Below are positions 1 to 64,000 of a stretch of DNA of 64,000 nt, one piece after another. Position numbers and translations under genes: made by a program. The stretch lies in assembly GCA_963749525.1 (NCBI GenBank), contig CAVVNC010000029.1, forward strand, positions 140-64,139. The letters are read 5' to 3'. Positions within the stretch are counted from its first letter, which is position 1; every line of letters begins with the position of its first letter. The notes beneath the pieces were generated by a model. It was not told the DNA's origin and did not search any database. It was given only the letters and a program-made list of their open reading frames with translations. This stretch comes from an uncultured delta proteobacterium (GTDB lineage: Bacteria; Desulfobacterota; Syntrophorhabdia; Syntrophorhabdales; WCHB1-27).

Positions 1-519
1 GGCTTGAGCAGCGATGTGTGGAAAATACTGACGCCCGCAGATTTCGAGGCTGCCTGCAAGAAGGACAAACTCGAGATCCGCAAGAACGACTGGGTGGTAG
101 TGGATACCGGGTTTCATCATTACTGGAGAAAGAACAACGACAAGTACTACAACTATTATCCCGGAATGGGCCCCGAAGTTGCAAAGTGGCTCATTCACGA
201 CAAGAAGATAAAGGGCATAACCGGCACCTGGGGCGCAACCGATTCTCCCCTTTGGCATTATCCTCTCAAAGAGCAGATGCCATGGCTCGATAAGGCGTAT
301 CGCCAGGCAACGGGCAACGACCCGGACAAGCTGTATCCCGACTATGAGCCGTGCCACCGTATGTTCATGCAGGCAGGCGTCGCAACAGTTGAGAACGCGG
401 GCGGCGATGTCGACGAGGTCGCAGGTAAACGTATGATTATTGCGGCATTCCCGTTCCGCTGCGAGATGGCCGACGGCGGCTTTGTGAGATTGGTTGCTTG
501 GGACGAAGGCTCTTTCTAA
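1..519 (+). CDS. putative-cyclase (kynurenine-formamidase-like fold) family protein, C-terminal part; 5' end outside window
   Basis: The frame-1 ORF is open from base 1 to the TAA at 517-519; the track start at 4 is only an internal TTG. VVVDTGFHHYW...GMGPEVAKWLI...GVATVENAGGDVDEV...IIAAFPFRCEMADGGFVRLVAW resembles the C-terminal half of cyclase-family hydrolases. The metal-binding HxGTHxD motif would lie upstream of the window, so the family call rests on recollection only. Confidence 0.5.
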   Translation, partial: GLSSDVWKILTPADFEAACKKDKLEIRKNDWVVVDTGFHHYWRKNNDKYYNYYPGMGPEVAKWLIHDKKIKGITGTWGATDSPLWHYPLKEQMPWLDKAYRQATGNDPDKLYPDYEPCHRMFMQAGVATVENAGGDVDEVAGKRMIIAAFPFRCEMADGGFVRLVAWDEGSF

Positions 520-922
520 GTTTCGTCTGAGCCGTTATTCTGACCCTTGTTAGAAAAAGGCGCCCTTTGCCCGGAAGCGCGAAAGACTCTCTTGGAGAGC
601 ATCAACGGGAGTCCGGGCAACGTCCCCGGTCAGGAGCCTGCCGTCCCTTTTGGCTCGCCGTAATGTTCGAGGCGGGAAAGTTCGCGCTGGAACAGTGCGG
701 CGAGCGGGGAAGGAGATCGTCTGTGGCGCTTTGAGACCGCGGGCCCTCTCGCTTGAGGAGCCGTGCGGGCATCCCGTTAAGATCGGCTGTGGACGAACCG
801 GCGCCTGCTATTCCTGTGCGGGTGTCCCGGTAGCTGCCGTATTTTCCTTTTCGTCGGGGGGAGGCTCGCCGGGCTTCCCCTGTTAGAGGGGGCGCGAACC
901 CCCATAATTGAAGGAGTGTGCC

Positions 923-1696
923 ATGAAAGATATGTTTCGGTTGGACGGTAAGGTAGCGGTTGTGGTCGGTGGAGCGGGCGGCATCGGAGAGTCGTGCGCA
1001 ATCGCCCTGGCGAGCCGTGGGGCGAAGGTTGTGGTTGCGGACCTCGCCGCTGCGTCTGAGAAGCTTGATGGCGTAGTCAAAAAAATTGCATCGGAAACGG
1101 GATCACAGGCCTCTGCGATGACGGTTGACGTGACCTCGGAAGAGAGCACCTCGAACCTCGCGGCGCAGGTTGTGCAGAAATACGGGACGGTCGATATCCT
1201 GGTCAATGCCCACGGAATCAATCTGAAAGTGGCCGCGGTCGACATCCCGGTTGCCGGCTGGGACAACCTTTTTGCCGTGAACGTGAAGGGTACGATGCTT
1301 ACCTGCAAGGCCTTCGGCAAGATCTTCGTCGAGAAGAAGAAAGGAAAGATCATCAACCTTTCGTCGATCCGCGGCATTAGAGGGACCGACGGCGGCAACG
1401 CGGTGTACGGAGCAACCAAAGGCGCGGTCGATATGATCACCCAGATGCTCGCGGCAGAATGGGCGCCGTATGGCGTCAATGTGAATGCCATCGGCCCTTC
1501 CGTGATCATGACGGACATGATAAAGAAGAACGTTGCCCCCGAGCGGCTCAAGATGCTCCTGTCGAAAGTGCCTTTGGGGCGTTTCGCGAATGTTGAGGAG
1601 GTCTCGGCCGTCTGCGTCTACCTCGCGTCCTCTGAAGCGGATTTTGTGACGGGTCAGATCCTCTACGTAGACGGGGGACTTACCGCTGTCGGATAG
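923..1696 (+). CDS. short-chain dehydrogenase/reductase (SDR) family oxidoreductase
   Basis: ATG 923 lies 7 nt after GAAGGAG (909-915). It has the Rossmann motif VVVGGAGGIG and the catalytic Ser...YGATK (YxxxK), typical of a classical SDR of about 257 aa. Confidence 0.85.
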   Translation: MKDMFRLDGKVAVVVGGAGGIGESCAIALASRGAKVVVADLAAASEKLDGVVKKIASETGSQASAMTVDVTSEESTSNLAAQVVQKYGTVDILVNAHGINLKVAAVDIPVAGWDNLFAVNVKGTMLTCKAFGKIFVEKKKGKIINLSSIRGIRGTDGGNAVYGATKGAVDMITQMLAAEWAPYGVNVNAIGPSVIMTDMIKKNVAPERLKMLLSKVPLGRFANVEEVSAVCVYLASSEADFVTGQILYVDGGLTAVG

Positions 1697-1725
1697 AGCC
1701 CGAAGGGAGAAAGGAGAATTCGCCT

Positions 1726-2671
1726 ATGAACAAAGATGATATCAAGAAAGTTGCGGTCATAGGGGCCGGGACAATGGGCCATGGCATAGCGCAATCCTTT
1801 GCTCAGGCGGGATACCAGGTATTCCTGATGGCAAGGAGAACGCAGTCTCTGGAGCGGGCCTCCGCGTTGATCAAGTCGAGTCTGGATTCCATGGCGCAGG
1901 CGGAGTATATTGACAGAAAGCGCATCCCTGAGATCTTAAGCCGGATAACGTATACCACGTCCCTCGAGGAAGCGGCCAAAGATGCCGATCTTGCCTTCGA
2001 GACCGTGGCCGAGGACAAGCAGGCGAAGATAGACACTTTTGCCCGCTTGGACGCACTGTGCCCTCCCCGGGCCCTGCTCGCGAGCAACACGACGTTCATG
2101 AATATCTTCGACTTCGTTGAAACGTCCCGTCCCGGAAAGGTGCTTATTGCCCACTGGTACTCCCCTCCCCAGATCATTCCCCTCGTCGATGTCGTGAAGG
2201 GACCCCAGACGGATCCGGCCAGCGTTCAGTTGATGGCCGAGGTGCTCAAAGGCGATCGGCAAGAAGCCGGTCGTCTTCAACAGGATGGTCTCCGGCTACG
2301 TGGTGAGCCGTCTTCAATTCGCCTTTCAGCGGGAGGTCCTCTGGCTTCTCGACAACGACTATCTGTCGCCGGAGGAGCTGGATGACGCGGCAAAATGGGG
2401 CCTTGCCATGCGCATGATGATCGTCGGAGTGGTTCAGCGCTTCGACTTCGGCGGGCTCGACTTGAGCGCTCGTAACCTGGAGAAGCCTTCTTTTCCACCG
2501 ACTCCGATCGAGTACATGCCGAAGAAGATCTTCGAGTTGGTGAAGGAGGGTCATCTGGGGGTCAAGTCGGGAAAGGGCTTTTACGATTACACAGGGAGAA
2601 GCGAGGCAGAGGTGTGCGCCGAGAGGGATACGAAGCTTCTCAAGTTGCTCAAGTTTCTCGAAAATCTCTAA
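1726..2671 (+). pseudogene. 3-hydroxyacyl-CoA (3-hydroxybutyryl-CoA) dehydrogenase family gene, interrupted by a +1 frameshift (or sequencing error)
   Basis: The N-terminal ORF 1726..2385 carries VAVIGAGTMGHGIAQ (NAD fold). The C-terminal ORF in frame 2 carries IGKKPVVFNRMVSGYVVSRLQ...GKGFYDY. The two join as ...AEVLK|AIGKKPVV if one G is removed at 2251-2252 (ctcaaaGGcgatc). Confidence 0.8.
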
Positions 2672-2696
2672 CTAAGGGTGTGATTGGGAGGAGAGG

Positions 2697-5221
2697 ATGT
2701 CCGAACAAGTTTTTACCAATTGTACTACCGAAGGCCCAATACAGGTGTATGTCCGTGACGGCAAGGTTGTCAGGATACGGCCTCTCGTTGCCGACGAGAA
2801 GGATTTCAAGCCCTGGACCATCGAGGCCGGAGGCAGAACATATACCCCCCCGACGAAATTCCATCTCGCCCCTTTTATCCATGCGGAGAGGATACGGCTC
2901 TATTCGGAAGACCGGATCAAGTATCCCATGAAGAGAAAGGACTTCGATCCGAAGGGCAAGAGGAACCAGGAGAAGAGAGGCATATCGGGGTATGAGCGCA
3001 TAAGCTGGGACGAGGCGCTCGACATCGTCTCAGGCGAGATCAAGCGCATCAGAGAAAAGCACGGCGGCGCTGCCATAACCGGGCTCACCTCTTCCCACCA
3101 CAACTGGGGAATAGTCGGCTACAAGATGGGGCCCTTTGCCCGCTTCATGGACATGCTGGAATACACGCCCGTCTTCGATAATCCCGACAGCTGGGAAGGC
3201 TGGCACTGGGGCGCGCCTCATACCTATGGGTTCTTCTGGCGGCTCGGCATGCCGGAGCAGTACGATCTCCTCCAGGACGTGCTGAAGAACACGGAGATGA
3301 TCGTATTATGGTCGAACGACCCTGACAGCACAAGGGCCATCTATTCTGCTCAGGATGCCGTGCAGTGGCGGCAGTGGCTGAAGGAAAAGGGGGTCAAGAT
3401 GGTCGTCATCGATCCCTTCTTCAACTACACCGCCGCCCACATGGACCACGCCAAGTGGTTCCCCTTGCGGCCCGATTCCGGCGCCGCCCTGGCCCAGGCC
3501 ATCGCATACGTGTGGATCACGGAAGAGACCTACGACAAGGATTATGTAGCCAAGAGAACCGTGGGCTTCGAGGAGTTCAAGAACCACATACTGGGCAAGG
3601 ATGACGGGATACCGAAGACTCCCGAGTGGGCTTCCGAGGAGTCGGCCATTCCCGCGAGAAGGATAAGGGCCCTCGCCAGGGAATGGGCTTCCAAGAGAAC
3701 GGTCCTTTCCGGGGGCACCCGGGGCGGCGAGGGAAGCGCCTGCCGGCAGGCCTATGCGACGGAATTGGCGAGGATGATGATCCTCCTCCAGGCGATGCAG
3801 GGTCTGGGCAAGCCCGGGGTAGCTATTTGGGGTACCACCATGGGCGCCCCTTCGAATACAACCATATTCTTTCCCGGATATGCCGATCCCGATTCACGGA
3901 TGGGCATGTCGCGCGCGGCAGACAGGAAGATGGCGACCCCCACCAAGCAGCGCCTCTACCGGATCACCCTGCCGGAGGCCATACTCAATCCCCCCATAGA
4001 ATGGGATGGCGAAGGGTTCTGCGGCCAGTCCATCGAGCAGCAGTTCACCCATTACGTCTATCCCATGGAGGGGTATCCCGAGGTGAAGATGTTCTACCGC
4101 TACGGGAGCAGCTTCATCGGGACCATGGTGGACACGAGCAAGTGGGTGCGCATGTACCAGAGCCCCAAGCTCGAGTTCGTGGTGAATCAGGACTGCTGGT
4201 GGGGCGGCGAGACGGGTTTTGCCGACATCGTTCTTCCGGCATGCACGAACCTCGAACGGGAAGACATATCGGAAGCGTGGACCTCCGGCGGGTACAGCAT
4301 GCACGGATGCAGCGGGAATAACTTCAGGGTTCTCGTGCGGATGAAGAAATGCATCGAGCCTCTCTGGGAATCAAAATCCGACTACGAGATATTCACCCTG
4401 ATCTCGGATAGGCTCGGCATGAAGGATATCTACACCGAGGGCAAGACCGACGTTGACTGGGCGAAGAGAGTTCTTCGAGCATATCGGACGCTCCCAAGCT
4501 TATCACCTGGGAGGAGCTCGAGAAGAAAGGCTATTACATCATCAACCCCGAAGAGGACCACAAGCCCACCCCCGCCCTGCGCTGGTTCGCCGAGGGACGC
4601 CCCTGCGACACCCCCGACCCGATGAACAAGAAGAGGGGCACTGACAAGGGCGATGAGCTGGGCACTTACAGCGGTAAGATCGAATTCGTCTCCCAGAGCC
4701 TTCTCAAGCAGTGGCCCGACGATGATGAGCGGCCGCCGCTCCCCCACCATATTCCGAGCTGGGAGGGGTACCGGAGCGAGCTCTACAAGAAGTATCCCCT
4801 TCAGCTCATCAGCCCCCATCCCCGGTTTTCATTTCATACCCACTATGACAAGCACACGAAATGGCTCAATGAGATACCCGGCTCACAGGATCATGAAAGA
4901 CGGATACGCCTGGTGGCCTGCCCGCGTCCATCCCCGGGACGCCAGGCCAGGGGAATCAAGAACAACGACATCATCAAGCTCTACAACGACCGGGGGGCGG
5001 TCCTCTGCATTGCGGTTATCACGGAGAGGGTGCTGCCGGGCATTATCCACAGCTATGCCTCTTCTGCCAACTACGATCCTCTCGAGCCGGGCAAGGCAAA
5101 ATCGATCGACCGGGGCGGGTGCGTGAACCTCCTCACGCCGTCGCGGATGGTGTCGAGACACGCGCCGGGCATGGCGCCCAATTCATGCCTCATCGAGATA
5201 GTGAAATGGGAGGAGGAGTAG
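2697..5221 (+). pseudogene. pyrogallol hydroxytransferase (transhydroxylase) large-subunit-like molybdopterin enzyme, four frameshifts
   Basis: It matches, along its whole length, my recollection of Pelobacter acidigallici AthL. Shared features: no N-terminal Cys cluster, no Tat signal, LTSSHHNWGIVGY (the Mo-ligand Ser region), NPDSWEGWHWG, ISPHPRFSFHT, DRGGCVNLLTP. The reading frame goes 3->1->2->3->2. There are extra bases near 4465 and 4486-4487 (restoring WAREFFEHIDAPKLITWEELEKKGYY), an extra T at 4883 and a missing A near 4944 (restoring IPGHRIMKDGYAWWPARVHPRDAKARGIKNND). Confidence 0.8.
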
Positions 5222-5223
5222 AG

Positions 5224-6157
5224 ATGGCCAGATACGGCATGCTCATCAATATCGACAAGTGCAACGGCTGCTACAATTGCTTCCTTGCCTGCAGGGATGA
5301 GTTTGAAGGCAATGACTACCCCCACTATTCCGCTGCCCAGCCCGCCGAAGGCAAGTCATGGATGAAGGTAACCGAAAAGGAGCGGGGATCGGTCCCCAAG
5401 GTAAAGGTCGATTATATACCAATGCCCTGTCTCCACTGCGCGGACGCGCCGTGCGTCAACAAGTCCATTGACAAGTCCGTCTACAGGCGGCCTGACGGCA
5501 TCGTCATCATCGATCCTGAAAAAGCGAAGGGCAAGAAGGATATTCTCGTCAATTGTCCCCACCGGGTCATCTACTGGAACGAAGAAAAGAACCTGCCCCA
5601 GAAGTGTACCTTCTGCGCCCACCTCCTCGATATGGGCTGGAAGGAGCCCCGCTGCGTCGAGGCGTGCCCGGATGAGGCGCTGGTGTTCGGAGACCTTGAC
5701 GATCCGGAAAGCGAGATCTCCCGGCTCATCGCTTCTTCCCCCACAGAAGAGCTTAACCCCGCCTTCGCCCTGAAGCCCAGTGTGAGATATATTGACCTGC
5801 CCAAGAGATTCATCGCAGGCGAGGTAGCGCTCGCAGACAAGCCGGGCGAATGTGGTGCCGCCATTACCGTGCAATTGAAGAACGGCGCCGCAACAATCGA
5901 ATGCAAGACGGACAGCTTCGGGGATTTCGAGTTCGACGGGCTAAAAACCTCGGAAACGTACGTGATACGCAGCCCAAAAGGATACAAGGCTGTGGAAAGC
6001 CGTGTACTTATGAGTAAAGTGGATGATAGAAAAAAATGCGATCGCCCATAAAGGATACAGGGCTGTGGAAATGCCTGTCGTCACTTACTCCGACGTAAAC
6101 GTGGGTGTCATCGAGCTAAAGCCGTCGAAGAAGCGGCAGCCCGCGACGAAGCAGTAA
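5224..6157 (+). pseudogene. pyrogallol hydroxytransferase small (beta, 3x[4Fe-4S] + C-terminal Ig-like domain) subunit-like; 3' end disrupted by a 73-bp insertion
   Basis: ATG 5224 follows GGGAGGAGGAG. MARYGMLINIDKCNGCYNCFLAC..., PCLHCADAPC and CTFCAHLLD...CVEACP are ferredoxin-type Cys motifs, as in Pelobacter BthL. The annotated ORF stops at 6051 after ...KGYKAVESRVLMSKVDDRKKCDRP*. The homologous C-terminus KGYRAVEMPVVTYSDVNVGVIELKP...* continues in frame 2 to the TAA at 6155-6157. Confidence 0.75.
5977..6122 (+). repeat. degenerate 73-bp tandem duplication of the beta-subunit 3' coding end
   Basis: aaaggatacaRggctgtggaaa occurs at 5977-5998 and again at 6050-6071 (1 mismatch). The rest of unit 1 (5999-6049, AT-rich) aligns as a decayed copy of unit 2 (acttatgag-taaagtgg vs acttactccgacgtaaacgtgg). 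The period is 73, not a multiple of 3. Confidence 0.6.
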
Positions 6158-6230
6158 GAGAGTAAGGGGGTTGGATTAACCTCCGATGAAGAATGACGAC
6201 GAATAGAGGAGCAGAGGTAGGAGGGAGAAA

Positions 6231-8435
6231 ATGAACGGACTGAAGAGATTCTTCCATCCCGAGTCCATTGCGGTAGTCGGTGCGTCTGAGGCATTGACTT
6301 CGTATGGCACCCGCTATATTCAGGCGCTCATCGACTTCGGCTTCGAGGGAAGAAGGATCTATGCGGTCAATCACAGCGGGAACGAGGTTCTCGGTCGCAA
6401 GATATACCGCTCGGTTCTCGAGATTCCGGAGAGCGTCGATCTGGTGTGCGTTTGCGTGGGAGCCCGCTTTGTCCCTGATATTTTGCGTGATTGTCTCAAG
6501 AAGGGCGTGAAGGCAGCGATCGTCCTCTCCGCCGGATTTCGCGAGTTCGGGGAAGAGGGGCGTATTCTTGAAGAGCAAGTAGCGGAGATAGCAAGGCAGG
6601 GCATCCGGGTGATGGGACCCAACTGTTTCGGGACGTATTGCCCGGCCGGAAAGATCACGGTCGTTCCCGGTGGGGGTTTTCCGAAGCAGTCCGGGGGTAC
6701 GGCGCTCATCGCGCAGAGCGGTCAGCTGTCAGAAGGCATCACCGGACGCTCTTTTGGAGAAGGCATCAGATACTCCAAAGTGGCGAGCTACGGCAATGCT
6801 TGCAACATTAACGAGGCCGATCTCCTTGAATATCTTATGGAAGACGGAGACACCAAGGTCATCGCCTCCTATCTGGAGGGAGTGAGGGACGGTAGAAGGT
6901 TTTTCGAGATAGCCCGCGCGAATGCGGGGAGGAAGCCTCTTCTGATCTGGAAAGTCGGTCTCACCAAGTCAGGGGCGGCCGCCGCCTCTTCACACACAGG
7001 CTCCCTCGCGGGCGCAACCGCGGTGTGGGATGCCTTTTTCCGGCAGACTCGCGCAACGAGGATAGGCGGCCTTGAGGAGTTGATAGATGCGATGGTCAGT
7101 TTCTCATGTCTGCCCGAGGGCTGCGGCCTCAGGGTCGCGCTCGTGAGTGGGGGCGGCGCAGGCGCCGTGATAGGTGCGGACGCATGCGAGGCATCGGGCA
7201 TGCAAATGCCTGTGCTCGGTCCTCAGACGATTGCGCGGCTTCATGAGGTACTTCCCCCGGTCGGCACGTCTCTCAAGAATCCCCTCGACATGGGTAACCC
7301 CCATCCGCCCTTGCAGGTCTTGAGGTCCGTTCTCGAGGCAGTGGCCGCAGACGACGCCGTCGATGTCGTGCTCATAAGACGCATATTCTTTTCAATAAAG
7401 ACGAGCAAGATATTCTCCGGCACTACATCTGCCACCGAGGAAGAGCAGGAAGAGCTGCTCCGGATACCCGTTGAAGTGATGAACAAATTCAAGAAGCCCG
7501 TGGTGATCATACTGCCCGACGAGCTTACCGGTCCGGAGAATATCGATTTGGAGGAAGACAGGCGGAAGATCCGTGACTACTTCTTCGCTCACAATATCCC
7601 GGTTTATCTCTCGGAGCTGAGGGCTTTCGCAGCCCTCTCCCGCCTCGCCGCCTTCAAAACAACGCGCGTCGAAGGCGCACGAACCGCTAAAGACAGGCCG
7701 GTCGAAGCGTCGCCAAAAGGCAGGGCCGTTTTTTCGGACATCGTCGAGGCATCGTCAACGACTATCCTCGATGAGCTGCAAAGCAAGAAAGTCATGAAGG
7801 AATACGGCATCGATGTGACGGAGCCTGTTCTGGCGGAATCAAAAAAAGCCGCCGTAGCAGCCGCTGAGAAGATCGGATACCCGGTGGTGATGAAGATAGT
7901 CTCCCCGCAGATTACCCACAAAAGCGACATCGGCGGAGTACAAGTCGGCCTCGCGACCAAAGGCGCTGTCTCGAGGGGCTACTCCGAGATCATGGCAGCA
8001 GCCTCTGCCAAGGCGCCGGGCGCTTCAGTCACCGGGGTGTCCGTTCAGAAGATGGCGCCCTCCGGCCTGGAGCTTGTGATCGGGATGAACAAGGATGCGC
8101 AGTTCGGACCGGTGCTGATGTTCGGCCTCGGGGGAACGCTGGTGGAGGTCCTCAAGGATGTCACATTCAGGATCGTGCCGCTCACGGGACAGGATGCGAA
8201 AGCAATGATCAAGGAGATAAGGGCCTATCGCCTTCTTGAGGGATACCGGGGGCAGCCTGCCGTGGACATTCGCCATCTCGAGGAATTGCTGCTCAAAGTC
8301 TCCGCAATGATAGAAGATAATCCCGAAATCAAGGAGATGGACATCAACCCGCTCATTGCTTACGAAAGCGGCGCTATTGCCGTCGACGCGAGAATCATTC
8401 TGGAAGAGGATGCAGTCAGAGCGTCGGGAAAATAA
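6231..8435 (+). CDS. acetate/acyl--CoA ligase (ADP-forming), fused alpha+beta domains (CoA-binding, ligase-CoA, ATP-grasp)
   Basis: 734-aa intact ORF with RBS GGAGGGA. The N-terminus FFHPESIAVVGAS (CoA-binding) is followed by MGPNCFG and a C-terminal ATP-grasp region (KKVMKEYGIDV...YPVVMKIVSPQITHKSDIGGV). Confidence 0.85.
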   Translation: MNGLKRFFHPESIAVVGASEALTSYGTRYIQALIDFGFEGRRIYAVNHSGNEVLGRKIYRSVLEIPESVDLVCVCVGARFVPDILRDCLKKGVKAAIVLSAGFREFGEEGRILEEQVAEIARQGIRVMGPNCFGTYCPAGKITVVPGGGFPKQSGGTALIAQSGQLSEGITGRSFGEGIRYSKVASYGNACNINEADLLEYLMEDGDTKVIASYLEGVRDGRRFFEIARANAGRKPLLIWKVGLTKSGAAAASSHTGSLAGATAVWDAFFRQTRATRIGGLEELIDAMVSFSCLPEGCGLRVALVSGGGAGAVIGADACEASGMQMPVLGPQTIARLHEVLPPVGTSLKNPLDMGNPHPPLQVLRSVLEAVAADDAVDVVLIRRIFFSIKTSKIFSGTTSATEEEQEELLRIPVEVMNKFKKPVVIILPDELTGPENIDLEEDRRKIRDYFFAHNIPVYLSELRAFAALSRLAAFKTTRVEGARTAKDRPVEASPKGRAVFSDIVEASSTTILDELQSKKVMKEYGIDVTEPVLAESKKAAVAAAEKIGYPVVMKIVSPQITHKSDIGGVQVGLATKGAVSRGYSEIMAAASAKAPGASVTGVSVQKMAPSGLELVIGMNKDAQFGPVLMFGLGGTLVEVLKDVTFRIVPLTGQDAKAMIKEIRAYRLLEGYRGQPAVDIRHLEELLLKVSAMIEDNPEIKEMDINPLIAYESGAIAVDARIILEEDAVRASGK

Positions 8436-8498
8436 CGGGACGGGGCCACATACTCAAGTGGCCTATAGGAAAGAGACAAACCAAAAAGGAGGAATGTC

Positions 8499-9338
8499 AT
8501 GAGAAAGGTCATAATTACCGTGTCATTGACGGGCGGCGTTCAGTCGAAGAAAGAGACCCCTTATCTGCCGGAACAGCCGGACGAGATCTCGGCCGACGCG
8601 TACGCCTGTTATAACGAGGGCGCTGCTGTTGCCCATATTCATGCACGGGACAAGAACGGCGCACCATCGGGTGATGTGGCGATATTCAAGGATATCCACG
8701 CAGCGATCCGGGCAAAATGCCCCATGATCATTCAGGATAGCACCGGCGGCGGCCCTGGTCTTACCTTCGAGCAGAGGCTCGAGTGCCTCGACGCGAAGCC
8801 CGAGATGGCATCGCTGAACATAGGCTCCATGCTGCGGACCATCGGCAAGACCGCCGGCACCACGTGGGCCAATCCCCGGCCGGAGCTCGAGAGGTTCGCT
8901 CAGGAGATGGCCAAGAAGGGCGTCAAGCCGGAGTTGGAGATCTACCACCACGGCATGATCAGGGAGATGAAGAACTTCATCGATAAGGGGCTCATCCAGA
9001 AGCCATACTATGTCAATCTCGTCATGGGCATGGCCTATCAGGGAGCAGTCGAAGCCTCGGCCGACAACCTTGTGACCCTTGTCCAGCTTCTGCCCCAGGG
9101 CACGATCTTCAACTGCTGTGCGGTCGGAAGGATGCAGGTTCCCATCACCACCATGGCGGTGCTCCTTGGCGGGCAGTGCAGGGTCGGCATGGAGGACAAC
9201 ATCTACATGTCCAAGGGGGTGCTCGCGAAGAACAATGCCGAGATGGTGGCGAAGAGCATCCGCATCATCAAAGACCTGGGCTTTGAGATAGCCTCACCGG
9301 AAGAAGCCAGGGAGATCATAGGACTGCCCAAACCGTGA
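8499..9338 (+). CDS. beta-keto acid cleavage enzyme (BKACE / DUF849, 3-keto-5-aminohexanoate cleavage enzyme family)
   Basis: RBS AAAGGAGG. IITVSLTGG...PYLPEQPDEIS...GAAVAHIHARD...GMEDNIY match the BKACE TIM-barrel Zn-site pattern (HxH...E). Confidence 0.8.
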   Translation: MRKVIITVSLTGGVQSKKETPYLPEQPDEISADAYACYNEGAAVAHIHARDKNGAPSGDVAIFKDIHAAIRAKCPMIIQDSTGGGPGLTFEQRLECLDAKPEMASLNIGSMLRTIGKTAGTTWANPRPELERFAQEMAKKGVKPELEIYHHGMIREMKNFIDKGLIQKPYYVNLVMGMAYQGAVEASADNLVTLVQLLPQGTIFNCCAVGRMQVPITTMAVLLGGQCRVGMEDNIYMSKGVLAKNNAEMVAKSIRIIKDLGFEIASPEEAREIIGLPKP

Positions 9339-9654
9339 GGACTGACGAGCAGGCATAGGAGAGCCGGGCGCTAAAAGACGACATCCGCGCTCCCTGGTCG
9401 TGAGGCCCGAGAGTCCTGACCTTACCGGCCGTCAGCATAGGGGCTCGTATTTGTTGACAAGGGGACGTCGCTCCTATACGCTTTTTGCGGTAGTAGCCGA
9501 TAGTCGGGACTTTCAGGCTTGCTGAAAAACGAAGGCAGCCCGGACCGGCAAGGGTCTTTTCCGGACGGTTCAGGAACCGTCTGGAAGAGACCCGCTGCTT
9601 CGTTTGATTCGAATGGTTTGCCTTCGCGGCAAACGTCGAAAAAGGAGGAAATCC

Positions 9655-10888
9655 ATGAAAACAAAGAGCATCTTTCTGTCGCTCGCCATCTTGCTCGTCG
9701 CAGTGTTTTTGCTCTCTCCGGCCTATGCGCAGGAGGGGACGAAGGCAATGAAGAGCGTGAAGATCGGCGTCATCAGTCCCTTGAGCGGCCCCTTACTTTC
9801 ATAGGGACGAGCATGCTCCGGTGCGTCCAGTTGGCGGTCAAGGACATCAACGAGAGGGGAACCACGGGAAACGGACCGGGGCTCCTTGTCGGCGGCCAGC
9901 GCTACAAGCTGGAGATCGTCAATTATGATGATTCCGCGGACCCCTCCAAGAGCGTGGCCGGCATGAGGAAGCTCGCCGAAATGTATAGCGTGCCTGTGGT
10001 TCTCGGGCCCCTTTGGCACGCCCCAGGTCTGGGCCACTCAAGAGGTCAACGTGGGGCTCAAGGTCCTTTACAACGGTCTTTCGACCTCTGATCAATCCCG
10101 CAAGAAGGGCAATCCCCTCTACATTCAGGAGCGCGTGCCCGGCATGTACTACGGGGATGCCATGGCCGAAGTGGCCGATCGAGAAAGGATACAAGAAGGC
10201 AGCCGTGCTCACCGACATCAATGAAGCTTACGTGTCGTGGGGCAAGAGGTTCGGTCAGAAGCTCGCAAGCCTCGGCGGGCAGGTTGTCGCATTTGAAAGC
10301 GTCGACATCAAGAACACGACCGATTACCACTCCATCATGACAAGCTTCAAGGCGAAGAACCCGGACATCATATTCGTCGCCACCTATGAGGAGCCCACGG
10401 CGCTGGCCGTCAACCACGCCCTCGATGTCGGCTTACAAGGGCAAGTTCATGGTCACGTCTGACTGGGGGATCAAGTCGGAGAAGATCGTCGGTCTCGACA
10501 GGATGGAGGGCTCGATGTCCAGGCGATGGTGCACACGTACTACAGAAAGTATCCCGATCAGGACAAGAGAGGGTACGCGACCGCCTTCATGAAGAAGTAC
10601 CAGGAAACGTACAAGGAAGATTTCGCGCAGCCCGGTCTCTCGGTCTACGATCCTGCTTGGATGTTCGCTCGGGCAATGGAGATCGCCGGCAGCGTCACCG
10701 ATGCCTATGCCATCCGCGCTGCCTGCCCCAAGGCGCTGGAAGAGGGCAAGCTGCCGATCATCTTCCCCAACAACGACGTGCTGAAGAACGGACTGATGGT
10801 GGGCGCTCCCGAGTTGATCCTGGAGGTGAAGGGCGGCCAGTATAAGCTCGTGAAGGAAATCAGGGTGCCGAAGAATATTCTCGAGTAG
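9655..10888 (+). pseudogene. branched-chain-amino-acid-type (LivK-like) ABC substrate-binding protein, five frameshifts
   Basis: ATG 9655 follows AAAGGAGG, and there is a signal peptide (MKTKSIFLSLAILLVAVFLLSPAYAQE). The protein-like sequence hops frames 1->3->1->2->3->2 at about 9789-9792 (C-run), 10008-10011, 10177, 10433-10434 and 10516-10517. The rejoined text reads ...ISPLSGPLTFIGTSMLR...VVLGPFGTPQVWATQEVN...EVAIEKGYKKAAVL...LDVGYKGKFMVTSDW...VQAMVHTYYRKYP... Confidence 0.8.
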
Positions 10889-10930
10889 TTCAGGCACCGC
10901 AAGAATCGAGAGTAGGCCGGGGGTTAGCTT

Positions 10931-11803
10931 TTGGTCGAGTTGGCTCAGTACCTGTTGAACGGGATCTCCCAGGGGTGCGTCTACGTGCTCCTGGCATCGG
11001 GTCTCACGATAATATTCGGTATCCTGAACGTGCCCAACTTTGCCCAGGGGCACCTCTACATGGTCGCCGCATACCTGGGCTTTTACATGGTAATGTCCTA
11101 CTCGACCAACTACTGGCTTGCCCTCGTGCTCGCCACGTTCGCCCTCGGGATTCTGGGGCTGCTCGTCTATTTCCTCGTCTTCTACCCCATAAGGAACGCG
11201 CCCGAGGTCAACCTCTTTGTAGCTGCCATGGCGCTCCTCATGATCCTCGAAGGGGGAGCGCTCTTTCTCTTCGGAACGGAAACGAAATGGTTCCTCATCC
11301 CGTGGAGCCGGAGCGTCCTGTCAGTGGGGAGTCTGTCGCTCCAGGTGCAGCGCGTGATCGTCATCGTCGGCACGACCGTCGTAATGTTCTTGCTCTGGTT
11401 CTTCATCAAGAGAACTGCCCTCGGTGCCGCACTCGAGGCAACGGCGCAGCACAGGGAGGGCGCGCTGCTCTGCGGAATCAAGGTGAGCCGCATTTCCGCC
11501 ATGGCCTTTGTCGTGGGCACGGCCCTTGCCGGGATCGCGGGGGTCCTTATCGGTCCTGCCGTGCTCCTTGAGCCCACCATGGGCATGGGGCCGCTCCTCG
11601 TGGCATTCTCCGCCATAATTTTCGGCGGGCTGGGCAGCATAGCAGGGGCAGTGGTCGGCAGTCTCATCCTCGGGGTGGTGGAGAGTCTGGCATCCGGGTA
11701 CATCAGCGCCATATACAGCCTCGCTTTTGTCTTCGCCATCATGATCGTCATGCTTCTGTTCCGTCCAAAAGGGCTGTTCGGCAAGGAGGTCTGGAGGCCT
11801 TGA
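10931..11803 (+). CDS. branched-chain amino acid ABC transporter permease (LivH-like)
   Basis: Intact 290-aa multi-TM ORF with an apparent TTG start. The N-terminus LAQYLLNGISQGCVYVLLASGLTIIFG is typical of the LivH family. Confidence 0.85.
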   Translation: MVELAQYLLNGISQGCVYVLLASGLTIIFGILNVPNFAQGHLYMVAAYLGFYMVMSYSTNYWLALVLATFALGILGLLVYFLVFYPIRNAPEVNLFVAAMALLMILEGGALFLFGTETKWFLIPWSRSVLSVGSLSLQVQRVIVIVGTTVVMFLLWFFIKRTALGAALEATAQHREGALLCGIKVSRISAMAFVVGTALAGIAGVLIGPAVLLEPTMGMGPLLVAFSAIIFGGLGSIAGAVVGSLILGVVESLASGYISAIYSLAFVFAIMIVMLLFRPKGLFGKEVWRP

Positions 11804-12798
11804 AGAGCATCTTTTCTCCGGTACGGACAGCCTGGCTCCTGGCCCTGATTGTTGCCGTACTCCTCCCCCTCTTTGTGGGGGGATACCTGACGAGCATTCT
11901 TCTCCTCATCGCCATCTGGGCGATCGTGGCCGTGAGCCTCAACCTGCTTTACGGGTACACAGGGCAGCTCTCGCTGGGCCACTCTGCCTTTCTCGGGATA
12001 GGCGCCTATGCATGTGGCATCATCGCGGTTAAGCTCCACGTCGGTTTCTGGCCGGCGTTTTTTGCCGCAATCGCGATCAGCGGCCTCTTCGGGTTCCTGA
12101 TCGGCATACCTGCACTCAAGCTGCGGGGGCCCTACTTTGTGCTGGTGACCCTCGGTTTCGCGGCTATCGTAGGCGTGATCGTGCTCGGGTGGACCCAGCT
12201 CACCGGCGGCGCCAACGGTCTTGCCGGCGTGCCGAGGCCCAACCCCATCCCTCTTCCTTTTGGCCGCACGCTGCGCTTTGATTCGCTCCTCGCCATGTAT
12301 TACTTCACTCTCTTTTTCCTCATAGTGATAGCCTTGATATGTCACCGCCTCGTGCGCTCGCTGCTCGGGCGGACATTCGTCGCCATCTCGCACGATGAAG
12401 ATCTGGCTGAATCGCTGGGCATCAACACCATGCAGAAGAAGCTGATCAGCTTCACGATCAGCGCCCTTTTCTCCGGCGTGGCAGGCGCCCTCTATGCGTC
12501 GTACAACTCGGTGATAAGCCCGGACATCGCCTATTTTGCGCGCGGCATGGACGTCCTGGCCTGCTTGATCGTGGGCGGCGCAGGGACCATGGCGGGGCCG
12601 ATCATCGGCACATTCGTCATGACGGCCATACCCGAGGCACTGCAGATCGTGCCCACCCTCAGAACGCTCATCAACGGCTTCATATTGTTGATTTTTATCA
12701 TCTTCCTGCCGACCGGTATCGCGGGCGGATTCAAAGCCCTCTTTTCGCGACGGGGCCATTCATTGAGATCAGGGATGGGGCGCAATGGCGTTGCTTGA
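11800..12798 (+). CDS. branched-chain amino acid ABC transporter permease (LivM-like)
   Basis: TTG 11800 overlaps the livH-like stop (tTGA) and lies 10 nt after AAGGAGG. YGYTGQLSLGHSAFLGIGAY is the LivM signature region. Confidence 0.85.
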   Translation: MKSIFSPVRTAWLLALIVAVLLPLFVGGYLTSILLLIAIWAIVAVSLNLLYGYTGQLSLGHSAFLGIGAYACGIIAVKLHVGFWPAFFAAIAISGLFGFLIGIPALKLRGPYFVLVTLGFAAIVGVIVLGWTQLTGGANGLAGVPRPNPIPLPFGRTLRFDSLLAMYYFTLFFLIVIALICHRLVRSLLGRTFVAISHDEDLAESLGINTMQKKLISFTISALFSGVAGALYASYNSVISPDIAYFARGMDVLACLIVGGAGTMAGPIIGTFVMTAIPEALQIVPTLRTLINGFILLIFIIFLPTGIAGGFKALFSRRGHSLRSGMGRNGVA

Positions 12799-13555
12799 GG
12801 TTTCGGGCTTGGTCAAGACGTTCGGCGGGCTCACCGCGGTGAGCAGGCTCAACTTCAGCGTGGAACAGGGTCGGCTCGTGAGCATCATCGGGCCCAATGG
12901 GGCGGGGAAGACCACGCTCTTCAATCTCCTCACGGGAATCTACCGGCCCACCGCGGGCAAGGTCGTATTTGACGGCAATGACATTACCGGGTGCAAACCC
13001 TACGAGTCAGCCGCGCCGCGGCATGGGGCGGACGTTCCAGAAGACCACTGTTTTCCGAAGCGAGACCGTGCTGGACAACGTGATCATCGGCCAATCCGTT
13101 CATCTGAAAACGGGTGTCTGGGGGGCAATAGCGCGAACGGCCGGGGCGCGGCGCGAGGAGGAGAAAGTCCGGAAGAAGGCGCGCTCGGTCCTCGAGTTTG
13201 TCGGGTCTGGCGAACATGGAAGAGAGGCACGGCCGGTAGTCTGACGGAAGAGGCGCAGAAAAGGCTGTCCATAGCGATGGTTCTCGCCCCGGACCCGAAG
13301 CTGCTGCTCCTTGACGAGCCGACGGGCGGCGTCAACCTCGAAGAGATCGGCGGTCTCATCGAGCTGGTCAAGAAGATTCAGGAGTCGGGCATCACTGTCT
13401 GTCTCATCGAGCATAAGATGCGCATGGTGATGAGCATGTCGGACCGCATCATCGTTCTCAATTATGGGACCAACATCGCAGAAGGCACGCCGGCTGAAGT
13501 GGCGAGCAACAAAGAGGTGATCGAAGCTTACCTGGGGGCGCGACGTGTTGCTTAG
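12785..13555 (+). pseudogene. ABC transporter ATP-binding protein (LivG-like) with three +1 insertions that together restore the frame
   Basis: Walker A GPNGAGKTT and the C-terminal LLLLDEPTGG are in one frame. The middle part (RGMGRTFQKTTVFRSETVLDNV...LEFVG / LANMEERH / AGSLTEEAQKRL) lies in the other two frames. The extra bases are at about 13016-13017 (c), 13203-13205 (g) and 13231-13232 (g). Confidence 0.8.
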
Positions 13556-14256
13556 CGTGGATGCAATACAGACCCGCTACGGAACGTTCCAGGCCCTTCG
13601 GGACGTATCGCTTGAAGTCGACGCCGGGGAAGTGGTGACGATCCTCGGAGCAAACGGTTCCGGGAAGACGACGCTGCTGAGGACCATATCGGGCCTCGTC
13701 TCGCCTGCCTCCGGAAGCATTCAATTCAACGGGGAACGGCTCGACAGGGTCGCGCCTGACGCCATCGTCAAGCTCGGGATCTCCCTTTGTCCGGAAGGAA
13801 GGATGCTTTTCCCGGAGATGTCCGTGCAGAAGAATCTGGAGCTGGGTGCGTACGTGCACAGGAAGAAAGGCTAGCCTCGTCGAAGAGGCGAAGGACGAAG
13901 TGTACGGGCTTTTTCCCCGGCTCAAGGAGAGGCGGAAACAGGCTGCGGGCACCATGTCCGGCGGCGAGCAGCAGATGCTGGCCATAGGAAGGGCGCTCAT
14001 GTCGAGGCCGCGGCTCCTCATGCTCGATGAACCCTCCCTCGGCCTTGCCCCGCTGGTGGTGATGAATATCATGGATACCCTTCTCGAGATCAAGAAGCGG
14101 AAGACGTCAATCCTTCTCGTTGAGCAGAATGCCGCCGAATCGCTGAGAATTGCCGACCGCGGCTACGTGCTCGAAACCGGAAAGGTCGTCCTGTCAGGGG
14201 ACAGAGAGAGCCTGATGAACGACGAGAAAGTCAAGCAATCCTACCTGGGCACGTAA
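13545..14256 (+). pseudogene. ABC transporter ATP-binding protein (LivF-like), one +1 frameshift
   Basis: GTG start. Walker A GANGSGKTT is in ORF 13545..13874; [14 protein letters not shown] and [13 protein letters not shown] are in ORF 13846..14256. Removing one g at 13869-13870 (aagaaaGGct) gives ...[23 protein letters not shown]... Confidence 0.8.
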
Positions 14257-14408
14257 CGTACACAAGCCCACATTCCTTCCGTCCTGCCCAACCCGAAAAG
14301 CGGGCGTCAGCAATGGGTGGCAATTCCAAAAAAACCGAGGTTGTGGTAGCCTATAGGGGTAAACGGGCCATTTCGAAGGCGCAAAAAAGAGGAAAACGGG
14401 GTCGATCC

Positions 14409-15575
14409 ATGTTTCACACTGCGGACGGGGACGAGATCAGGAAAGGCAGGATCACGGACGTCTATTTTAACCGGACCCTCGAAGTGCTGAAGGCCAAGGG
14501 CATCGACAAGAGGGTCCGGGCTGAGTTCATCGTGAAGTCTCTGCCCGGCAACATCCCCTGGGCGATCTTCGCGGGTCTGGAGGAGCTTTCCGAGGTGGTG
14601 CGCGGCCTCGACGTAAAGATGAGGGCCATGAGGGAAGGTACGGTATTCAGGCCCTACGAGCCGGTCCTGGAGATAGAGGGCATGTACACCGAGTTTGCCG
14701 TCATGGAGACGAGCATGCTCGGTCTCATATGCCAGGCTTCGGGCGTGGCCACGAAGGCTGCCCGGTGCAAGAAGGCGGCCGACGGAAGGCCGGTCATCAG
14801 CTTCGGCGCTCGAAGGATGCACCCTGCCATCGCGCCCATGGTAGAGAGAAACGCCTTCGTGGGCGGTTGTGACGGCGTCTCCGTCCCCTTCGCCGCGGAA
14901 ATGATCGGGGAGGAGCCGTCCGGCACCATGCCCCACTCTTTGATGCTCGTCATGGGCGACACGGTCGAGGCGGCCCTGGCCTTTGATGAAGTCGTGGACA
15001 AGGCGATAAGGCGCATCGTGCTCATCGACACCTTTAACGACGAGAAGGTGGAAGCCTTGAGGGTGGCGGAGGCATTGAAAGAGAGGCTCTATGGGGTGAG
15101 GCTCGACACGCCCCATTCGAGGAGGGGCAATTTCGCAAGGATCCTCGAAGAGGTGCGGTGGGAGCTGAACCTCAGGGGCCACGGACACGTGCAGATATAT
15201 GTGAGCGGCGGCATCGACGAGGACCAGATGGCGAATCTCAACCCGTACGTCGACGGCTACGGCGTGGGAACGACCATCTCGAACGCCAGGGTCCTCGATT
15301 TTGCCATGGATATCATGGAGGTGGAGGGCACGGCCTTTGCCAAGAGGGGAAAGATGTCCGGCCCTAAGAGGGTACTCCGGTGCACGCGATGCCGCCATGA
15401 CAGAATAATCCCCTTCCCCGGGGAGCCTGCGGGCACGTGCCGGTGCGGGGGCCCCATGGAGGACCTCCTGGTCCCCTGGTACGACGGAGAGGAGTTCCTT
15501 TTCGAGGATGAGGCGCCCCAATCGATCAGGGAGCGGGTCCTTTCGGAGCTGCCCTATTTCGGGCTCGATTCATGA
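14409..15575 (+). CDS. pncB: nicotinate phosphoribosyltransferase (archaeal/clostridial type)
   Basis: The ORF is open from 14313, but the homologous N-terminus starts at ATG 14409 (MFHTADGDEIRKGRITDVYFNRTLEVL). METSMLGLICQASGVATKAAR...FGARRMHP...GVRLDTP are typical NAPRTase regions. Confidence 0.8.
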   Translation: MFHTADGDEIRKGRITDVYFNRTLEVLKAKGIDKRVRAEFIVKSLPGNIPWAIFAGLEELSEVVRGLDVKMRAMREGTVFRPYEPVLEIEGMYTEFAVMETSMLGLICQASGVATKAARCKKAADGRPVISFGARRMHPAIAPMVERNAFVGGCDGVSVPFAAEMIGEEPSGTMPHSLMLVMGDTVEAALAFDEVVDKAIRRIVLIDTFNDEKVEALRVAEALKERLYGVRLDTPHSRRGNFARILEEVRWELNLRGHGHVQIYVSGGIDEDQMANLNPYVDGYGVGTTISNARVLDFAMDIMEVEGTAFAKRGKMSGPKRVLRCTRCRHDRIIPFPGEPAGTCRCGGPMEDLLVPWYDGEEFLFEDEAPQSIRERVLSELPYFGLDS

Positions 15576-15994
15576 CCATATGCGTTATTGACGGACAGGG
15601 CGGCAAGATAGGCAGTGTCATCATTGCCCGGCTCAGGGAGCGGCTCAGGGAGAACGTCGAGATCATCGCCCTGGGCACCAATTCCTCCGCCACGGAGAAC
15701 ATGATGAAGGCCCGTGCCAACAGGGGCGCATCAGGGGAGAACGCCATCGTGGTCACTGCCCGCAGGGCAGACATCATCATCGGCACCTTGAATATCCTCA
15801 TGGCCGACTCCATGCTGGGCGAGCTTACCCCCCTCATGGCGCGCGCGATAGCGGATTCGCCTGCCATCAAGTTCGTGCTCCCCGTGACGCAGGAAAGGGT
15901 AGTGGTCGTGGGGAAGACCGACCTGTCGATCCCCCAGATGGTCGGTGTCCTGATCGACGAGGTGGAAAAGGAGATTGGCAGATGTGTGAGGTAA
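15572..15994 (+). CDS. DUF3842-family protein
   Basis: The ATG overlaps the pncB stop (ATGA). MTICVIDGQGGKIGSVII...IIALGTNSSATENMMKARANRGASGENAI matches my recollection of the DUF3842 pattern (xVIDGQGGGIG...ALGTN..AT..M). Function is unknown. Confidence 0.5.
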   Translation: MTICVIDGQGGKIGSVIIARLRERLRENVEIIALGTNSSATENMMKARANRGASGENAIVVTARRADIIIGTLNILMADSMLGELTPLMARAIADSPAIKFVLPVTQERVVVVGKTDLSIPQMVGVLIDEVEKEIGRCVR

Positions 15995-16173
15995 GGGTGT
16001 TCAAGCATGAGTTGGGCGAAGAGAAGCTCCTTCTCAGGGATGTCTACCTGATACAGGAAGAGCGCGACGGGCTCAGGTTCGAGACGATCTTCGGCGAGCA
16101 GAAAGTCTTTGATGCGGAGATAGAGTCCGTCTCTTTCTCGGAAAACAAGGTCGTCATCCGGGAGAAGGGCTGA
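15982..16173 (+). CDS. CooT-family small protein (putative nickel-binding)
   Basis: 63 aa, starting with MCE (Cys2 is the Ni ligand in CooT). It overlaps the DUF3842 gene by 13 nt. Length and beta-rich pattern fit the CooT family. Confidence 0.55.
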   Translation: MCEVRVFKHELGEEKLLLRDVYLIQEERDGLRFETIFGEQKVFDAEIESVSFSENKVVIREKG

Positions 16174-16314
16174 TCGGCTTATTTTCGATCTTTTCGAGAG
16201 GAACAGCGTCATCTGCCGCGACACGCCCTTTCCTCTCGGAAAGCTGGGGCCAGCTCATGACGTCCTTTTAGCTCGTGCGCCTCACCCGGCGATTGACAAG
16301 CGAGGCCAGGCCTC

Positions 16315-16917
16315 ATGCTCGATCGGCTTATGCTCGATCATTTTCTTAAATCCTTCATTCCGGTCTTTATCGCCCTCGACGTTCTCGGAGTACTTCCCCT
16401 CTACGCCGGCTTTTCCATGGACCTCGACGAGAAGAGGAAGAGGAGGGTGCTCCGGGAATCGATCATCACCGCCTTCTTCGTTGCCCTCGGCTTTGTCCTC
16501 ATAGGGAACCAGATTCTCATCTACCTCAACATAGCCATTGAGGATTTCCTCATCGCAGGGGGCGTTATCCTCTTCATCATCGCGGCGAGGGACCTCATCG
16601 GCCTGAGCCGGGAGGACCTCGCCGGTCAGGACGACCTCTTTGCCGTCGTGCCCCTCGGGGTACCGCTTCTGGCGGGGCCTGCCCTTCTCGCCACGTCCCT
16701 CATCATCTTCAATACTTTCGGCTTCGCCTATGTGCTCGTCTCCCTGGTGCTCAATCTGCTCATCGCGGGCGCGGCCTTCAAGTATTCCTTCCTCATCCTT
16801 CGCTTCGTGAGCCGGCGCTGGGTCGTGGCGATGTCGAAGGTCTTCCTGTTGCTTCTCGCGAGCATCGCGGTCATGTTCATCCGCACAGGCCTGCAAGGAT
16901 TGAGGCCGCCGCACTAG
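16315..16917 (+). CDS. MarC/UPF0056 family integral membrane protein
   Basis: 200-aa, 6-TM ORF. FIPVFIALDVLGVLPLY...IAGGVILFIIAARDL is typical of the MarC family. Confidence 0.8.
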   Translation: MLDRLMLDHFLKSFIPVFIALDVLGVLPLYAGFSMDLDEKRKRRVLRESIITAFFVALGFVLIGNQILIYLNIAIEDFLIAGGVILFIIAARDLIGLSREDLAGQDDLFAVVPLGVPLLAGPALLATSLIIFNTFGFAYVLVSLVLNLLIAGAAFKYSFLILRFVSRRWVVAMSKVFLLLLASIAVMFIRTGLQGLRPPH

Positions 16918-16924
16918 CGGCATG

Positions 16925-17254
16925 AGAAAAAGGCTTCGGGTAGACATGCAAGCCGGGACGGTGCGCATGAAGGAATCGCACCGCCCCCTGACCACTGCCC
17001 TACTGGCCTCGGATATACATCGAGTATTATCCTCGGCCAACCCGGTTCAGATTGCATCCACACCTCACGCGATCGTTTTTTCCAAGGCGGGAAAAACGAT
17101 CCTTGATCCCTCCATGCGGACCGTCCACACAATTACTGGGGCTCAGCGCCCCCTCCACAGGCAAAGCCTGCGAAGCCTCCCCCCTCAGCCTCGCTTCGCT
17201 CGTGTCGCCGGGTCTATCAGCCGACCGACCCGGCGATGAAAATGCAACATCCTA
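16925..17254 (+). repeat. interspersed intergenic repeat, copy A (modules W 16925-17004, X 17005-17120, Y 17138-17202, tail to 17254)
   Basis: It aligns by eye to 25141-25416 and, with modules permuted, to 45090-45327. Its Y module recurs twice, inverted, at 54575-54739. X contains two hairpins, at 17005-17037 and 17071-17101 (gatcgttttttcc-aaggc-gggaaaaacgatc). Confidence 0.7.
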
Positions 17255-17389
17255 GGACCAACAAAGACAAGGTGGACTTTCTTGGGGCTGCGCGGCACTG
17301 GGGGATTGATGGCACCGCCGCCCGGCAGGGAAAAGGACTCTCGTAGGTTCCTTGAGTCTTTGAACCGAAGCCGCATTTTGCCTTTCCCT

Positions 17390-17894
17390 TTACCCCCACG
17401 CTCTCCGTCCGGCGGGCATGAGAAAGAGAAGAGGAATGGAGACCACAAACGTGAGACCCAAGACGATGAAGACAATCGTGAAGCCGGAGGTGAGGTCATG
17501 GCTCACGTGAAGGATGAAGGTGACCAGCGAGATGCCGAGGGCGGCGCCGACATTCCTGAACATGTTTCTGAGCCCGACGACTGTCCCCACCTTCTCGGGC
17601 ATCAATTCTATGCAGGCGTTGTTAGAAGCGGGGAAAACCATTCCTCCGGCGATTCCGTTCACGAAGAGGAGGATTGAAAGCATTCCTACGGTCCCCATCC
17701 GGAAGCCCGAGGCACCCCACATGAGCAGTCCCGGCGCCTGCAGAATGGTCGTGATGGCGATGAAGACGAAACCGAGCACCATGGGCCAGCGGTAACCCCA
17801 TCTTCGCAGAAGGAAAGCCGTGACGGTGGCTGCTCCAGCCATCGCAACGGAGCGTGGGGTGAGAATCACTCCGCTCATCAGGGTGGAGAGCTTA
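17390..17894 (-). pseudogene. MFS transporter, C-terminal fragment (gene split by IS630 insertion)
   Basis: The TM-rich ORF ...KLSTLMSGVILTPRSVAMAGAATVTAFLL... continues the N-terminal fragment at 19022..19892 once the IS is removed. Confidence 0.75.
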
Positions 17895-17896
17895 TA

Positions 17897-18454
17897 CTAA
17901 GTTGCCATCTTAATACCACTTATGATCCAGTCGAACCCGGTGAGTCCGGCAACCTTTTCAGAGCTGCGCTCCAGTGTGGCCAGGGCTTCCATGAGCATGT
18001 CTTCCACGGCGGTAATGTTCCTAAAGACAAGATTTGGGAACCACTTTTCTCTGATCTCCTCCCAAAGGTGTTCCGCGGGATTCAGCTCAGGGCTGTAGGG
18101 AGGCAAGTTGAGTAGCCGTATGTTGGGGGGAATGACGAGAGCCCTGGCTTTGTGCCAGCCGGCCTGATCCATGAACATAAGGATCGTTTCATCGGGATGT
18201 CTTTCGGAGACGACGGAGAGGAACAGTGACATCGAGTCCGTATCGACGTCGGGAAGGATAAGAGAATCGAGCACGCCGTCAAGAGGGCTTGCCGCTCCGT
18301 AGGCATAGGTATATTCCCGGACAAGCTGGAGGGGTACTGCGGGCCTTACCCCCTTTGGCGCCCAGCAGCATCGCGGGTCACTGATCCGGCCGAAACGCGC
18401 CTCGTCCTCGAACATGATCCGTATCCTCGTACTGTCTCCGGCAGCCTCTTTCAC
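17897..18454 (-). CDS. IS630-family transposase, DDE catalytic part (orfB)
   Basis: IMFEDEARFG...FMDQAGWHK...LPPYSPELNPAEHLWEEIR is the DDE_3/IS630 signature (D...D...E region). Confidence 0.8.
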   Translation of the reverse strand: MKEAAGDSTRIRIMFEDEARFGRISDPRCCWAPKGVRPAVPLQLVREYTYAYGAASPLDGVLDSLILPDVDTDSMSLFLSVVSERHPDETILMFMDQAGWHKARALVIPPNIRLLNLPPYSPELNPAEHLWEEIREKWFPNLVFRNITAVEDMLMEALATLERSSEKVAGLTGFDWIISGIKMAT

Positions 18455-18951
18455 TACTTCGGAGAATTTTTTTTAAACTCCTCTTGAAGGAGCACATCCG
18501 CTTTCGGATGGTGAGGGCGGGGAGTGATCTTTCTCCACCCGTGACGGGCGAGCATTCGATAGATTGTTGATTTTGGCACGGCGTGTTCCACGGCTTTTTC
18601 ATAGGCCCTTTTGACCTCACCTACCATGAGGATCTCCCCCCTGGCCGCCTTCTCGAGAAAGGACGAAAGAAAAGCATGTTCCTCATCCGCCGTCATATTC
18701 GCCCGATACCTGCCGCCACGCCTGGACGCCCGAAGCGCCTCTTCACCCTCCTTAAGATACTGGGCTTGGAGATGACGGACCGAGCTTGTATGCCAACCTA
18801 TGGCGACGGCGACGTCATGGGACGACAGCGCTAGAGACGCCCGTAGCCATAGACACTGCACCCTCTGGAATTGCGTCTTTGTTTTCACCTTCTTCAGCAA
18901 CTGCCCCAAAGACTCTTTGGAACCCGGTGGCAAGGGTGCGGGTCTTCTCAT
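18454..18951 (-). CDS. IS630-family transposase, N-terminal HTH part (orfA)
   Basis: Helix-turn-helix-like N-terminal domain. It ends ...LLQEEFKKNSPK* just after an A8 run (T8 on the + strand, 18467-18474). A -1 shift there reads on as ...KKFSEVVKEAAGDSTRIRIMFEDE into orfB. Confidence 0.75.
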   Translation of the reverse strand: MRRPAPLPPGSKESLGQLLKKVKTKTQFQRVQCLWLRASLALSSHDVAVAIGWHTSSVRHLQAQYLKEGEEALRASRRGGRYRANMTADEEHAFLSSFLEKAARGEILMVGEVKRAYEKAVEHAVPKSTIYRMLARHGWRKITPRPHHPKADVLLQEEFKKNSPK

Positions 18952-19021
18952 AGGACCTCCTGAAGGAGAAATAGACTTCAGGAGTCATTCTATCATTAGT
19001 GCTTAATAGATAGCAACTACG

Positions 19022-19892
19022 TATTACAGACCGATATCACGTAGAGCGGTACGAACGAAAAGGCGCCCATCATCGTCATGCCCACCACCAGATTCACTAG
19101 GTTTGCCGCCACGAACGGGGCTGACTCGAGCAGGGCAAGGTCGAGGATCGGCTGGACTGTCCGCCTTTCCTGCCGGAGAAAGAGGGCAGTGAGCGACAGG
19201 CTGACCGAGACGGCGAGCGCGGCAAGAAGGATCGAGCGGGTGGAGAGGCTCTCGCCTGCGAGATTGAGGCCGAACATGAGGAGGAGGAGCGACCCGCTCA
19301 GGAGCCCGACCCCGGCGAAATCGAAAGGGGCACGAGAGGAAGTCCTGGAGTCCTTCAGGAGGAAGCTGCCTGATGCCATCAAGAGAACGCCGATCGGTAC
19401 ATTGATGTAGAAGATGTAGCGCCAGGAATACTGGCTCACGATCCAGCCCCCCAGGTTTGGCCCCAGAACGGCGCCAATACTGAAAATGCTGGAAAACAGG
19501 CCGATGGCAGCCTCTCGGTTCTTGGGGAATTGATCGCTCACGATCCCCGACGCCGTGGGAATAAAGCAGGCGCCTCCGATGCCCTGAAGGAACCTGAAGG
19601 CTATGAGGGCATGGATAGTCGGCGCAAGGCCGCACGCGAGGGAACTGCCGGTGAAGAGCGCGAGAGAGGCGAGGAAGACCTTCTTGCGCCCGTAACTGTC
19701 ACCCAGATTTCCCGCCAGCGGTACGGTCATGGTGACGGCGATGAAAAAGATCGAGATGGTCCATGCAGACCAGAGTACATTCGAATGCAGCTCCCTCGTG
19801 AAGCTGGGGAATGCGACCGCTACCACCGTGGCGTCGATCGCATACATCAGAAGGCTCAGACTGGTGGTAACAAAAACGAGATAAGGGCGCAT
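19022..19892 (-). pseudogene. MFS transporter (DHA-type), N-terminal fragment
   Basis: MRPYLVFVTTSLSLLMYAIDATVVAVAFPS...GDSYGRKKVFL...FRFLQGIGGA are MFS motifs. The ORF runs into the IS and stops 3 codons inside it. Confidence 0.75.
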
Positions 19893-20268
19893 TTCAAGAA
19901 TCCATAGGAGAAAAAGATGGGAAGCTCAGGAAATAGCTTTCCCTTTAATTAACATCATGTGACGCGGCTTTGTAAAAGGAAATATCAGACCCGACATAGT
20001 AAAATGTCACAAAACCCGACAGATTTTTAAATATGCTTTTACCCCTTTTCCCTTGGCTATCCGCGCCGGGACACGTTGTGCAGCCGGTTCCTTCAGGGGA
20101 ATGAGAGATGACCAGTGGCTGCTTTCCGAATTCGCCCTGCCCATGCTCGTTGACTTGAAAACGGGGGTAGAATTAGGAGAGAATAGGTCTGATGCCACCT
20201 TAAAGGGCGCAAGGGGGCAGAACAGACCGATTCGTCCACTTTAGCCATCCAGGGAGGATAGTCGAAAC

Positions 20269-21375
20269 ATGAAGATGAAGGCAGCAGTCTTGAGGGAATT
20301 CAACAAGCCCGTGGTCATTGAGGAGGTCGAGCTCGCACCGCCCAAGGAGAAGGAGGTGCTCGTCAAGACCTCCTTCACGGGTTTTTGCCAGTCCGATCTC
20401 CATTTCCTCAGGGGCAAGGTCAACTTCGGCCTGCCGGGGGTGGTCGGCCATGAGGCGGCAGGGATCGTGGAGGACGTGGGACCCGGTGTCACCTCCGTCA
20501 AGAAGGGAGACCACGTGGTGACCACGTGGATGGTCCCGTGCGGGACCTGTCCCGAGTGCGTGAGCGGTCGTGGGTATATCTGCAGGGCGAGCATCAATAC
20601 ATTCCATGAGGGCGTGCTCCCTGACGGAACCTCCCGGCTGAAGGATTCGAAAGGCCGCCAGCTCGGCCACCAGACGTACGTTTCGGGCTTCGCGGAATAC
20701 ATGGTGGTCCCCGAGAAGGGGGCGGTGAAGGTGAGGGACGATCTGCCGTTGGAGCAGGCCTCCTTTCTCGGCTGCTGCCTTCCCACGGGGTTCGGGGCCG
20801 TATTCAACGGAGCAGGCGTCAAGCCGGGAAACTCCGTGGCCATATGGGGTATGGGGGGCGTCGGGCTCAACGTAGTCCGGGGTGCGAGGCTGAGGTCTGC
20901 CTATCCCATCATCGGCATCGATCTCGAGGGGAGCAAGGAGGCGATCGCGAGGCAGTTCGGGGCCACCCATTTCATCGACAGCAGCAAAGAGGACCCGGTC
21001 CCCCTCGTGAAAGAGCTCACCGGAGGCGGCGCCGACTACACCTTCGAGGTCATCGGCGATCCCGGTGCTGTTCTCCAGGCATTGTGGGCAATAAGCCTCG
21101 GGGGCAAACACATCCAGATCGGCATCTGCCCCCCGGATCAGATGGTGGGGATACCGCTCACCTTTCTCACCGCCCACTGCAACTCGATCGTGGGCACCCA
21201 GTACGGCATGATTCAGACAGACCGGGACATACCGGCGTTCGCGGATATGGCAATGAGGGGAGACCTTCTCCTCGACAAGCTCGTCACGAAGATGTTCAAG
21301 GTCGAGGAGATCAACGACGTCGCAGAGGCCATGAAAGCGCGCCAGATCAAGGGACGCTGGGTCTGCGAATGGTAA
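20269..21375 (+). CDS. zinc-dependent alcohol dehydrogenase family protein (class III-like)
   Basis: RBS GGGAGGA. CQSDLHFL...GHEAAGIVEDVGPGV...CGTCPECVSG (structural Zn Cys cluster)...GMGGVGLN (NAD fold). Confidence 0.85.
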   Translation: MKMKAAVLREFNKPVVIEEVELAPPKEKEVLVKTSFTGFCQSDLHFLRGKVNFGLPGVVGHEAAGIVEDVGPGVTSVKKGDHVVTTWMVPCGTCPECVSGRGYICRASINTFHEGVLPDGTSRLKDSKGRQLGHQTYVSGFAEYMVVPEKGAVKVRDDLPLEQASFLGCCLPTGFGAVFNGAGVKPGNSVAIWGMGGVGLNVVRGARLRSAYPIIGIDLEGSKEAIARQFGATHFIDSSKEDPVPLVKELTGGGADYTFEVIGDPGAVLQALWAISLGGKHIQIGICPPDQMVGIPLTFLTAHCNSIVGTQYGMIQTDRDIPAFADMAMRGDLLLDKLVTKMFKVEEINDVAEAMKARQIKGRWVCEW

Positions 21376-21558
21376 AGGACAAAGGAGGTTTAGGGGCTGA
21401 CACGGGAGAGGGTCTGCGCGGCCCTCACCTGGGGGCTACTTGAAGGGCCGGACAATGGATGAAGGGAAAAGACGCGAACATACTGACATCACAAGGGAAG
21501 ACAGAACAGGTTGCGTAACCGGTAAAAAGCGGGCGCAACGGATAGGTAAGGAGGTCAT

Positions 21559-22605
21559 ATGGAATCGATGAGATTGGGCAGAACCAACATGACGGTCTCC
21601 AGGTTGGGGTTTGGAGGCATTCCCATTCAGAGACTGCCCGAAGAGGAGGCCGTGGCCGTGGTGAAGAGGTGCCTTGACCTTGGGATCACCTTTCTCGACA
21701 CGGCGAATGGCTACACCACGAGCGAGGAGCGCATCGGCAAAGCCATCGCCGGGCGCCGGCGCCAGGTCATATTGGCGACCAAGTCGGGAGCCCGCAATCG
21801 GGAGGATCTTGCGAAACACTTGAAATTGAGCCTGAAACGCCTCGGTGCCGATTACATTGACCTCTATCAGTTCCACGGGGTCAATGATTTCAAATCCCTC
21901 GACGGAGTGCTCGCGCCCGACGGTCTCATGCCGATCGTGAAGGAGGCAAAAGAGGCGGGCCTCATCCGGCACATTGGCATCACCTCGCACCAGATCGATG
22001 TGGCAAAGAAAGCCGTGCAATCGGATCGCTTCGAGACGGTCATGTTTCCCTTTAACTTCCTGACCCCCGAAGCCTCGGACGAGCTTTTTCCCCTGTGCCG
22101 CCAACATGACGTAGGCTTCATCGACATGAAGCCCATGGCGGGCGGGATGGTCGATAATGCCTCAATAGCCATCAAGTTTCTCCGAAAATTCCCGGAAGTT
22201 GTTATGATTCCGGGCATAGAGAAAATAGGGGAAATAGAAGAGATAGCAGCCATTCTCGAAGGCCCGATCGAGATGACCGAGGCTGAGTTGAGGGAAATGG
22301 ACAGGATAAAGAAGGAGCTCGGCACGAGGTTCTGCCACCGCTGTGACTATTGCCAGCCTTGCCAGTCCCAGATTCCGATCTCCACGGTCCTGGCAGCCGG
22401 AAGCTTTTACAGGCGTCTCCCTCCTGAAGGGTTTTTCGGCAGCTTCGTGGCCCCGGCGATGGCGAAGGCGAAGGACTGTCTCGATTGCGGCGAATGCGAG
22501 GAGCGGTGTCCCTACAATCTCCCCATCAGAGAAATGATAAAGGAGCAAGCCGAATGGTATGCCCAGATAAAGCGGGAATATGAGGAAAGGGTAGGCCGCC
22601 GATAG
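21559..22605 (+). CDS. aldo/keto reductase with C-terminal 4Fe-4S-binding extension
   Basis: RBS AAGGAGG. The AKR N-terminus LGRTNMTVSRLGFGG...FLDTANGY is followed by the C-terminal motifs CHRCDYCQPC and CLDCGECEERCP. Confidence 0.8.
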   Translation: MESMRLGRTNMTVSRLGFGGIPIQRLPEEEAVAVVKRCLDLGITFLDTANGYTTSEERIGKAIAGRRRQVILATKSGARNREDLAKHLKLSLKRLGADYIDLYQFHGVNDFKSLDGVLAPDGLMPIVKEAKEAGLIRHIGITSHQIDVAKKAVQSDRFETVMFPFNFLTPEASDELFPLCRQHDVGFIDMKPMAGGMVDNASIAIKFLRKFPEVVMIPGIEKIGEIEEIAAILEGPIEMTEAELREMDRIKKELGTRFCHRCDYCQPCQSQIPISTVLAAGSFYRRLPPEGFFGSFVAPAMAKAKDCLDCGECEERCPYNLPIREMIKEQAEWYAQIKREYEERVGRR

Positions 22606-22742
22606 ATCCTGCGCACGTGAGCTTAAGGAAGGGGGCGAAGCCGTCCGCTTTAGGCGATCAGGCTAACCCCTTTCCCGGTGCCTTGCCGTTACCGGACCTC
22701 ATCGGTACCTAAGGCAACCGATCCCCACGTTTAAAAGGCCAA

Positions 22743-24920
22743 TCAGGTCTTCACGACCCGGCAGAGGAGCGCCGTGTGAGGCCAGCTGCCGATCTCAGGG
22801 CTGCAGAATTCGGGTCCGTCAGGACAGAGGAGATTGGCATTCGATTCGAACACGCTGAAGAGGCTCGGCTCGGCCTCTGACGTTTCCGGGAACCACCATC
22901 CATGGTCCGCGTCGGCCATGCGGGGATCGATTGTGTCGGAGATGTTGAGGCGCATGCGGGCGCTTCCCAGGGGGGTCTCCACCTTTACCCAGTCACCTTG
23001 GGCCAGGCTTAAGCCCCTGGCGGTCTCGGGGTGAAGAGTCACGAGCGGGTCGGGCCTCCTTTTTCTCGCTCCCTCGATCTGCCTCTGCTCCGAGTGGTAC
23101 ATCGGCATGAACCGGCTCCCTGTAATGAGAACGAGGGGAAAAGCCTCTGCCAGCTCTGGGTCGCCCGCGGGACTGTGCGCCATCTCGCGGTATACGGGAA
23201 GGGGCTCGCAGCCCAAAGCCTCGAACGTGGTCGACCGCAGCTCCACTTTGCCCGAAGGGGTGCCGAAGCCGTATTTCCTGTACCGTTCGAATTCAGGCTT
23301 CCCGAAGAGGCCGTTCCGTTCGAGGAGCCGATCGAACGTCAGGCCCACAGGCGCTAGTCTGTAGTCCCACACCTCGTCGACGGACTCCCATGGCCACTCA
23401 TCGGCCTGCCCGAGGCGGACGGCCAGACCGCGCCAGAAGTCATACGTGTTGCGACGCTCGTAAAGGGGCTCGATCCCCCTGGGGCAGGCCACGCAGAAGG
23501 AGCCCGTGAGCCAGAGCTCGGTCGTCTCTACGGTCGAGCAGATAGGAAAGACGTAATCCGCGAGGGCTGCCGAGGGAGTCAGATAGTATTCACCGACGGC
23601 ATAGATATCCAGGCTCTTCAGCGCCTCGTACGTGCGCCGCGCATTGGCGAGGGAGAGGAGCGGATTGCTCGCCACGGAAATGGCTGCGGAGACCGGATAG
23701 GGCTTGCCGGTGATCATGGCTTCGAAGACCGACCGCGCGTGGGCCGTGCACGTCATGTCGGCATTGGGCGGATGCATGTACTCGTGGGGCAGGCGGCGGT
23801 TTGCCTCCTCGTTCCTCGACCAGCCGGGGAAACCGAAAAAGGGATAGAGGTCCGCGCCCAGTTGTTTGGCGCGCTGCTGGCGCGATATGGCGTCGTTGCG
23901 CTGCATGTCCTCATCGGCCACGATCCTTCCGACGGGATCATTGCAGCCGAGCGTCTCCCCGCCGGGAATGTCCAGATTGCCCGTGAGGGCCTTCAGGCAG
24001 CTTCTCGCCCTCGCTGCCTGGGTGGCATTGACGCCCTGCTTGTCCAGGCCGAAGCCCCATGTGATGACCGCGGGCTTTGTCGCGCCGTAGCAGCGGGCCG
24101 AATCGACCACCGCTTGAGAAGTGAGCCACGTGATCTCCGCTACCCTCTCCGGCGTGTACGGAGCGGCCGCAGCCTTGAGATCCTCGAATCCCACGGTCCA
24201 GCTCGCCACGAAATCGCGGTCGTAGAGCCCTTCTTCGATGATGACCCGTATCCAGCCGAGCATAAGCGCCACGTCTGTGCCGGGCCTTATGGGCAGCCAC
24301 ATGTCGGCGTTTTCCGCCTCGGCAATGCGGCGAGGGTCGACGACGATGAGCTTTGCGCCGTTCTTTTTTGCCCGGAGGATCATGGGATAAAGGCCGATGG
24401 GGTCCGATTCCGAGGGACCGTGCCCCCAAAGGACGACACACTTGGTGTGCATCACGTCGCCCCACGTAAAGCCACCGTAAGTTGCGTATTCGACGGCCTG
24501 GCTTGGGCACATGCAGACGTTGTTTGCGCCGCACACGTTCGGCGACCCGAAAAGGTTGAAGAACCTGCGCTCGTCCCAATGATAGGTTCGTCTCGTGCCG
24601 TGGGTGAAGGCCAGGGTCTCCGCCCCGTGCTTCCCGCGAAGAGCTTCGAGCTTCTCCGCCACTTCGTCGAGGGCCTGGTCCCAGGTGAGGCGCTGCCATT
24701 TTCCGGAACCCCTTTCCCCCTGACGTTTCATGGGGTAATTGATCCTGTCCGGGTGATGAACGTGCTCGGCCATCAAAGCCCCTCGGGCGCAGATCCCACC
24801 CCTCGTTATGGGATGTTCCGGGTCCCCCTTGACCCTGACGATCCTGCCGTCTTCCACTTCGAGAAGGAGACCGCATTGGGGGTGGCACAAGCCGCAGTAG
24901 GATCGTCTCTTCTTAACCAT
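22743..24920 (-). CDS. cytoplasmic molybdopterin-dependent oxidoreductase (DMSO-reductase superfamily, substrate unknown)
   Basis: 725-aa intact ORF. The N-terminal 4Fe-4S motif is CGLCHPQCG...ICARG. There is no twin-arginine signal. A C-terminal MopB-CT-like region is present (GDWVKVETPLGSARMRL). Confidence 0.8.
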   Translation of the reverse strand: MVKKRRSYCGLCHPQCGLLLEVEDGRIVRVKGDPEHPITRGGICARGALMAEHVHHPDRINYPMKRQGERGSGKWQRLTWDQALDEVAEKLEALRGKHGAETLAFTHGTRRTYHWDERRFFNLFGSPNVCGANNVCMCPSQAVEYATYGGFTWGDVMHTKCVVLWGHGPSESDPIGLYPMILRAKKNGAKLIVVDPRRIAEAENADMWLPIRPGTDVALMLGWIRVIIEEGLYDRDFVASWTVGFEDLKAAAAPYTPERVAEITWLTSQAVVDSARCYGATKPAVITWGFGLDKQGVNATQAARARSCLKALTGNLDIPGGETLGCNDPVGRIVADEDMQRNDAISRQQRAKQLGADLYPFFGFPGWSRNEEANRRLPHEYMHPPNADMTCTAHARSVFEAMITGKPYPVSAAISVASNPLLSLANARRTYEALKSLDIYAVGEYYLTPSAALADYVFPICSTVETTELWLTGSFCVACPRGIEPLYERRNTYDFWRGLAVRLGQADEWPWESVDEVWDYRLAPVGLTFDRLLERNGLFGKPEFERYRKYGFGTPSGKVELRSTTFEALGCEPLPVYREMAHSPAGDPELAEAFPLVLITGSRFMPMYHSEQRQIEGARKRRPDPLVTLHPETARGLSLAQGDWVKVETPLGSARMRLNISDTIDPRMADADHGWWFPETSEAEPSLFSVFESNANLLCPDGPEFCSPEIGSWPHTALLCRVVKT

Positions 24921-25140
24921 GGCAGAACCCTCCTATTCTTGAGAATCAGGAACGCCGGGCAAAGGCACTCGATCCAGCGGACGAACGGTAAAGCCTGAAA
25001 TGGCGCCCCTTAAGACCAGTGTAGCAGCATGCCGTGGCAGATTCTACAGATTTCCTCGAAGCTGCAAGCAAGGCCCAGTGTCGTGTCAGGCTTGTAAGTT
25101 CGGCCCGACGTAGCGGGGCAGGCGGAGCGATTCTTGGGCG

Positions 25141-25416
25141 GAAAGAAAAGGCTTCGGGTAGACATGCAGGTCGGGCCAACCGCATGTCCAGAATCGCACC
25201 GCCCCCTGACCGCTGCCCTACCGGCCTCGGACATACGCGAGTATTATCCTCGGCAAGCACGGCTCAGATGGCATCCACATCTCAGCTATTATTGGGGCTC
25301 AGCGCCCCCTCCGACAGCATAAGCCGCCGGAGCCTCCCCCCTCAGACTCGCTTACGCTCGTGCGTGCCGCCGGGTCTATCAGCCGACTGACCCCGGCGAT
25401 GAAAAAGCAACATCCC
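25141..25416 (+). repeat. interspersed intergenic repeat, copy B (W, partial X lacking hairpin 2, Y, tail)
   Basis: It aligns with copy A: aaaaggcttcgggtagacatgca..., atcgcaccgccccctgacc, ggcctcgga.atac, ggggctcagcgccccctcc, cgggtctatcagccgac.gaccc.ggcgatgaaaa.gcaacatcc. Confidence 0.7.
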
Positions 25417-25649
25417 AAGCATGCCCAGGAACAATCGTGCGAACGGCCTCTTCTGCCGAACAAGCTACCGGCAGCTACCGTCCGCTTACTCCAGGCCTAC
25501 TTCCTTATTTATTCCAGTCAAGAGTTTTCTTCTCAGTTTTTAGGCACCGTCGGTTTTTCGTGGTAGGCGGGGTTCCCCATCATACTGCAACATCCTACCC
25601 GACCCTTATATTTGAAAGCCGCCCTGATAGCGCTTTTACCTTGCTTAAT

Positions 25650-27340
25650 TGGGGTTAGGATGTTGACGGGGAGTCATGTATTCTGAAATGGGAGGTCGCA
25701 TACGCGCCTCAATGGAAGAAAACGATGATCCCCCCGTCTACCGTGATCATACCTTACGCAGCCTTTTTTATCATCCTCCTTTTCGGCGGGCTGTACACTC
25801 CCGCGTAATCCCTGTCATCCCTCATAATCGCGTGGATGATGCACAAGAGTTTCCTTGATACGGCGACGAGCGCCCTCATCCGCACCATGCCTCTGCCGGT
25901 AAGCCTCTCGTAGTAGTCGTGCATGATACCGTTGTTCCTGACCATAAGCACAGCGGCATAGTAGAGGATCTTTCGCATAAGGCTCCGTCCCCTTTTGGAT
26001 ATCCTCCGCTGTCCTTTTCTCTTTCCCGAGCTCACTTCATAGAGATCGAGGCCGGCAAGCTTCATGATTTCCGACTGGGTCTTGAACTTTGAGAAATCCC
26101 CCACCTCACCAATCAAACCGGCAACAGAGACGACGCCCAACCCTTTTATTGAGAGAAGTCTCATACTGCATGGTATGCGTTCCAGCGTCAGCGCCATCTC
26201 CGCTTCAATCTCGGCGATGAAGCGGTCGATGGCATCGAGTTGAGCAATGATGTGCCTTATGTCCAGGGCGACTCCCGGCACTCCTTCTTTTATACCTACT
26301 GTTCCCCGTGCAAGATTAATCAAGAGTTCCGCATCCTTTATGCCGAGCTTACCCATGCTCCGCCTGCGCATCTCTTCGCCAAACTGTCCCTTATCGAGGG
26401 TCCTTATCGTATCCGGCGTCGTATACTTGTTCAAAATCAATCGAACAGTTTTGCCCCTCATTTTCTTGATGACCTGCTTGAACTCGGGGAAAATGATGAA
26501 GACGAGTTGCTGCATTTGATTAAGCAACGCTGTTCGCTCACACACGTGTCGCTCCCTCGCGTTGTTGAGCCTTCGGAGATAGGCGGCCTCACCTTCTGGA
26601 ATGACTATCGTTAACGCACGGCCAAGCCGTATGACGTCGGCGATCACCCGGGGATCCTTGTCGTCCGTCTTGCCCGGAGAATTGTCGTTCACCTCTTTCA
26701 GCCTCTTCGTATGCATCGGGTTCACCTGGACGATCTTTACTGGCTTATCCGTGAGGTAATGAACGAGAGGCTCGGCGTAGGGGCCGGTCGATTCGTAGCC
26801 GACGATCACCTCGTCACAGTGAAACCTGGTCTTGCTCGCCGCAATGAGGCTCCAGAACTTATCGAATCCTTCCCGCGTGTTGCCGAACTTGAAGACCTTT
26901 ATATCCCTGCCATCTATAGTAGTGCAATACCCTGTATTCATGGTCATACCGATGTCGACCGTCGCAATCAGCGTGCCTTCCTTCATCGTCCTTATTCTCT
27001 TCGCCCTCAGTCCTCTCATCGTAGGTCTCCTCCACTGGATTATCAGGAATAAATGAGCTGCAATGAAGGAGGATATCCTTACTCGTTCGGATGACTCAAC
27101 CATCAACTGCAATATAGCAAGCTGAAATTCTCATCTGAAGGTTGCATCTCGCAATACTCGCTTTCCCGCGGCAATCGTGGTATAATAGATGTGGTCCGCT
27201 GGTGACTATCACCAACCAACCTACGTCCAATCAATTCTGCGTATTTCTGAAAAGCCGCACCGAGGCTCGGGGTTGTCCGCTGGTAAACCCCCTAACAAAG
27301 GACCGAGTGCCGTTGTGGGCTTGCGAACGGCCACCTCGCA
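25650..27340 (-). mobile_element. IS110-family element (boundaries not determined)
   Basis: It contains the DEDD transposase gene plus about 0.3 kb of non-coding sequence 5' of it and about 0.1-0.3 kb 3' of it. IS110 elements lack clear terminal IRs, so the ends cannot be set from one copy. Confidence 0.45.
25754..27019 (-). CDS. IS110-family (DEDD) transposase/recombinase
   Basis: Start ATG 27019 lies 7 nt after GGAGGAG. IATVDIGMTMNTG, VGYESTGPY and DDKDPRVIAD form the DEDD RuvC-like N-domain. LLSIKGLGVVSVAGLIGEVGDFSKF...ISKRGRSLMRK is the Transposase_20 C-domain. Confidence 0.85.
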   Translation of the reverse strand: MRGLRAKRIRTMKEGTLIATVDIGMTMNTGYCTTIDGRDIKVFKFGNTREGFDKFWSLIAASKTRFHCDEVIVGYESTGPYAEPLVHYLTDKPVKIVQVNPMHTKRLKEVNDNSPGKTDDKDPRVIADVIRLGRALTIVIPEGEAAYLRRLNNARERHVCERTALLNQMQQLVFIIFPEFKQVIKKMRGKTVRLILNKYTTPDTIRTLDKGQFGEEMRRRSMGKLGIKDAELLINLARGTVGIKEGVPGVALDIRHIIAQLDAIDRFIAEIEAEMALTLERIPCSMRLLSIKGLGVVSVAGLIGEVGDFSKFKTQSEIMKLAGLDLYEVSSGKRKGQRRISKRGRSLMRKILYYAAVLMVRNNGIMHDYYERLTGRGMVRMRALVAVSRKLLCIIHAIMRDDRDYAGVYSPPKRRMIKKAA

Positions 27341-27394
27341 TAGTGGTCGTGGATAACGATGCCACACAATGGAACCGGAGAAGGAGTCTCAGAT

Positions 27395-27691
27395 ATGGAA
27401 AACAGCACGGGTGCAAAAAGTTTCAACGGCCAATTTGTCCAGAGTAGGAGATTCATACGTGTGAAAGAAAAGCCCTTCCGCTCGAAGAACTACCTCGACT
27501 TCTTAGCTCACTATGATGCGGAGTTAGTGCAGATCGATGGGCTCACAACCGTCGCTCGGTGCAAAACCGGCATTGAATTGCCCTTGGAGCAGAAGGGCAA
27601 ACGACTAATGGTGACGCTACTGCTTGATGAATTCAGGACCATCGCTGGGGCCAACGAAGCGATAGGGAACTACAAAGCCTCACACTCTTGA
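27395..27691 (+). CDS. hypothetical protein (98 aa)
   Basis: ATG 27395 lies 9 nt after GGAGAAGGAG. GC is lower than the surroundings. I recognise no family. Confidence 0.35.
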   Translation: MENSTGAKSFNGQFVQSRRFIRVKEKPFRSKNYLDFLAHYDAELVQIDGLTTVARCKTGIELPLEQKGKRLMVTLLLDEFRTIAGANEAIGNYKASHS

Positions 27692-28015
27692 GTCTTTCTT
27701 CAAACCGGAGAAACGGGGGAGAATAGGCGCGCGTTACACAAACGAGATGTTGGTCGGCCCTTGCCGCCGCACTTCCTCCCTTGGAGGGCCTTTGGGCCGT
27801 TTCTTGCTGCGACGCTCCTTTCACCGGCTTCGATCCGGAGCGTCATCTATCAGCCCCGTTACGGGAAGGGATAATCAACTGCCGTTGAGCCACCGTAGTG
27901 GCATATTATCCGGGCGCGCAAACGAAATCGCTGGACAACCACACATCTCTTCAGTTTTTCGAGGGAAAGCGATTCGTGACCCGGGACATGATACAGGCCA
28001 GCCTTGTGCCTAAAA

Positions 28016-28044
28016 CATAAAGGCCCCGAGAAGGGGCCTTTATG
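28016..28044 (-). terminator. Rho-independent terminator downstream of the csp gene
   Basis: A 12-bp perfect stem (cataaaggcccc / ggggcctttatg) with loop gagaa. On the minus strand it is followed by TTTTA (28011-28015). It lies 18 nt after the csp stop. Confidence 0.6.
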
Positions 28045-28061
28045 TGTATTCAGATGATAAC

Positions 28062-28262
28062 TTAGGCTGTTACGACGTTTGTGGCTCTTGGGCCTTTTGG
28101 CGTCGTTTCGACGTCAAATGTGACCGCCTGACCTTCAGACAAAGACTTAAAGCCGTTGCCGCTGATCGATGTATGATGGACGAAAACATCGTCGCCGTCT
28201 TCCCGGGCGATAAACCCAAAGCCTTTGGACTCGTTAAACCATTTTACGGTTCCTTTTGTCAT
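28062..28262 (-). CDS. cold-shock protein (CspA family)
   Basis: [33 protein letters not shown] carries the RNP1/RNP2 motifs. RBS AAAGGAGG. The track ORF is extended upstream artificially. Confidence 0.9.
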
Positions 28263-28375
28263 GCTTGAATACCTCCTTTCATAGATTGAAAGGTTACGAA
28301 ACGCAATAAAAAAAGCCACAAAGCTCAAGAGTCTTTGCGGCCTTCAGTACGGCAAAAACGTAAACTTTATGGTGT

Positions 28376-28404
28376 ATTATCTCATAACAGCCGGGGAAAG
28401 TCAA
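28376..28404 (-). promoter_or_regulatory. candidate sigma70 promoter of csp (TTGACT-17-GATAAT) giving a 5' UTR of about 105 nt
   Basis: On the minus strand: cTTGACTttccccggctgttatgaGATAATac. Long 5' UTRs are typical of cspA-type genes. Confidence 0.5.
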
Positions 28405-28482
28405 GCGGTCTAGCCGACTACCGGGGGCACACCAAAGTGGTGTCTGTCGTTCGGCCTTTCAGGACTTTGCACCCCACGGTCC

Positions 28483-28663
28483 GGAGGGCATCTTCCATGT
28501 AGAGAAGTATCAGCAATTTCATCAGATATGCCCATCATCATGTGTACTGGCTTTAGCCATGTGGTGAATGCAGATGGGGCCACGGCCGTACGCGTCAGGG
28601 CCTTATGAAACCTTTGACGAAGCGGGACATTGCAAGGACGATCAGACGAGTGCTCGACGAGTA
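28483..28663 (+). pseudogene. remnant of a response-regulator receiver domain (3' fragment, internally frameshifted)
   Basis: The translation ...SSDMPIIMCTGFSHVVNADGATAVRV, then (+1 frame) GLMKPLTKRDIARTIRRVLDE*, resembles beta4-alpha4-beta5-alpha5 of a receiver domain. No N-terminal part or start codon is present. Confidence 0.35.
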
Positions 28664-29041
28664 AAGTCGGTTGCACCTTTCCTCTGGCAATCGATAGAAT
28701 GGCCGGGCTCTCTTCATTCAAGCTTCGTTAGGTGTTCTCGTTTACCGACATGCTGATCTGATCGTTCCCTAATCATCGACCACTCGAACAATCTGTTCTT
28801 CCATCATTACGCATCACAATAGATGCCTCTATTAGGTCGTAGCCCGCGCGGGCGCGTGGGTTGAAAGAGGCATGATGGACTACTATACTTTTTCCAGAAG
28901 CACGCGTCATTACGCGGAATGTTTGGCGCGCTGCGCGCGCCTCGTTCAATGATCGAGAAAACATATTCGAACGTCAATGCCGGTGCCAGGACAAACACAG
29001 TGTTGTCAATCTCGACACTATTTCTTCAGGGGGGGAGTCAC

Positions 29042-29362
29042 ATGCCAAAGTATCTATTGGAAGTATCCTATACCTTAGAAGGTACGAAAGGACTTATCAA
29101 GGAGGGCGGCTCCAGCCGGGAGAAGAAAGTCGGCGAGACCGTCAAGAAACTGCATGGAAAGCTGGAGGCTTTCTACTATGCATTCGGAACATCCGATGTG
29201 TTTCTCATCGTCGATTTGCCGGATGCGGTAACTGCGGCAGCCCTTAGCCTGGCAGTCAACCAGAGTGGGGCAGTACACTTGAAGACGCATGTACTAATGA
29301 GCCCGGAAGAGATCGATCAGGCAGCGAAGAAGTCCGTGAACTACCGGGCGCCCGGAAAATAG
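29042..29362 (+). CDS. GYD-domain protein
   Basis: ATG 29042 follows GGGGGGAG. MPKYLLEVSYTLEGTKGLIKEGG...LEAFYYAFGTSDVFLIVDLPD fits the GYD family pattern (about 106 aa). Confidence 0.65.
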   Translation: MPKYLLEVSYTLEGTKGLIKEGGSSREKKVGETVKKLHGKLEAFYYAFGTSDVFLIVDLPDAVTAAALSLAVNQSGAVHLKTHVLMSPEEIDQAAKKSVNYRAPGK

Positions 29363-29670
29363 CGCGAAATAGCCGCTTGCCCGCCGTCCTACAGGTCCGC
29401 GGAGCCATCTGGACACAGTCGTTAGCTGCGGGGCCCGCCAGTGTGGACCGGCCGCCTGCGACCAGCATTCTCACTTTCAACCGGCTACACACTCTGGTTC
29501 GTCTGGAGAAACTGTTTCTATACGACAGCGATAACGCCCGGTCCGCTCTCGTCCTTCGTGAAATTATCAATGCATAGCAACGCCAACGCGTCCATGGGCA
29601 CAAGCGGCAATGCTTAGCCCGGTGGCGTGCCGATTCCGGGCACCTCCCGTCTTTAAGGCCGATTCTCTCT

Positions 29671-32600
29671 TCATTTCGGGGAACTTGAAATGCGCAGATA
29701 GGGTTCCAGTATTTTGTTCTTGTCTGCCTGCGTTCCGTCGTAGGCTATGGAGACGATGGGAATGGATAAATCTCTTTCCACCTTTTTATAGATTGCTTCA
29801 CTGATCAGCCCGGGGCAGCAGAAAAGAGGGTATACATGGACGATGAATTTCAAATCGGGGTAATTCTCATGCAGGTAGTAGACCTTGAGAAGATTTTCTG
29901 ATGTCTCCCCCCCGTGCCTGATGGATAAGCCATGGTGCTGCAGGTACGTCAAAGGATCACGATTGAGGGTGGACCCTTCGTCTTTTAGAAGGGGGCGGGC
30001 AATCCTGGTCAGCTTTCGGCCGAGTAGGCTGAGCGTACCGTAAAGGGCTTTGTCCCGAAGCAAACCCAAATAGCTGCCGTCAAGCCACTGGCTCTTGAAG
30101 TATGTCGTGATCAGAAGGCCCATCGTGTCGATAAAGGGTATGGTGACGGCTTCGGCGCCGGCCCGCTCCAGTCCCCGGATAAGGTCTTGATTGAAGATCT
30201 CGTTGTCGCGCACATATACGTCTCCCACGATCCCCACCTGGGGCAACCGGACGTCGGTCTTCTCGATGGCCTCAAGATCTTTTACAATCTCCTGAAAAAC
30301 CTCTTCCCTGGAGGTTCCTTTTCTGAAGGCCGCAAACAGGCTTCCCTCCGCTTTTTGGACCAGCCGGTCCGTTGCTCCGGCAGTCTTTTCCCGCGGCCTG
30401 ACCTGGCGCGTCATCTTCTGCAGCAGTCCTGAAAGCAGCCAGGCTCGGTAAAGGTCAACCAGGAGCTCCAAAGGCAAATCTGTGGGGAGATAGGGACTGA
30501 CCCTTACTTCCACCTGTTCCAGGCCATGCCCCATCTTTGTCAGGGTTTGCTTTAACATAACCGGATACTGGGGGAGGTTGCATGAAAGCCGGCTGTCCGC
30601 GTTGCAAAAGATGGCGACCTGCTCCGGACGGAGAGACAGGGTCTGTATCGTGCTGAGGATCCCCTGAGTGAGGATGCTGATCGGCAGACACTGTCCGTCA
30701 TTCAGTTGGATGCTGCGCGATATGGTCTCCGGGGTTTGCTCAATGAGCTCAGCCTTGATACCGGAGCGATTAAGTATTGCCTGCATCAGGCGTGAGTTGA
30801 GGTGATCGTAGTCTGACAGCAGGTAGGTTTTGTCGGCAAAGGACCTTTTGAGATCTATCCTCGGGCGGATTTTCTGCGTGGCCGCGCCCCGAAAATTGCG
30901 GAAGGTCTCGATGGCCGCTTCCAGGCGGGTATCATAGCCTTCGCCTGCCTCATGCTCATCCAGTTGCAGGATCAGGTAGGGTTTGCGGTAGTAATCCATG
31001 ATGTCTTTGAAATAGGAGAGGACGAAAGAATCGGGTGAGCATTTGAACGCGGTCAGGTAGATGGGGAACAGGCCTTTCGTTTTAGCCACGATTTCCGCAG
31101 TTTTTATGATCCTATTGCCATAGTGCCAGTGGTTGAGCCGGACAAAATCTCGCGCCGCATCGATCTCACGCTCATCAACAGGGATCATATCCATATAGAA
31201 CGATTGAACGCCTTTTTCGGCCAGGCGGTCAGGAATTCCCTTGTTCAGAGATTGATTCAGAATCAGGTACGGCCGTCCCATCAGGGCAACAGCGATATCA
31301 TTGGTCGCGCCGATCTGGTCCCGAAACAGTTCCTGTAAGTCCTTTTTGCGTTCCTGAAACCAGTCCCAGGCCAAGGAAAATGCTCTTTCAACCCGCTCAA
31401 ATGATACCTGTTCCTTCATCGCCTCAGGAAACTCCAGATAGATCAGCCGGATCATCTCGTCGAGGTTGCCGTTCACGGCCAGGACGGGGGCGATTACTTT
31501 TCCTGCAAGCGGAAGGGAGGGTATGTTGTGAACGACCGGGATCGCGTAGTGGGAATAGTAGCAGTAGCTTTTGGCTTCTTTCCCAGAGGCGTGTTCGAAG
31601 AGCTGGGGACAAAAGATAAAATCGACCTGCGGCGTCAAATTCCTGATATGGCCGTGGAATTCCACTAAGGGCGTGCAGTATTCTGCGCCGGTTATCTCCT
31701 TTCCCCGCGTCATGTGTTTGGGGTCGGCAGAGGTTACGACCGGCGTGAACCCCAGCCGCTTGAAAAACAGCTCCCACAGCGGTAGGTATTCGACCATGGT
31801 CAGGGTCGCCGGCAATCCGATCTTCAGGGTAGAATCCGCCCCCGGTTGGTGGCGGGGCGCAATTCCGGAGGAGAATAGCTCCCTTCGCAGCTCAAGCAGA
31901 TTGAAATGGATGTGATTCCGCAAGCGGGCCAGTGAAAAACCGGGACGCCTCGCTACCGAGAGAATTCCTCCATCCTTAAATTCCCGGAACGGGTTGCCCT
32001 CGCCCTCAAAGCTTGGCGCGCCGGCTGCGGCGGAAACATCAAACACCCTGCGATGGCTGCGCAACAGATCAAACCCAGAAGCGACTTTCTTCCGGTAACC
32101 CGAATCGTGCTCATCCCGGCCGCACAGGTACCCCCATCCCAGGGTCTCTCCGTCAAGGTCGATGCTTTTGATTTTGCAGTGATTCTTGCAGTACTCGCAG
32201 ACGTATTCGTCCACCACGACCTGTTCGGCGTGGAGGTCTTTTCTGAAACGGGACTCTCGGGCAAGGTCGGCATCGGCCATTTTGAGGCAGACGCCGAATG
32301 CGCCGGTGAGATGACAGAATTTTGAGACGGTGATGGGTTTCTGCAACTTCTGCTCAAATGCCTTCACCAGGGCGTAGTTCTTTGCAGTGGCCCCTTGGAA
32401 GGTAATCCGAGTGCCGATCTTGTTGACGTGGGCCACTTTGGAGAGATAGTTGTCCCTGACCGAATGGAGGGCTGCGGCAAGCAACTCCTCGCGGCTGTAC
32501 TGCAGGCTAAGGAGGTGATTCAAATCCCTCTCCATAAACACGGTGCACCGGTCACTGATCAGGGGGGCGGGAGCCCCTATCGCCAGGGCCGCATAGTCAT

Positions 32601-34008
32601 GCAGAGATACCCCGAGCCTCTTGGCCTGCTCTTCGATAAAGCTTCCCGTGCCTGCAGCGCACGCGTAATTCATGACCGAAAAAGTTACGCTGCCCTCCTT
32701 GAGCACGGTAAATTTTGCATCCTGCCCCCCGATTTCGATGATCGTGTCCGTCTCCGGGCCCAGATGATATGCCGCCCGGGCATGGGCAGTGATTTCATCG
32801 ACCGCATAGTCGGCCCGGACGACCTTTTGGATGAACTTGCGACCGGACCCGGTCGTTCCGGCGGCAAGAATCCTGAAGTGTACGGAAAAGCGTTGCTCCA
32901 GCCCGGCGATGGCCCTGGTCAGTTTCTGAACCGCTGAAATCGGCTGACCGCCGGTTCGGGCATAGAGTCCCACCAGGACCGCCTTCTCGCGATTCATGAG
33001 GGTTGCCTTGGTGCTGGTAGAGCCAATGTCGATTCCAAGATAGCACTCGATTTCCTCACCCAGGCTCAGAGGCTCATACACGTCGATTTCCACGTCATCG
33101 GTCACCGATGATTCCCAGGTGTCAAAATCGGGGACCTCCGATACCACGCTCGACAGGGGCGGATATCCGTAGGACCTGATGGCTGCCGTGGTTCTCTCGA
33201 GCAGCGCATGAACAGGGATCACTGCCGGTACTTCTCCCTCGTTCCGCTGTTTCAAAGCGATCAAGGCAGCGCCGATTGCCCCCATGTACTCGCCGTCGGT
33301 GAGTGCCTGCAGCGGGCGGCCCACTGCTTCCTGCAGGTACTGAAGAACCTTCCGGTTCTTACTGACACCACCAGCCACAACGACAGGATCTAATAATTCG
33401 ACGCCGTGAAACAGGGTATCGTAAATATTCTGGGCAACTCCGCGGGCCAGTCCGGCAGCGATTGCCGGCAGGCCATAGCCCTGCTGCTGCATATGGACCA
33501 GGTCCGTCCGGGCAAATACCGCGCAGCGGGTGGCTATCCGAGGTGGGTCTCCCTGATAGCCCTCGCCGATGCTGCTCAGCTCCTCGCTGCCGGAAAGCCC
33601 GAGGCGGGATGCCTGCTGATCCAGAAAAGAGCCCGTACCCGCCGCGCAGGCAGAGTTGGTTATGTATTTGTGGTAGCGGCCCTGCCGGTCGAAAAGGATC
33701 AGACCGAAGGTTTCTCCGCCGATGGTGATGATGGCTCCCGGGTTGGGGACGAAGTGCTTGACTCCGGCGATAAGGGCTACCTGTTCATTGACCTCGACTC
33801 CGGCCCGGAAGAATTCTCGCCCTTTCTCCGTGACGACCCCGAAAACACTCGGCCGTTGCGCGGGCAGTTTGCCGAGCATCGTCTGGAGTGTCGCATAGAT
33901 ATTGCCCCTATGGAAAGAGTAATCCCGGTAGGTAGGCTGCCCTGTGCTATCGAGCAGGACTATCGCAATGGAGACCGTGCCAATGTCAATACCCGCGACG
34001 TGGCCCAT
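29671..34008 (-). CDS. giant fusion protein: two BcrAD/BadFG/HgdC-type (ASKHA) activase ATPase domains + Cys motif + DUF2229/dehydratase-like C-terminal half
   Basis: 1,445-1,447 aa intact; the second ATG (34008) has better SD spacing. There are two activase modules (GIDIGTVS...NSACAAGTGSFLDQQ...RCAVFARTD and GIDIGSTSTKA...NYACAAGTGSFIEEQ...DRCTVFMERD), each with the two [4Fe-4S]-bridging Cys positions. These are followed by CEYCKNHC...C and about 800 aa of uncharacterised domains. Confidence 0.85.
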   Translation of the reverse strand: MGHVAGIDIGTVSIAIVLLDSTGQPTYRDYSFHRGNIYATLQTMLGKLPAQRPSVFGVVTEKGREFFRAGVEVNEQVALIAGVKHFVPNPGAIITIGGETFGLILFDRQGRYHKYITNSACAAGTGSFLDQQASRLGLSGSEELSSIGEGYQGDPPRIATRCAVFARTDLVHMQQQGYGLPAIAAGLARGVAQNIYDTLFHGVELLDPVVVAGGVSKNRKVLQYLQEAVGRPLQALTDGEYMGAIGAALIALKQRNEGEVPAVIPVHALLERTTAAIRSYGYPPLSSVVSEVPDFDTWESSVTDDVEIDVYEPLSLGEEIECYLGIDIGSTSTKATLMNREKAVLVGLYARTGGQPISAVQKLTRAIAGLEQRFSVHFRILAAGTTGSGRKFIQKVVRADYAVDEITAHARAAYHLGPETDTIIEIGGQDAKFTVLKEGSVTFSVMNYACAAGTGSFIEEQAKRLGVSLHDYAALAIGAPAPLISDRCTVFMERDLNHLLSLQYSREELLAAALHSVRDNYLSKVAHVNKIGTRITFQGATAKNYALVKAFEQKLQKPITVSKFCHLTGAFGVCLKMADADLARESRFRKDLHAEQVVVDEYVCEYCKNHCKIKSIDLDGETLGWGYLCGRDEHDSGYRKKVASGFDLLRSHRRVFDVSAAAGAPSFEGEGNPFREFKDGGILSVARRPGFSLARLRNHIHFNLLELRRELFSSGIAPRHQPGADSTLKIGLPATLTMVEYLPLWELFFKRLGFTPVVTSADPKHMTRGKEITGAEYCTPLVEFHGHIRNLTPQVDFIFCPQLFEHASGKEAKSYCYYSHYAIPVVHNIPSLPLAGKVIAPVLAVNGNLDEMIRLIYLEFPEAMKEQVSFERVERAFSLAWDWFQERKKDLQELFRDQIGATNDIAVALMGRPYLILNQSLNKGIPDRLAEKGVQSFYMDMIPVDEREIDAARDFVRLNHWHYGNRIIKTAEIVAKTKGLFPIYLTAFKCSPDSFVLSYFKDIMDYYRKPYLILQLDEHEAGEGYDTRLEAAIETFRNFRGAATQKIRPRIDLKRSFADKTYLLSDYDHLNSRLMQAILNRSGIKAELIEQTPETISRSIQLNDGQCLPISILTQGILSTIQTLSLRPEQVAIFCNADSRLSCNLPQYPVMLKQTLTKMGHGLEQVEVRVSPYLPTDLPLELLVDLYRAWLLSGLLQKMTRQVRPREKTAGATDRLVQKAEGSLFAAFRKGTSREEVFQEIVKDLEAIEKTDVRLPQVGIVGDVYVRDNEIFNQDLIRGLERAGAEAVTIPFIDTMGLLITTYFKSQWLDGSYLGLLRDKALYGTLSLLGRKLTRIARPLLKDEGSTLNRDPLTYLQHHGLSIRHGGETSENLLKVYYLHENYPDLKFIVHVYPLFCCPGLISEAIYKKVERDLSIPIVSIAYDGTQADKNKILEPYLRISSSPK

Positions 34009-34213
34009 GCGCATGCTCCTTACACCGCATTTGCCTGCTATTAGCCCGTATTCTCAGCGCTGAAAGGAGCAATGGGAGGCAAACAAGTCTGATGTTGCGT
34101 CTAATATAGACCAAAAAGGAGGTTTATACAAACGCGGTTATTATACCCGGGGGCGAGGCGTTACCCCCGTGCAGGAGCAAGTAGGCCCCTCAACAAAGAT
34201 GATGCTCCACGGT

Positions 34214-35356
34214 CTATCCTGGTTGCGGGGAGGGTTTTCCCATTTCCCGGAGCCAGCGGTAGTGTTCGGCCAGTCCCGTCCAGAAAGAACGGTGCTGGGC
34301 GTATTTTACGCCGAATTCGCCGCACGTCTCCTCGACGATCTTCGCCATTCCGGGGTAGTTTATGTGACAGATAGAGGGAAAGAGATGATGCTCGAGGTGG
34401 AAGTTCAAGCCTCCGAAGAACCACGTCCTAACCCGGCTGTGCCGGTCGTAATCGAGCGTCACCTGGGCCTGGTGCACAGCCCATGGGTTCTCCATCATAT
34501 GAGAGGCTTTGTCGGGCAAGGGGAAATCGGAAAGGCCCGTGCAGTGCGGCAACTGGAACACGACGGAAAGCGGTATGCCCATAATGAGGACAACTACCGC
34601 GTAGTAAAAGAGGATAATCGAGACGGGGTGGCGGGATAGGGGCAGCACGAGTGCCAGGGTAAAAAAGAGCGCCTTCCCTCCGATGAAAACAACAAGATTC
34701 CCACCTTTGGGCCGGGGCGTCGGATGCGTGTGGATCCTGCCGGATACGGCGTGGTGAAAATCGCTGTACAGATGGAATTTCACTACGAGGAAAGCGTAGA
34801 GCGCCCACACATATAGATGCTGCCAGCGATGGAACCATCGCCTTTTCTGGTGCGGCGCAAACCGGGTAAGCTTGCCCAAATCGATATCGGGATCGTAGCC
34901 CACTATGTTGACGTAGTTGTGATGATACATGGCGTGCTTCCAGTGCCACACATAAGAACTGGCGCCGATCAGGTCCAGCGTCATGGCCGCCAGTCTGTTG
35001 ACCCACCGGCGCTCCGAAAAGGCCCGATGCCCTCCGTCATGCATGATGTTGAACCCTATCGCCGTCATGGAGAAGGCAAGCACAACGGCGGTTATCAGGC
35101 CCTGCCACAGGTTCTGCGCCCAGAACACCAGTGCCAGATATGAGAGAAAAAAGCAGGATAGGATGATTCCAGATTTCAGATAAATTCGCCGACCACCGCG
35201 TTGTGGCCGGCCCACCGTCCGAAAGTACTCGTTCACGCGGCGACGCAACTCGGTATGAAACTCCGCGCTGCTGTCGAACTTCAGGCCCTGGACGGCCGGC
35301 GGATAGCGGCTTGGATTTCTATCGGCTCTCTCGAACCCTTCCTGCTTTTCCGGCAT
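34214..35356 (-). CDS. membrane fatty-acid desaturase family protein (di-iron, three His boxes)
   Basis: His boxes HDGGH, HWKHAMYHHNYVN and HLEHHLFP with TM segments. It is co-directional with the giant gene, 200 bp upstream of it. Confidence 0.85.
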   Translation of the reverse strand: MPEKQEGFERADRNPSRYPPAVQGLKFDSSAEFHTELRRRVNEYFRTVGRPQRGGRRIYLKSGIILSCFFLSYLALVFWAQNLWQGLITAVVLAFSMTAIGFNIMHDGGHRAFSERRWVNRLAAMTLDLIGASSYVWHWKHAMYHHNYVNIVGYDPDIDLGKLTRFAPHQKRRWFHRWQHLYVWALYAFLVVKFHLYSDFHHAVSGRIHTHPTPRPKGGNLVVFIGGKALFFTLALVLPLSRHPVSIILFYYAVVVLIMGIPLSVVFQLPHCTGLSDFPLPDKASHMMENPWAVHQAQVTLDYDRHSRVRTWFFGGLNFHLEHHLFPSICHINYPGMAKIVEETCGEFGVKYAQHRSFWTGLAEHYRWLREMGKPSPQPG

Positions 35357-35756
35357 AGCTCGCTATCAGTATAACATAAGCAAACGGACGAGGTTAGGCA
35401 AAGACCATTCGCTTGCCCTCGATAAGCCGATTGTTGTCTTGGCTTTTTTCAGCACGTAATTCTCGTATGTCATTGGGGCGCCACCTCACTGTTTCGTAGA
35501 GTATGAAGACGGGCATCTTCCCGTAAGCACAAGTCTCCGTTCCGACTCCCGAAAGGCATCTTTCGGCCGGCAATCGTTATCCTGTGATCAGTAGGCCCCC
35601 TGCGAAGCGCGGGAACAAGGGAACACAAACTCTGACATCACCCCGAGAATCGGCTGCGCTGGTCTTCGGGATCCGGGGTTTCCGGAGGGGCACTACTCAG
35701 TTTTTAGATACGCGCCGCAAATACTCGATCCTGGGCTTTTAGGGTAATCTGGCCGG

Positions 35757-36923
35757 TCAAAACAGGGAAGATCGTTTTCCGAGGGGTGTTGGTTTCCCCA
35801 GGGTCATTTTGAGATATTCAAGCATAAGTTCCTGCAACATCTGCTCTTTTGATGTGTCGACAAAGGATTGTTTTTCGTCTGCTTGGGCCTTGTTTATCTT
35901 ACCGGCTTGGATAGCGGAAGATCGTAGCGCCTGCTGCAAAGCAGCATATTCGCCGGCCAGTCCTGTTGCCGGCATGTGTGAAAGCGATTGGTGGACCAAG
36001 GCCAACTGACTCGGAGCAGGAAGACAAGGCGACTCGAGAACCATTCTGAAATTCTGAGCATAACGTTTCATGCCTCCCATCATGTGACCCGGTTTCACAA
36101 AATTGATACCTGACCAGCCGGCTCGAAGCCATTGAAAAGTTCCAGTCCTGACCATGGCAGCCGAGCCCTCTGATTCGACATAGACGACAACCGAAGAATA
36201 GTCGTAGATGTAAGTCTTTGCCCATCCGAGCCCGGTTTTCATGGTCCCTGGTTCACTTGAATAGAAGTAGGTCCAGTCATTGTCATTGCCCAGAATAACC
36301 CCCTTTTTCCCGACTTGTGATGCATCGATCAGTGCCGATATGGAAACTAACACCTCTTGGCCCTTGTGGTTAAAGAGGATAAGGGTCCTTTTCAGGTCAT
36401 ATTCATGATAAACGCCGGTAGAGAGATCAGGAGTGCTGGAGTCATGCTGCAGACCGCGAATGATGACCGGAGCCCCGTCAGGAGGAACCACGCCCCACCT
36501 GCTCGGCATTTCATGCATGTCACTTTGAGGATTGGACCAGATCGAGTAGCGTAGGGAAGATGGTCTCGTGATGTTTGACGGAATGAGAGAACTGTAGCAG
36601 TACTCCATGAATCGGGGAAAGGCGACCCTTGTGTCGAATTCATAATAGACCCCGTAACACCGATTACATTCTGGGAGGGAGCATTCCCTGCCATTCTTCG
36701 AGATCATGACGTAGTCCGCCAGGGTAGCAATCGCCTGTAGATCAGGATCGGTTTTGGAATCGCCACAATACTGGACGAGACGCACTGCAGCGTCGCTCAC
36801 AAGGCGGGGGATGTCCGTGAGAGAAGCAGCGGGAGCGGGCGGGTATGCCGCGAGGAGCGAGAACCCGAGCAGAAAGCAGCGCCATATCTGCGAAAACTGC
36901 CAAAAATGAGTCTTTTGATTCAC
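35757..36923 (-). CDS. hypothetical secreted protein (388 aa)
   Basis: Long ORF in a lower-GC patch with a GTG start. The N-terminal hydrophobic segment IWRCFLLGFSLLAAYPPAPAAS looks like a signal peptide. I recognise no family. Confidence 0.55.
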   Translation of the reverse strand: MNQKTHFWQFSQIWRCFLLGFSLLAAYPPAPAASLTDIPRLVSDAAVRLVQYCGDSKTDPDLQAIATLADYVMISKNGRECSLPECNRCYGVYYEFDTRVAFPRFMEYCYSSLIPSNITRPSSLRYSIWSNPQSDMHEMPSRWGVVPPDGAPVIIRGLQHDSSTPDLSTGVYHEYDLKRTLILFNHKGQEVLVSISALIDASQVGKKGVILGNDNDWTYFYSSEPGTMKTGLGWAKTYIYDYSSVVVYVESEGSAAMVRTGTFQWLRAGWSGINFVKPGHMMGGMKRYAQNFRMVLESPCLPAPSQLALVHQSLSHMPATGLAGEYAALQQALRSSAIQAGKINKAQADEKQSFVDTSKEQMLQELMLEYLKMTLGKPTPLGKRSSLF

Positions 36924-37056
36924 GTTGAGACATTCACCGTTAATGGTCTATTTTGCTAAAAGCATAAGAGCTGAAAGCTCTTCGTGTCAACGGAATATTG
37001 CGTCGTATCACCGCCTGGTCCCGGGCATGAATTTTTCCCGGTACGTTTCTTTTTGA

Positions 37057-37638
37057 ATGGCGTGTGGGGCAGTCGATGCCTTTCGGGCAAGACGAGGTAA
37101 CGGTTTTAGCCATCGGGTCGATGCCCGGATAGATGCTGCTGTCAGGGAAGTCTTCCGCATGCCGAGAGAACGGCAATCTCTGCCCTCACCCGCTGTCGGC
37201 GCGAGCTATCTGCAGGGTATCAAAAAACAGGTCGAAGAGTTTTGGATCCCGGAAATCTCAGCATTGCTGGATGAATTCAGCCGGCCGGGCTCAATCAAGG
37301 ATGGTCAGCAGTTCCACAAACTCATTCAGGGGGCTCAAAGAATTGCTGGGGCAGTTGTTGGCAGTCCGGGCAGTTTGTTCCGTTACCAGATGCGAGGGTT
37401 TCCCGTAATTACGGATCAGAAAACCAACCAGACTCTCTACGCACCTCCCTTTCCCGCAATAGAGGTGATCAGCTACCCTCTTGAACTTATTCTTGGAGAG
37501 GTGGTTAGGTCGGCTAAGACTTTGCAGGACAATCTGGTGGACTGGAGCAGGCAGCGTCGCGAGATGAGAAAAGACTACGTCGCTTATTTGACCGCAGTCG
37601 AGCAGACGCGATCAGCAAGGCTTCTTAATTACTTTTAG
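37057..37638 (+). CDS. hypothetical protein (start uncertain)
   Basis: ORF divergent from 35757..36923. An internal Met (MPRERQSL...) is an alternative start. I recognise no family. Confidence 0.3.
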   Translation: MACGAVDAFRARRGNGFSHRVDARIDAAVREVFRMPRERQSLPSPAVGASYLQGIKKQVEEFWIPEISALLDEFSRPGSIKDGQQFHKLIQGAQRIAGAVVGSPGSLFRYQMRGFPVITDQKTNQTLYAPPFPAIEVISYPLELILGEVVRSAKTLQDNLVDWSRQRREMRKDYVAYLTAVEQTRSARLLNYF

Positions 37639-37879
37639 TACTTGTAATTGCTTTCACGGTCCTATTGACTTTGTCATCTGGCAGAATTGTCCATCTGGCT
37701 CGTCTGCTCCTCGCTCTGATTCGAGGCTAAGGAGGGGTAAACAAAGAAGATTACGGAGCCTATGCGATGGACCATCGCAGTCTATTTCAAAGCGGGGCCG
37801 ATTCTCCCTCACGATATCGCTTCTTAATGGCAATCGTCGTAGATCCCGACTGCCGACGCACCTGCACTTGTAGGTGAAG

Positions 37880-38521
37880 CTCTCGGGTCTTTTTCCGATG
37901 CCCACACAGCCCCGCGATGAATAACGAATGCCCTCTCAAGCTTTGCGTGGGGGATGGGGGCGTGAGGGCCTAAAACGACGAGCGATGCAGTTCTGCTGGC
38001 TCGGTGAGTCACGAAGGAGGTAAAGCCGGGACCGGCACTGGTAGGGAAAAACCCTCTCGTACCTTTGTTGAGCCTCTGAACAGCTCGAATTTTCATTTGC
38101 CGAACAAGCCCGGGCGACACCACAGGCTTGAGCTGACACCGAAAGGCGCCGCCTAAAAAGAGGACGCAGATCTAGGTCGGCGGATGTTGAATCCGTCCGG
38201 ACAATTGCCCTTGACCGGGGCATCCGGGCTCCCTATACTCCTTATCATGAAGGGCAGGCCTTATCGTGGCGATGCCGTGAGCCAGCCTGATCAGAGGATA
38301 GTCCCGATGGCCGGAGCAAGGCGCGAATTCCAGGATTTTGCAAAGCCGGCCGGTCCGGTGTGCAATCTGGAGTGCCGCTATTGCTACTATCTGAAGAAGA
38401 AAGACCTCTACGAGAAGGGCGACCCGCTCCGTATGTCCGACGACATCCTGGAGGAGTACATCGTCCAGCACATCGATGCCTCGCGGGGTGAGGTGATCAG
38501 GTTTTCCTGGCACGGCGGGGA
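37880..38521 (+). repeat. direct duplicate of the anSME upstream region + first ~72 codons (copy 1; partner 43321-44022)
   Basis: 38352-38521 is identical base for base to 43853-44022 (170 bp). About 38100-38351 is similar with scattered mismatches. 37880-38100 is only loosely similar, with indels. Confidence 0.75.
38211..38239 (+). promoter_or_regulatory. candidate sigma70 promoter (TTGACC-17-TATACT) of the truncated anSME copy
   Basis: cccTTGACCggggcatccgggctcccTATACTcc. The same hexamers and spacing are conserved at 43714-43742. Confidence 0.5.
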
Positions 38522-38711
38522 AGGGATCGCCCTGAAAATCCGATGCGTCTCACATAAGGAATCTGACAATTCAATGGGCGTCTTGCCTTACTATGGCGGG
38601 AGCAATTTGATAGCCTCAGAAGCGGTGCTTACTTTTCGGGGATCAGATGCACAGGGTGCCCCCAACTCCCACCATGGGAGGGAAGTCACTGTCGCGGCAG
38701 GGCTATCATGA
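38307..38711 (+). pseudogene. truncated duplicate of the anaerobic sulfatase-maturating enzyme gene (first ~72 codons, then unrelated sequence)
   Basis: MAGARREFQDFAKPAGPVCNLECRYCYYLKKKDLYEKGDPLRMSDDILEEYIVQHIDASRGEVIRFSWHGGE is then followed by non-homologous EGIALKIRCVSHKE... up to a stop at 38711. Confidence 0.7.
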
Positions 38712-40075
38712 TCTCAAGTCCTCTTTCCCTGTTTGCCGCGTCAATCGTGCCTCCGAGTCTTTCGACGGCTTTCTTGGCGATGGTCAGACCCAATCCCGAA
38801 CCTGCGGCAGCAGATCGTTTTGACCGGTGAAAGGGATCGAAGATTCGAGAAAGGTCTTCCCGGGACAGTTCTTCAGAGGTATTCGTGATGCGAATCTCGG
38901 CCGCATCAGGCTTCCACGCCACATGGGCAGAAATGTCTCCTCCATCAGGACAGAATTTGGTTGCGTTATCGAGAACGTTTATGAGCGCAAGGCGCAGCGT
39001 CTCTTTGTCTGCAAGACAGGATCCGCCCTGGGAAAGGTCGGCGGCGACATGAAGGCCCCTTCGTTCTATGACAGGACGAAATTTCTCCATCAACTCTGTT
39101 ATCAGATCAGATGGATCGAGAGGTTCAGGTCGGAGCGGGGATTGCCCCATGTCCAGCTTCGACAAATCCAGGATGCGACCGATTAGGCCGTCAAGTTCAT
39201 CTATGTCTTCCCGAATTCCGTCGAGATATCCCGCCAAATCCTTTGTGTCTGCAACTCCCCGCGCCGCCTTCTCATGAAGCACTTCTTCCGCAATCCGAAT
39301 TCTTGTCAGGGGCGCTCGTAGTTCATGGGATATGTTTGCGGTAAGCTCTTTTCGGCCCTTTATCATGCCTTCGACCTTGTCCGCCATGTCGTTAAACGTC
39401 CGGGCAAGATCGCTGATCTCATCCTTGCCCCGCACGACAACCCTGTGAGAGAGATCCCCTTCCGCAAGTCAGGGCGGCAGATAAGCGGAGCTGCCTGATC
39501 CGTCTGGTGATAAGCCGGGAAACGGGAATTGCGGCCAGGGCGACAATAGTGCCTATCATGAGCAGACCTAGGGCAAAAAGGCCCCTGGGAGGAGAGAACG
39601 CCGGTCTCTTGAAGAGGATGTGGAGGTCTCCTGCGTATTTTCCCGAAGGCTCCAGGGGAATAACAGTGTGCACATCGACATCTCTGAGGGCATGGAGCCT
39701 GAAAAACCTGTGCCTCCGGGGGCGGCCTTTTCCTGAGACCTCAGACAGATCAGGGGGTTCACCGGAAAAAGATTTCAGCGCCAGCCTGCCGTCACGTCGT
39801 ATCAGCCATACCTGCGCCCCGGAAAGCCTGCCGAAATCTGTAATAAATTCTTTGAGAAGGGTATTTTCAGACAATTCGGTATCAGGAGAGGACAGGATCT
39901 TGTCCTCGGCAATTCCTTTGACCGACTGGACCTTTGATTTGACGAATTCCTCGAACCGGACTGCAAAATGGCGCGCAGGAAGCATGATGAAGAGAAAGAA
40001 GACGAGGATTTCCGTGATAAAGATAACCACAAGAAAGGACAGGAATATCTTTGTATACGTGGACCTGAGCTTCAC
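38686..40075 (-). pseudogene. sensor histidine kinase (TM-periplasmic-TM-HAMP-HisKA-HATPase), one +1 frameshift
   Basis: The GTG start overlaps the regulator stop (GTGA). The N-terminal ORF ends ...IRQLRLSAAL, and the HAMP continues in another frame as LAEGDLSHRVVVRGKDEISDLARTFNDM. The H-box is SHELRAPLT and the G-box is GSGLGLTIA. There is an extra base at about 39469. Confidence 0.8.
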
Positions 40076-40777
40076 GGAGAATCCACCAGCATGTAGCCTG
40101 CCCCCCATATCGTCTTTATTCGTTTCGGCGCACTGGGATCGGCCTCTACTTTGGACCTGAGCTTGCTGATGTGAACGTCAATACTTCTGTCGAAGGCGGT
40201 GAAATCACGCCCGCGGGCAAGGGTCATGAGCTGGTCGCGACTCATCACCGTGTTCGGGTTCTTCATGAGCACTTCGAGAATCCTGAACTCCGCGGTGGAC
40301 AGTTCCATTTCCCTGCCCTCTACGACGGCGGTCTGTTTTGCCGTATTCAGCGAGATCCCGGCAGCATTGATAATGTTGTGTCGGGTCTTTTCGCCGCCGC
40401 CTCTGTCAACGTTTGCGGATCTTCTGAGAACCGCCTTCATTCGGGCAAGAAGCTCCCTGGGATTGAACGGCTTCGGCAGATAGTCGTCCGCGCCCAGTTC
40501 GAGCCCTAACGATGCGGTCCGTATCGTCTCCCCTGGCCGTGAGCATGATAATGGGCAACCCATGGTCCTTCCTGATCTCTTTGAGTACTTCCAACCCGTC
40601 TCTTCCCGGCAGCATGATGTCCAGTATGACCAGATCGGGTGAATCTGTCGACAGGACGCCCAGCACGTCGGCGCCGTCCGCCCGGCACGTGGTGTGAAAT
40701 CCGTGATCTTTCAAATACTCTCCAAGAAGCTTGCGCAGTTTCTCGTCGTCATCAATGATTAGAACTCTGTTCCCCAC
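40072..40777 (-). pseudogene. OmpR-family response regulator, one +1 frameshift
   Basis: The receiver (RVLIIDDDEKL...DLVILDIMLPGRDG...PIIMLTARGDDTDRIV) is then shifted by an extra base at about 40507. The rest reads GLELGADDYLPKPFNPRELLARMKAVLRR plus a winged-helix C-terminus (...RIKTIWGAGYML). Confidence 0.8.
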
Positions 40778-40910
40778 GGATGTCACCCCTTTTTGCACTC
40801 TTTTACATCTATCTTACACTTCTTTTCACATCCGCAAAACTGTCTTAGCATTCTGCCGTTATCCTGTTTTTAGCGTGGGCGACGGCCCATAAAGAAATCA
40901 GGAGGGAGCA

Positions 40911-41447
40911 ATGAAGATACAAAGACGTTTCGCGGTTATCGGCGGTGCAATAGTCATCATCATGGTCTTTGCGGGCCTGGGGATTGCCGAGGTATTTGGA
41001 TCAGGAGGAAAGTTTTGCTGCAGCCCGCATTTCGGCCCGAACGGCTGCGGGTTCCGTCGCTGCCACGGGTTCGACGGAGATATGCCCGGTTTCGTGTTGA
41101 AGCGGCTGGACAATAAGATAGAGGAGCTGAACCTGACCCCCGCCCAGAAGACAAAGTACGATGAGCTCCGCGCCCACTTGGAAGAACACTTACTGGCTGC
41201 TAAAGAGGACAGGAAGAAGTTCAAGGAGATCGTTCGCAATGAACTGGCAAAAGAATCGCCCGACGTTGCGGCTTTGAATGCCATGATGAAGAAGAAGATC
41301 GAGGGCGTTTCCGCAAGCATGCAGAATGACCTCGACCTCTTTGCATCCTTCTATTCGACCCTTGACGAAGGCCAGAAGCAACGGGTAATGGCCGGGATTC
41401 GGAAAAGGATAGCTGCTATGGACGCTTGCCGGGAGGAAACACGGTGA
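40911..41447 (+). CDS. Spy/CpxP-family periplasmic protein (LTxxQ motifs)
   Basis: RBS AGGAGGGA and an N-terminal TM/signal segment. LNLTPAQKTKYDELR and LDEGQKQRV are LTxxQ-type motifs. It is divergent from the two-component genes, as with cpxP-cpxRA. Confidence 0.65.
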   Translation: MKIQRRFAVIGGAIVIIMVFAGLGIAEVFGSGGKFCCSPHFGPNGCGFRRCHGFDGDMPGFVLKRLDNKIEELNLTPAQKTKYDELRAHLEEHLLAAKEDRKKFKEIVRNELAKESPDVAALNAMMKKKIEGVSASMQNDLDLFASFYSTLDEGQKQRVMAGIRKRIAAMDACREETR

Positions 41448-42118
41448 GAGATTTCACGAGGAGAGAGTTTGTGCGGGCGGGCTCGGTGTTGGTGGGGCTT
41501 GCTGCGAGTCTTCTTGTGCCGGGCGGCAGAACCCTGTCCGTAGGGAAGGCAAATGCTGCCGGAGCCGACTTGGCCGAATCGAGCTGCAACTCCAGGGACA
41601 AGGTAGGCAAAAAGGTTCTTGTTGCTTATGCAAGCCGCTGCGGGACTACCGGCGGTGTGGCGGAGGCTGTGGGGCAGACCCTGCGCGCAACAGGGGCATC
41701 GGCAGACGTACGCTTGATAGGAAATGTGGATGATCTCGGTCCCTATCGGAGCGTGATCGTGGGGAGTGCCATTCGCGCGGGTCGATGGCTGCCGGAGGCG
41801 GTGGATTTCGTGAAGAAGCATCGTGACCGGCTGGGTCGGGTGCCTACCGCCTACTTCGTCGTGTGCGTGACCATGAAGGATGATACGCCGGAGAACCGCG
41901 GCAAAGTCTCGGCCTACCTCGACCCGGTGCGCAAAGAGGCGCCGCAGATGCAACCGGCGAACACGGGCCTTTTCGCCGGAGCGGTCGATTTCAGCAAGCT
42001 CTCCTTCGTGTACAGGTCGATGTTGAAGGCAAAGGGAGTCCGGGAAGGCGACTTCCGCAACTGGGGCGCCATCGGGGCCTGGGCTGCCGATGTCGCCCCG
42101 GCACTTCTCGGGACGTAG
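41444..42118 (+). CDS. flavodoxin-domain protein with a twin-arginine (Tat) signal peptide
   Basis: GTG 41444 lies 6 nt after GGAGGA. VRDFTRREFVRAGSVLVGLAASLL...ANA-AG is Tat-like. KVLVAYASRCGTTGGVAEAV...IVGSAIRAGRW fits flavodoxin_5/HemG-like proteins. Confidence 0.7.
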   Translation: MRDFTRREFVRAGSVLVGLAASLLVPGGRTLSVGKANAAGADLAESSCNSRDKVGKKVLVAYASRCGTTGGVAEAVGQTLRATGASADVRLIGNVDDLGPYRSVIVGSAIRAGRWLPEAVDFVKKHRDRLGRVPTAYFVVCVTMKDDTPENRGKVSAYLDPVRKEAPQMQPANTGLFAGAVDFSKLSFVYRSMLKAKGVREGDFRNWGAIGAWAADVAPALLGT

Positions 42119-42590
42119 CTTTCCAATGACCCTACGTGGCTGTCCTGGTCCGAATTGACAGTCCTCACAAAACCCGTGAGGGACCTTAGCAAGGCGCTCC
42201 ATGGGTTACTGTCCGGACCCGCTGCGCCGTACTCACTTTTCCCGCGGAATGAGACAGGGCTATTCACCGTTTTGAGGGATATTCCTTGACCGGTCCCTGC
42301 CTCTGATCATAGAACCGGAACAGCAAGGGGGCACTGATGGACGTGGTATCCGAGAGCTGGTGGCGAATCCTGGTTGTGGGGCTTGCTTGCCTTGATTGCC
42401 CGTGTGCCCATGCTTCAACTCCTGCCGCTAAGTATTAATTATGAGAAGGAGTTTGCGGAAGGGGCCACCATAGGAAGGCTCCAGGTGGATTCTAAATATC
42501 CTTTAGAACCTTTCTTTTCTGCCTTTCTAAAATTGACCTTTTGATATTAATACCAACTAAATTCTTAAAACTAAAAAGGAGGAAATGATT

Positions 42591-43097
42591 ATGACTACAA
42601 GAAAATCTAAGTGGATTATCTTCGGGATTTTTGTGATCTCAGCCTGGGTTCTGGGGTCTGCCATTCAGGCGGGGGCACAGACTGCGGTCATAAATGATGT
42701 TCTGGCGGCCTGGAATTCACATGATACGGAGAAGACGGCTTCCTTTTACACGGACGACATCGTCTATGAGGATATAGGCTTCAGTAAGACCGTGCGCGGC
42801 AAGGAAGAGCTTAGAGCCTTCATCAACGATTTTTTCGCTACATTCCCGGACCTCGATTTTGAACTGAAGTCCTCTTTCATCTCCGGCAATTGGTACTGCG
42901 CAGAATGGGTTTGGAGCGGCACTCACAAAGTCGACATGCCCGGGTTACCCGCCACCGGCAAGAGATTCTCAATACGGGGAGTCTCTGTCGGAGAATTAAA
43001 GGAGGGTAAGATCAAGAGGAACTCTGACTATTATAATAAGATGGATTTTTTGCAACAAGTCGGTATCAAACTCGTACCCGCATCCCCTCCTAAATAG
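42591..43097 (+). CDS. SnoaL-like (NTF2-fold) ester-cyclase family protein with signal peptide
   Basis: AT-richer gene. AGGAGG lies 8 nt before ATG 42591. There is a signal peptide (WIIFGIFVISAWVLGSAIQAGAQ). ASFYTDDIVYEDIG...GKEELRAFINDFFATFPDLDFEL fits the SnoaL_2 pattern. Confidence 0.7.
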   Translation: MTTRKSKWIIFGIFVISAWVLGSAIQAGAQTAVINDVLAAWNSHDTEKTASFYTDDIVYEDIGFSKTVRGKEELRAFINDFFATFPDLDFELKSSFISGNWYCAEWVWSGTHKVDMPGLPATGKRFSIRGVSVGELKEGKIKRNSDYYNKMDFLQQVGIKLVPASPPK

Positions 43098-43320
43098 CAC
43101 TATCTCGCCATTGAGAGGAGGCCGATAGAGGTAACGCTGATTGCGAACACATATCCTACACGGGGTTGCTGATTTCAATAAGGTTAGTATCCCCCCTGGC
43201 GACTTCGGCAACCCCGGTGACGCTATGCTCCCTTTCTTATCTTGTGACGGTGGGTCAGCATGAATATTTTATTCAGTAATCGTTAACTTTCGGAGCGACC
43301 TCTTTGGAATAGTTGATGGA

Positions 43321-44022
43321 CTCTTGAGCCTTTTCCAATGCCGTTACATTCCCACGATGAGCCTTACGGGAATGGATAAGCTATTATGGGGACTCGTGTA
43401 AGCATGACGCTCCCAGCGAACAGCCGAGAAACCAAGGAAAAGGAGACGGCTCGATGATAAGCCGTCCCCTCGGATTCCGATGTGATTTCTACAGATTTGA
43501 CACAGCCGTGATGGGAATCATTACGCCAAATTGTTTTGGTGCAACAGTACGAGAGACCTCTTCGGTGAGTAAAGCAACCGGTTAGAACCGCCCGCCTTTT
43601 GATCACGCAAGCCCGGGCGTCATTGCAAGCTTGAGATGACACCGGAAGGCGCCTCCTAAAAAGAGAACGCAGATCTAGGTCGGCGGATGTTGAATCCGGC
43701 CGGACAATTGCCCTTGACCGGCGCATCCGACCTCCCTATACTCCTTATCATGAAGGCCTGCCTTATCGTGTCGATGCCGGGGCCGGCCTGATCAGAGGAT
43801 AGTTCCCATGGCCAGAGCGACCCGCGAATTCCAGGTTTTTGCAAAGCCGGCAGGTCCGGTGTGCAATCTGGAGTGCCGCTATTGCTACTATCTGAAGAAG
43901 AAAGACCTCTACGAGAAGGGCGACCCGCTCCGTATGTCCGACGACATCCTGGAGGAGTACATCGTCCAGCACATCGATGCCTCGCGGGGTGAGGTGATCA
44001 GGTTTTCCTGGCACGGCGGGGA
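43321..44022 (+). repeat. direct duplicate, copy 2 (upstream region and 5' end of the intact anSME gene)
   Basis: See 37880-38521. The offset of the identical part is 5,501 bp. Confidence 0.75.
43714..43742 (+). promoter_or_regulatory. candidate sigma70 promoter of the anSME gene (TTGACC-17-TATACT)
   Basis: cccTTGACCggcgcatccgacctcccTATACTcc, 66 nt upstream of ATG 43808. It is conserved in the duplicate. Confidence 0.55.
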
Positions 44023-45064
44023 GCCGACCGTCCTCGGGCTCGACTGCTTTCGGAAAATCGTGGCGCTCCAGCGCAAGTACCGGCCTGAAGGCAAGCGCAT
44101 CGCCAACGGCATTCAAACGAACGGCACCCTTCTCGACGAGGAGTGGTGCCGTTTTCTCGCGGTGGAAGGTTTTACCGTAGGGATCAGTCTGGACGGCCCG
44201 AAGGAGATGCACGACCAATACCGCGTGGGCAAGAGGGAGACCCCAACTCACGAACAGGCAATGCGCGGATACAGGCTCCTTCGCGACCATGGAGTCCCCT
44301 GCGATGTGCTCTGCGTGGTCCACGCGGGAAATGTGCGATATCCCGTCGAGGTATACCGGTTCTTCAGGGAGATAGGGGCCGCCTACGTTGGATTCCTGCC
44401 TCTGGTCGAGCATTCGCCGGACAGGCGGACCGGAAGCGACCTCACCGTGCCCCCTGAGGCCTTCGGCGATTTCCTCTGCACTGTCTTCGACGAGTGGCTG
44501 AGCGGGGACGTCGGGCGCATCAACGTGCAGATATTCGAGGAGGCTATTGCAACGGCCTTCGGGCGGGAACACGGGCTCTGCATCTTTCGGGAGACCTGCG
44601 GCGACATCCCCGTGGTAGAGCATAACGGCGACTTCTTTTCGTGCGATCACTTTGTCGACGGGGAGCATTGCCTCGGGAATATCAGGGAGACTCCTCTCAC
44701 CCGATTGCTGGACAGCCCGGCGCAGAGGGAATTCGGACAGGTCAAAGCGGACAGGCTGCCCCGTTTCTGCAAGACCTGCGAGGTCCTCTCCATGTGCAAC
44801 GGAGGCTGTCCGAAGGATCGCTTCCTTTGCACACCGGACGGCGAGGAAGGCCTCAACTATCTGTGCGCCGGATATAAGCGCTTCTTCACCCATTGCCGCC
44901 CCTTCGTCGCCCAGGTGGCGGCCCTGTCGCGGGTGCAGAATATGGAAGGCGAAATGACATCGGCGCGCGTAGGGACCGCGGGAGGCGGCGCCAAGACGGG
45001 CCGCAACGATCCGTGCCCGTGCGGCAGCGGTAAGAAGTACAAGAAATGCTGCATGCCCAAGTGA
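43808..45064 (+). CDS. anaerobic sulfatase-maturating enzyme-like radical SAM/SPASM protein with C-terminal SEC-C motif
   Basis: CNLECRYCYY (CxxxCxxC) plus SPASM-type Cys clusters (CGDIPVVEHNGDFFSCDH, CKTCEVLSMCNGGCPKDR). The C-terminal NDPCPCGSGKKYKKCC is a SEC-C zinc motif. Confidence 0.85.
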   Translation: MARATREFQVFAKPAGPVCNLECRYCYYLKKKDLYEKGDPLRMSDDILEEYIVQHIDASRGEVIRFSWHGGEPTVLGLDCFRKIVALQRKYRPEGKRIANGIQTNGTLLDEEWCRFLAVEGFTVGISLDGPKEMHDQYRVGKRETPTHEQAMRGYRLLRDHGVPCDVLCVVHAGNVRYPVEVYRFFREIGAAYVGFLPLVEHSPDRRTGSDLTVPPEAFGDFLCTVFDEWLSGDVGRINVQIFEEAIATAFGREHGLCIFRETCGDIPVVEHNGDFFSCDHFVDGEHCLGNIRETPLTRLLDSPAQREFGQVKADRLPRFCKTCEVLSMCNGGCPKDRFLCTPDGEEGLNYLCAGYKRFFTHCRPFVAQVAALSRVQNMEGEMTSARVGTAGGGAKTGRNDPCPCGSGKKYKKCCMPK

Positions 45065-45089
45065 TCGGCTCACCGCGTTTATGTCGGAT

Positions 45090-45327
45090 CGGCCGACCGC
45101 ATGGAGAAATCGCGAGCAATTAATGGGGCTCAGCGCCCCCTCCGGCAGCATAAGCCGCCGGAGTCTCCCCCCTCATCCTCGCTTGCGCTCGGTTCGCGCC
45201 CTCTTCACCACGTGGCCGCAGATATACGAAAAGTATCATCTTCGGCCGACGTGGTTCAGATTGCATCCAAACCTCACGCGATCGTTTTTTCCAAGACGGG
45301 AAAAACGATCCTTGATCCCTCCATGCG
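45090..45327 (+). repeat. interspersed intergenic repeat, copy C (partial W, then Y 45125-45200, then X 45214-45327: module order permuted relative to copy A)
   Basis: ggggctcagcgccccctccggcagcataagccgccggag.ctcccccctca matches Y of copy B. ggccgcagatatacgaaaagtatcatcttcggcc...ggttcagattgcatccaaacctcacgcgatcgttttttccaagacgggaaaaacgatccttgatccctccatgcg matches X of copy A. Confidence 0.65.
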
Positions 45328-45340
45328 CTCATCCATCCGT

Positions 45341-45377
45341 GCCGGGGGTATCAGCTTACGCTGCTGATACCCCCGGC
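45341..45377. other. perfect 15-bp inverted repeat/hairpin between convergent genes
   Basis: gccgggggtatcagc-ttacgct-gctgatacccccggc. There is no U-tract on either strand. Confidence 0.6.
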
Positions 45378-45727
45378 AGGTACAGAAGAATGCATGTATG
45401 ATCCCGGGGTATAGGCTCCGGGGAAGCTCTTGTCATCTCGGCCCGTGCGTGGGCCAAGATGACAAGAGGCAACATCATGTTTCGGCATATAGGAGGCGCT
45501 GCCTTGTCTCCATGAGATAGCTCCCCTATCAGTTCCTCGGCGTATGGTTCCTCAATGAGCGGATCATCGTGGAGGCTCCGGGGACCCGTCAGCGGAAAGG
45601 CGAGCGGTGCCGGAGCACGGGCGACTGACGGCCGGGCTATGCGGTCATGGTAGGGCGTTCCCGGATTCACTCCTTGGGGAGCCAAAGCCCTTCTCGGCCG
45701 ACCAATGCGCGTCTGACGTAATACGTT

Positions 45728-46573
45728 CTATGTCTTAAGCTTTTCCTTGAAAAAGTCTATGGTTCGCTTCCACGCGAGGTCGGCGGCTTGCTTGTTGTAC
45801 CTGGCGAGGTTCGTATCGTTGTTGAAAGCGTGCTGGGCGCCTTCGTACATGTAGAGCCTGTAATCGACCGAGGCTGCTTTTAGCGCCTCGACGTATGCCG
45901 GGATGCCCGGGTTGATCATCTCATCGATGCCTGCGTAATGGAGAAGCAGAGACGCCTTTATCTTGGGGACATCCGCGGACGCGGGCTGCCTCCCGTAGTA
46001 CGGGACCGCTGCCGATATATCGGGTGAGTTAACGGCGAGCTGGTTTGCCATGCCTCCGCCCCAGCAGAAGCCTACGACGCCGACCTTCCCGGTAGACATG
46101 GGATGGCTCTTCAAATACTGAACCGCTGCAATGAAATTCTTTATCGTCGATTGCTGGTCCAGTTCGCTAATCAGGGCTATCGCCTTGTCCTCGTCTTTCG
46201 GGGTCCCCCCGACAGGAGAGAGGGCATCAGGGGCCAGCGCCAGAAAACCCTCCAGGGCTACGCGTCTCGCGACATCCGCGATGTGTGCGTTGAGGCCCCG
46301 ATTCTCGTGGATGACGAGAACGCCGGGGAGTCTCGCATCTCCTTTGGGCCTCGCGAGCTTGCCGCGCACTTCCCCTGTGGCGCCTTGAAATGTGATGTCC
46401 TCCGTGTAGAGGCGGGGATCGTCCTTCGGAACCAGGTCTGCCCTCGCGTATCCCTTCTCCAATGAGACGAGAAGAGCGTTCGCCGCTACGGTTCCTCCCA
46501 TGAGAACGGATAGCCGTTTCAGGAATTCGCGGCGATCCAGGGACCCGCGACTATGCTCGTCGTAGAGGTTCAT
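45728..46573 (-). CDS. dienelactone hydrolase family protein with Tat signal
   Basis: ATG 46573 follows GGAGGGA (the ORF is open further upstream). SLDRREFLKRLSVLMGGTVAANA is Tat-like. VLVIHENRGLNAHI...VGVVGFCWGG...H fits the DLH catalytic pattern. Confidence 0.8.
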   Translation of the reverse strand: MNLYDEHSRGSLDRREFLKRLSVLMGGTVAANALLVSLEKGYARADLVPKDDPRLYTEDITFQGATGEVRGKLARPKGDARLPGVLVIHENRGLNAHIADVARRVALEGFLALAPDALSPVGGTPKDEDKAIALISELDQQSTIKNFIAAVQYLKSHPMSTGKVGVVGFCWGGGMANQLAVNSPDISAAVPYYGRQPASADVPKIKASLLLHYAGIDEMINPGIPAYVEALKAASVDYRLYMYEGAQHAFNNDTNLARYNKQAADLAWKRTIDFFKEKLKT

Positions 46574-46842
46574 GGCTTCCCTCCGGTGGATGGTCAATTC
46601 TTGGAGGAGCCCCTCCATATCTAAGGGATCCGGGTTAGCCGGCTTGGCTCTCTCCGTCCTTATGAATTTTTCCGCCGCCTCACTGAAAGGTCTGTTCTCG
46701 GCCATGGCGAATTACCTCCGATCGGGTTTAGGAGTCTTCGACTATCATAGCAAACCACAGTCAAACAGTAAAGAGCAGGGCCCGAAAGGCTTCCGCATCT
46801 TTTAAGGGAAAGGACCGATCGCGCCGGAGGCGGGGGACTGCA

Positions 46843-47754
46843 CTAGGCATGCGCTGCTTTCGCCCGTTTCAGTCCTTCCAGCAGCCTGTGGACGAGCCCA
46901 TCGGCATCCTCTTTCGCACCTTCCGCTCGATCCTTGAAGATGATCCGCCCGTCTTCGGCGCCGAAGACCGCATGGAGCGTCACGCGCCCGCCTGAGAGGG
47001 CCGCGTTGACGCCAAGGGGCACGCTGCAGCCGCCGCCCACGCCCGTCTGGAACGTGCGCTCGAGGCCGACCTCGAACCTGGTGGAAGGGTCGTCAAGGGG
47101 CCGCACCAGCTCGGATGCCCCATCGGCCTGTCTCGTCTCGATGCCGATGGCCCCCTGGCCGCTCGGAGGCACCATGACCTCGAAAGGCAGCATCTCCTTC
47201 ACCCTGCCTGCGTACCCCATCCTCTTTAGCCCTGCGTAGGCGAGAACAACTGCGTCCAGGTCCTGCTCCGCGAGCTTCCTCATCCTCGTATCCACATTGC
47301 CCCTCAAGGGGACTATCTCTAAGTCCGGCCTTGACGCGAGGAGCTGGGCCTTGCGGCGCATGCTGCTCGTGCCGATCCTCGCGCCCTGCGGCGTATCGGC
47401 GAGCCGCTCGTGCTTCAGGGAGACGAACGTGTCGTGGGGGTCCTCCCTTTCGAGGATGGCGCCCAGGACCAGCCCGGGTGCGAGGTCCGTGGGCAGGTCC
47501 TTCATGCTGTGGACCGCGAGGTCTATCTCCCCCCGGCTGAGGGCTTCCTCTATCTCCTTGATGAAGAGGCCCTTCTCTCCGATGAGATAAAGGGGGGTGT
47601 TCCACACGGAATCACCGGTGGTCTTTATGATCAGGGTCGTAAACGCACAGTCCGGATAGAGGGCCTTAAGGCGTTCTATCACGAGATTCGTCTGGGTCAG
47701 GGCGAGCTTACTCCCCCTTGTCCCCACTGTCCATATCTTTTTCATTCTCCGCAC
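46843..47754 (-). CDS. hemC: hydroxymethylbilane synthase (porphobilinogen deaminase)
   Basis: TRGSKLALTQT...AVHSMKDLPT...GNVDTRMRKL...GGCSVPLG are HemC signatures. The start is GTG 47754 or ATG 47745; it overlaps the hemA 3' end. Confidence 0.9.
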   Translation of the reverse strand: MRRMKKIWTVGTRGSKLALTQTNLVIERLKALYPDCAFTTLIIKTTGDSVWNTPLYLIGEKGLFIKEIEEALSRGEIDLAVHSMKDLPTDLAPGLVLGAILEREDPHDTFVSLKHERLADTPQGARIGTSSMRRKAQLLASRPDLEIVPLRGNVDTRMRKLAEQDLDAVVLAYAGLKRMGYAGRVKEMLPFEVMVPPSGQGAIGIETRQADGASELVRPLDDPSTRFEVGLERTFQTGVGGGCSVPLGVNAALSGGRVTLHAVFGAEDGRIIFKDRAEGAKEDADGLVHRLLEGLKRAKAAHA

Positions 47755-48997
47755 CTGTGAGCAAAAGGCTCCTGATGAGATCGAGGGTTGCGGGGCTTCC
47801 GTTCTTCTTGATCATGACGAGGTGGGGATGGATGATCTTGTTGATGATCGAACGGGTGAGCGCGTCGAGCTGTCGCTCGGTTTCCGGGTCCGCCCCTTTG
47901 AGCTTCTGGAGCGTTTTTTTCAGCTCCCTGTGGCGCATGGCTTCGAGATTCTCCCGGATCTGGGCGATGAGAGGGTTCATCTCGAGCTGTTTGAGCCAGA
48001 GGCCGAACCTCTCGACCTCTTCGTCCACGATCGCATGGGCCTTCTGTGACTCCTGCATCCTGTTCAAAAGGTGGGCCTGGGCGAGCCCCTTGAGATCGTC
48101 GATATCATAGAGGTAGACGTTCTCCATGTCGTTCACCGATGGCTCGATGTCCCTGGGTATGGCGATATCGATGAAGAAGAGGGGCCGGTTCTTTCTCAAT
48201 TTCATGGCATGGGTCACCATGGCCTTGTCGATGATGGGCTCGTCCGCCCCGGTGGAGGAGAGGACCATGTCCGCCTTGAGGAGAAGCTCCGGTATCTCTT
48301 CGAAGGGATACGCGCTGCCGATGATCTCCTCGGCGAGGCGCTGTGCCTTCGCCAACGTCCGGTTCGTCACGAAGACCTCCTGAAGCCCTCCTTTCTTGAA
48401 GTGCTTGAGGGCGATCTCGCACATCTCACCCGCCCCTATCACGAGTATCTGCCGGCGGCCGAGGTCGCCGAAGATCTTGCGTGCCAGCTCCACCGCCATG
48501 CCGCTGATGGAGACAGGGTCATACCCTATCCTCGTCTCCGTGCGCACCCGTTTTGCCACCTGAAAGGCCCGGTGGAAGACTTTCTGGAAGAAAGGACCCG
48601 ACGCGCTTAAGGAGCAGGCCGATTGATAGGCTTCCTTGACCTGTCCGAGGATCTGCGGCTCCCCCACGACCATTGAATCAAGGCCGGAAGCCACAAGGAA
48701 AAGGTGCTTGTACGCCTCTTCGTCGCACATGGTGTACGTGTATTCCTCAAGCCACTTCCGGTCGACGTTGAAGCGGCCCGTCAGGGTCCCAACGACGGCA
48801 GCCTTCAACGCATCGATGTCGCCGCTTGACGCGTAGACCTCGGTCCTGTTGCATGTGGAGAGGACCATTGCTTCCTCTGCTCCCCTCTCCGTCAGCTCTT
48901 TGAGCAGGTCGCCGAGGACCTCTTCGGAAACGTAGAGCCTCTCCCTCGCTTCGACGGGCGCGGTCGTATGATTGAGACCGAGGATTACCAGATGCAT
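47708..48997 (-). CDS. hemA: glutamyl-tRNA reductase
   Basis: MHLVILGLNHTTAPVEARE...LSTCNRTEVY...GAGEM are HemA signatures. Confidence 0.9.
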   Translation of the reverse strand: MHLVILGLNHTTAPVEARERLYVSEEVLGDLLKELTERGAEEAMVLSTCNRTEVYASSGDIDALKAAVVGTLTGRFNVDRKWLEEYTYTMCDEEAYKHLFLVASGLDSMVVGEPQILGQVKEAYQSACSLSASGPFFQKVFHRAFQVAKRVRTETRIGYDPVSISGMAVELARKIFGDLGRRQILVIGAGEMCEIALKHFKKGGLQEVFVTNRTLAKAQRLAEEIIGSAYPFEEIPELLLKADMVLSSTGADEPIIDKAMVTHAMKLRKNRPLFFIDIAIPRDIEPSVNDMENVYLYDIDDLKGLAQAHLLNRMQESQKAHAIVDEEVERFGLWLKQLEMNPLIAQIRENLEAMRHRELKKTLQKLKGADPETERQLDALTRSIINKIIHPHLVMIKKNGSPATLDLIRSLLLTGAENEKDMDSGDKGE

Positions 48998-49007
48998 AGG
49001 TGGCCAT

Positions 49008-49826
49008 TCAGATGTATGAATGGAGTCCTCCCAAGAAAAAGCTGACGCCGATGAAGGTGATGAGGACGGAGACGAAGCCGGCGATCATCATGTAGGCCGT
49101 CCTTCTCCCCCTCCAGCCGATGGCGAGCCTGTTGTGGATGAGCACCGCGTAGACGATCCAGGTGATGAGGGACCACGTCTCCTTGGGGTCCCAGTTCCAG
49201 TACGAGCCCCATGCCAGCTCAGCCCAGAGGGAGCCGGTTATTATGCCGAGCGTGAGAAAAGGGAAACCGTAGGACATGCATTTGTAGTTGATGCGGTCGA
49301 GGGTCTCGAGGGAAGGGAAGCGCCCCGATATCTCCCGCATCTTCTTCCTCTTTATCCCCCTCTCGATGAGGAGGTAGACGATCGACACGAGAAACCCCGC
49401 AAAGAAGATCGCGTTGCCCAGGAAGGCGAAGGACGTGTGGATGGGGAGCCAATAGCTCCTCAGCATGGGCGAGAGGGGTCTGATCTGCGTGGGAAAGGAG
49501 AGGGTGACGATGACTATTACGGAAAGCACGGGAAGAAAAATGCTTCCCAGGATCTCTATGCGGTAGGCCTTGCGGAGAAAGATGAAAAAGCCGGCAATGC
49601 AGAGGGCAAAGAAGGAGAGGGATTCGTGGATGCTGGTGATGGGCGTGTATCCTTCGGCCCCATAGCGCACGGCTATGGCAAGGACATGAAGGCCGAAGCC
49701 TGCAAGGAGGGCATAGTAGCCCAATTTCTCCAGGCTTTTCCTGCCGCTCGCGAGCGTGGCGAGATAGCAGAAGGTCGATGCGAGATAGAGGAGAAGCACC
49801 GGGTACAACGCGAATTGGACGATCAT
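49008..49826 (-). CDS. cytochrome c assembly protein family (CcsA-like / HemX-type) membrane protein
   Basis: 8-TM ORF with the W-rich motif WGSYWNWDPKETWSLITW. It lies immediately upstream of hemA, as in hemAX-type operons. Confidence 0.8.
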   Translation of the reverse strand: MIVQFALYPVLLLYLASTFCYLATLASGRKSLEKLGYYALLAGFGLHVLAIAVRYGAEGYTPITSIHESLSFFALCIAGFFIFLRKAYRIEILGSIFLPVLSVIVIVTLSFPTQIRPLSPMLRSYWLPIHTSFAFLGNAIFFAGFLVSIVYLLIERGIKRKKMREISGRFPSLETLDRINYKCMSYGFPFLTLGIITGSLWAELAWGSYWNWDPKETWSLITWIVYAVLIHNRLAIGWRGRRTAYMMIAGFVSVLITFIGVSFFLGGLHSYI

Positions 49827-49856
49827 CCCGCTCCTTAAGATGCGCTATGCTGAAGT

Positions 49857-49885
49857 ATTGTAAATCATTAGGGGGCGCGGGGCAA
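49857..49885 (-). promoter_or_regulatory. candidate sigma70 promoter of the ccsA-like/hemA/hemC operon (TTGCCC-17-TACAAT)
   Basis: Minus strand: cTTGCCCcgcgccccctaatgattTACAATac, about 30 nt upstream of the AAGGAG-ATG of the ccsA-like gene. Confidence 0.45.
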
Positions 49886-50004
49886 GATTAGGAACAAACC
49901 AGGGCTAGCCGATCCTGCGATAGGCCTAGTGCCATGGCAAGCTTGTAGTGTCGTCTAAAGCCGGCCGGACCTGCACGTCGACCCCAAGCCTTTTCTTCCC
50001 GACG

Positions 50005-50280
50005 CTAGTACCGAATGGAGAAGCCCTTAAACGCTCCGGAAGGCTCTTCCCAGTTCACGTCCACGCGGTCGACCCGGGCCCCCAGGGGACCTTGCCTGCA
50101 CCAGTCGATGAGGGCCTGTATCAGGCTGTCCTCCCCTTGCGCCACTACCTCCACATCCCCGTTCGGCAGGTTCCGGACCGTGCCGCCGAGGCCGAGGGCG
50201 TCGGCCCGATCCTTAGTAGTGTAGCGGTAGTACACACCCTGAACGATCCCGGAGACGACTATGACTGCCTTGCGTATCAT
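50005..50280 (-). CDS. acyP: acylphosphatase
   Basis: 91 aa. VSGIVQGVYYRYTT...GTVRNLPNGDVEVVAQG is the acylphosphatase signature. Confidence 0.85.
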   Translation of the reverse strand: MIRKAVIVVSGIVQGVYYRYTTKDRADALGLGGTVRNLPNGDVEVVAQGEDSLIQALIDWCRQGPLGARVDRVDVNWEEPSGAFKGFSIRY

Positions 50281-50287
50281 GGTTTTT

Positions 50288-50317
50288 TTGTTGAAGAGGC
50301 AATCTTTGTATTATAAT
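50288..50317 (+). promoter_or_regulatory. candidate sigma70 promoter of the second giant gene (perfect TATAAT at 50312-50317)
   Basis: ttTTGTTGAAGaggcaatctttgtatTATAATc. The -35 is either TTGTTG (18-nt spacer) or TTGAAG (15-nt spacer). It lies about 75 nt before ATG 50392. Confidence 0.4.
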
Positions 50318-50391
50318 CTAACTGTGCCATAAGTGGCAATCAACAGGAATCTCAGAAAATTCATTGTCCGGAGCTGAGTTGGAGGAAACCA

Positions 50392-53300
50392 ATGGTTAGG
50401 ATTGGCCTTGACATAGGTTCTGTAAGCGTGAACCTCGCCGTGGTCGATGAAAAGGGAAGCGTAGTTGAAGACAGATACGTCCGCCACATGGGCAAGGCAA
50501 TGCACAAGGCGGCCGAGTTGCTTGAGGAGATGCAGACCGTCTATGGTCGCGAGATCGAATTCGTGGCCACTACCGGGACCGGCTCAAAGACATTCGCCCC
50601 TCTCGCGGGCGCCTCTTTTACGAACGAGATTATCGCCCTTACGAAGGCCTTCCACTACCTCTATCCCCGTGTGGGAAGCGTGATAGACATAGGGGGGGAA
50701 GACTCCAAGTTCATCATATTCGACAAAGACACCCGCAATGGGGCCTTAAGGATCAAAGACTTTTCCATGAACACCCTCTGCGCGGCAGGCACGGGCTCCT
50801 TCCTCGACCAGCAAGCATCGAGGCTCGGCTTCACCATCGAGGAGTTTGCGGAGGTTGCCCTGAAATCGAAGAACACACCGAGGATCGCAGGGCGGTGCAC
50901 GGTCTTCGCGAAATCGGATATGATCCACCTCCAGCAGATAGCGACGCCCGACTACGACCTCGTGGCAGGCCTCTGCTTTGCCCTTGCCCGTAATTTCAAG
51001 AGCAACATAGCCAAGGGTAAAGAGGTGAGAAAGCCCGTTGCCTTCATTGGCGGGGTGGCGCAAAACGCGGGTATGCTCAAGGCGATAAAGGGAGTCTTTC
51101 TCCTGGAAGACGACCAGCTCATCGTGCCCGAGCATTTCACCTCCATGGGCGCCCTCGGGGCGATCTACGCCGTCCTCGACGATCCCGCGTTGAAGCAGCA
51201 GTTCACGGGAGTGGAGAAGGTGAGGGAGCACCTGGCAAAGACGGAAGTCACGGAGTCCCACGAGCCCCTCGTCATATCGGAGAGGAACCTCAATATCGTC
51301 TACGAGGTGAAGAAGCCGAAAGAGAAGGTAAAGGCGTATCTCGGCGTCGACGTGGGCTCCATCAGCACGAATGTCGTGGCCATCGACGAGGATTGGAATG
51401 TCCTCTCCAAGCGGTACCTCATGACTGAAGGGCGGCCCCTGGAAGCGGTGAAACGCGGCCTCGACGAGGTGGGGGCGGAGATAGGCGATTTCGTCGAGAT
51501 CATGGGTGTGGGCACCACGGGCTCCGGCCGGTATCTCACGGCCGATTTCATCGGCGCGGACCTCGTGAGGAACGAGATCACGGCCCAGGCCGAGGCGGCA
51601 ATAGCCATAGACCCCGAGGTGGACACCGTCTTCGAGATCGGCGGGCAGGATTCGAAGTACATCAGCATCGACAACGGGGTGATCGTCGATTTCGAGATGA
51701 ACAAGGCCTGCGCCGCAGGCACTGGCTCTTTCCTCGAAGAGCAGGCGGAAAGACTGGGCGTCTCCATCAAGGAAGAGTTCTCGAAGCTCGCCCTCTCGGC
51801 GAAGGGCCCCACGAGGATGGGGGAGAGGTGCACGGTATTCATAGAGTCGGACGTGATGCACTGCCAGCAGGGAGGTGCCCACACGGACGATATCGTTGCG
51901 GGCCTCTGCTATTCCATAGTGCTCAACTACCTCAATAAGGTGGTGGGAGATAGAAGGGTGGGAAAGAAGATCTTCTTTCAGGGCGGGACCGCCTTCAACA
52001 AAGGGGTGGTTGCAGCCTTCGAGAAGGTGTGCGGCAAGCCCATCACCGTGCCCTCCCATCATGATGTGACGGGCGCCATCGGTGTTGCCATACTCGCCAT
52101 GAAGGAGAAAGACTGGGAGAAGAGCACCTTCAAGGGCTTCGACCTGAGTAAGAGGCCCTACGCGATCGATACCTTCGAGTGCAAGGGATGTGAGAACCTG
52201 TGCGAGATCAGGAGGGTCACGTGCGAGGGTGAGAAGCCCCTCTACTACGGGAGCCGGTGCGAGAAGTACGACGTGGTGAGGCACGTGAAGACAGTGGAGA
52301 AGACAGACCTCTTCAAGATCAGGGAAGAGCTGCTCCACAACATGTACGACCGCAATGTCGACGGCGAGAAGATCGGCATACCGAAAATCCTCAACATGCA
52401 CGAGCTGCTGCCTTTCTGGCGCAGTTTCCTGACGGAGCTTGGCTTTTCCGTCGTCCTTTCCGATTCCACGAACAAGAAGGTGATCAAGGACGGCGTGGAG
52501 AATATCATCGTCGAATCCTGCTTTCCCATCAAGCTTGCCCACGGCCACATACTGAACATCGTGGGCAAGGGGATCAACAGGGTCTTCATGCCGAGCGTCA
52601 TAGACATGAAGAAGCCTTCCGAGAGCGTGGCGGGCAGCTTCGCCTGCCCGTATGCCCAGTCGCTCCCCTATACGGCGAAGGCCTCCATCGACTTCGAGGA
52701 GCTGGGGGTCAAGATGGAGTCGCCCATCGTCTACTTCGGTCAGGGAAGGAAGAAGACCCTCTCCAACCTCGTCGCCTTCGGGAAGAGGCTCGGGAAGTCG
52801 AGGAAAGAAGTCGAGCACGCCTACAACATCGCGAGCGATATCCAGGACCGTTTCGCCCGCAGGTGCCTTGACGAGGGGATGAGGTTTCTCGCGGACATTA
52901 AGCCGAACGAGAAGGTGATGGTCCTCGTGGGGAGGCCGTACAACAGCATGGACTCCGGCGCCAACCTGAACGTGCACAAGAAGCTCCTCGACCTCGGCGT
53001 CGCGTCCATCCCGATAGACATGCTCCCCCTCGACAAGGTCGAGGCCGACGAAGACCTGAAAGACATGTACTGGGGGTACGGCCAGAAAATCCTGAGGGCG
53101 GCAAAGATCGTCAAGTCCCATCCCAACCTCTACGCGGTCTATGTCACGAACTTCGGGTGCGGTCCCGATTCGTTCATCACCCATTTCTTCAAGAAGATCA
53201 TGGACGGAAAGCCCTTCCTCCAGCTGGAGATCGACGAGCACAGCGGAGACGCAGGGCTCATCACCCGCCTGGAGGCCTTTCTCGACAGCATCAAGAACGC

Positions 53301-54558
53301 GAAGGTCGAGACAAAGACGGAAAAGAGGCAGGTATCCCCGTTCATGACCGACGGACGGGCCCGGAAGGTCTACATACCCTACATGTCCGACCACTCCATA
53401 CCCTTCGTGGGCGCGTTCAAGGCATGCGGCGTCGATGCCGCGGTGATGGAGGAATCGGACGAGGAGACGGTGCAGATCGGACGGAAGCACACGCTGGGAA
53501 AGGAATGCTATCCCTGCATCCTCACCACGGGCGACATGCTGAAGACGAGCAAGCGGGCCGATTTCGACCCGGAGCGGAGCGCCTTTTTCATGCCTTCCGG
53601 CTCCGGACCGTGCCGGTTCGGCCAGTACCACCGCTTCCACCGAATGGTGCTCTCCGAGCACGGCTTCGACAATGTCCCTATCTATGCCCCCAATCAGGAC
53701 GATAAGCTTTACAATGAATTGAATATTCTCGGCGGCAGGTTCATGAGGCTGGGGTGGAGGGCCATCGTGGCAACCGACCTTCTCATCAAGATGCTTCACG
53801 AGACGCGTCCGTACGAGAAGAACCCGGGGGACACGGACAGGGTTTATAAGGAGCATCTCTTCAGCATCAAGGCAGCCATAGAGAAAGGCGGGGACGAGGT
53901 TTTCGGGGCCCTCGAGAATGCGGTACAGGCGTTTCTCGCCATCCCGAGGACGGGCAAGCAGAAGCCGGTTGTGGGCATCGTGGGGGAGATCTACATCCGC
54001 TCCAACAGGTTCGGCAACAACCAACTGGTGAGAAGAGTCGAAGAGTTCGGCGGAGAGGCCTGGCTCGCGCCCGTCACCGAGTGGGTGACCTACGTCAACT
54101 ACATGGGCAAGAAGAAGAGCATGAACAATGCAGGCATGAACAAGGCAAGTCTCTCCAGTCTCTTCAGCATCGTGCTCTCCGATTACATACAGAGGAAGGA
54201 AGAGCACCGCATGGAGAAGATCTTCGAGCATTACCTGAGGCATGGGGAAGAGCCGGCCATCAGGCAGGTGCTCAACCAGGCCATGCCCTACATAGACGAG
54301 AGCTTCGAAGGGGAAGCCATACTGAGCGTGGGAAAGAGCATCGATTTCATCCACAAGGGGGCCTCCGGCATCATCAATGCCATGCCTTTCACCTGCATGC
54401 CGGGCACCATCTCGAGCGCCATCATGAAGCTCATCCAGAGCAAGTACGACGTGCCCGTTTTCAACGTGGCCTACGACGGTCAGGGAGAGACGAACATCAC
54501 GACGCGGCTGGAAGCCTTCATGCACCAGGTGAAGGAGTATCACCGGAACAGCGAATAG
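50392..54558 (+). CDS. giant fusion protein, paralog of 29671..34008: two activase-type ASKHA ATPase domains + Cys motif + DUF2229/dehydratase-like half
   Basis: 1,388 aa intact, RBS GGAGGA. GLDIGSVS...NTLCAAGTGSFLDQQ...GRCTVFAKSD, then GVDVGSISTN...NKACAAGTGSFLEEQ...ERCTVFIESD, then CKGCENLCEIRRVTCEG...C. Confidence 0.85.
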   Translation: MVRIGLDIGSVSVNLAVVDEKGSVVEDRYVRHMGKAMHKAAELLEEMQTVYGREIEFVATTGTGSKTFAPLAGASFTNEIIALTKAFHYLYPRVGSVIDIGGEDSKFIIFDKDTRNGALRIKDFSMNTLCAAGTGSFLDQQASRLGFTIEEFAEVALKSKNTPRIAGRCTVFAKSDMIHLQQIATPDYDLVAGLCFALARNFKSNIAKGKEVRKPVAFIGGVAQNAGMLKAIKGVFLLEDDQLIVPEHFTSMGALGAIYAVLDDPALKQQFTGVEKVREHLAKTEVTESHEPLVISERNLNIVYEVKKPKEKVKAYLGVDVGSISTNVVAIDEDWNVLSKRYLMTEGRPLEAVKRGLDEVGAEIGDFVEIMGVGTTGSGRYLTADFIGADLVRNEITAQAEAAIAIDPEVDTVFEIGGQDSKYISIDNGVIVDFEMNKACAAGTGSFLEEQAERLGVSIKEEFSKLALSAKGPTRMGERCTVFIESDVMHCQQGGAHTDDIVAGLCYSIVLNYLNKVVGDRRVGKKIFFQGGTAFNKGVVAAFEKVCGKPITVPSHHDVTGAIGVAILAMKEKDWEKSTFKGFDLSKRPYAIDTFECKGCENLCEIRRVTCEGEKPLYYGSRCEKYDVVRHVKTVEKTDLFKIREELLHNMYDRNVDGEKIGIPKILNMHELLPFWRSFLTELGFSVVLSDSTNKKVIKDGVENIIVESCFPIKLAHGHILNIVGKGINRVFMPSVIDMKKPSESVAGSFACPYAQSLPYTAKASIDFEELGVKMESPIVYFGQGRKKTLSNLVAFGKRLGKSRKEVEHAYNIASDIQDRFARRCLDEGMRFLADIKPNEKVMVLVGRPYNSMDSGANLNVHKKLLDLGVASIPIDMLPLDKVEADEDLKDMYWGYGQKILRAAKIVKSHPNLYAVYVTNFGCGPDSFITHFFKKIMDGKPFLQLEIDEHSGDAGLITRLEAFLDSIKNAKVETKTEKRQVSPFMTDGRARKVYIPYMSDHSIPFVGAFKACGVDAAVMEESDEETVQIGRKHTLGKECYPCILTTGDMLKTSKRADFDPERSAFFMPSGSGPCRFGQYHRFHRMVLSEHGFDNVPIYAPNQDDKLYNELNILGGRFMRLGWRAIVATDLLIKMLHETRPYEKNPGDTDRVYKEHLFSIKAAIEKGGDEVFGALENAVQAFLAIPRTGKQKPVVGIVGEIYIRSNRFGNNQLVRRVEEFGGEAWLAPVTEWVTYVNYMGKKKSMNNAGMNKASLSSLFSIVLSDYIQRKEEHRMEKIFEHYLRHGEEPAIRQVLNQAMPYIDESFEGEAILSVGKSIDFIHKGASGIINAMPFTCMPGTISSAIMKLIQSKYDVPVFNVAYDGQGETNITTRLEAFMHQVKEYHRNSE

Positions 54559-54574
54559 GGGGCCAAAACCCCAG

Positions 54575-54739
54575 CCACAAAACCGAGCGAAGCGAGGCTT
54601 AAGCGGGCAGGCCGGGGCACCCCGAAGCGGGTCGTGAGCCTTGCCTGTGGAGGGGGTGCTGAACCAGGACAAAACGAGCGTAAGCGAGACTGAGCGGGGA
54701 GGCTCCGCAGCTTTGCCTGTGGAGGGGGTGCTGAACCCC
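54575..54739 (-). repeat. two tandem inverted copies of repeat module Y
   Basis: Reverse complement: ggggttcagcaccccctccacaggcaaagctgcggagcctccccgctcagtctcgcttacgctcg, then tggttcagcaccccctccacaggcaag...gcctcgcttcgctcg. The second copy carries an insertion of about 30 nt. Confidence 0.65.
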
Positions 54740-54783
54740 AACGACTGTCCTTAGCCTCTGAGCTTCCTGCTGCGAGAAGATAG

Positions 54784-56109
54784 ATGAATATCCTCTGGGC
54801 GATCATCGTCATCATTCTTCTTATCATCATCAACGGCATCTTCTCGGCCGGCGAGTTTGCCATCGTCTCCTCCCGCAAGAGCAAGATCAAGGAGATGATC
54901 AAGGAAGGTGGCGGGAAGGAGAAGCAGGCCCGTAAGCTCCTCGAGATGCGGGAGCAGCCGGAGAACTTCCTTTCCCTTATCCAGATAGGCATCACCATCG
55001 TCGGCACTCTTGCCTCGGCCATAGGCGGGGTCATCTCCGTTACCTACGTGGCGCCCCTCATAAGGCAGATCCCTTATGCGGGTCCGGTTTCCGAGACTGT
55101 AGCCCTCATCCTCGTGGTCATCGTCCTCACCTACTTCATCATGGTCGCAGGGGAGCTTGTGCCGAAATACATCGGGATACACTACCGGGAGAGGGCGGCC
55201 CTCCAGCTGGTGCCTGTTTTCACTTTTCTCTCGAAGATACTCTTCTTCCTCGTGTGGGTCCTCAACCGATCGACCTCCTCCATTATGCGCATCCTGAAGC
55301 TGAAGAAGACGGATGAGGTGATCGGCGAGGAGGAGATCAAGGTGCTCCTCGAAGAGGGAAGGCTTCAAGGAGTCTTCGACCGGACGGAGGAGGAGCTGAT
55401 CCACAGCGTCTTCGAGTTCGTGGACCGGTCGGTCAAGGAGATCATGGTGCCCCGGCCGAACATCTACGCCCTCGACATGGAGAAGCCCCAGGAAGAGACC
55501 GTGCGCTTCATCGTGGAGAACGAGTTTTCCCGCTATCCGGCATACAGGGACCACCTCGACAGGATCCTCGGCATCGTCTATCAGAAGGACGTGATGAGGA
55601 CCATATGGCTCGAAAAGCCGCTGGAGCTGGAGAAAATACTGAAGAGGGCCTATTTTGTCCCGGATACCATGAAGATCAGCGTCCTGTTCAAGGACATGCA
55701 GAAGAGGCGGGTGCACCTCGCCATCGTGGTCGATGAGTACGGGACCACGGCAGGAATCGTGACCCTGGAAGACATCATGGAGGAGATCTTCGGCGAGATC
55801 ATGGATGAGACGGACGTGGACATCCAGATAGAGAGGAACAAGGACGGCTCTATCATGGTGGACGGCTCCTACTCCATCCGGGACCTGAACAACTCCCTCA
55901 ACATGAACCTCCCCGAATCGCCCGACTACGAGACGCTCGGGGGCTTTATCCTCTCGGAGATCCAGGGCATTGCGCGGGGCGGGGAGATAGTGACGTACAA
56001 CGACTACAAGCTCACCGTGGTCGGCATCCACGGCAGAAGGATCGCCAAGGTGAAGATAGAGAAGACGAGCAGGAAAAGGGGTGAAGGTGATGTCAGATCC
56101 GGTCCTTGA
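54784..56109 (+). CDS. CNNM/HlyC-CorC family transporter (DUF21 + CBS pair + CorC_HlyC)
   Basis: 441 aa. The N-terminal TM DUF21 is followed by a CBS pair (VKEIMVPRPNIYALD...) and the C-terminal YKLTVVGIHGRRIAKVKI. Confidence 0.85.
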   Translation: MNILWAIIVIILLIIINGIFSAGEFAIVSSRKSKIKEMIKEGGGKEKQARKLLEMREQPENFLSLIQIGITIVGTLASAIGGVISVTYVAPLIRQIPYAGPVSETVALILVVIVLTYFIMVAGELVPKYIGIHYRERAALQLVPVFTFLSKILFFLVWVLNRSTSSIMRILKLKKTDEVIGEEEIKVLLEEGRLQGVFDRTEEELIHSVFEFVDRSVKEIMVPRPNIYALDMEKPQEETVRFIVENEFSRYPAYRDHLDRILGIVYQKDVMRTIWLEKPLELEKILKRAYFVPDTMKISVLFKDMQKRRVHLAIVVDEYGTTAGIVTLEDIMEEIFGEIMDETDVDIQIERNKDGSIMVDGSYSIRDLNNSLNMNLPESPDYETLGGFILSEIQGIARGGEIVTYNDYKLTVVGIHGRRIAKVKIEKTSRKRGEGDVRSGP

Positions 56110-56683
56110 AGTTTTTTCCGACTATGGCTGACCGTGGTGCTATTTCAGTACGGAGCGTACTGATCGGCTGAAAAAGGCGCGCGGAATCGAAATCCAATGG
56201 CTCGCCTTCCCCCTCCATCCGGAGATCCCCGAAGAGGGTCTGACGCTGGATGAGTTTTTTGCCGGCCGCCGGATGGATATCCGGGCTGCCCAGGAGCGCC
56301 TCGAAAAGGTAGCGGCTTCGCTATCTCTGCCTCTCGCCCCCCGCACCAGGATCTACAACACCCGCCTGGCCCAGGAGCTGGCCAAATGGGCAGAATCCCA
56401 AGGAAAGGGGGATGATTTCCATCATGCGGCTTTCAGGGCCTATTTCGCGGAAGGAAGGAACATCGGCGTGATTGAGGAATTGGCGGCCCTGGCCGCGTCG
56501 ACGGGGCTTCCGGCGGACGAGGCCCTGCAAGTGATCCGGCAAAGGAGCTTCCGGCAGGCGGTAGATGCCGATTGGGCCCGAGCCCACGGCTTGGGGATTT
56601 CGGCGGTCCCTACTTTCCTATTCGACCATCGAAGAATGGTCGGCTTTCAACCTTACGAGGCCTTGGTGCAGCTCACCGAGTGA
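56090..56683 (+). CDS. DsbA/FrnE-like thiol:disulfide oxidoreductase with in-frame UGA (probable selenocysteine) in the redox motif U-P-W-C
   Basis: ATG 56090 ... EVFSDYG-TGA(56129-56131)-PWCYFSTERTDRLKK...WLAFPLHPEIPEEG is in the same frame as track ORF 56273..56683, and the TGA is the only stop in between. The TGA occupies the position of the first Cys of the DsbA-family CPWC motif. A hairpin lies 13 nt downstream. Confidence 0.75.
56145..56163 (+). promoter_or_regulatory. candidate bacterial SECIS hairpin
   Basis: tCAGTACG-gag-CGTACTGa: a 7-8 bp perfect stem with a G-containing 3-nt loop, starting 13 nt after the UGA. Confidence 0.5.
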
Positions 56684-56690
56684 GTCCGCG

Positions 56691-56816
56691 TCACGGGCCT
56701 TCTTCGAAGACGCCCATGGCCCTGAATTGCAGCGTCACGGGCCTTCTTCGAAGACGCCCATGGCCCTGAATTGCAGCGTCACGGGCCTTCTTCGAAGACG
56801 CCCATGGCCCTGAATT
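56691..56816. repeat. 44-bp tandem repeat x2.9 that reiterates the accA 3' end including its stop codon
   Basis: tcacgggccttcttcgaagacgcccatggccctgaattgcagcg occurs at 56691-56734 and 56735-56778 (identical). The first 38 bp recur at 56779-56816, which is the real accA end (reverse complement encodes FRAMGVFEEGP*). Confidence 0.85.
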
Positions 56817-57740
56817 TCCGGTATCTCTTCTCCTTCAGCTCCTCCACGGAAAGTTCGAGCAGCTCCCCGAGGTGTCTCTCCAGGGCCCTGCCCACGTTCC
56901 GGAATGTCTCCTCGTGGTCCCTGTGGGCTCCGCCGAAAGGCTCGACTATGATCTCGTCGATGACGCCGAGCCGGTAGAGGTCCTGGGCCGTCGGTTTCAA
57001 TATGTCCGCGGTGTGGGCAGCCCTCGAGCTGTCCTCTTTCATGACGCCGATATAGCCCTCAGGGGAGATGACGGAATAGATCGAATGCTCCAGCATCCCT
57101 ATCCTGTCGCCCACGCCTATGGCGAGGGCGCCTCCGGACATGCCCTCTCCGATCACCGTGACGATCACGGGCATAGACAGGGCGAACATATACTCTATGT
57201 TCGATGCTATGGCTTCTGCCTGGCCGCGCTCTTCCGCGCCGATGCCGGGAAAGGCGCCCGGTGTGTCGATGAAGCAGAAGAGGGGAAGGCGCCACCTGTC
57301 GGCCAGTTCCATGATCCTCCGGGCCTTCCTGTACCCTTCCGGGTTGACCATGCCGAAGTTCCTTTGCGCCATCTCCCGGAGGCCGTTCCCTTTCTGGTGG
57401 CCGACGATGGCCACGCCACGGCCGTTGAACCTGGCGAAGCCGGTCACGATGGCGGGATCGTCGTTGAACCTCCGGTCTCCGTGGAGCTCAACGAAATCGG
57501 TGCAAAGGTGGCCGACGTAGTCCAGCGTATGGGGCCTATTCACATGACGGGAGAGCTGGAGCCGCTGCCAGTTGCTCATGGTCCCGTAGATCTCCCTTTC
57601 CGCCTTTCGGACCTTATGATGGAGGCCTTCAAGCTCCGAGGCATAGCGGGGATCTTCCACGTCGTGAAACTTCCGTATTTCTTCAATCCTGCGCTCGAGG
57701 GGCTCGAGCTTCCTCTCGAAGTCGAGATAGTATCGTTTCA

Positions 57741-57744
<4 letters not shown>
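56779..57744 (-). CDS. accA: acetyl-CoA carboxylase carboxyltransferase subunit alpha
   Basis: LDFERKLEPLERRIEEIR...RHVNRPHTLDY...FIDTPGAFPGIGAEERGQ are AccA signatures. Confidence 0.9.
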
Positions 57745-61175
<3,431 letters not shown>

Positions 61176-61176
61176 T

Positions 61177-62739
61177 CTATTCCCACTCTATCGTGCTCGG
61201 CGGCTTCGACGATATGTCGAGGACCACCCGGTTGACGCCCGGCACCTCGTTGATGATCCTGCGCGAGACCACGTCGAGCACTTCATAGGGAAGGCGAGCC
61301 CAGTCAGCGGTCATGCCGTCCTGGCTTTCGACCGCGCGCACCGCTATGACATGGGCATAGGTCCGCTCGTCCCCCATGACCCCCACGGTCCTGATGGGTA
61401 TGAGGATGGCGAAGGACTGCCAAATGTGGCCGAAATCTGCCTTCCGCTCGATCTCTTCCCGGATGATATGGTCCGCCTCCTGGAGCATGCGGACCTTCTC
61501 CCGCGTGACCTCCCCGATCATCCTGATGGCGAGCCCGGGGCCGGGGAACGGCTGCCTGTGGACCACGTGGTCGGGCAGGCCCAGCTCCTTCCCCACTATC
61601 CTCACCTCATCCTTGAAAAGCTCCCTGAGGGGCTCGATGAGCTTCAGCCTCATCCGCTTTGGCAGGCCGCCGACGTTGTGATGGCTCTTGATGGTGGCCG
61701 AGGGCCCCTTGAAAGAGACGCTCTCTATCACGTCCGGATAGAGCGTGCCCTGGGCGAGGTATCGCACGTCGCCAAGTTTCAGGGCCTCTTCCTCGAAAAC
61801 CTTGATGAATGTCCGGCCGATGATCTTACGCTTCCTCTCGGGATCCCTCACGCCCTTCAGGGCGGTCAGGAACCTCTCTTCCCCGTCGACGTATTGGACG
61901 TTCAAGTGAAGCCGGTCCTTGAAAAGGTCGAGCACTTCCTGGGCTTCGTTCTTCCTGAGCACGCCGTTGTTCACGAAGACGCAGGTCAGCCTTGAGCCTA
62001 TTGCCCTGTGGACGAGGGCGGCAACGACCGAGGAGTCGACGCCGCCGCTGAGAGCGCAGACTACTTGTCCGTCTCCCACCTCGGCCCGTATCAGTGCCGT
62101 GGTCCGCTCTATGAAAGAGCGCGTGGAGAAAAGGCCTTTCGCCTTGCATATGTTGTAGAGGAAGTTCCTCAGGATCACCTTGCCCTTCGGCGTGTGGTGG
62201 ACCTCAGGGTGGAACTGGACCCCGTATATGGTGCCTTTCTCGTTCCTGATGGCGGCGAAAGGGGAGTTCTCCGAGTGGGCCAGGGTCCTGAAACCCGCCG
62301 GCATGGTCATGATGGCGTCCCCGTGGCTCATCCAGATGGTATCGCCGTTTTCCATGCCCTCGAGGAGGCCGTCCGCGACATCGATGAAGATGTGTGCCCT
62401 GCCGTACTCGCGCTTCTCCGATCGCTCGACCGTGCCGCCATTGACCTTTGCCATGAGCTGTACGCCATAGCAGATGCCGAGTATGGGGACTCCCATGTCG
62501 AAGACTCCGGGGTCGCACACGGGTGCGTCCGCGTCATTGACGCTCGCCGGTCCGCCGGAAAGGATAATGCCCACGGGGTTGAGCGATCGCAGGCGCTCCG
62601 CCTTTATGTTGTAAGGGAATATCTCGCAATAGACATTGAGCTCCCTCACCTTCCGCGCGATCAACTGGGTGTACTGGGAGCCGAAATCGAGGACTGCGAC
62701 GATTTCAGTGTGATAGTCGCGCACGCCGTTCATGGCCAA
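61177..62739 (-). CDS. guaA: GMP synthase (glutamine-hydrolysing)
   Basis: GATase domain (ILGICYG...HPE), ATP-PPase SGGVDSS, and the C-terminal PPSTIEWE. Confidence 0.95.
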
Positions 62740-62746
62740 GCCCCTT

Positions 62747-64000
62747 TTACTCGATCCTGTAGTTCGGAGCTTCCTTGGTGATCATCACGTCGTGTACGTG
62801 GCTTTCCTTCAGGCCGGCGTTCGTGATCCTGAGGAACCTGGCCTTCGTCCTCAGCTCTTCGAGGCTGGCGCAGCCGAGGTAGCCCATGCCCGAGCGCAGG
62901 CCCCCGATGAGCTGGTGGAGCGTAAAAGAGAGGGAGCCTCTGTAAGGGACCCTGCCTTCGATCCCTTCAGGCACGATCTTCGACTCCACCTCGTCCTCGC
63001 GAACGTTGTAGCGGTCCCTCGTCTTGCCTTCTTTCATGGCATCGAGGGAGCCCATGCCCCGGTACATCTTGTAGGTCCTGCCCTGGTAGAGCACCATCTC
63101 CCCCGGGGTCTCGTCGGTTCCCGCAAAAAGGTTGCCGATCATGACCACGTCCGCCCCGGCTGCTATCGCCTTGGTGATGTCTCCCGAGAACTTGATGCCT
63201 CCGTCGGCGATCACCGGGACGCCCCGCTTCCTCGCCTCCCTGGCGGCCCCGAGGATGGCGGTGATCTGGGGGACCCCTATGCCTGCCACGATCCTCGTGG
63301 TGCAGATGGAGCCTGGCCCCACCCCAATCTTCACCGCGTCGCACCCTGCGTCAATGAGGGCACGGCACCCCTCTTCAGTGGCGATGTTCCCCCCGATGAT
63401 CTGGAGTGACGGGAAGGCGCCCCTGACGGCTTGAATCGATTCTATCACGTTCTTCGAATGGCCGTGGGCAGTGTCCACGACGATGACGTCGCACCCCGCT
63501 TTGACCAGGGCATCGACCCGGGCATCCCTGTCAGAGCCGGTCCCTATGGCTGCCCCGACCCTCAGCCTGCCGAGGGAGTCTTTGCAGGCAGTAGGGTACT
63601 TGATGACCTTTTCTATGTCCTTTATGGTGATGAGTCCCTTCAGGTTGTATTCCTTATCGACCACGAGGAGCTTCTCGATCTTGTGACGGTGGAGCACCCT
63701 CTTCGACTCTTCGAGGCTGATGCCCTCTTCGACCGTGACGAGGTTCTCCTTGGTCATCACGTCCTCTACCTTCTGCTCCAGGTTCGTCTCGAACCTCAGG
63801 TCCCTGTTCGTGATGATGCCGACGAGCTTCCTTCCCCGGGTGACCGGGATGCCCGAGATCCGGTACCGCGCCATGAGATCGAGGACGTCCTTGATCTGCT
63901 GGTCCGGCGATATGACGATGGGGTCGACGATCATGCCGCTCTCGGATTTCTTTACCTGCTCCACTTCCTGGGCCTGCGCCTCAACCCCTAAGTTACGGTG
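62747..64000 (-). CDS. guaB: IMP dehydrogenase, N-terminus beyond window end
   Basis: The frame is open to base 64000 (...[24 protein letters not shown]). It has a CBS pair, the catalytic [11 protein letters not shown] loop, and the C-terminal ITKEAPNY. Confidence 0.9.

Follow-up and report, generated by a model that had tools for sequence, protein, structure and literature searches.

In the present study, the first 9.3 kb of a 64-kb stretch of a Syntrophorhabdales metagenome contig (hereafter, the window) were found to carry genes of an island that, judged from its sequence, probably ferments or oxidises trihydroxybenzenes, yielding acetyl-CoA and ATP from pyrogallol by way of phloroglucinol; the breaks in its reading frames are most likely errors of assembly. 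The cyclase, SDR, HADH and BKACE families have been shown to degrade phloroglucinol by Zhou et al. (2023; PMC10470551), and the four downstream families of the window are those of the PGR, DPGC, TfD and TAL set characterised therein. The match to a route from pyrogallol through phloroglucinol to acetyl-CoA, which had been claimed in the original prediction, is largely upheld by protein families, diagnostic residues and synteny, but not by close similarity, and no NCBIfam equivalog cut-off was reached. Likewise, in comparison with the characterised enzymes, AthL/BthL are the top solved relatives of the molybdenum enzyme, whereas the cyclase and the HADH are distant (28-33% identity) and the cut-off for TAL was missed.

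Layout of the cluster and its interrupted reading frames

The seven co-directional genes that had been predicted were all recovered on the plus strand, with the coordinates and families given in Table 1; their Pfam E-values range from 1e-13 to 1e-92, indicating that the family matches are not due to chance. The gap between the cyclase and SDR genes contains several indels relative to two related contigs (L001 and L164) and might be a boundary between transcription units within the putative operon; promoter and terminator scans of this gap performed no better than shuffles. The description of the pathway as complete was overstated, since the 64-kb window holds no thiolase, no CoA transferase and no acetoacetate activation, and the cyclase gene is cut by the window edge. 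Moreover, the cluster does not begin at the window edge: in L164, a sister contig, GntR, a second Mo-enzyme pair and FmdE extend it upstream. The first 9.3 kb of the window thus hold two-thirds of a catabolic island, namely its downstream part.

Table 1. Features of the cluster and the adjoining transporter, in window coordinates
Feature	Position	Strand	Remarks
Cyclase-family hydrolase	1..519	+	3' part, 172 codons; 5' third outside the window; candidate dihydrophloroglucinol cyclohydrolase; PF04199, 2.6e-13
Non-coding gap, cyclase/SDR	520..922		403 nt; no ORF with family matches
Classical SDR	923..1696	+	257 aa, intact; candidate phloroglucinol reductase; adh_short_C2, 8.5e-62
HADH-family gene	1726..2671	+	314 aa when corrected; candidate 3-hydroxy-5-oxohexanoate dehydrogenase; 3HCDH_N and 3HCDH on two ORFs
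Alpha, AthL-like large Mo-bisMGD subunit	2697..5221	+	840 aa when corrected; AhtL-like_1st PF21423, Molybdopterin PF00384, Molydop_binding PF01568
Beta, BthL-like small Fe-S subunit	5224..6157	+	287 aa when corrected; Fer4_11
Insertion inside the beta gene	5972..6041	+	70 nt; probable assembly artefact
Fused alpha-beta ADP-forming acyl-CoA synthetase (ACD)	6231..8435	+	734 aa, intact; candidate ATP-yielding step
BKACE-family enzyme	8499..9338	+	279 aa, intact; candidate triacetate acetoacetate-lyase; PF05853, 3.5e-92
Liv-type ABC transporter (binding protein, two permeases, two ATPases)	9650..14256	+	candidate substrate uptake system

As deposited, three of the seven genes (HADH, alpha and beta) are not continuous open reading frames, which had escaped notice in the original prediction. 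The HADH gene is frameshifted by a +1 insertion near 2251, and alpha carries four single-base indels (+1 near 4466, 4479 and 4877; -1 near 4942), the insertions near 4466 and 4479 lying 13 nt apart. The insertion in beta comprises a degenerate copy of the 45 nt that come after it, together with approximately 25 extra bases; six gaps (seven bases) separate this copy from the true segment, the insertion is absent from L001 and L164, and its removal restores the full-length protein. In the adjoining transporter, frameshifts split the genes of the binding protein and of LivF (Peripla_BP_6 over three frames and ABC_tran over two ORFs), and the transporter genes are intact in L164 and in another relative, L002. 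L001 and L164, which have approximately 95% nucleotide identity to the window and the same gene order, have unbroken frames wherever the window is broken, suggesting that an artefact is likely at the alpha and beta sites.

Genuine decay, in which the cluster and the transporter would be pseudogenes and the pathway non-functional in this organism, might account for the clustering of at least nine frame disruptions within 1.7-14.3 kb, as 12 kb of long ORFs elsewhere in the window, including dnaE and two genes of approximately 1400 codons, show no such breaks. The truncated ORFs also stand in the deposited public record, and mobile elements are present nearby, as an MFS transporter gene is split by a DDE_3 insertion sequence at 17.4-19.9 kb, and at 25.8 kb there is an IS110 transposase. 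Nevertheless, decay is unlikely. First, dN/dS relative to L001 is 0.07-0.11, and broken and intact genes are equal in this respect. Second, the independent assemblies of the relatives carry private frameshifts of their own at other places (the cyclase in L001 and BKACE in L164); their contig_-style names presumably reflect the naming of a long-read assembler. Third, the close-set indels and the indel-riddled 45-nt duplicate resemble consensus errors. These comparisons make errors of long-read assembly, and not gene decay, the most likely origin of the interruptions in the genes for the HADH, alpha, beta, the binding protein and LivF.

The molybdenum enzyme and its relatives

The alpha and beta subunits most likely form a pyrogallol-phloroglucinol transhydroxylase-like enzyme, a prediction to which both structure-based matches and active-site residues point. 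By far the best solved relative is AthL/BthL of Pelobacter acidigallici (PDB 4V4C/4V4D/4V4E): an intact alpha orthologue scored 863 bits in the PDB search, the N-terminal 590 aa of alpha scored 606 bits to 4v4c_A versus approximately 208 for DMSO reductase, and beta scored 208 bits to 4v4c_B. Both systems have a two-subunit design, with a Mo-bisMGD large subunit bearing an AhtL-like N-terminal domain, a small subunit in which three 4-Cys motifs are joined to a C-terminal beta-sandwich, and no Tat leader, and the window alpha is 35 residues shorter than AthL (840 versus 875 aa). The resemblance had been called close; AthL and BthL are indeed the best solved relatives, but the identity is just 47.7% for the corrected alpha, which is 97.3% identical to its relative P0001, and 40.9% for the corrected beta.

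The detailed features ascribed to the two subunits were borne out. Alpha starts with MSEQVFTNCTTEGP and has no twin-arginine leader; a stop codon precedes its ATG by 21 nt. The SSHH motif is present and holds His144, and the Mo ligand Ser175 lies within PDSWEGW. The corrected beta contains 12 Cys in three 4-Cys cluster motifs, followed by a C-terminal beta-sandwich domain, and the Ig-like tail was observed as CarboxypepD_reg in intact orthologues. Alpha keeps His144, Asp174, Ser175, Trp176, Tyr404, Phe468 and Tyr560 of AthL and differs from it at two pocket positions, namely Arg153 to Lys and Trp354 to Glu. In the work of Messerschmidt et al. in 2004, Ser175 was reportedly the Mo ligand and His144, Asp174 and Tyr404 the catalytic residues. 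These four residues are kept in 83-85 of the 85 clade members, and the pocket substitutions are also widespread (Lys at Arg153 in 64/85 and Glu at Trp354 in 65/85). AthL is 46-51% identical to every member of this 840-aa clade, and this equal distance indicates that AthL stands beside the clade as a sister lineage, not inside it as an orthologue.

The sister position of AthL and the two pocket substitutions leave some room for an enzyme with another substrate, in which case the downstream genes would still constitute a phloroglucinol pathway and the Mo enzyme would act on a different polyhydroxybenzene feeding the same route, either by hydroxyhydroquinone/tetrahydroxybenzene interconversions, as in Pelobacter massiliensis, or by a water-dependent hydroxylation like that of resorcinol hydroxylase. 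RhL and PgtL form a single family to which resorcinol hydroxylase belongs (PMC10100899), and a second paralogous pair, alpha2-beta2, which the sister contigs carry upstream and which was found close to alpha in 14 of 48 loci, would fit a multi-enzyme hydroxyl-shuffling system. We consider this rather unlikely, because alpha retains the Mo ligand and the catalytic residues, and it is the alpha2 paralogues (approximately 35% identical) that lack SSHH and Tyr404. In addition, the cluster of a rumen Lachnospiraceae (L073) agrees with the known physiology of pyrogallol/gallate fermenters (PMC10470551), and a hydroxylase would find no respiratory electron-acceptor partner in the window cluster. Like the window enzyme, resorcinol hydroxylase RhLS of Aromatoleum (Azoarcus) anaerobium belongs to the Ser-ligated MopB enzymes of the RhL/PgtL branch (PMC10100899); it is probably distinguished from the window enzyme by gene context, as hydroxyhydroquinone dehydrogenase genes are absent here and a phloroglucinol-type module follows downstream.

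Downstream enzymes and conserved gene neighbourhoods

The four families shared with the PGR-DPGC-TfD-TAL cluster of Clostridium scatologenes (PMC10470551) imply the same order of chemistry. The cyclase fragment is 92% identical to the full-length 295-aa protein of L002, which is 28% identical to CsDPGC, and an insert of approximately 45 residues in CsDPGC is missing from the window cyclase. The metal ligands and the Trp of CsDPGC have counterparts here: the ligands His and Glu (EPCH...VEN) fall in the part inside the window, and the orthologues contain HxGTHxDAPxH and a WP motif whose Trp corresponds to Trp20 of the substrate pocket, with Tyr22 replaced by Phe. Members of this subfamily are 295-302 aa long, and, when lengths alone were compared, none of the 524 DPGCs in Data set S3 of Zhou et al. 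measured 294-297 or 299-302 aa.

The SDR contains the GGAGGIG, NLSS and YGATK (YxxxK) motifs. Its Asp40 at the end of beta2 (VVVAD), which differs from the C. scatologenes enzyme, is an NAD-type signature by a sequence heuristic, and most SDRs of related clusters have the NADP-type ASR. The best PDB matches of the window SDR are gluconate-5-dehydrogenase-like SDRs, and 5g4k, which we take to be the Clostridium phloroglucinol reductase (PGR), is absent from the top 60; for the SDR of the Lachnospiraceae cluster, 5g4k ranks fifth with 142 bits. The HADH is 32% identical to CsTfD and equally close to Hbd. Its catalytic His is kept within IAHWY, it lacks the CoA-contact residues in the same manner as CsTfD (Lys56 to Tyr and Asn221 to Ala), and it carries a 3-residue insert also found in TfDs. 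The stereo-recognition residues of TfD are not kept in the HADH (Ser117 to Thr and Asn188 to Ser); this Thr/Ser pair co-varies and is common to 13 sequences (the window and 12 loci), and a Firmicutes subgroup retains Ser117 and Asn188. The ARR after beta2 is an NADP-type signature, and in combination with the NAD-type Asp40 of the SDR it suggests that the cofactor loop proposed for P. acidigallici might be left open here.

The BKACE keeps the Zn ligands His46, His48 and Glu230 and has Val at position 14, where Kce has Glu and CsTAL has Trp. It scored 219.6 bits against the NCBIfam TAL model NF053538, under the cut-off of 430, which was also missed by the BKACE of the Lachnospiraceae cluster (142.6 bits). 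The best NCBIfam match is the Kce model NF052387 (288 bits, under the cut-off of 382), and the best PDB match is also Kce (176 bits). A Kce of lysine fermentation with kam/kdd neighbours had been named in the original prediction as an outcome that would speak against it, and this role was rejected: the window enzyme shares the BKACE TIM-barrel family and the Zn ligands with Kce, but it lacks Glu14, which in Kce binds the 5-amino group, and no kamA, kamDE, kdd or other lysine-fermentation neighbours are present in the window. The ACD comprises CoA_binding_2 (PF13380), Succ_CoA_lig (PF13607) and ATP-grasp_5 (PF13549) domains and a phosphohistidine-type motif, SHTGSLAG. It shares this domain set and the SHTGS motif with ADP-forming acetyl-CoA synthetases and differs from them as a fused single chain whose scores against the NCBIfam equivalogs for acetate, 4-hydroxybutyrate and 3-hydroxypropionate (516, 495 and 455 bits) are far under the cut-offs of 1200-1300. 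In C. scatologenes, the partners of the pathway are thiolase, CtfAB and Pta-Ack or Ptb-Buk, versus a transhydroxylase and an ACD in the window.

Conservation of the cluster was observed across phyla from both anchors used, a lack of conserved synteny having been named in the original prediction as evidence against it. Anchoring on alpha gave 48 species-representative loci of 12 kb or more, in which the commonest neighbour of alpha-beta is an SDR (16/48), followed by thiolase (12), ACD (8), BKACE (8), cyclase (7) and HADH (7). The predicted linkage of the transhydroxylase to the downstream pathway and an ACD holds, as the ACD recurs beside alpha-beta in fused or split form, with Ptb-Buk instead in Lachnospiraceae. 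Three or all four of the core families occur near alpha in Desulfobacterota (L002 and L013), Dehalococcoidales (L041; Dehalococcoidia) and rumen Lachnospiraceae (L064 and L073), the order in L073 being alpha-beta-thiolase-SDR-cyclase-HADH-BKACE-Ptb-Buk. Around the cyclase subfamily, in 40 loci of 8 kb or more from metagenomes, HADH was found in 31, BKACE in 27, SDR in 19, thiolase in 13 and alpha in 7.

These neighbourhoods bear on whether the SDR, cyclase, HADH and BKACE might degrade a different cyclic 1,3-dione or a beta-keto acid, loosely coupled to the Mo enzyme, with the Kce role as the extreme case. The low identity to characterised enzymes, the cyclase subfamily having no length-matched entry among the DPGCs of Zhou et al. 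and the top rank of the Kce model would be in keeping with such a module. However, the ordered triad cyclase-HADH-BKACE mirrors DPGC-TfD-TAL, and it co-occurs repeatedly with a phloroglucinol-producing type of enzyme in three phyla. Together with the replacement of Glu14 and the absence of the kam and kdd genes, this makes a module for another substrate very unlikely.

Proposed route from trihydroxybenzenes to acetyl-CoA

Herein, we propose a route for the conversion of pyrogallol, in which every substrate and reaction is one that we infer from the family membership, diagnostic residues and conserved synteny observed. First, the cytoplasmic Mo/Fe-S alpha-beta enzyme would isomerise pyrogallol to phloroglucinol via hydroxyl transfer, and the SDR would reduce phloroglucinol to dihydrophloroglucinol. 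The metal-dependent cyclase-family hydrolase would then open the ring to give 3-hydroxy-5-oxohexanoate, which, as the free acid, might be oxidised to triacetate by the HADH-family enzyme. Subsequently, the BKACE would use acetyl-CoA to cleave triacetate, yielding acetoacetate and acetoacetyl-CoA. The ADP-forming acyl-CoA synthetase would generate ATP from acetyl-CoA and, in the reverse direction, may activate acetoacetate, and the thiolase would have to come from elsewhere in the genome. The pathway is largely supported, by gene context more than by close similarity, suggesting that trihydroxybenzene degradation in this organism may proceed through divergent relatives of the known enzymes.

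Gene content of the window

The original prediction placed seven co-directional genes of named families at window positions 1-9338, and this gene content was borne out by Pfam. The DnaE protein is 98-99% identical to Syntrophorhabdales MAG proteins, and a tRNA scan of the window found none. An MFS transporter gene (17390-19892) is apparently interrupted by a DDE_3 transposase, and an IS110-family transposase borders a stretch of lower GC (26-30 kb, 0.51-0.52 versus about 0.58). A second, unrelated molybdopterin oxidoreductase is adjoined by the genes for an alcohol dehydrogenase and an aldo/keto reductase. Two giant "CoA enzyme activase" fusions were also observed, one of them with an HGD-D dehydratase-like segment. 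Coding-like ORFs are scarce at 35-43 kb (GC 0.52-0.56).

Features of the window, with the evidence or a remark where available
Feature	Position	Strand	Evidence or remark
Cyclase-family fragment	1-519	+	Pfam; truncated by window edge
SDR	923-1696	+	Pfam
3-Hydroxyacyl-CoA-dehydrogenase-family (HADH) gene	1726-2671	+	Pfam
AthL-like molybdopterin subunit (alpha)	2697-5221	+	Pfam
Ferredoxin-type subunit (beta)	5224-6157	+	Pfam
Fused ADP-forming acyl-CoA synthetase (ACD)	6231-8435	+	Pfam
BKACE	8499-9338	+	Pfam
Liv-type ABC transporter, after BKACE	about 9650-14256	+	Family matches
Liv-type binding-protein gene	9650-10888		Broken over three frames
LivG, differing stretch	13014-13231		Three +1 differences vs L164
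LivF ATPase gene	13545-14256		Broken over two frames
MFS C-terminal fragment	17390-17896	-
DDE_3 (IS630-like) transposase	17897-18454	-
MFS N-terminal part	19017-19892	-
Zn-dependent alcohol dehydrogenase	20269-21375
Aldo/keto reductase with ferredoxin tail	21559-22605
Molybdopterin oxidoreductase, N-terminal Fe4S4 domain	22743-24920	-	725 aa
IS110-family transposase	25754-27112	-	DEDD_Tnp_IS110 + Transposase_20
BcrAD_BadFG ATPase-DUF2229 fusion	29671-34014	-	1447 aa
388-aa ORF	35757-36923		No Pfam match
BcrAD_BadFG ATPase-DUF2229 fusion	50392-54558	+	1388 aa
DnaE	57.7-61.2 kb

Interrupted reading frames

The presence and families of the seven genes are real, but the ORF list and three-frame translations revealed that three of them, encoding HADH, alpha and beta, are frameshifted as deposited, which had been overlooked in the original prediction. 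The lesions were placed by alignment to two relatives of approximately 95% nucleotide identity, L001 (ENA ERZ25039512) and L164 (ENA ERZ25039471): +1 near 2251 in HADH; +1 near 4466, 4479 and 4877 and -1 near 4942 in alpha; and a 70-nt insertion (5972-6041) in beta, which repeats the next 45 nt with six gaps (seven bases) and adds about 25 further bases. Once these lesions are taken out, alpha has 840 aa and is 97.3% identical to the related protein P0001, and beta has 287 aa. The binding-protein and LivF genes are both intact in L164 and in the homologous locus L002; their breaks in the window resemble the indel pattern of the catabolic genes. In LivG both ORFs are open, and the differences probably reflect a local frame-shifted stretch of about 70 codons in one of the two assemblies.

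In L164, the gene order is the same as in the window and every gene broken in the window is intact, while an extra base private to L164 splits its BKACE; in L001, the cyclase has a frameshift of its own and the second beta subunit is split. Since the private frameshifts differ per assembly, two insertions lie 13 nt apart and the duplicate is riddled with indels, consensus errors are indicated, and we consider the breaks very probably to have arisen during assembly. Recent genuine decay into pseudogenes would agree with the confinement of most breaks to 1.7-14.3 kb, very long ORFs elsewhere (about 12 kb together) being intact, and with the real IS elements near the broken genes; against it, the broken HADH, alpha and beta genes show the same dN/dS between window and L001 as the intact SDR (0.07-0.11), and the assemblies of L001 and L164 each contain other private frameshifts. 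Genuine pseudogenisation is thus judged less likely than artefact, and improbable in itself. Caution is warranted because indels mimicking pseudogenes are frequent in contigs of this assembly and in the contig_-named assemblies of relatives.

Enzymes of the cluster and their characterised counterparts

The N-terminal 590 residues of alpha scored 606 bits against AthL of P. acidigallici (4v4c_A) and about 208 bits against DMSO reductases; an intact alpha orthologue reached 863 bits against AthL, and beta 208 bits against BthL. The corrected proteins are 47.7% (alpha) and 40.9% (beta) identical to AthL and BthL. At least 545 relatives of alpha occur in species-representative genomes, the best 80 of these loci belonging to Desulfobacterota, SAR324, Actinomycetota, Dehalococcoidia, Alphaproteobacteria and Lachnospiraceae. 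The 840-aa clade comprises 85 members that are 57-97% identical to the window alpha; in a comparison of AthL with these 85 members, AthL was 46-51% identical to each, suggesting a sister lineage outside the clade. The clade keeps His144, Asp174, Ser175, Trp176, Tyr404, Phe468 and Tyr560 (AthL numbering), and Arg153 and Trp354 of AthL are mostly Lys and Glu. We take Ser175 to be the Mo ligand and His144, Asp174 and Tyr404 to be catalytic, by their roles in AthL (Messerschmidt et al. 2004). Resorcinol hydroxylase belongs to the same RhL/PgtL family as AthL-type enzymes (PMC10100899), and MAG studies have long deduced pyrogallol use from AthLS homologues alone (e.g. PMC3971608).

In C. scatologenes, phloroglucinol is converted to acetoacetate and acetoacetyl-CoA by four enzymes, namely an SDR (PGR), a cyclase-family Mn enzyme (DPGC), a HADH-family enzyme (TfD) and a BKACE (TAL) (Zhou et al. 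2023, PMC10470551). Against CsDPGC and CsTfD sequences reconstructed from alignments in the supplement of that paper, the window-type cyclase is 28% and the window HADH 32% identical; CsTfD is no nearer to the latter than is Hbd of the butyryl-CoA pathway (33%). No NCBIfam equivalog for TAL, Kce, ACD or HADH reached its cut-off (for BKACE, TAL 219.6 against 430 and Kce 288 against 382), and the cyclase matched no NCBIfam model. Despite this low identity, the diagnostic residues agree with the assignment. In the cyclase, the metal ligands (HxxxHxD, His and Glu) are retained, as is the WP-motif Trp. The HADH, like TfDs, lacks the CoA-contact residues Lys56 and Asn221 of Hbd and has a 3-residue insert, but Ser117 and Asn188 of TfD are replaced by Thr and Ser. 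In BKACE, the Zn ligands are retained, and Glu14 of Kce, which binds the substrate amine, is Val (Trp in CsTAL). A lysine-fermentation Kce with kam/kdd neighbours, the alternative named in the original prediction, was rejected on the basis of this Val14, the absence of kam/kdd genes from the window and the score below the cut-off.

The window HADH has an NADP-type Arg-Arg and the window SDR an NAD-type Asp40, and most SDRs of related clusters have an NADP-type Ser-Arg. The cofactor signature has changed from Ala-Ser-Arg to Ala-Asp in the SDR subclade of the window compared with the SDRs of L013-L073; in L093, both SDR and HADH are NAD-type.

The window-type cyclase family is compact, contains 207 proteins at E ≤ 1e-20, mostly of 295-302 aa among the matches listed, and is annotated solely as cyclase or kynurenine formamidase. 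Among the 524 DPGCs of Zhou et al., compared by length, no entry has 294-297 or 299-302 aa. This subfamily has probably been overlooked by current polyphenol-annotation schemes.

Synteny, extent and proposed function of the cluster

Neighbours within 10 kb of alpha were surveyed in 48 genome loci of at least 12 kb, with ACDs searched by tblastn using separate alpha and beta subunit queries, so that split ACDs, such as that in L016, were counted. SDR was present in 16 loci, the paralogue alpha2 in 14, thiolase in 12, a small cupin in 10, ACD and BKACE in 8 each, and cyclase and HADH in 7 each. Three or more of the four core families lie near alpha in the Desulfobacterota loci L002 and L013, the Dehalococcoidales locus L041 and the rumen Lachnospiraceae loci L064 and L073. 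The order is alpha-beta-ACD(beta)-BKACE-HADH-thiolase-SDR in L013 and alpha-beta-thiolase-SDR-cyclase-HADH-BKACE-phosphate butyryltransferase-butyrate kinase in L073. The same functional slot thus appears to be filled by ACD in Desulfobacterota and by Ptb-Buk in Lachnospiraceae, which backs the predicted ATP-yielding end step. With the window-type cyclase as anchor, in 40 metagenome loci spanning 8 kb or more, the adjacent genes were HADH (31 loci), BKACE (27), SDR (19), thiolase (13) and alpha (7). The ordered cyclase-HADH-BKACE triad thus forms a conserved module, with the transhydroxylase as an optional front end. In Desulfobacterota and SAR324, the neighbour that accompanies alpha-beta in the most stereotyped way is a small cupin of about 110 aa (Cupin_2), encoded just downstream of beta and ahead of an SDR (L014, L016, L018, L020, L022, L023, L024, L031, L047); Cupin_2 is absent from the window.

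The pathway had been called complete, which is overstated. Neither thiolase nor CoA transferase was found within the 64-kb window, leaving acetoacetyl-CoA cleavage and acetoacetate activation unaccounted for; the latter might be performed by ACD running in reverse. The window also cuts the cluster at its upstream end: in relatives, an FmdE-like protein, an alpha2-beta2 pair and a GntR regulator precede the equivalent of its start (L164 1101-6245; L001 42-5183; L086, L093), and the order in L164 is FmdE-alpha2-beta2-GntR-cyclase-SDR-HADH-alpha-beta-ACD-BKACE-transporter. The alpha2 group, of 873-890 aa and about 35% identity, has neither the SSHH motif nor Tyr404 and is possibly a second enzyme for hydroxyl transfer or hydroxylation. 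The cyclase-SDR gap measures 403 nt; promoter/terminator scans of the intergenic gaps were no better than shuffles, and an inverted-repeat search gave no signal above shuffles.

The cluster is made of divergent subfamilies of known enzyme families, and a trihydroxybenzene pathway stands as its most likely function: we regard a route from pyrogallol/phloroglucinol to acetyl-CoA with ACD-linked ATP formation as likely. The original pathway prediction is thereby upheld in part. Herein, we also put forward, quite tentatively and as rather doubtful in its entirety, a Gram-negative (Desulfobacterota-type) trihydroxybenzene fermentation. First, the previously unflagged 295-302-aa cyclase subfamily would be the dihydrophloroglucinol hydrolase, occurring widely in metagenomes from gut, rumen and sediment and escaping surveys based on CsDPGC. 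Second, the pathway would be tied to ACD for substrate-level ATP. Third, alpha-beta, the upstream alpha2-beta2 and FmdE would form a multi-transhydroxylase system that funnels several tri-/tetrahydroxybenzenes (e.g. hydroxyhydroquinone, as in P. massiliensis) to phloroglucinol. Fourth, syntrophic Syntrophorhabdales would degrade aromatics without benzoyl-CoA.

The biochemistry of trihydroxybenzene fermentation has been known since 1990-92, and to our knowledge its downstream genes have never been identified in Pelobacter. Such genes were identified in 2023 for Clostridia-type enzymes only (PMC10470551). The present cluster would be a second, divergent enzyme set, with a cyclase subfamily that has no length match among published DPGC entries; the set shares its locus with a transhydroxylase and an ATP-forming ACD, recurs in Desulfobacterota, Dehalococcoidia and Lachnospiraceae, and suggests candidate genes for a Gram-negative version of the pathway. 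Syntrophorhabdales are syntrophic degraders that use the benzoyl-CoA pathway, and our literature search found no paper in which Syntrophorhabd* and phloroglucinol occur together. If the assignments hold, annotation pipelines based on the C. scatologenes enzymes under-count anaerobic phloroglucinol/pyrogallol degraders in peat and sediment as well as in rumen and gut, and a fermentable polyphenol substrate would be added for Syntrophorhabdales.

Follow-up and report, generated by a model that had tools for sequence, protein, structure and literature searches.

Our analysis of the intergenic DNA downstream of marC in the window (the whole 64-kb stretch of DNA analysed here) indicates that this region is probably a mosaic of nested, non-coding and non-autonomous palindromic repeats of the REP/BIME-BOX-MITE kind, built from at least two independent elements, a scaffold and a unit called Y. 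The repeat set is real, apparently undescribed, and at home, one module inside another, in the intergenic gaps of peat-dwelling Syntrophus-like bacteria; its kind is already well known from the REP/BIME, BOX and MITE elements, of which these sequences are a new example, and the Y module has unusually clear signs of single-strand folding. An initial annotation of this DNA described a single W-X-Y family of modular, hairpin-rich intergenic repeats with compensatory changes at four loci. All four loci are present at the positions given (17004–17118 of copy A, for example, is 89% identical to 45213–45327 of copy C), the modular hairpin-rich repeat and its compensatory changes are real, and the repetition is not due to chance; a covariance model (CM) of Y built without copy A finds the Y unit of copy A at 17130–17188 on the minus strand with 79.8 bits (E 5e-21). 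The single family does not survive, since W and X are the two halves of one inverted-repeat scaffold, and Y is an independent element with a broader host range that occurs at several insertion points in the scaffold. The inventory of modules is also wider than W, X and Y, and includes a Z module, a P palindrome, distal modules and two mini-palindromes.

The scaffold is about 175–200 nt long and is closed into a rod by a terminal inverted repeat of about 22–28 nt, whose 5' arm GGACGGTSCGCATGAAGGAATC pairs with the 3' arm GATCCCTCCATGCGGACCGTCC; Y has no such terminal repeat. Conserved sequence extends beyond the scaffold's inverted repeat. Folded as a consensus, 11 scaffold copies give 55 pairs, and compensatory changes occur at 11 of these. 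In hairpin 1 of X the G-C to A-T change pointed out initially is a true compensatory change, and three pairs of this hairpin each show 2–4 double changes among the 11 copies. Hairpin 2 of X, originally given as a 13-bp stem, has 12 Watson-Crick pairs, and the remaining pair is U.G; it is present 0, 1, 2 or at least 4 times per scaffold, and in loci L108, L127 and L128 it is tandemly repeated with a 36–39-nt period. Scaffolds were found in at least 20 distinct contexts in peat metagenomes, where the adjoining genes are unrelated housekeeping genes. The scaffold has the same sense as the upstream gene in 17 of 22 contexts, mostly within 80 nt of that gene's stop codon (placement was by nhmmer for the metagenome loci, where gene calls came from a crude ORF scorer, and by hand for the window copies). 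Because it usually lies right after a stop codon and is sense to the upstream gene, the scaffold is presumably co-transcribed as a 3' UTR.

Scaffold copy A (16925–17125, plus strand) begins 8 nt past the marC stop codon; its 5' arm GGACGGTGCGCATGAAGGAATC pairs with its 3' arm GATCCCTCCATGCGGACCGTC, its inner hairpins lie at about 17004–17037 (hairpin 1) and at 17071–17101 (hairpin 2), and as RNA it folds with −73.2 kcal/mol (z −3.3). Its Y unit follows the 3' arm directly (17130–17205; nhmmer 17134–17205) with rcY, the Y strand that bears the folding signal, on the minus strand; the scaffolds of L114 and L129 have no Y at this insertion point. Copy A had been taken to end at 17254, but modules common to other loci continue to about 17366 and nearly fill the spacer between marC and the MFS gene. 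These are the Z module (17206–17256, plus), in which a hairpin GCCGGGTC...GACCCGGC is followed by GATGAAAATGCAAC and which is 92–96% identical to 25365–25415 of the window and to L129, L114, L122 and L132, and the distal modules (17263–17366, plus), of which 17263–17310 matches at least 10 metagenome loci and 17308–17366 matches L131, L114, L111, L119 and L125, at 76–88%. Scaffold copy B (25101–25285, plus), as aligned with L132 and copy A, consists of an upstream extension, W and X hairpin 1, and lacks hairpin 2 and the 3' arm; it is followed by a Y unit (25286–25362, rcY on the minus strand) that is sense with both flanking minus-strand genes, and by a Z module (25363–25418, plus) recognised by sequence matches. 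The pieces of copies A and B are 87–93% alike, and the Y heads of A, B and C 93–96%. Copy C had been read as Y followed by X; its order is in fact the 5' part of W (45078–45116, plus), which begins 14 nt past the stop codon of a radical-SAM/SPASM/SEC-C gene, a Y unit inside W (45117–45195, rcY on the minus strand, also found by nhmmer), and then the 3' part of W, X hairpins 1 and 2 and the 3' arm (45196–45335, plus). The junction at which Y follows W...aatcgcgagc in copy C is also found in L107, L108 and L113. Next to copy C lies the P palindrome (45336–45400, plus; GCCGGGGGTATCAGC..GCTGATACCCCCGGC and a conserved tail), which is 78–89% identical to L124, L109, L111 and L121; its stems there are different yet complementary, and its loop in L111 holds a Y.

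The fourth locus contains two tandem Y units, both with rcY on the plus strand: D1 (54580–54665; nhmmer E 1.2e-7), a long form into which an additional GC-rich hairpin is inserted, and which is sense between two plus-strand genes, and D2 (54671–54747), a short form 37 nt upstream of the start of a CNNM-family gene. The Y units of copies B, C and D2 score 77.8, 76.0 and 68.5 bits with the CM, scores in a range (68–78 bits) that follows by construction, these copies being in its training set. Three further pieces were recognised in the window. A degenerate Y (852–910, rcY on the plus strand; CM 28.9 bits, E 2e-6) ends 8 nt before the Shine-Dalgarno (SD) sequence AAGGAG of the next gene; a lone 5' fragment of W (49961–50001, minus) is 87% complementary to 25139–25177, and the orthologous spacer in L057 has a Y in place of this fragment; and a fragment of a far-distal scaffold-associated module (37919–38065, plus) is 77–80% identical over 117–150 nt to L126 and L114.

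Y is an independent unit of 60–75 nt made of two abutting hairpins, flanked by the conserved tracts GGGGAGG and AAUAAUUG. The first hairpin has a 10-bp stem with a CUCC/GGAG closure and an interior that covaries freely; the second is the conserved GGGGY-GCUGA-RCCCC. In the Y alignment 96.8% of cells are paired, compared with 86.7% in shuffled alignments and 39–60% in slid controls. Double-sided changes occur at 8 of the 15 pairs, and there are 126 compensatory cells, against 42 in the shuffles, none of which (0 of 500) reaches 126. At the fifth pair of the conserved hairpin, where the search pattern permitted all four combinations, 93 copies have C-G, 47 have U-A and 8 have a mismatch. The initial annotation had written Y on the strand opposite to that with the folding signal; G.U pairs number 37 on rcY and 6 on the other strand, and of 78 hairpins compared by fold energy, 46 favour rcY and 5 the other strand. 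The Y hairpins are maintained by compensatory change, and G.U pairs are tolerated on one strand only. The unpaired nucleotides (GGGGAGG, the GCUGA loop and AAUAAUUG) are nearly invariant over species whose coding DNA is only 73–80% identical, which is unexpected of a purely selfish, decaying repeat and points to a specific protein partner or function.

Y units adjoin unrelated genes in 13 species-level MAGs (labelled Syntrophaceae, Syntrophorhabdales or "delta proteobacterium") and in the window, with 158 units in 112 arrays, a host range far broader than that of the scaffold; the matches to the Y pattern in other taxa carry the 19-mer alone (12 of 12). Y occurs singly or in tandem arrays of 2–5 near-identical units, and all 30 multi-unit arrays are same-strand and head-to-tail. 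On viral contigs the Y head was found in only 3 stretches; one of these, L134, carries 3 full units and is probably host or prophage DNA. As a separate observation, 200-nt inverted copies that contain Y bracket a 2.4-kb insert in L083, in which we found no transposase, only a weak RelA/SpoT-like ORF.

The rcY strand is usually the mRNA-sense strand: of 55 codirectional spacers, 44 have it in the sense orientation, as do 19 of the 23 spacers whose flanking genes run against the regional majority. Replication strand is unsupported as the cause of this bias, with the regional gene majority as a weak proxy for it (in 8-kb pieces, GC skew is confounded with the orientation of the genes). The conserved Y hairpin stands 5–13 nt upstream of a real SD in at least 10 loci, and one Y has inserted into a 4-nt coupled stop/start junction and left both genes intact, with a new SD beside the element. 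The 4:1 orientation bias and the frequent hairpin upstream of an SD are as compatible with a functional RNA as with tolerance. It is worth weighing whether rcY is a host-selected, cis-acting RNA "punctuation" of operon spacers, whose repetitiveness is secondary, and which directs processing in its AU-rich AAUAAUUG linker, shields the newly made 3' and 5' ends, or recruits ribosomes by way of the SD-like GGGGAGG/GGAGGGGG; 5' stabilisers such as STAB-SD are the natural comparison. The strand-specific tolerance of G.U pairs, the orientation that follows the immediate flanking genes against the regional majority (19 versus 4), the hairpins close to real SDs, the invariance of the unpaired positions in 13 species and the insertion at the stop/start junction, with both genes left intact, all argue for such a role. 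On the other hand, Y is present or absent among close relatives and varies in unit number within species, neither of which is expected of a needed signal; the units of an array are identical copies, their flanking genes are functionally unrelated, 20% of the operon copies and every scaffold-internal Y examined have the opposite orientation, and the G.U bias is found in copies that are not sense-oriented as well. We regard this host-selected role as possible but rather doubtful.

The mosaic that we favour is supported by the nesting of the modules. Y has inserted at no fewer than 4 different points of the scaffold as well as in operon spacers, and all of the scaffold-internal Y copies examined lie as rcY against the scaffold strand. 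A 45-nt palindrome sits within the loop of X hairpin 1, and a 22-nt palindrome is found within Y in both orientations (11 versus 7 cases). Orthologous sites with and without Y were found in three comparisons (L105 versus L030/L076, L018 versus L100, and L044 versus L075), and no consistent target-site direct repeat is present at these three filled/empty sites or at scaffold ends; the L076 site has a possible 8-nt direct repeat, which the same site in L030 lacks. The hairpin reported missing from copy B is indeed absent, and a rearrangement at Y copies accounts for it: the locus in another assembly (L132), whose flanks are 99% identical, has two Y units with a remnant of the X end between them, so that the loss is explained by a deletion between two Y copies, and the single Y of copy B is probably what recombination between two such units left behind. 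In another strain the copy-A scaffold is truncated. These data show that Y spreads to new sites, among them the apical parts or loops of other modules and operon spacers that are very short; that its arrays grow and shrink locally on the same strand; and that Y is a substrate of homologous recombination by which DNA is deleted or rearranged between strains.

How Y might move is suggested by some of the same observations. A hairpin-recognising enzyme could move Y, and perhaps the scaffold, in the form of single-stranded DNA. It might be an HUH tyrosine transposase of the REP/RAYT or IS200/IS605 type or some other enzyme that acts on single-stranded loops, and such mobilisation would account for a folding signal on one strand, a conserved flank beside a hairpin, the lack of target duplications and the insertions into hairpin loops. 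The G.U (G.T in DNA) asymmetry is intrinsic to Y, as it is seen in all context classes, including the few copies with antisense rcY, so that its source may be a single-stranded intermediate of mobilisation and not an mRNA function. The filled/empty sites without target-site duplication and the repeated insertions into apical parts of other palindromes fit as well, and the conserved octamer abuts the conserved short hairpin in a way formally like GTAG and REP. A tblastn search with E. coli RayT of the window and all loci (about 1.1 Mb around the repeats), however, found nothing better than E 3.1. Beside the Y hairpins stand GGAG/CTCC and AATAATTG, and no conserved GT[AG]G; REPIN-like inverted doublets are absent from the 30 multi-unit arrays, which are strictly direct; and orientation tracks local transcription, not the regional gene majority that stands, weakly, for replication direction. 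Single-strand mobilisation of this sort is in our judgement unlikely.

An association with IS110 or IS630 insertion sites, which the initial annotation had proposed to check, was seen at few loci. An IS110-family transposase gene (25754–27019, minus) lies 340 nt from copy B, and a second, distant IS110-like pseudogene adjoins a scaffold in L130; the one IS630 found near the repeats, in L132, has terminal inverted repeats (TTATTAATCAGTCCAAAATAGTATAGACAT) unrelated to any module. IS110-family elements insert into REP-like palindromes, and the repeats might be mainly landing pads for the neighbouring element or derived from it, as bridge-RNA targets or fragments of its non-coding end. Such a gene accompanies just 2 of the roughly 27 scaffold loci and 0 of 104 genome loci with the Y pattern, the two cases differ in relative orientation, none of the modules occurs at both ends of the IS, no Rfam family matches, and the repeats are vastly more numerous than the IS, all of which makes this origin very unlikely. 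The narrower reading as an IS110 non-coding end or bridge RNA was rejected, copy B being antisense to the transposase and nearly all copies having no transposase. Among the transposases near repeats (IS110-family members without terminal inverted repeats, and the IS630) there is no cognate autonomous IS with matching ends.

Since the modules form stable hairpins, the scaffold lies at the 3' ends of genes and another GC hairpin sometimes follows, they might also be thought to be independent small-RNA genes, or ordinary intrinsic terminators that are alike by chance. Consensus scans found no sigma-70-like promoter in or beside copies A and C and no stem-plus-T-run terminator there (0 sites in 16800–17500 and 45000–45750), and what follows the conserved hairpins is CUCC or AAUAAUUG and never a U tract. 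Moreover, rcY lies within operon spacers without separating the genes, and tandem identical units and nesting are not typical of small-RNA genes, so that of all the readings considered this one seems to us the most improbable. A tRNA or tmRNA origin is likewise not indicated, as ARAGORN found 0 such genes in the window. Rfam 15 gave 0 matches at the gathering threshold for the window, a Y array and 20 metagenome scaffold loci, and at E≤10 only chance matches far below threshold (MIR531, whose 22.5 bits compare with a threshold of 70, and asX3, CC3513 and fiv_FSE). Plasmid records gave no match, and a literature search on Syntrophus/Syntrophaceae repeats found nothing relevant. A CRISPR reading of the arrays of about 70 nt was rejected because the whole period (64–118 nt) repeats near-identically, "spacer" included; attC/integron and MIRU-like readings were rejected by eye, as inspection showed no GTTRRRY core and period lengths that do not divide by 3.

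The initial statement that this is not a known REP/BIME, MITE or RNA family holds for sequence membership; it does not hold for the kind of element, which is the same class and is closest to the modular BOX elements and BIMEs (PMC3049150). Like BOX of Streptococcus pneumoniae and S. suis (boxA-boxB(n)-boxC), the repeats are composite, modular and intergenic, their outer modules pair while an inner module folds alone, and the number of tandem modules varies (here W pairs with the end of X, X hairpin 2 is repeated, and Y arrays reach 5 units); mutual insertion, length variation between strains, co-transcription and the lack of a proven transposase are further parallels (PMC3049150). Unlike BOX, to which they have no sequence similarity, the elements and their host are GC-rich, there are at least 6 module types, and Y has a far wider host range than the scaffold and a marked strand and orientation bias. 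With the REP/BIME elements of enterobacteria and pseudomonads, which have RAYT, they share short, GC-rich, imperfect palindromes, mosaics in transcribed spacers and a conserved short flank beside a hairpin, but they have no GTAG-type motif, their arrays are direct and not alternating or inverted, no RAYT gene was found near the copies, and Y is a fixed pair of two different hairpins. REPs are known to affect mRNA stability, and translation near stop codons (PMC3049150), and ERIC elements have orientation-dependent effects (PMC3049150). The scaffold in turn resembles the MITE-like elements Correia/NEMIS, ERIC and RUP in its length of 175–200 nt, terminal inverted repeat, rod-like fold and co-transcription, and differs from them in that it has no target-site duplication, is not AT-rich and has no IS with matching ends. 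Finally, the multicopy intergenic sequences of Geobacter and Pelobacter are likewise numerous palindromic families of unassigned role, some of them shared across species, in related "deltaproteobacterial" lineages, and the consensus motifs quoted in the text of that paper (for example GRCGTAGCGCTGCTACGCC and the GGACCGG heptamers) are unlike Y or the scaffold (PMC2700814).

In the reading that we prefer, scaffold and Y would be essentially selfish repeats that are co-transcribed with the neighbouring genes. They would be retained where the cell tolerates their transcribed form or gains slightly from it as a stable hairpin block between cistrons, through protection from exonucleases, an AU-rich cleavage site or SD-like tracts. 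In operons, selection may act against Y turned the other way, since two CCUCC anti-SD tracts would then be exposed. No transposase, IS-matching terminal repeat or target-site duplication was found, and we therefore infer mobility from distribution alone. A more far-reaching possibility, to which we give little weight, is that Y is a clade-wide structured nucleic-acid element with a dedicated, putative partner. This could be a factor that binds or cleaves RNA and uses the two-hairpin rcY (with its invariant GGGGAGG, GCUGA loop and AAUAAUUG) to punctuate polycistronic mRNAs in Syntrophales-like bacteria, or a new hairpin-loop-targeting mobilisation by way of a single-stranded rcY intermediate; the latter, if true, would also account for the nested insertions and for the small palindrome in either orientation. 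If a dedicated protein partner exists, Y would lead to a new system of RNA processing or single-strand mobilisation in a poorly studied lineage.

Whatever their origin, the repeats have practical consequences. In operon spacers and 3' UTRs they may change gene expression, and they produce strain-level deletions and rearrangements. Y in particular is an unusually clean data set on the spread of small palindromic repeats and on their tolerance in one orientation, with 13 species, many compensatory changes, G.U pairs tolerated on one strand and an orientation bias that tracks local transcription. The Y model (R1) and the scaffold consensus would allow annotators to mask or label these sequences. 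The repeats also break short-read assemblies of abundant peat and soil syntrophs; the short marC contigs stop inside the repeat or just past it.

The similarities that the initial annotation reported at four loci hold up on reading of the loci and in an all-window repeat search, in which 17004-17118 matches 45213-45327 at 89% and several blocks of 30–77 nt (79–96% alike) are common to the copies at 16925, 25141 and 45090 (copies A, B and C). The fourth locus contains two Y units, D1 and D2 (54580-54665 and 54671-54747), minus-strand in that annotation's Y sense, and a W fragment (49961-50001) and a degenerate Y (852-910) also came out of the search. Chance similarity is excluded, because a covariance model whose training left out copy A finds copy A at 79.8 bits. 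As stated earlier, every window copy is intergenic, and the flanking ORFs are well supported by Pfam. Copy A has marC on one side and a split MFS gene on the other; copy B lies between genes for a molybdopterin oxidoreductase and for a transposase of the IS110 family; copy C is flanked by a radical-SAM/SPASM/SEC-C gene and a dienelactone hydrolase, and D1 and D2 by a BcrAD/HgdC-like gene of 1388 aa and a CNNM/CorC gene. The 64-kb window has no Rfam family at the gathering threshold, in agreement with the initial annotation, and no tRNA gene that might point to a tRNA origin of the modules. The MFS gene is two adjacent minus-strand ORFs (17390-17878 and 17897-18454) and may be a pseudogene. A weak match to the Y covariance model at 55350-55412 (plus strand, 22.2 bits, E 1.6e-4) lies within the CNNM/CorC coding sequence and is probably due to chance.

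W and X, described previously as separate modules, are one scaffold. The 25 stretches that X hairpin 2 retrieved as a metagenome query are all of peat or soil origin, and they align as a conserved unit, ...GAAGAAAAGGCTTCGGGTAGACATGCAGGTCC-GGACGGTCCGCATGAAGGAATCGCG...hairpin 1...hairpin 2...GATCCCTCCATGCGGACCGTCC. In the structure that RNAalifold predicts for 11 uninterrupted copies the W half pairs with the end of X, and 11 of the 55 pairs have compensatory changes (for example CGCATG/CATGCG to GCCTGG/CCAGGC in one metagenome locus, L109); the compensatory change noticed earlier in X hairpin 1 is real. Copy A takes the same fold (-73.2 kcal/mol, z -3.3). By hand count from the pair table, scaffold G.U and A.C mismatches are balanced, save for an invariant U.G in hairpin 2; the scaffold thus lacks a one-strand signal and resembles a terminal-inverted-repeat element. 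Of 22 distinct contexts (those in the window assessed by hand), 17 have the 5' end of the scaffold after a gene that runs the same way, usually <80 nt from the stop codon, and the adjoining genes are unrelated (ferritin, GntR, FtsJ, LarA, HAD, ABC permease, GTPase, glycosyltransferase and others). Further shared modules lie 3' of the scaffold, namely a Z hairpin, a CCGGAATTG hairpin, a P palindrome and distal blocks, and the modules of copy A extend to about 17366.

Y is an independent, widespread element, and the proposal of a single W-X-Y family fails, since the Y loci listed are essentially without the remaining modules. A scan with the 19-nt Y head over one genome per GTDB species found at least 104 stretches, and a profile search of those listed found at least 153 full units. 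Among the matches listed, full units are confined to 13 MAG species, the window's own genome not among them, labelled Syntrophus, Syntrophaceae, Syntrophorhabdales or "delta proteobacterium", and 12 matches in other phyla are to the 19-mer alone. The closest of these listed loci are 73–77% identical to the window in coding DNA; short metagenome contigs of the window's own species stop inside or just past the repeat. In the matches listed Y is single in at least 82 cases and forms arrays of 2–5 units in at least 30, always one-strand and head-to-tail, with near-identical units and periods of 64–118 nt. Three viral-collection contigs carry the Y head, and one of them full units. That contig, L134 (IMGVR_UViG_3300035696_000278), classified as viral, has three (3465-3518, 6137-6191 and 6324-6377), two of which face opposite ways with about 130 nt between them; the contig could be a prophage, or else a piece of host DNA from a Y-bearing bacterium.

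The modules nest in one another. Y lies inside W in copy C, L107 and L108, past the scaffold 3' arm in copy A, L116, L118, L123, L127 and others, in place of hairpin 2 in copy B and L132, after Z in L122, and in the P loop in L111. Given these differing positions, the "Y before X" order of copy C is an insertion and not a permutation. A 45-nt palindrome tops X hairpin 1 in L117-L119, L126 and L131, and hairpin 2 is tandemly repeated in L108, L127 and L128. The hairpin reported missing from copy B is indeed absent. L132, from another assembly of the same species (99% identical), has at this locus two Y units around a remnant of the X 3' arm; the window has a single Y and no remnant, the arrangement expected if the two Y units had recombined, which would explain the missing hairpin. 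In a 96%-identical strain (L001) copy A is represented by the 5' part of the scaffold only, after which the sequence diverges; the DNA there seems to open a plus-strand gene. The outer modules pair, the inner module varies in tandem number, and the elements insert into one another, differ between strains and are presumably co-transcribed. This architecture matches that of small interspersed mosaic repeats, a known class in which we therefore place the repeats. Of that class the modular BOX elements come closest (PMC3049150), and related Geobacter genomes are rich in multicopy intergenic sequences (PMC2700814).

The initial annotation wrote Y on one strand, and it is the opposite strand (rcY) that carries the folding signal. 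Its layout is (tail)-UGAGSGGGGAGG - CUCC-N(6)-UUU-N(6)-GGAG - GGGGY-GCUGA-RCCCC - AAUAAUUG. When 69 distinct cores are aligned with plain MAFFT, 96.8% of cells in this two-hairpin structure are paired, against 86.7% in shuffles and 39–60% with partners slid; 8 of 15 pairs have both-sided changes, and compensatory cells number 126 versus 42 in shuffles (0 of 500 reach 126), figures that do not count independent events, as the copies share descent. At the closing pair of the small hairpin, where the search pattern permitted all four combinations, 93 copies have C-G, 47 have U-A and 8 a mismatch, and the interior of the 10-bp stem has at least five different complementary sequences. Mismatches are one-sided: five pair positions together have 37 G.U pairs on rcY against 6 on the other strand, and 46 of 78 distinct hairpins fold better as rcY, 5 as the opposite strand. 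The asymmetry is seen in every gene-context class and is therefore a property of the element, not of local mutation pressure. Such a signal could also arise if Y were mobilised via a single-stranded intermediate, as it may be. Many Y units (for example in L032, L040, L050 and L066, and at window 54600-54640) have part of the 3' side of the long hairpin replaced by a palindrome, CGGGGCACCCGCTTGCGGGTCG, which is GC-rich, about 22 nt long and seen in both orientations (11 and 7 cases); a longer variant has the core CCCTTCCCTCCTTACGTCGGGC.

Y orientation follows the genes around it. Genes were called by a simple scoring of ORFs on codon usage. In the matches listed, 44 of 55 arrays between codirectional genes have rcY as the sense strand, as do all three such window copies (B, D and 852). 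Where, in these matches, the flanking genes oppose the majority of other genes in the 8-kb locus, rcY is sense in 19 cases versus 4, so the bias tracks local transcription and not regional (replication-like) polarity. Where rcY is sense, the end of the conserved hairpin often lies 5–13 nt upstream of the next gene's Shine-Dalgarno sequence, and Y may have a true cis-RNA function. Consensus scans around copies A and C (16800-17500 and 45000-45750) show neither a sigma-70 promoter nor a stem-plus-U-run terminator. Conservation of Y over 13 species, a one-strand folding signal and a transcription-linked orientation bias go beyond ordinary mosaic repeats, and the data favour selection on the transcribed form of Y (tolerance) over both cis-RNA function and single-stranded mobilisation.

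Y sites are filled in some relatives and empty in others. In L105 just 4 nt, and no Y, separate a stop codon from the start that follows it; the orthologous junction in L030 and L076 has one to one-and-a-half units with rcY sense. In orthologous comparisons L100 has two Y units where L018 is empty, and L075 about 320 nt of modules where L044 is empty; these filled and empty sites show no consistent target-site duplication. At the orthologous spacer upstream of a cytochrome-c assembly gene the modules differ by species: L057 (2240-2450) has a long-form Y, a GC hairpin and a TATAAT-like box, and the window (49827-50004) a W fragment only. In L083 (2712-5484) a 2.4-kb insert, possibly an accessory cassette captured between repeats, is bounded by a pair of inverted repeats of about 200 nt, each made up of Y and a genome-specific extension (83–91% complementary). 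Within the insert are a 39-nt tandem repeat in three copies and small ORFs, one of which has a weak likeness to RelA/SpoT.

No carrier of mobility was found in comparisons with RayT, IS110, IS630, plasmids and viral collections: about 1.1 Mb of repeat-bearing DNA has no relative of E. coli RayT, and plasmid records gave no match. On the association with IS110/IS630 insertion sites that the initial annotation proposed to check, only copy B and one scaffold (L130) have an IS110-family gene beside them, and the ends of the IS630 in L132 are unrelated. The IS110-family transposase beside copy B (25754-27127, minus strand) is present in identical form at this locus in L132. Past 27127 nothing is shared, L132 having the IS630 (DDE_3) gene and a DUF4379 gene, which puts a strain-specific breakpoint at, or close to, one end of the IS.

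Two other repeats are present in the window. A 44-nt unit, GCGTCACGGGCCTTCTTCGAAGACGCCCATGGCCCTGAATTGCA, occurs in three tandem copies (100%, 100% and 95%) at 56688-56819, directly after ORF 56273-56683; it is small, intergenic and unrelated to W, X or Y. Blocks at 38105-38533 and 43608-44034, 5.5 kb apart and 91–94% identical, are a duplication of the 5' part of a radical-SAM gene together with the region upstream of it; in the first block the gene copy (ORF 38184-38711) looks truncated.

What the first reader, a model, noticed from the sequence alone, without database searches (positions are those of the whole stretch)
29671..34008. Two giant paralogous 'double activase + DUF2229' fusion proteins of unknown function
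The genes at 29671..34008 (-) and 50392..54558 (+) each encode about 1,400 aa. Each has two tandem HgdC/BcrAD-type ASKHA ATPase domains. All four domains keep the CAAGTG and C(T/A)VF cysteines that, in activases of 2-hydroxyacyl-CoA dehydratases and benzoyl-CoA reductases, bridge a [4Fe-4S] cluster between two subunits. These are followed by a conserved C-x2-C-x3-C...C motif and about 800 aa of uncharacterised (DUF2229/dehydratase-like) sequence.

A covalently linked activase pseudo-dimer fused to its presumptive acceptor would be a self-contained ATP-driven low-potential electron-injection machine. No substrate is known for this architecture, to my knowledge. Neither gene has an obvious partner operon here: one follows a membrane desaturase, the other stands alone behind a TATAAT promoter.
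Basis: partly seen in the sequence, partly recalled or inferred. Interest (0 to 1): 0.65.

Follow-up and report, generated by a model that had tools for sequence, protein, structure and literature searches.

The report
Two PlsA/Ger-type ether-lipid reductase genes
The two giant genes are real, but they belong to a family described since 2021: oxygen-sensitive, ATP-driven enzymes with which anaerobic bacteria turn ester-linked membrane lipids into ether lipids. They are therefore new members of a known kind, and only the more divergent copy lacks an assigned activity.

Summary
Window 29671..34008 (-) encodes 1445 aa and 50392..54558 (+) encodes 1388 aa. Each protein has two BcrAD_BadFG activase domains, an invariant C-x2-C-x3-C...C motif, and two homologous HAD/BCR/DCCP-like catalytic modules (DUF2229 plus an HGD-D-like module).

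The claim that no substrate is known for this architecture does not hold. [quoted passage not shown] Heterologous expression of those enzymes in E. coli gives vinyl-ether or alkyl-ether glycerolipids.

I recovered the C. perfringens plsA-plsR locus using a published primer. PlsA plus PlsR align colinearly over the full length of both ORFs (ORF B E=1.5e-134; ORF A E=1e-58). All 16 family-invariant cysteines are shared.

The window matches a Syntrophorhabdales MAG. ORF B follows host taxonomy and shares its motifs with validated PlsA. ORF A belongs to a divergent superclade (26-31% identity). That superclade has a degenerate ATP site in the first activase domain, extra conserved cysteines, foreign-looking codon usage and FCB-group nearest relatives. 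No member I could identify has a demonstrated activity.

Verdict: new members of a known kind, low to moderate interest.

The parts
29671..34008 (-). ORF A: 1445-aa (160.8 kDa) single-chain PlsA/Ger-family protein of the divergent 'A-superclade'. The first in-frame ATG is at 34014; the likely real start is 34008.
33241..34002 (-). ORF A Act1: first BcrAD_BadFG/ASKHA activase domain. It has the cluster cysteines C123 and C164 (1447-aa numbering). Its phosphate-2 motif is degenerate (IGGETFG instead of DIGGQDxK).
32275..33045 (-). ORF A Act2: second activase domain, with a canonical EIGGQDAK motif and cluster cysteines C452 and C490.
32122..32199 (-). ORF A Cys4 linker motif C606-x2-C609-x3-C613...C631, a probable metal or Fe-S site.
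30892..31824 (-). ORF A Red1: DUF2229 module, equivalent to the C-terminal third of C. perfringens PlsA. Invariant C780, C818, C992.
29674..30891 (-). ORF A Red2: PlsR-equivalent module. Invariant C1109, C1145, C1399, plus the clade-specific C1400.
34214..35356 (-). Membrane fatty-acid desaturase family gene (PF00487, His boxes intact), 199 nt upstream of ORF A on the same strand. The pairing is kept only in the closest relative (L001).
50392..54558 (+). ORF B: 1388-aa (154.3 kDa) single-chain PlsA/Ger-family protein of the 'B-superclade', which shares its motif versions with validated PlsA. It is about 100% identical to a Syntrophorhabdales MAG protein.
50398..51177 (+). ORF B Act1: activase domain. 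C130 and C169 align with HgdC Cys127 and Cys166. Motif DIGGEDSK.
51334..52101 (+). ORF B Act2: activase domain. C440, C480; motif EIGGQDSK.
52180..52260 (+). ORF B Cys4 linker motif C597-x2-C600-x3-C604...C623.
52369..53301 (+). ORF B Red1: DUF2229 plus an HGD-D tail. Invariant C710, C752, C923.
53302..54555 (+). ORF B Red2: PlsR-equivalent module, homologous to Red1. Invariant C1039, C1074, C1335.
50005..50280 (-). Divergently transcribed acylphosphatase gene. It is conserved next to ORF B orthologs in Syntrophorhabdales and Syntrophales loci.
50310..50317 (.). Palindromic ATTATAAT (-10-like element) in the 111-nt gap between the acylphosphatase gene and ORF B. The consensus scan scores it 11/12 on the minus strand.

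Best explanation
Both genes encode single-chain members of the PlsA/PlsR-Ger family. These are oxygen-sensitive, ATP-dependent reductases of the benzoyl-CoA reductase / 2-hydroxyacyl-CoA dehydratase (BCR/HAD) superfamily that convert an acyl ester of membrane glycerophospholipids into an ether.

Proposed mechanism:
1. The two N-terminal ASKHA activase domains pack as an intramolecular pseudo-dimer. Together they hold one [4Fe-4S] cluster through four cysteines. (Inferred.)
2. The cluster is reduced by ferredoxin or flavodoxin. ATP hydrolysis then drives the electron to very low potential. (Inferred from established HgdC/BCR knowledge.)
3. The electron passes, possibly via the Cys4 site, into Fe-S cluster(s) held by 3+3 invariant cysteines in the two homologous catalytic modules, Red1 and Red2. 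(Inferred.)
4. There the sn-1 ester carbonyl is reduced in one-electron steps through a ketyl-type intermediate, protonated and dehydrated to a vinyl ether (PlsA outcome), or reduced further to a saturated alkyl ether (Ger outcome). (This is the mechanism proposed in the literature for the family.)

Shown here: the domain architecture, full-length homology to validated C. perfringens PlsA+PlsR, conservation of all candidate ligand cysteines, and the folds of both halves.

ORF B is the lineage's own copy and has the same motif versions as validated PlsA. It is most likely the functional ether-lipid enzyme, and in a Desulfobacterota relative the product is probably alkyl ethers.

ORF A belongs to a divergent subfamily. 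It probably performs a related lipid ester reduction, but its product and substrate are not assignable.
For: - Architecture: 2x PF01869 + PF09989 (+PF06050) in both ORFs. This equals the published 'BBD(H..)' architecture of the Ger proteins of T. maritima and D. alkenivorans (PMC13159169) and the 'Act1-Act2-Red1-Red2' layout of fused PlsA (PMC12838417).
- Reference locus: the C. perfringens plsA-plsR locus was retrieved by published primer. The forward and reverse primers lie exactly 4199 bp apart, as in the original cloning.
- Homology to the reference: PlsA (975 aa) aligns with ORF B residues 3-967 (30.5% identity, E=1.5e-134). PlsR (420 aa) aligns with ORF B residues 1007-1340 (E=2e-29). 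ORF A gives E=1e-58 and 1e-24 for PlsA, and 3e-11 for PlsR.
- Cysteines: all 16 invariant cysteines are present in CpPlsA/PlsR.
- C-terminal half: AF2 model pLDDT 86, pTM 0.85. The top 14 PDB matches are all BzdNO, DCCP, HadBC or MbdON catalytic subunits at probability 1.0.
- Internal duplication: Red1 and Red2 are homologous, with their cysteines aligned.
- N-terminal half: model pLDDT 88, pTM 0.82. It matches MbdQ/P, HadI, HgdC and DCCP-R at TM 0.82-0.90.
- Cluster ligands: ORF B C130 and C169 align with HgdC Cys127 and Cys166.
- Function in the family: shown by anaerobic heterologous expression.
- Precedent: two deep paralogs (25.9% identity) occur in D. alkenivorans, a member of the Desulfobacterota.
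Against: - No activity, lipid or expression data exist for this organism.
- Identity to the validated C. perfringens enzyme is only 24-30%.
- I could not retrieve the validated Ger sequences (T. maritima Tmari_0479, D. alkenivorans SHJ90043) for direct comparison.
- The field itself states that PlsA versus Ger cannot be assigned from sequence (PMC13274423).
- ORF A's superclade differs at residues flanking the Red2 cluster cysteines and in the Act1 ATP site.
- The second D. alkenivorans paralog, Ger2, produced no ether lipids in E. coli.
- No lipid-biosynthesis operon surrounds either gene.
Confidence: 0.75

Rival explanations
1. ORF B is the ether-lipid enzyme. ORF A, and its whole superclade, has a different job: the sn-2 ester, another lipid class or headgroup, or another low-potential reduction altogether. 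In this reading its first activase domain is a non-hydrolysing pseudo-ATPase.
For: - ORF A's superclade is only 26-31% identical to the B-superclade and is more distant from validated PlsA+PlsR (291-353 versus 425-531 summed bits).
- It has clade-wide differences. The Act1 phosphate-2 motif is (V/I)GGE(T/H/R/K)F, lacking the Asp and Lys of DIGGQDxK. There is an extra Cys in S(K/R)(F/Y)CH(L/V)TGA. Red2 has a CC pair. The residues flanking the Red2 cysteines are QC(L/I)P and ACN(L/I) instead of KEC(Y/F)P and GPCRFGQY.
- D. alkenivorans Ger2, about 26% identical to Ger, made no ethers in E. coli. A Desulfatibacillaceae MAG carries a 1389-aa A-superclade member.
Against: - All 16 candidate ligand cysteines and the whole domain order are retained.
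- The inactivity of Ger2 may be an inclusion-body artefact, as the authors themselves say.
- That Ger2 belongs to the A-superclade is inferred only from size, taxonomy and percent identity.
Confidence: 0.2
2. They are soluble acyl-CoA or aryl-CoA dehydratases or reductases with a built-in activator, used in the aromatic or amino-acid fermentation pathways of a Syntrophorhabdales. This is what the database names suggest ('acyl-CoA dehydratase activase', 'R-phenyllactate dehydratase activator').
For: - Source names.
- The catalytic half has the fold of BzdNO, HadBC and MbdON.
- The window carries an aromatic-degradation-like gene cluster at 0.9-9.3 kb.
Against: - The names derive only from the activase domains (TIGR00241).
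- Sequence identity to CoA-ester enzymes in the fold matches is 10-14%. Against PlsA/PlsR the match is colinear at E=1e-134.
- PF06050 is matched only by a 53-residue tail in ORF B and not at all in ORF A.
- The same architecture occurs across many phyla irrespective of aromatic metabolism.
- Neither gene sits in a catabolic operon.
Confidence: 0.04
3. They are fused double-cubane-cluster-protein (DCCP)-type reductases acting on small molecules (acetylene-like or other inert substrates), not on lipids.
For: - DCCP and DCCP-R are among the best structural matches for both halves.
- The 3+3 invariant cysteines in Red1 and Red2 could in principle bind an [8Fe-9S] double cubane.
Against: - There is no sequence-level match to DCCP outside the activase domains.
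- Homology to PlsA/PlsR is far stronger.
- In DCCP the six cysteines lie in one subunit, whereas here they are split 3+3 over two homologous modules, as in HAD alpha/beta. This point rests on my own knowledge of the published structures.
Confidence: 0.02

Closest known systems
PlsA/PlsR anaerobic plasmalogen synthase (C. perfringens CPE1194/1195, Q8XL48/Q8XL47; fused single-gene PlsA in E. faecalis, L. cremoris and B. longum)
   Same: - The domain order is the same: Act1-Act2-Cys4-Red1 (= PlsA) followed by Red2 (= PlsR).
- The alignment is colinear over the full length.
- All 16 invariant cysteines are shared.
- The single-gene fused form is already described in facultative anaerobes.
- ORF B shares the PlsA versions of the Act1 and Red2 motifs.
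   Different: - Identity is only 24-30%.
- C. perfringens splits the protein between Red1 and Red2. The split point corresponds to ORF B residue 970 and ORF A residue 1041.
- The product here (vinyl ether or alkyl ether) is unknown.
- ORF A has clade-specific motif changes.
Ger, glycerol ester reductase ('modified PlsA'; T. maritima Tmari_0479, D. alkenivorans SHJ90043), and its paralog Ger2 (SHK01260)
   Same: - The published Pfam architecture is two PF01869 plus PF09989, followed by short PF06050/PF09989 pieces.
- The size is about 1400-1460 aa.
- It occurs in anaerobes, including Desulfobacterota.
- D. alkenivorans has two paralogs at about 26% identity, mirroring ORF A and ORF B.
   Different: - I made no direct sequence comparison, because the sequences could not be retrieved with the tools.
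- Which ORF corresponds to Ger and which to Ger2 is inferred only indirectly.
2-hydroxyacyl-CoA dehydratases (HgdAB/HadBC + HgdC/HadI), class I benzoyl-CoA reductases (BcrABCD, BzdNOPQ, MbdONPQ) and DCCP/DCCP-R
   Same: - The two component types are the same: an ASKHA activase dimer bridging a [4Fe-4S] cluster, and a pair of homologous Fe-S catalytic subunits.
- Folds match at probability 1.0.
- The activase cysteines align with HgdC Cys127 and Cys166.
   Different: - All four modules are on one polypeptide.
- There is an extra Cys4 motif.
- The catalytic modules are only 10-14% identical to those enzymes.
- The substrate of the characterised relatives is a membrane phospholipid ester, not a CoA thioester.

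Membership tests
PlsA/PlsR-Ger family (anaerobic ether-lipid reductases) | Two N-terminal BcrAD_BadFG (PF01869) activation domains | tested here: met
   Two stretches in each ORF: E=1.6e-61 for A and 5.6e-76 for B. TIGR00241 matches twice in each. The fold matches activases at TM 0.82-0.90.
PlsA/PlsR-Ger family (anaerobic ether-lipid reductases) | DUF2229 (PF09989) 'reduction' domain following the activation domains | tested here: met
   Full-length PF09989 match (profile positions 1-218 of 218) in both ORFs: A residues 731-944, B residues 660-878.
PlsA/PlsR-Ger family (anaerobic ether-lipid reductases) | A second, PlsR-equivalent reduction/dehydration module at the C-terminus | tested here: met
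   CpPlsR aligns with ORF B residues 1007-1340 (E=2e-29) and ORF A residues 1075-1290 (E=3e-11). Red1 and Red2 are homologous by hhalign (E=2e-5). The fold is that of HAD/BCR/DCCP catalytic subunits.
PlsA/PlsR-Ger family (anaerobic ether-lipid reductases) | Colinear full-length sequence homology to an experimentally validated member | tested here: met
   C. perfringens PlsA against ORF B: 30.5% identity over 989 columns, E=1.5e-134. Against ORF A: E=1e-58 plus 1e-24. The reference locus was verified by both published primers lying 4199 bp apart.
PlsA/PlsR-Ger family (anaerobic ether-lipid reductases) | Conserved cysteine framework (4 activase Cys, Cys4 linker, 3+3 catalytic Cys) | tested here: met
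   Sixteen cysteines are invariant in 231 homologs. All are present in CpPlsA (13) and CpPlsR (3).
PlsA/PlsR-Ger family (anaerobic ether-lipid reductases) | Similarity to the validated Ger proteins (published screen: DIAMOND E<=1e-50 and >=30% coverage against T. maritima Ger) | not tested
   Tmari_0479 and SHJ90043 could not be retrieved (searches failed to reach them). The only evidence is indirect: the same Pfam architecture, and B-superclade relatives in Thermotogaceae-like, anammox and Desulfobacterales MAGs.
PlsA/PlsR-Ger family (anaerobic ether-lipid reductases) | Anaerobic conversion of the sn-1 (and sn-2) acyl ester to a vinyl or alkyl ether | not testable with these tools
   This needs heterologous expression or lipidomics. 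The literature also states that PlsA versus Ger cannot be assigned from sequence.
2-hydroxyacyl-CoA dehydratase / class I benzoyl-CoA reductase catalytic subunits (PF06050 HGD-D) | Full-length match to the HGD-D / BcrB-C family profile | tested here: not met
   ORF B matches only profile positions 287-342 of 342 (29.3 bits against a cut-off of 28.4). ORF A has no match. No catalytic-subunit hit appears in the PDB sequence searches. The resemblance is at fold level only, with 10-14% identity.
HgdC/HadI/BcrAD-type activases | ASKHA fold with the two cluster-ligand cysteines (HgdC Cys127 and Cys166) and intact ATP motifs | tested here: met
   The cysteines align and the fold matches. The ATP motifs are intact in Act2 of both ORFs and in Act1 of ORF B. 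Act1 of ORF A has a degenerate phosphate-2 motif.
DCCP (double-cubane cluster proteins) | Six cysteines binding an [8Fe-9S] cluster in the catalytic subunit | tested here: inconclusive
   Six invariant cysteines are present, split 3+3 over Red1 and Red2.

The most novel reading that the evidence does not exclude
ORF A represents an uncharacterised sister subfamily of PlsA/Ger, possibly the 'Ger2' type. Its first activase domain would have become a non-catalytic partner, and its Red2 active-site surroundings are remodelled. It would carry out a reaction that the validated enzymes do not, such as sn-2 etherification, action on a different lipid class, or cooperation with the adjacent membrane desaturase. 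In this Syntrophorhabdales lineage it appears to have been acquired laterally from FCB-group bacteria.
Probability: 0.25. Interest if true: 0.5.

Novelty: new member of a known kind. Interest (0 to 1): 0.27.

Why it matters
The PlsA/Ger family is the only known anaerobic route to bacterial ether lipids (plasmalogens and alkyl glycerol ethers). It is also invoked as the ether-forming step in brGDGT biosynthesis, and brGDGTs are palaeoclimate proxies.

Placing two deep paralogs in a Syntrophorhabdales genome adds a candidate ether-lipid producer among syntrophic aromatic degraders. It also gives a clean pair for asking what distinguishes the subfamilies.

The practical gain is a correction of annotation. 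These roughly 1400-aa proteins labelled 'acyl-CoA dehydratase activase' should be read as lipid ester reductases.

The A-superclade signatures found here are concrete, testable markers in a field that currently says sequence cannot separate family functions. They are a degenerate Act1 ATP site, extra cysteines and altered Red2 motifs.

Tried and rejected
1. Fetching E. faecalis plsA from genome contigs with the published forward primer gave no exact match.
It returned only MAGs of the B-type and no cultured reference organism.
3. I spent the third homolog search on a Thermotogaceae-MAG homolog (L063) hoping to reach T. maritima Ger. The top 120 hits were Spirochaetota and Bacteroidota MAGs with no T. 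maritima.
4. Jackson et al. 2021 (PMC7812594 / DOI) is not held, so the published PlsA motifs could not be read. The supplement of the Sci Adv Ger paper is not held either.
5. Exact look-ups of both window proteins, with either start for ORF A, found nothing on record.
6. Desaturase-PlsA linkage as a conserved operon is rejected. It is present only in the 92% relative (L001). It is absent next to relatives at 75% identity and at 63-64%.
7. YgiQ radical-SAM linkage (seen in C. perfringens) is not found in any other locus or in the window.
8. The 1331-aa antisense ORF over ORF B as a real gene is rejected. It is in register with ORF B's codons. ORF B has only 2 TTA/CTA/TCA codons, in a genome region with GC3 of about 0.82.
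9. Matching ORF A to Ger and ORF B to Ger2 by molecular weight alone was considered and dropped. Sizes vary within both superclades.
10. Cluster-bridging geometry of the Act1/Act2 pseudo-dimer could not be measured, because model coordinates are not returned. Only the pTM of 0.82 supports a defined arrangement.

Full report

Yes. The window contains an ORF at 29671..34014 (-) of 1447 aa and one at 50392..54558 (+) of 1388 aa.

AAGGAG lies 7 nt upstream of that ATG but only 1 nt before the ATG at 34014. The 92%-identical homolog P0001 is 1445 aa. ORF A residue numbers below use the 1447-aa reading; subtract 2 for the likely real protein.

Pfam finds two BcrAD_BadFG domains and a complete DUF2229 domain in each protein, plus a short HGD-D tail in ORF B. 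NCBIfam finds the acyl-CoA dehydratase activase domain TIGR00241 twice in each. PDB sequence searches hit only activases: MbdQ/P, HadI, HgdC and DCCP-R.

In a residue-level alignment, ORF B C130 (CAAGTG) and C169 (CTVF) fall on Cys127 and Cys166 of HgdC (1HUX). From my own knowledge of the 1HUX structure, these are the two cluster ligands each subunit contributes.

In a MAFFT alignment of the two ORFs with 229 full-length homologs, sixteen cysteines are invariant:
- Four activase cysteines: A 123/164/452/490; B 130/169/440/480.
- The C-x2-C-x3-C...C linker motif: A 606/609/613/631; B 597/600/604/623.
- Three in the first catalytic module: A 780/818/992; B 710/752/923.
- Three in the second catalytic module: A 1109/1145/1399; B 1039/1074/1335.

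The two proteins are deep paralogs: 34% identity over the N-terminal half and 28% over the C-terminal half.

**2. What the parts are**

*C-terminal half.* An AlphaFold2 model of ORF B residues 585-1388 is confident (pLDDT 85.9, pTM 0.85). Its 14 best PDB matches, all at probability 1.0, are catalytic subunits of the BCR/HAD/DCCP superfamily: BzdNO, DCCP, HadBC and MbdON. Sequence identity to them is only 10-14%.

Profile-profile comparison shows that the two catalytic modules (Red1 and Red2) are homologous to each other, with their first two cysteines aligned (E=2.3e-5). This is an alpha/beta-like internal duplication.

*N-terminal half.* A model of ORF A residues 1-640 is also confident (pLDDT 88.2, pTM 0.82). 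Each half matches activase structures at TM 0.82-0.90 and rmsd 2.4-3.0 A.

Each polypeptide is therefore a complete HAD/BCR-type system (activator dimer plus alpha/beta catalytic pair) fused into one chain, with an extra four-cysteine site between the halves.

**3. It is a known family**

The literature describes exactly this architecture.
- Sahonero-Canavesi et al. (PMC13159169) describe the glycerol ester reductase Ger of T. maritima and D. alkenivorans. It has two PF01869 domains, one PF09989 domain and short PF06050/PF09989 pieces. Anaerobic expression in E. coli produces 1-O-alkyl glycerols.
- Ger is a 'modified PlsA', homologous to the C. perfringens plasmalogen synthase PlsA/PlsR (PMC8788747).
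- Irimajiri et al. (PMC12838417) show that in E. faecalis, L. cremoris and B. longum a single gene of about 4.2-4.9 kb encodes Act1-Act2-Red1-Red2 and makes plasmalogens in E. coli.
- Hopmans et al. (PMC11150832) show that D. alkenivorans Ger alone also gives diethers.

**4. Direct test against a validated member**

I took the genomic part of the published C. perfringens forward primer and scanned the metagenome contigs. This gave eleven contigs that are 97.7-100% identical to one another over this region.

In L090 the forward and reverse primer sites lie 4199 bp apart, exactly the size of the fragment originally cloned. The locus encodes PlsA (975 aa: Act1-Act2-Cys4-Red1) and PlsR (420 aa: Red2).

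BLASTP results:

| Query | ORF B | ORF A |
|---|---|---|
| PlsA | residues 3-967, 30.5% identity, E=1.5e-134 | E=1e-58 and 1e-24 |
| PlsR | residues 1007-1340, E=2e-29 | E=3e-11 |

All 16 invariant cysteines are present in PlsA/PlsR. The PlsA|PlsR split corresponds to ORF B residue 970 and ORF A residue 1041.

**5. How common it is, and where the window comes from**

An exhaustive HMMER search with ORF A's catalytic half alone found 2321 50%-identity clusters at E<=1e-3 and 335 at E<=1e-30. Most full-length hits are 1360-1560 aa.

ORF B is about 100% identical to a protein from a Syntrophorhabdales MAG (GCA_049510855.1) and 68% identical to the Syntrophorhabdus aromaticivorans ortholog. The window is therefore from a Syntrophorhabdales (Desulfobacterota).

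**6. The two paralogs belong to different superclades**

Pairwise BLAST and an NJ tree show the following.
- *B-superclade.* It contains ORF B; Syntrophorhabdus, Syntrophus, Desulfobacterales, Nitrospirota, anammox Scalindua and Bacteroidales relatives; and a protein labelled Thermotogaceae. Mutual identity is 34-52%.
- *A-superclade.* It contains ORF A, its Chitinivibrionales, Schekmanbacteria, Kiritimatiellae, KSB1 and Calditrichota relatives, and more distant members. The distant members include a 1389-aa protein from a Desulfatibacillaceae MAG (36-47% mutual identity).
- Identity between the superclades is 26-31%. That matches the 25.9% reported between D. alkenivorans Ger and Ger2.
- C. 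perfringens PlsA+PlsR is closer to the B-superclade (425-531 summed bits) than to the A-superclade (291-353).

The A-superclade has consistent signatures.
- The phosphate-2 motif of Act1 is (V/I)GGE(T/H/R/K)F instead of (D/E)xGG(E/Q)DxK. This suggests the first activase domain no longer hydrolyses ATP (inference).
- There is an extra Cys in S(K/R)(F/Y)CH(L/V)TGA.
- There is a CC pair in Red2.
- The residues flanking the Red2 cysteines differ: QC(L/I)P and ACN(L/I) instead of KEC(Y/F)P and GPCRFGQY.

C. perfringens PlsA/PlsR has the B-like versions of these motifs.

ORF A also looks less native than ORF B.
- Its GC3 is 0.68 and 1.6% of its codons are TTA/CTA/TCA. ORF B and the neighbouring housekeeping genes have GC3 of 0.80-0.84 and at most 0.25% of those codons.
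- It lies in a lower-GC stretch near an IS110 transposase.
- Apart from one 92% relative, its closest homologs are from FCB-group and PVC-group MAGs.

I read this as probable lateral acquisition (inference).

**7. Neighbourhoods**

*ORF A.* It is preceded, after a 199-nt gap, by a PF00487 membrane fatty-acid desaturase with intact His boxes. The pairing is kept in the 92% relative (L001). It is absent next to relatives at 75% identity and at 63-64%. It is therefore lineage-specific and not a conserved operon. It still fits a lipid-modifying theme.

*ORF B.* It stands alone. A small acylphosphatase gene is divergently transcribed upstream, and this gene is conserved in Syntrophorhabdales and Syntrophales loci. 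The genes beyond it (hemA, ccsA-like) and those downstream of ORF B (CNNM/CorC, dsbA-like, accA, dnaE) are housekeeping genes.

The consensus scan scores it 11/12 for the minus-strand acylphosphatase gene. On the plus strand the spacing to TTGAAG is only 15 nt.

**8. Most likely mechanism**

Shown here: the architecture, the folds, the conserved candidate ligands and homology to validated enzymes.

Inferred from established HgdC/HAD/BCR biochemistry and the mechanism proposed for PlsA:
1. The Act1/Act2 pseudo-dimer holds a bridging [4Fe-4S] cluster.
2. After reduction by ferredoxin or flavodoxin, ATP hydrolysis drives an electron into the Fe-S cluster(s) of Red1/Red2, possibly through the Cys4 site.
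3. The ester carbonyl of a membrane glycerophospholipid is reduced in one-electron steps, protonated and dehydrated to a vinyl ether, or reduced further to an alkyl ether.

Which product each ORF makes cannot be assigned. The field itself states that PlsA and Ger cannot currently be distinguished from sequence (PMC13274423).

My best guess is that ORF B is the working ether-lipid enzyme. ORF A is a related but functionally unassigned paralog. D. alkenivorans Ger2 is a possible counterpart, and it produced no ethers in E. coli, perhaps because of inclusion bodies.

**9. Verdict**

The claim of an unknown function for this architecture has been overtaken by work published between 2021 and 2026.

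These are new members of a known kind. Residual novelty lies in the A-superclade signatures and in the coexistence of both types in a Syntrophorhabdales genome.

Interest is about 0.27.

Noticed in passing
window 50746..54741 (-): A 1331-aa antisense ORF lies exactly in register with ORF B's codons. It exists because ORF B has only 2 TTA/CTA/TCA codons in 1388 (GC3 0.82). It is a codon-bias shadow ORF, not a gene.
   Followed up: yes
window 25754..27112 (-) and 26000..44000: An IS110-family transposase (PF01548 + PF02371) lies about 2.5 kb from ORF A's 3' end. It sits at the edge of a stretch with lower GC (0.51-0.56 versus 0.57-0.61). Genes in that stretch have lower GC3, which suggests an acquired island containing ORF A and the desaturase.
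   Followed up: partly
window 34214..35356 (-): A membrane fatty-acid desaturase family protein (PF00487; His boxes HDGGH, HxxHH, HLEHH) occurs in what should be an obligate anaerobe. It has no close NCBIfam equivalog (best: Delta10 DesB, 33 bits against a cut-off of 500) and no PDB relative. Its substrate, and whether it needs O2, are unknown.
   Followed up: partly
window 908..9338 (+): A gene cluster that looks like anaerobic polyphenol or aromatic degradation. It comprises an SDR, a pyrogallol-hydroxytransferase-like molybdopterin subunit (AhtL-like), a 4Fe-4S dicluster subunit, an ADP-forming acyl-CoA synthetase and a beta-keto acid cleavage enzyme.
   Followed up: no
L002 and L003 versus window 49000..50400: Proteins nearly identical to ORF B, together with the adjacent acylphosphatase gene, sit in three different upstream contexts: hemA/ccsA in the window, peptidases in L002, and an ABC transporter plus AMP-ligase in L003. 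This could reflect strain rearrangement, mobility of the two-gene unit, or assembly chimeras.
   Followed up: no
L090 4414..6402 (+); L086 3983..5944 (+); L076 4273..5616 (-): In C. perfringens a YgiQ-family radical SAM gene lies directly upstream of plsA. In a Chitinispirillaceae locus a B12-binding radical SAM gene lies 57 nt upstream of the ORF A-type gene, and a methyltransferase gene follows it. A 32%-identical B12-rSAM gene sits next to a Thermoguttaceae homolog. This is a sporadic radical-SAM association that might relate to lipid tail modification.
   Followed up: partly
L082 6001..10362: The Desulfobacteraceae MAG homolog (1454 codons) carries a single in-frame stop at codon 1010. This may be a sequencing error, a pseudogene, or a natural PlsA|PlsR-like split.
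   Followed up: no
window 38184..38711 (+) and 38686..40563 (-): A small ORF with a weak radical-SAM match lies next to a histidine kinase / response regulator pair, inside the low-GC stretch upstream of ORF A. I did not examine them.
   Followed up: no

Follow-up and report, generated by a model that had tools for sequence, protein, structure and literature searches.

The window analysed here, a stretch of 64,000 nucleotides from an uncultured member of the Syntrophorhabdales (contig CAVVNC010000029.1), raises the question why the beginning of an anSME (anaerobic sulfatase-maturing enzyme) family gene occurs twice in the same orientation, once at the intact gene and once at the far side of a set of Cpx-like envelope-stress genes. 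Our reading is that the upstream copy (copy A) is probably the remnant of an old rearrangement, and that it has since recombined with the start of the intact gene (copy B) by gene conversion and by crossover of the intervening block, the two copies being direct repeats. The structure and age of the arrangement, the mosaicism of its repeats, block-less hybrids and a step in divergence are demonstrated here by comparison within the window and with sister strains.

Extent of the repeats and the fate of copy A

The features of the repeat pair and of the intact gene are as follows.

38105..38521, plus strand: repeat copy A, anSME codons 1-72 preceded by leader, promoter and upstream sequence
38211..38239, plus strand: copy-A promoter-like site TTGACC-17-TATACT, aimed at the 3' end of the kinase gene
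38307..38711, plus strand: chimeric open reading frame (ORF), 72 anSME codons plus 62 codons of read-through overlapping the kinase stop
38352..38521, plus strand: 170 bp of copy A without a difference from copy B, putative gene-conversion tract
38521..38522: point at which anSME codon 72 meets the 3' flank of the kinase gene, from alignment and sister-strain comparison
43608..44022, plus strand: repeat copy B, start of the intact anSME gene with its upstream region, promoter, leader and initial 72 codons
43714..43742, plus strand: copy-B promoter TTGACC-17-TATACT, by motif match
43808..45064, plus strand: anSME-family radical SAM/SPASM gene with SEC-C tail (TIGR03942; Pfam domains of an 89% homologue)
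45728..46705, minus strand: Tat-signal dienelactone hydrolase (DLH) gene, conserved convergent partner of anSME

An earlier note on this DNA, made from the sequence alone, had described a duplication of 640-700 bp with an identity gradient of three levels. The direct repeat is real, but its true extent is 417 bp in copy A and 415 bp in copy B, with a start-to-start distance of about 5501-5503 bp and 389 identical nucleotides among 415 aligned positions. As that note had it, the final 170 bp (38352-38521 = 43853-44022) are 100% identical without indels, and the roughly 250 bp upstream carry scattered mismatches, namely 26 plus two 1-bp indels in the first 247 bp (38105-38351; 89% identity). At the rate of this 5' part, the probability of zero changes in 170 bp is about 1e-9. 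The profile is thus a two-level step, from about 89% to 100%, and not a gradient: the supposed distal tier with indels amounts to a single 52-bp patch of 71% identity at a different offset, which is not significant, as 7 of 300 shuffles scored equally high. Over the 40-100 bp to the left of 38105 and 43608, the alignment was no better than shuffles, and the distal regions of the two copies each resemble different sequences elsewhere rather than one another. The repeat is abrupt at both ends. The right-hand stop of the identity after ...CACGGCGGGGA and the promoter motif in both copies had been read correctly from the sequence.

Copy B enters an intact gene of 418 amino acids (aa), whose product scores 438.1 bits against TIGR03942 (curated equivalog cutoff, 349.45) and contains the radical SAM motif CX3CX2C as CNLECRYC, whereas copy A passes after 72 codons into unrelated read-through sequence. 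The resulting chimeric ORF of 134 codons has only a sub-threshold Radical_SAM match (profile positions 4-56 of 166); three of its first 10 residues are substituted, one of them (V10D) in the conserved QVF. Copy A is a non-functional remnant of the anSME 5' end, fused to the kinase 3' flank. Its promoter is anSME's own, since the motif CCTTGACCGG...CCTATACTCC is conserved 92-103 bp upstream of anSME orthologues in relatives. When metagenome-assembled genomes (MAGs) are annotated, this orphan promoter and its chimeric ORF should not be mistaken for a radical SAM gene.

Gene order and remnants in sister strains

The gene content of the block had been named correctly in the earlier note and is borne out by Pfam domains.

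38686..40108, minus strand: histidine kinase (HAMP-HisKA-HATPase_c), frameshifted by a +1-bp insertion at about 39468
40072..40798, minus strand: OmpR-type response regulator (Response_reg, Trans_reg_C), split by a +1-bp insertion at 40508
40911..41447, plus strand: LTXXQ (Spy/CpxP-family) protein gene, divergent from the regulator-kinase operon
41426..42118, plus strand: Flavodoxin_5 gene with Tat-like N-terminus (Pfam)
42585..43097, plus strand: secreted SnoaL-like protein gene (Pfam) in a lower-GC patch

The two frameshifts, which the earlier note had missed, are absent from five sister strains; kinases of 462-473 aa and regulators of 233-237 aa are intact in sister strains. The AT-richer patch around the SnoaL-like gene does exist (GC 0.45-0.50) and has no bearing on the event, because it is shared with the sister strains at about 98% identity and its composition is therefore uninformative about a rearrangement.

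In the sister contig L070, kinase, regulator, LTXXQ, flavodoxin, SnoaL, anSME and DLH genes are contiguous, and block, anSME and DLH is the usual order according to the sister-strain contigs. Across the strain groups, three remnant forms adjoin the 3' end of the kinase gene, each with a different junction (positions are window equivalents).

Window: 43608-44022 of copy B, joined at 38522
L060, L062 and L063: about 43527/43633-43923, joined at 38684 (junction 38422/38684)
L070 and L072-L075: 43712-43842, joined at 38617 (junction 38341/38617)

A further strain, L061, has no remnant beside the kinase. In 81 bp of the L060 copy A there are 5 private changes, and the protein sequence is altered by 5 of its about 8 coding changes. 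As sister strains carry the same kind of remnant with three junctions, the rearrangement is old and its product decaying. In the history that we propose, the 5' end of anSME (promoter, leader and 72 codons) would have been fused to the 3' flank of the Cpx-like operon before several Syntrophorhabdales strain groups split, which would have placed the kinase, regulator, Spy-like, flavodoxin and SnoaL genes between the remnant and the intact anSME gene; different deletions in different strains would since have eroded the remnant. Possible founding events are a homology-facilitated illegitimate or Campbell-type insertion, a tandem duplication followed by deletion, and a full paralog that became truncated. 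One explanation in the earlier note, that the block was inserted into an anSME paralog, could apply to the ancient founding event but not to a recent one in this genome; the same holds for an insertion into the anSME gene itself.

Alternatively, the anSME 5' fragment beside the kinase could have arisen anew in each strain group, e.g., by separate tandem duplications of block and repeat followed by collapse, with no single ancient event. The three different junctions would agree with such recurrent formation, as would the lack of grouping among the copy-A remnants of different strains: the window copy A is an outlier, and the L070 remnant is nearly identical to a copy-B allele, with 2 differences from the window copy B versus 7 from its own. 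To reconcile this with a single origin, several conversions or allele exchanges must have followed. Moreover, the L060 copy reaches about 80 bp further left than that of the window, so that the forms are not strictly nested on this side. Against these points, the upstream part of the L060 copy A differs from every copy B by 26-30%, and the window copy A from its own by 11%, so that neither is a recent copy of the resident gene; both other junctions are derivable from the window form by single deletions (275 and 261 bp), and for three separate events to fall within 165 bp of one kinase 3' flank, one would have to assume a hotspot for which there is no explanation. Independent origins thus appear unlikely, and a single old rearrangement remains our preferred reading.

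The window's own junction (38521/38522) was not found in any independent assembly. This absence, the source of the window in a MAG contig and the kinase frameshift, which looks like a consensus error since it coincides with a G/T site that is polymorphic among the sisters and reads GT in the window, would be expected if the junction, the 170-bp identity or both were products of mixed-strain metagenome assembly or polishing, with copy-B reads overwriting copy A or a chimeric join. Yet analogous junctions between remnant and kinase flank occur in at least eight independent contigs (JGI, NCBI and Logan assemblies), and a join into non-anSME sequence requires reads that contain it. Intact ORFs of 1447, 1388 and 1144 aa speak for a good overall sequence quality, and the 26 differences retained in the 5' part of copy A mean that the copies were not collapsed wholesale. 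An artefact is very unlikely to account for the arrangement.

Probable conversion and exchange between the copies

The old remnant and the intact gene are mosaic with respect to each other. Private changes in 38217-38351 number 10 in copy A, 6 in copy B and 7 in L059, and those in the 170-bp tract 0, 0 and 5, respectively. The 5' part of copy A is about as distant from copy B as from the gene of a different strain. In 38423-38521, both window copies are identical to the copy B of L070, and the window copy A differs at 5 sites from L065, L067 and L059; its tract carries the window/L070 haplotype and not that of L065/L084/L059. The L060 copy in turn has the haplotype of its own group (GAGTCG versus GACCCG). 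Divergence is thus discordant between the two parts of copy A, and the haplotype of the identical part is the resident one. The lack of private changes together with the haplotype of the genome's own copy B indicates gene conversion, and an origin of the 170-bp identity in this way is more probable than one in assembly or polishing. A recent non-reciprocal exchange may have overwritten the 3' 170 bp of copy A with resident copy-B sequence, and such a conversion would produce the step in identity. Part of this step is rate heterogeneity, because the segment evolves slowly in all strains (2.9% versus 8.2% for the rest of the gene), with 5 differences from L059 observed and about 15 expected. Of the two histories suggested in the earlier note, an old duplication whose coding end was homogenised by conversion fits best, given the remnants in other strains and the resident haplotype.

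Reciprocal exchange between the copies bears on the block itself. The contigs L080, L081 and L082, from three long-read-style assemblies, show the order AKR (aldo-keto reductase) gene, 164-bp spacer, one repeat and anSME, without the block. Their spacer is 100% identical to that of L060 and their right flank 99.3% identical to L084. The single repeat is a hybrid: at nearly all diagnostic sites in 43527-43770 it matches the L060 copy A, and from 43803 on it follows copy B. Its 'B-type' sites are those at which the L060 copy A carries private changes, so they agree with either direction of the event. These natural variants, with one hybrid repeat and near-identical flanks, directly support the earlier prediction that homologous recombination can excise the block. 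The hybrids fit a loss of the block; its gain by the reverse reaction would also fit. Reciprocal exchange between the copies would remove the whole block or, given donor DNA, re-install it, resulting in a presence/absence polymorphism within the species. In comparison with the L060/L065/L084 group, metagenome contigs that, like those of the other strain comparisons, may be strain chimeras, the block of the window is 2.6% divergent (109/4188) and its flanks 5.9% (442/7449; Fisher P = 3e-17), with the change-point at repeat B. A shared ancestry of the block that is younger than that of its flanks would be explained by this removal or re-installation.

The left flank differs between strains as well.

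22605..38104, no strand assigned: window-specific 15.5-kb segment from the AKR gene to copy A, from strain comparison

This segment holds genes for a Mo-oxidoreductase, an IS110 transposase, a GYD protein, a 1447-aa activase and a desaturase as well as two ORFan genes, whereas the AKR gene is only 164 bp away from the repeat in L060 and L081.

The position of the remnant allows another explanation for its persistence, i.e., that copy A was kept by selection because its putative promoter, convergent on the kinase-regulator operon and co-regulated with the anSME gene, exerts antisense control or transcriptional interference. All three remnant forms retain the -35 and -10 hexamers, leader and start codon, the L070 fragment starts exactly at the -35 box, and the stretch from the copy-A promoter to the kinase gene lacks a predicted terminator-like site. 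On the other hand, L061 lost the remnant entirely, and zero changes in 12 hexamer positions are unremarkable at 12% divergence (P of about 0.2, an estimate). The block is moreover dispensable, and so is the flavodoxin gene in some strains (positions 41635-42322 are deleted in the group L060-L069 and in L079). We give selective maintenance very little credence. A wider candidate proposal, in which the repeats would serve as a recombination handle free of mobility genes, through which ordinary homologous recombination takes the Cpx-like module in and out and transfers it between diverged Syntrophorhabdales lineages, combined with a selection-kept antisense promoter in copy A, is doubtful.

Relation to known processes and to the Cpx locus

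Recombination between the remnant and the intact gene belongs to the ordinary plasticity of bacterial genomes; events of this kind are known, and no new kind of system emerges. Gene conversion between dispersed direct repeats leads to concerted evolution, e.g., of duplicated tuf genes and rRNA operons. As in those cases, two copies lie in the same orientation a few kilobases apart, an identical tract adjoins diverged sequence, and the tract that was probably converted has the genome's own haplotype; unlike there, one partner is a dead 417-bp fragment instead of a functional paralog, and the tract is only 170 bp long and extends to the end of the homology. The block-less strains, with one hybrid repeat and flanks otherwise 98-100% identical, resemble the product of a RecA-type deletion, the reverse of Campbell-type integration. 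In contrast to such integration, there is no integrase, attachment site or element-encoded function, and the repeats are pieces of a host gene.

With respect to the founding event, homology-facilitated illegitimate recombination anchors incoming DNA by homology at one end and joins it illegitimately at the other (PMC3240628), and has been proposed to explain orphaned fragments of genes in the T6SS and Rhs loci of Vibrio (PMC5361080). Likewise, the window combines a seamless anSME join on one side with an abrupt junction at codon 72 and an orphan fragment on the other, and the upstream regions of the two copies resemble alleles from different lineages. In contrast to the Vibrio orphans, the fragment is a 5' end with a promoter and not a 3' end. 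No donor context was found for the left end, and a tandem duplication with subsequent deletion yields the same end product.

The locus cleanly illustrates, in an uncultured anaerobe lineage, how a gene fragment left over from an old rearrangement goes on to drive further genome change, with local homogenisation and the presence/absence polymorphism of a 5-kb accessory module as its later effects. The region should be flagged as one in which assembly breaks or collapse may occur.

In the Cpx envelope-stress locus of Escherichia coli, cpxP is divergent from cpxRA. The block has the same layout, with a gene for an LTXXQ-family periplasmic protein (28.6 bits; cutoff, 24.3) divergent from an operon of an OmpR-type regulator and a HAMP sensor kinase, a likeness of architecture and Pfam family only. 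Unlike the E. coli locus, it includes additional flavodoxin and SnoaL genes, and the signalling genes are not intact in this genome, both kinase and regulator being frameshifted. A mobile element (IS, transposon or integrative island) was considered for the block and rejected: no transposase or integrase Pfam domain was detected within the block, no inverted repeats at its ends and no tRNA gene anywhere in the window, and a 417-bp repeat is no target-site duplication. IS elements are present elsewhere in the window, outside the block.

Two copies of the anSME 5' region

The anSME gene of the window (43808-45064), which encodes a 418-aa radical SAM/SPASM protein of the anaerobic sulfatase-maturing-enzyme family with a SEC-C tail (438 bits vs. 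a cutoff of 349 for the curated NCBI anaerobic-sulfatase-maturase model TIGR03942), shares its 5' region with a second copy, whose start lies ~5.5 kb upstream.

Features of the direct repeat
38105-38521, copy A, 417 bp
38211-38239, plus strand, promoter of copy A, the same as that of copy B
43608-44022, plus strand, copy B, 415 bp; upstream region, promoter, leader and first 72 codons of the intact anSME gene
43714-43742, plus strand, promoter of copy B, TTGACC-17-TATACT

Copy A has kept the promoter, leader, ATG (38307) and 72 codons as in copy B, and its ORF then runs for 62 codons through unrelated sequence, overlapping the stop codon of the kinase gene, which runs toward it; three of the first 10 residues differ from those of copy B, including a V10D exchange within the otherwise conserved QVF. 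Copy A is a gene remnant. The promoter predicted in both copies is the anSME gene's own, and CCTTGACCGG...CCTATACTCC is found 92-103 bp 5' of the orthologue even in relatives with a protein identity of just 65-75%.

All 26 mismatches and both single-base indels between the copies fall into the first 247 bp of the repeat, and the remaining 170 bp (38352-38521 = 43853-44022) are free of any difference (P ~1e-9 for 170 unchanged bases at the mismatch rate of the 5' part). The homology stops sharply on the right after ...CACGGCGGGGA, as the earlier note had described, and also on the left at 38105/43608, where the adjoining 40-100 bp align no better than shuffled sequence. The repeat and its identical end are thus confirmed, but not the length of 640-700 bp previously assigned to it. 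The distal tier of similarity proposed for 37880-38104 and 43321-43607 consists of a single 52-bp patch (71%) at a different offset, a score equaled by 7 of 300 shuffles, and each of these regions matches other, differing sequences elsewhere and not one another. Because both ends are abrupt and the distal tier is unsupported, the repeat is 417 bp long with a stepped profile, and a three-level identity gradient is ruled out.

Private changes were counted with L059, the locus of the closest anSME found by protein search (89% identical), as the outgroup.

Private changes per sequence (segment; copy A; copy B; L059)
38217-38351; 10; 6; 7
38352-38521 (170 bp); 0; 0; 5

The three sequences are about equidistant in the 5' part of the repeat and copies A and B are the same in the 170 bp, so the two parts have different histories. 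The 170-bp segment is slow in every strain (2.9% divergent vs. 8.2% for the rest of the anSME gene), and orthologous copy-B pairs display a similar identity step. Nevertheless, copy A, a dead fragment, has gathered 7% private change in the part adjoining this tract, and the lack of private changes over 170-180 bp therefore needs a cause beyond a slow rate. The 170 bp of copy A represent the haplotype of the window and the sister strain L070, unlike that of L065, L084 and L059, and the copy of the sister strain L060 has at 43920-43925 the haplotype of L060's own group. Intragenomic gene conversion would explain both the step and the resident haplotypes; homogenization of the 170-bp tract of copy A to copy B by the assembly is a much less likely alternative. 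Old duplication followed by gene conversion, one of two scenarios in the earlier note, is largely supported by the private-change counts, the resident haplotypes and the old remnants in sister strains.

The enclosed Cpx-like block

The block between the copies has a Cpx-like layout and the gene content previously recognized. Its minus strand encodes a HAMP/HisKA/HATPase kinase and an OmpR-type regulator, and its plus strand encodes, divergently from these, LTXXQ (Spy/CpxP-family), Flavodoxin_5 and SnoaL-like proteins. It contains no transposase or integrase gene, terminal inverted repeats or tRNA gene and is thus not a conventional mobile element. Insertions of 1 bp are present in the kinase (~39468) and the regulator (40508), and five sister strains are without them. 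General sequencing error is an unlikely cause of these frameshifts, since long ORFs elsewhere in the window are uninterrupted. The kinase insertion site is G in some sister strains and T in others and the window has GT, so that a local mixed-strain consensus error is possible there, and the kinase frameshift may be such an error and not a true pseudogene. In one group of sister strains (L060-L069 and L079), a deletion equivalent to window positions 41635-42322 has removed the flavodoxin gene, of which two short ORFs remain; in L064 and L068 the next gene after this remnant contains DUF4277 and may encode a transposase.

The window is part of a 64.6-kb MAG contig, and public records name the sister proteins as Syntrophorhabdales. 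About 30 sister-strain contigs (JGI, ENA, NCBI and Logan) were reached via proteins that cluster at 90% identity with the Spy-like protein or with the Tat-signal dienelactone hydrolase encoded at 45728-46705 (minus strand). Exact-protein look-ups for anSME, SnoaL and the homologue of hyp193, the ORF left of copy A, found no record; relatives from a genome-collection scan with the anSME protein were all ≤76% identical, none with the block upstream; and exact searches of metagenome contigs with the window junction and with the 25 bp right of it gave no match. In L070, kinase (473 aa, intact), regulator (233 aa, intact), Spy-like, flavodoxin, SnoaL, anSME and hydrolase genes are contiguous in this order, with 95.6% identity to the window over 38617-45661 and ~98% in the block. 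The block is the usual neighbor of the anSME gene.

Divergence of the window from the L060/L065/L084 group of sister strains
Block; 2.6% (109/4188)
Block, intergenic part only; 3.9%
ADH to AKR (aldo-keto reductase), left flank; 6.8%
Repeat B, 5' part; 13.9%
Rest of anSME; 8.2%
Hydrolase to ccsA, right flank; 4.9%

The block differs from the pooled flanks (Fisher P = 3e-17), with a change-point at repeat B. By these values the shared ancestry of the block is more recent than that of the flanks, which fits exchange of the block between lineages by homologous recombination, and the 5' part of the repeat is a local hotspot of allelic mosaicism.

Remnants, block-less strains and the founding event

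An anSME promoter/5' fragment lies by the kinase 3' end in other strains too, with differing extents and junctions.

Fragments beside the kinase gene (strain; copy-B coordinates; junction with the kinase flank; left neighbor)
Window; 43608-44022; 38522; hyp193 and a 15.5-kb segment
L060, L062, L063; about 43527/43633-43923; 38684; AKR
L070, L072-L075; 43712-43842; 38617; BrnT/BrnA toxin-antitoxin
L061; no fragment; kinase flank extends to 38551; GntR

On the junction side, a single deletion across the junction, of 275 or 261 bp, suffices to turn the window form into either of the shorter ones. Private substitutions, many of which change the protein sequence, number 10 in the 5' part of window copy A and 5 in 81 bp of L060's copy. 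The remnants are most simply explained by a single old rearrangement followed by lineage-specific erosion. However, the remnants of different strains do not cluster, window copy A being the outlier and L070's remnant having 2 differences from window copy B vs. 7 from L070's own copy B, and later conversions or allele exchange, or else recurrent formation, must therefore be invoked. Independent origins of the anSME fragment beside the kinase in different strains would agree with this failure to group; we regard them as unlikely and retain the single old rearrangement. With four different left flanks among the strains, the left side of copy A is a rearrangement hotspot. In L060, a 55-bp piece 5' of copy A is similar to the sequence 3' of anSME; former tandem anSME copies are rejected as its source, as the piece belongs to a dispersed repeat that recurs several times in the window.

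Three long-read-style assemblies (L080, L081 and L082) have the order MFS, ADH, AKR, anSME, (PAS kinase), hydrolase, hemC and hemA without the block, and L060 has ADH, AKR, copy A and block. The 164-bp AKR-to-repeat spacer is 100% identical between L060 and L081/L082, and L084 and L081 share their right flank at 99.3% identity. The lone repeat of the strains without the block agrees with L060's copy A at virtually all diagnostic sites from 43527 to 43770 and copy B from 43803 onward; it has the sequence of the hybrid expected of an A x B crossover. The predicted excisability of the block by homologous recombination thus has natural counterparts in these variants. The diagnostic sites on the right are changes found in L060's copy A alone, so gain of the block by a block-less ancestor from donor DNA gives the same pattern. 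Loss is favored by roughly two to one, a judgment and not a result, because intrachromosomal deletion is mechanistically simpler.

Three founding events are possible. In a homology-anchored insertion, a donor fragment of the block together with the upstream region of copy B and the 5' end of anSME would have formed a seamless join with the anSME gene on its right side and an illegitimate one, at codon 72, on its left. This process, homology-facilitated illegitimate recombination, is defined in PMC3240628 and has been proposed to leave orphaned gene pieces (PMC5361080). Such an insertion would account for the 26-30% divergence between the AKR-linked and the SnoaL-linked copies in their distal upstream parts, which look like different alleles. 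The others are a tandem duplication of block and repeat with subsequent deletion of the first block copy, and truncation of a full second paralog. The whole phenomenon is of a known kind, comprising a repeat remnant, concerted evolution and repeat-mediated deletion or insertion. That the repeats serve as a recombination handle moving the Cpx-like module among lineages, with an orphan promoter retained for antisense control of the kinase-regulator operon, seems very doubtful; no terminator is predicted between the copy A promoter and the kinase gene, but the complete loss of the remnant in L061 counts against a retained role of this putative antisense promoter.

Leader, partner gene and surroundings of anSME

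An extended promoter/leader motif, CCTTGACCGG-N13-CCTATACTCCTT-CATAAAAGG...TATCGTG, occurs in the window at 43712-43807 and 38209-38306 and is conserved 92-103 bp before the ATG of anSME orthologues with 65-75% identical proteins (L002, L003, L006-L008, L012, L017, L018 and L041). Since this exceeds by far the needs of a bare -35/-10 pair, the motif may be an operator or leader element. A known riboswitch is ruled out, as no RNA family matched in an Rfam scan of 36500-45500, and so is promoter conservation across phyla, the motif being confined to Syntrophorhabdia-like relatives and two other MAGs. The leaders of L059 (36-62) and L080 have a 27-bp tandem duplication, TATCGTGTCGATGCCGGGGGCCGGCCTC, which is absent from the window and whose unit includes a small hairpin (ATCG-TGT-CGAT). 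The anSME 3' flank (45322-45396) contains a 34-nt inverted repeat (79% complementary, 7-nt spacer).

The convergent arrangement of anSME (radical SAM/SPASM with SEC-C tail) and the dienelactone hydrolase (window 43808-46705), which is YghX-like with a score below the cutoff, is found at most of 58 loci (L002-L036), from MAGs labeled Syntrophorhabdia, Aminicenantes, Sedimentisphaerales, Bathyarchaeia, Bacteroidia and others. Because this pairing is conserved, the real functional partner of anSME may be the hydrolase or a factor associated with it.

The MFS, ADH and AKR genes of the window are located at 17.4-22.6 kb, and an IS630-like element (HTH and DDE_3 ORFs, 17895-19023) splits the MFS transporter gene, which is intact in L080 and L081. 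The 15.5-kb segment between the AKR gene and copy A (22605-38104) is absent from L060 and L081. It encodes a Mo-oxidoreductase, an IS110-family transposase (25754-27112), a GYD-domain protein, an activase, a desaturase and two ORFan genes; the activase (1447 aa, BcrAD/BadFG-type) is a paralog of the 1388-aa activase at 50392-54558. Among 5.8 billion proteins, hyp193 matched only itself. Short REP/MITE-like intergenic repeats with the hairpin TCCGGCAGCATAAGCCGCCGGA are scattered through the window (45115-45327, 17004-17208, 25284-25360, 54672-54740 and 856-910) and the sister strains, including one copy between the AKR gene and the anSME remnant of L060 (7355-7409). In the sister strains L080-L084, anSME and hydrolase are separated by a 3.5-kb gene for a PAS-rich hybrid kinase (948-963 aa), in place of which the window (45065-45727) and L070 have just a repeat-rich spacer of ~660 bp. 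In L081, a 93-bp piece adjoining the hydrolase stop corresponds to window positions 43321-43413, upstream of copy B.
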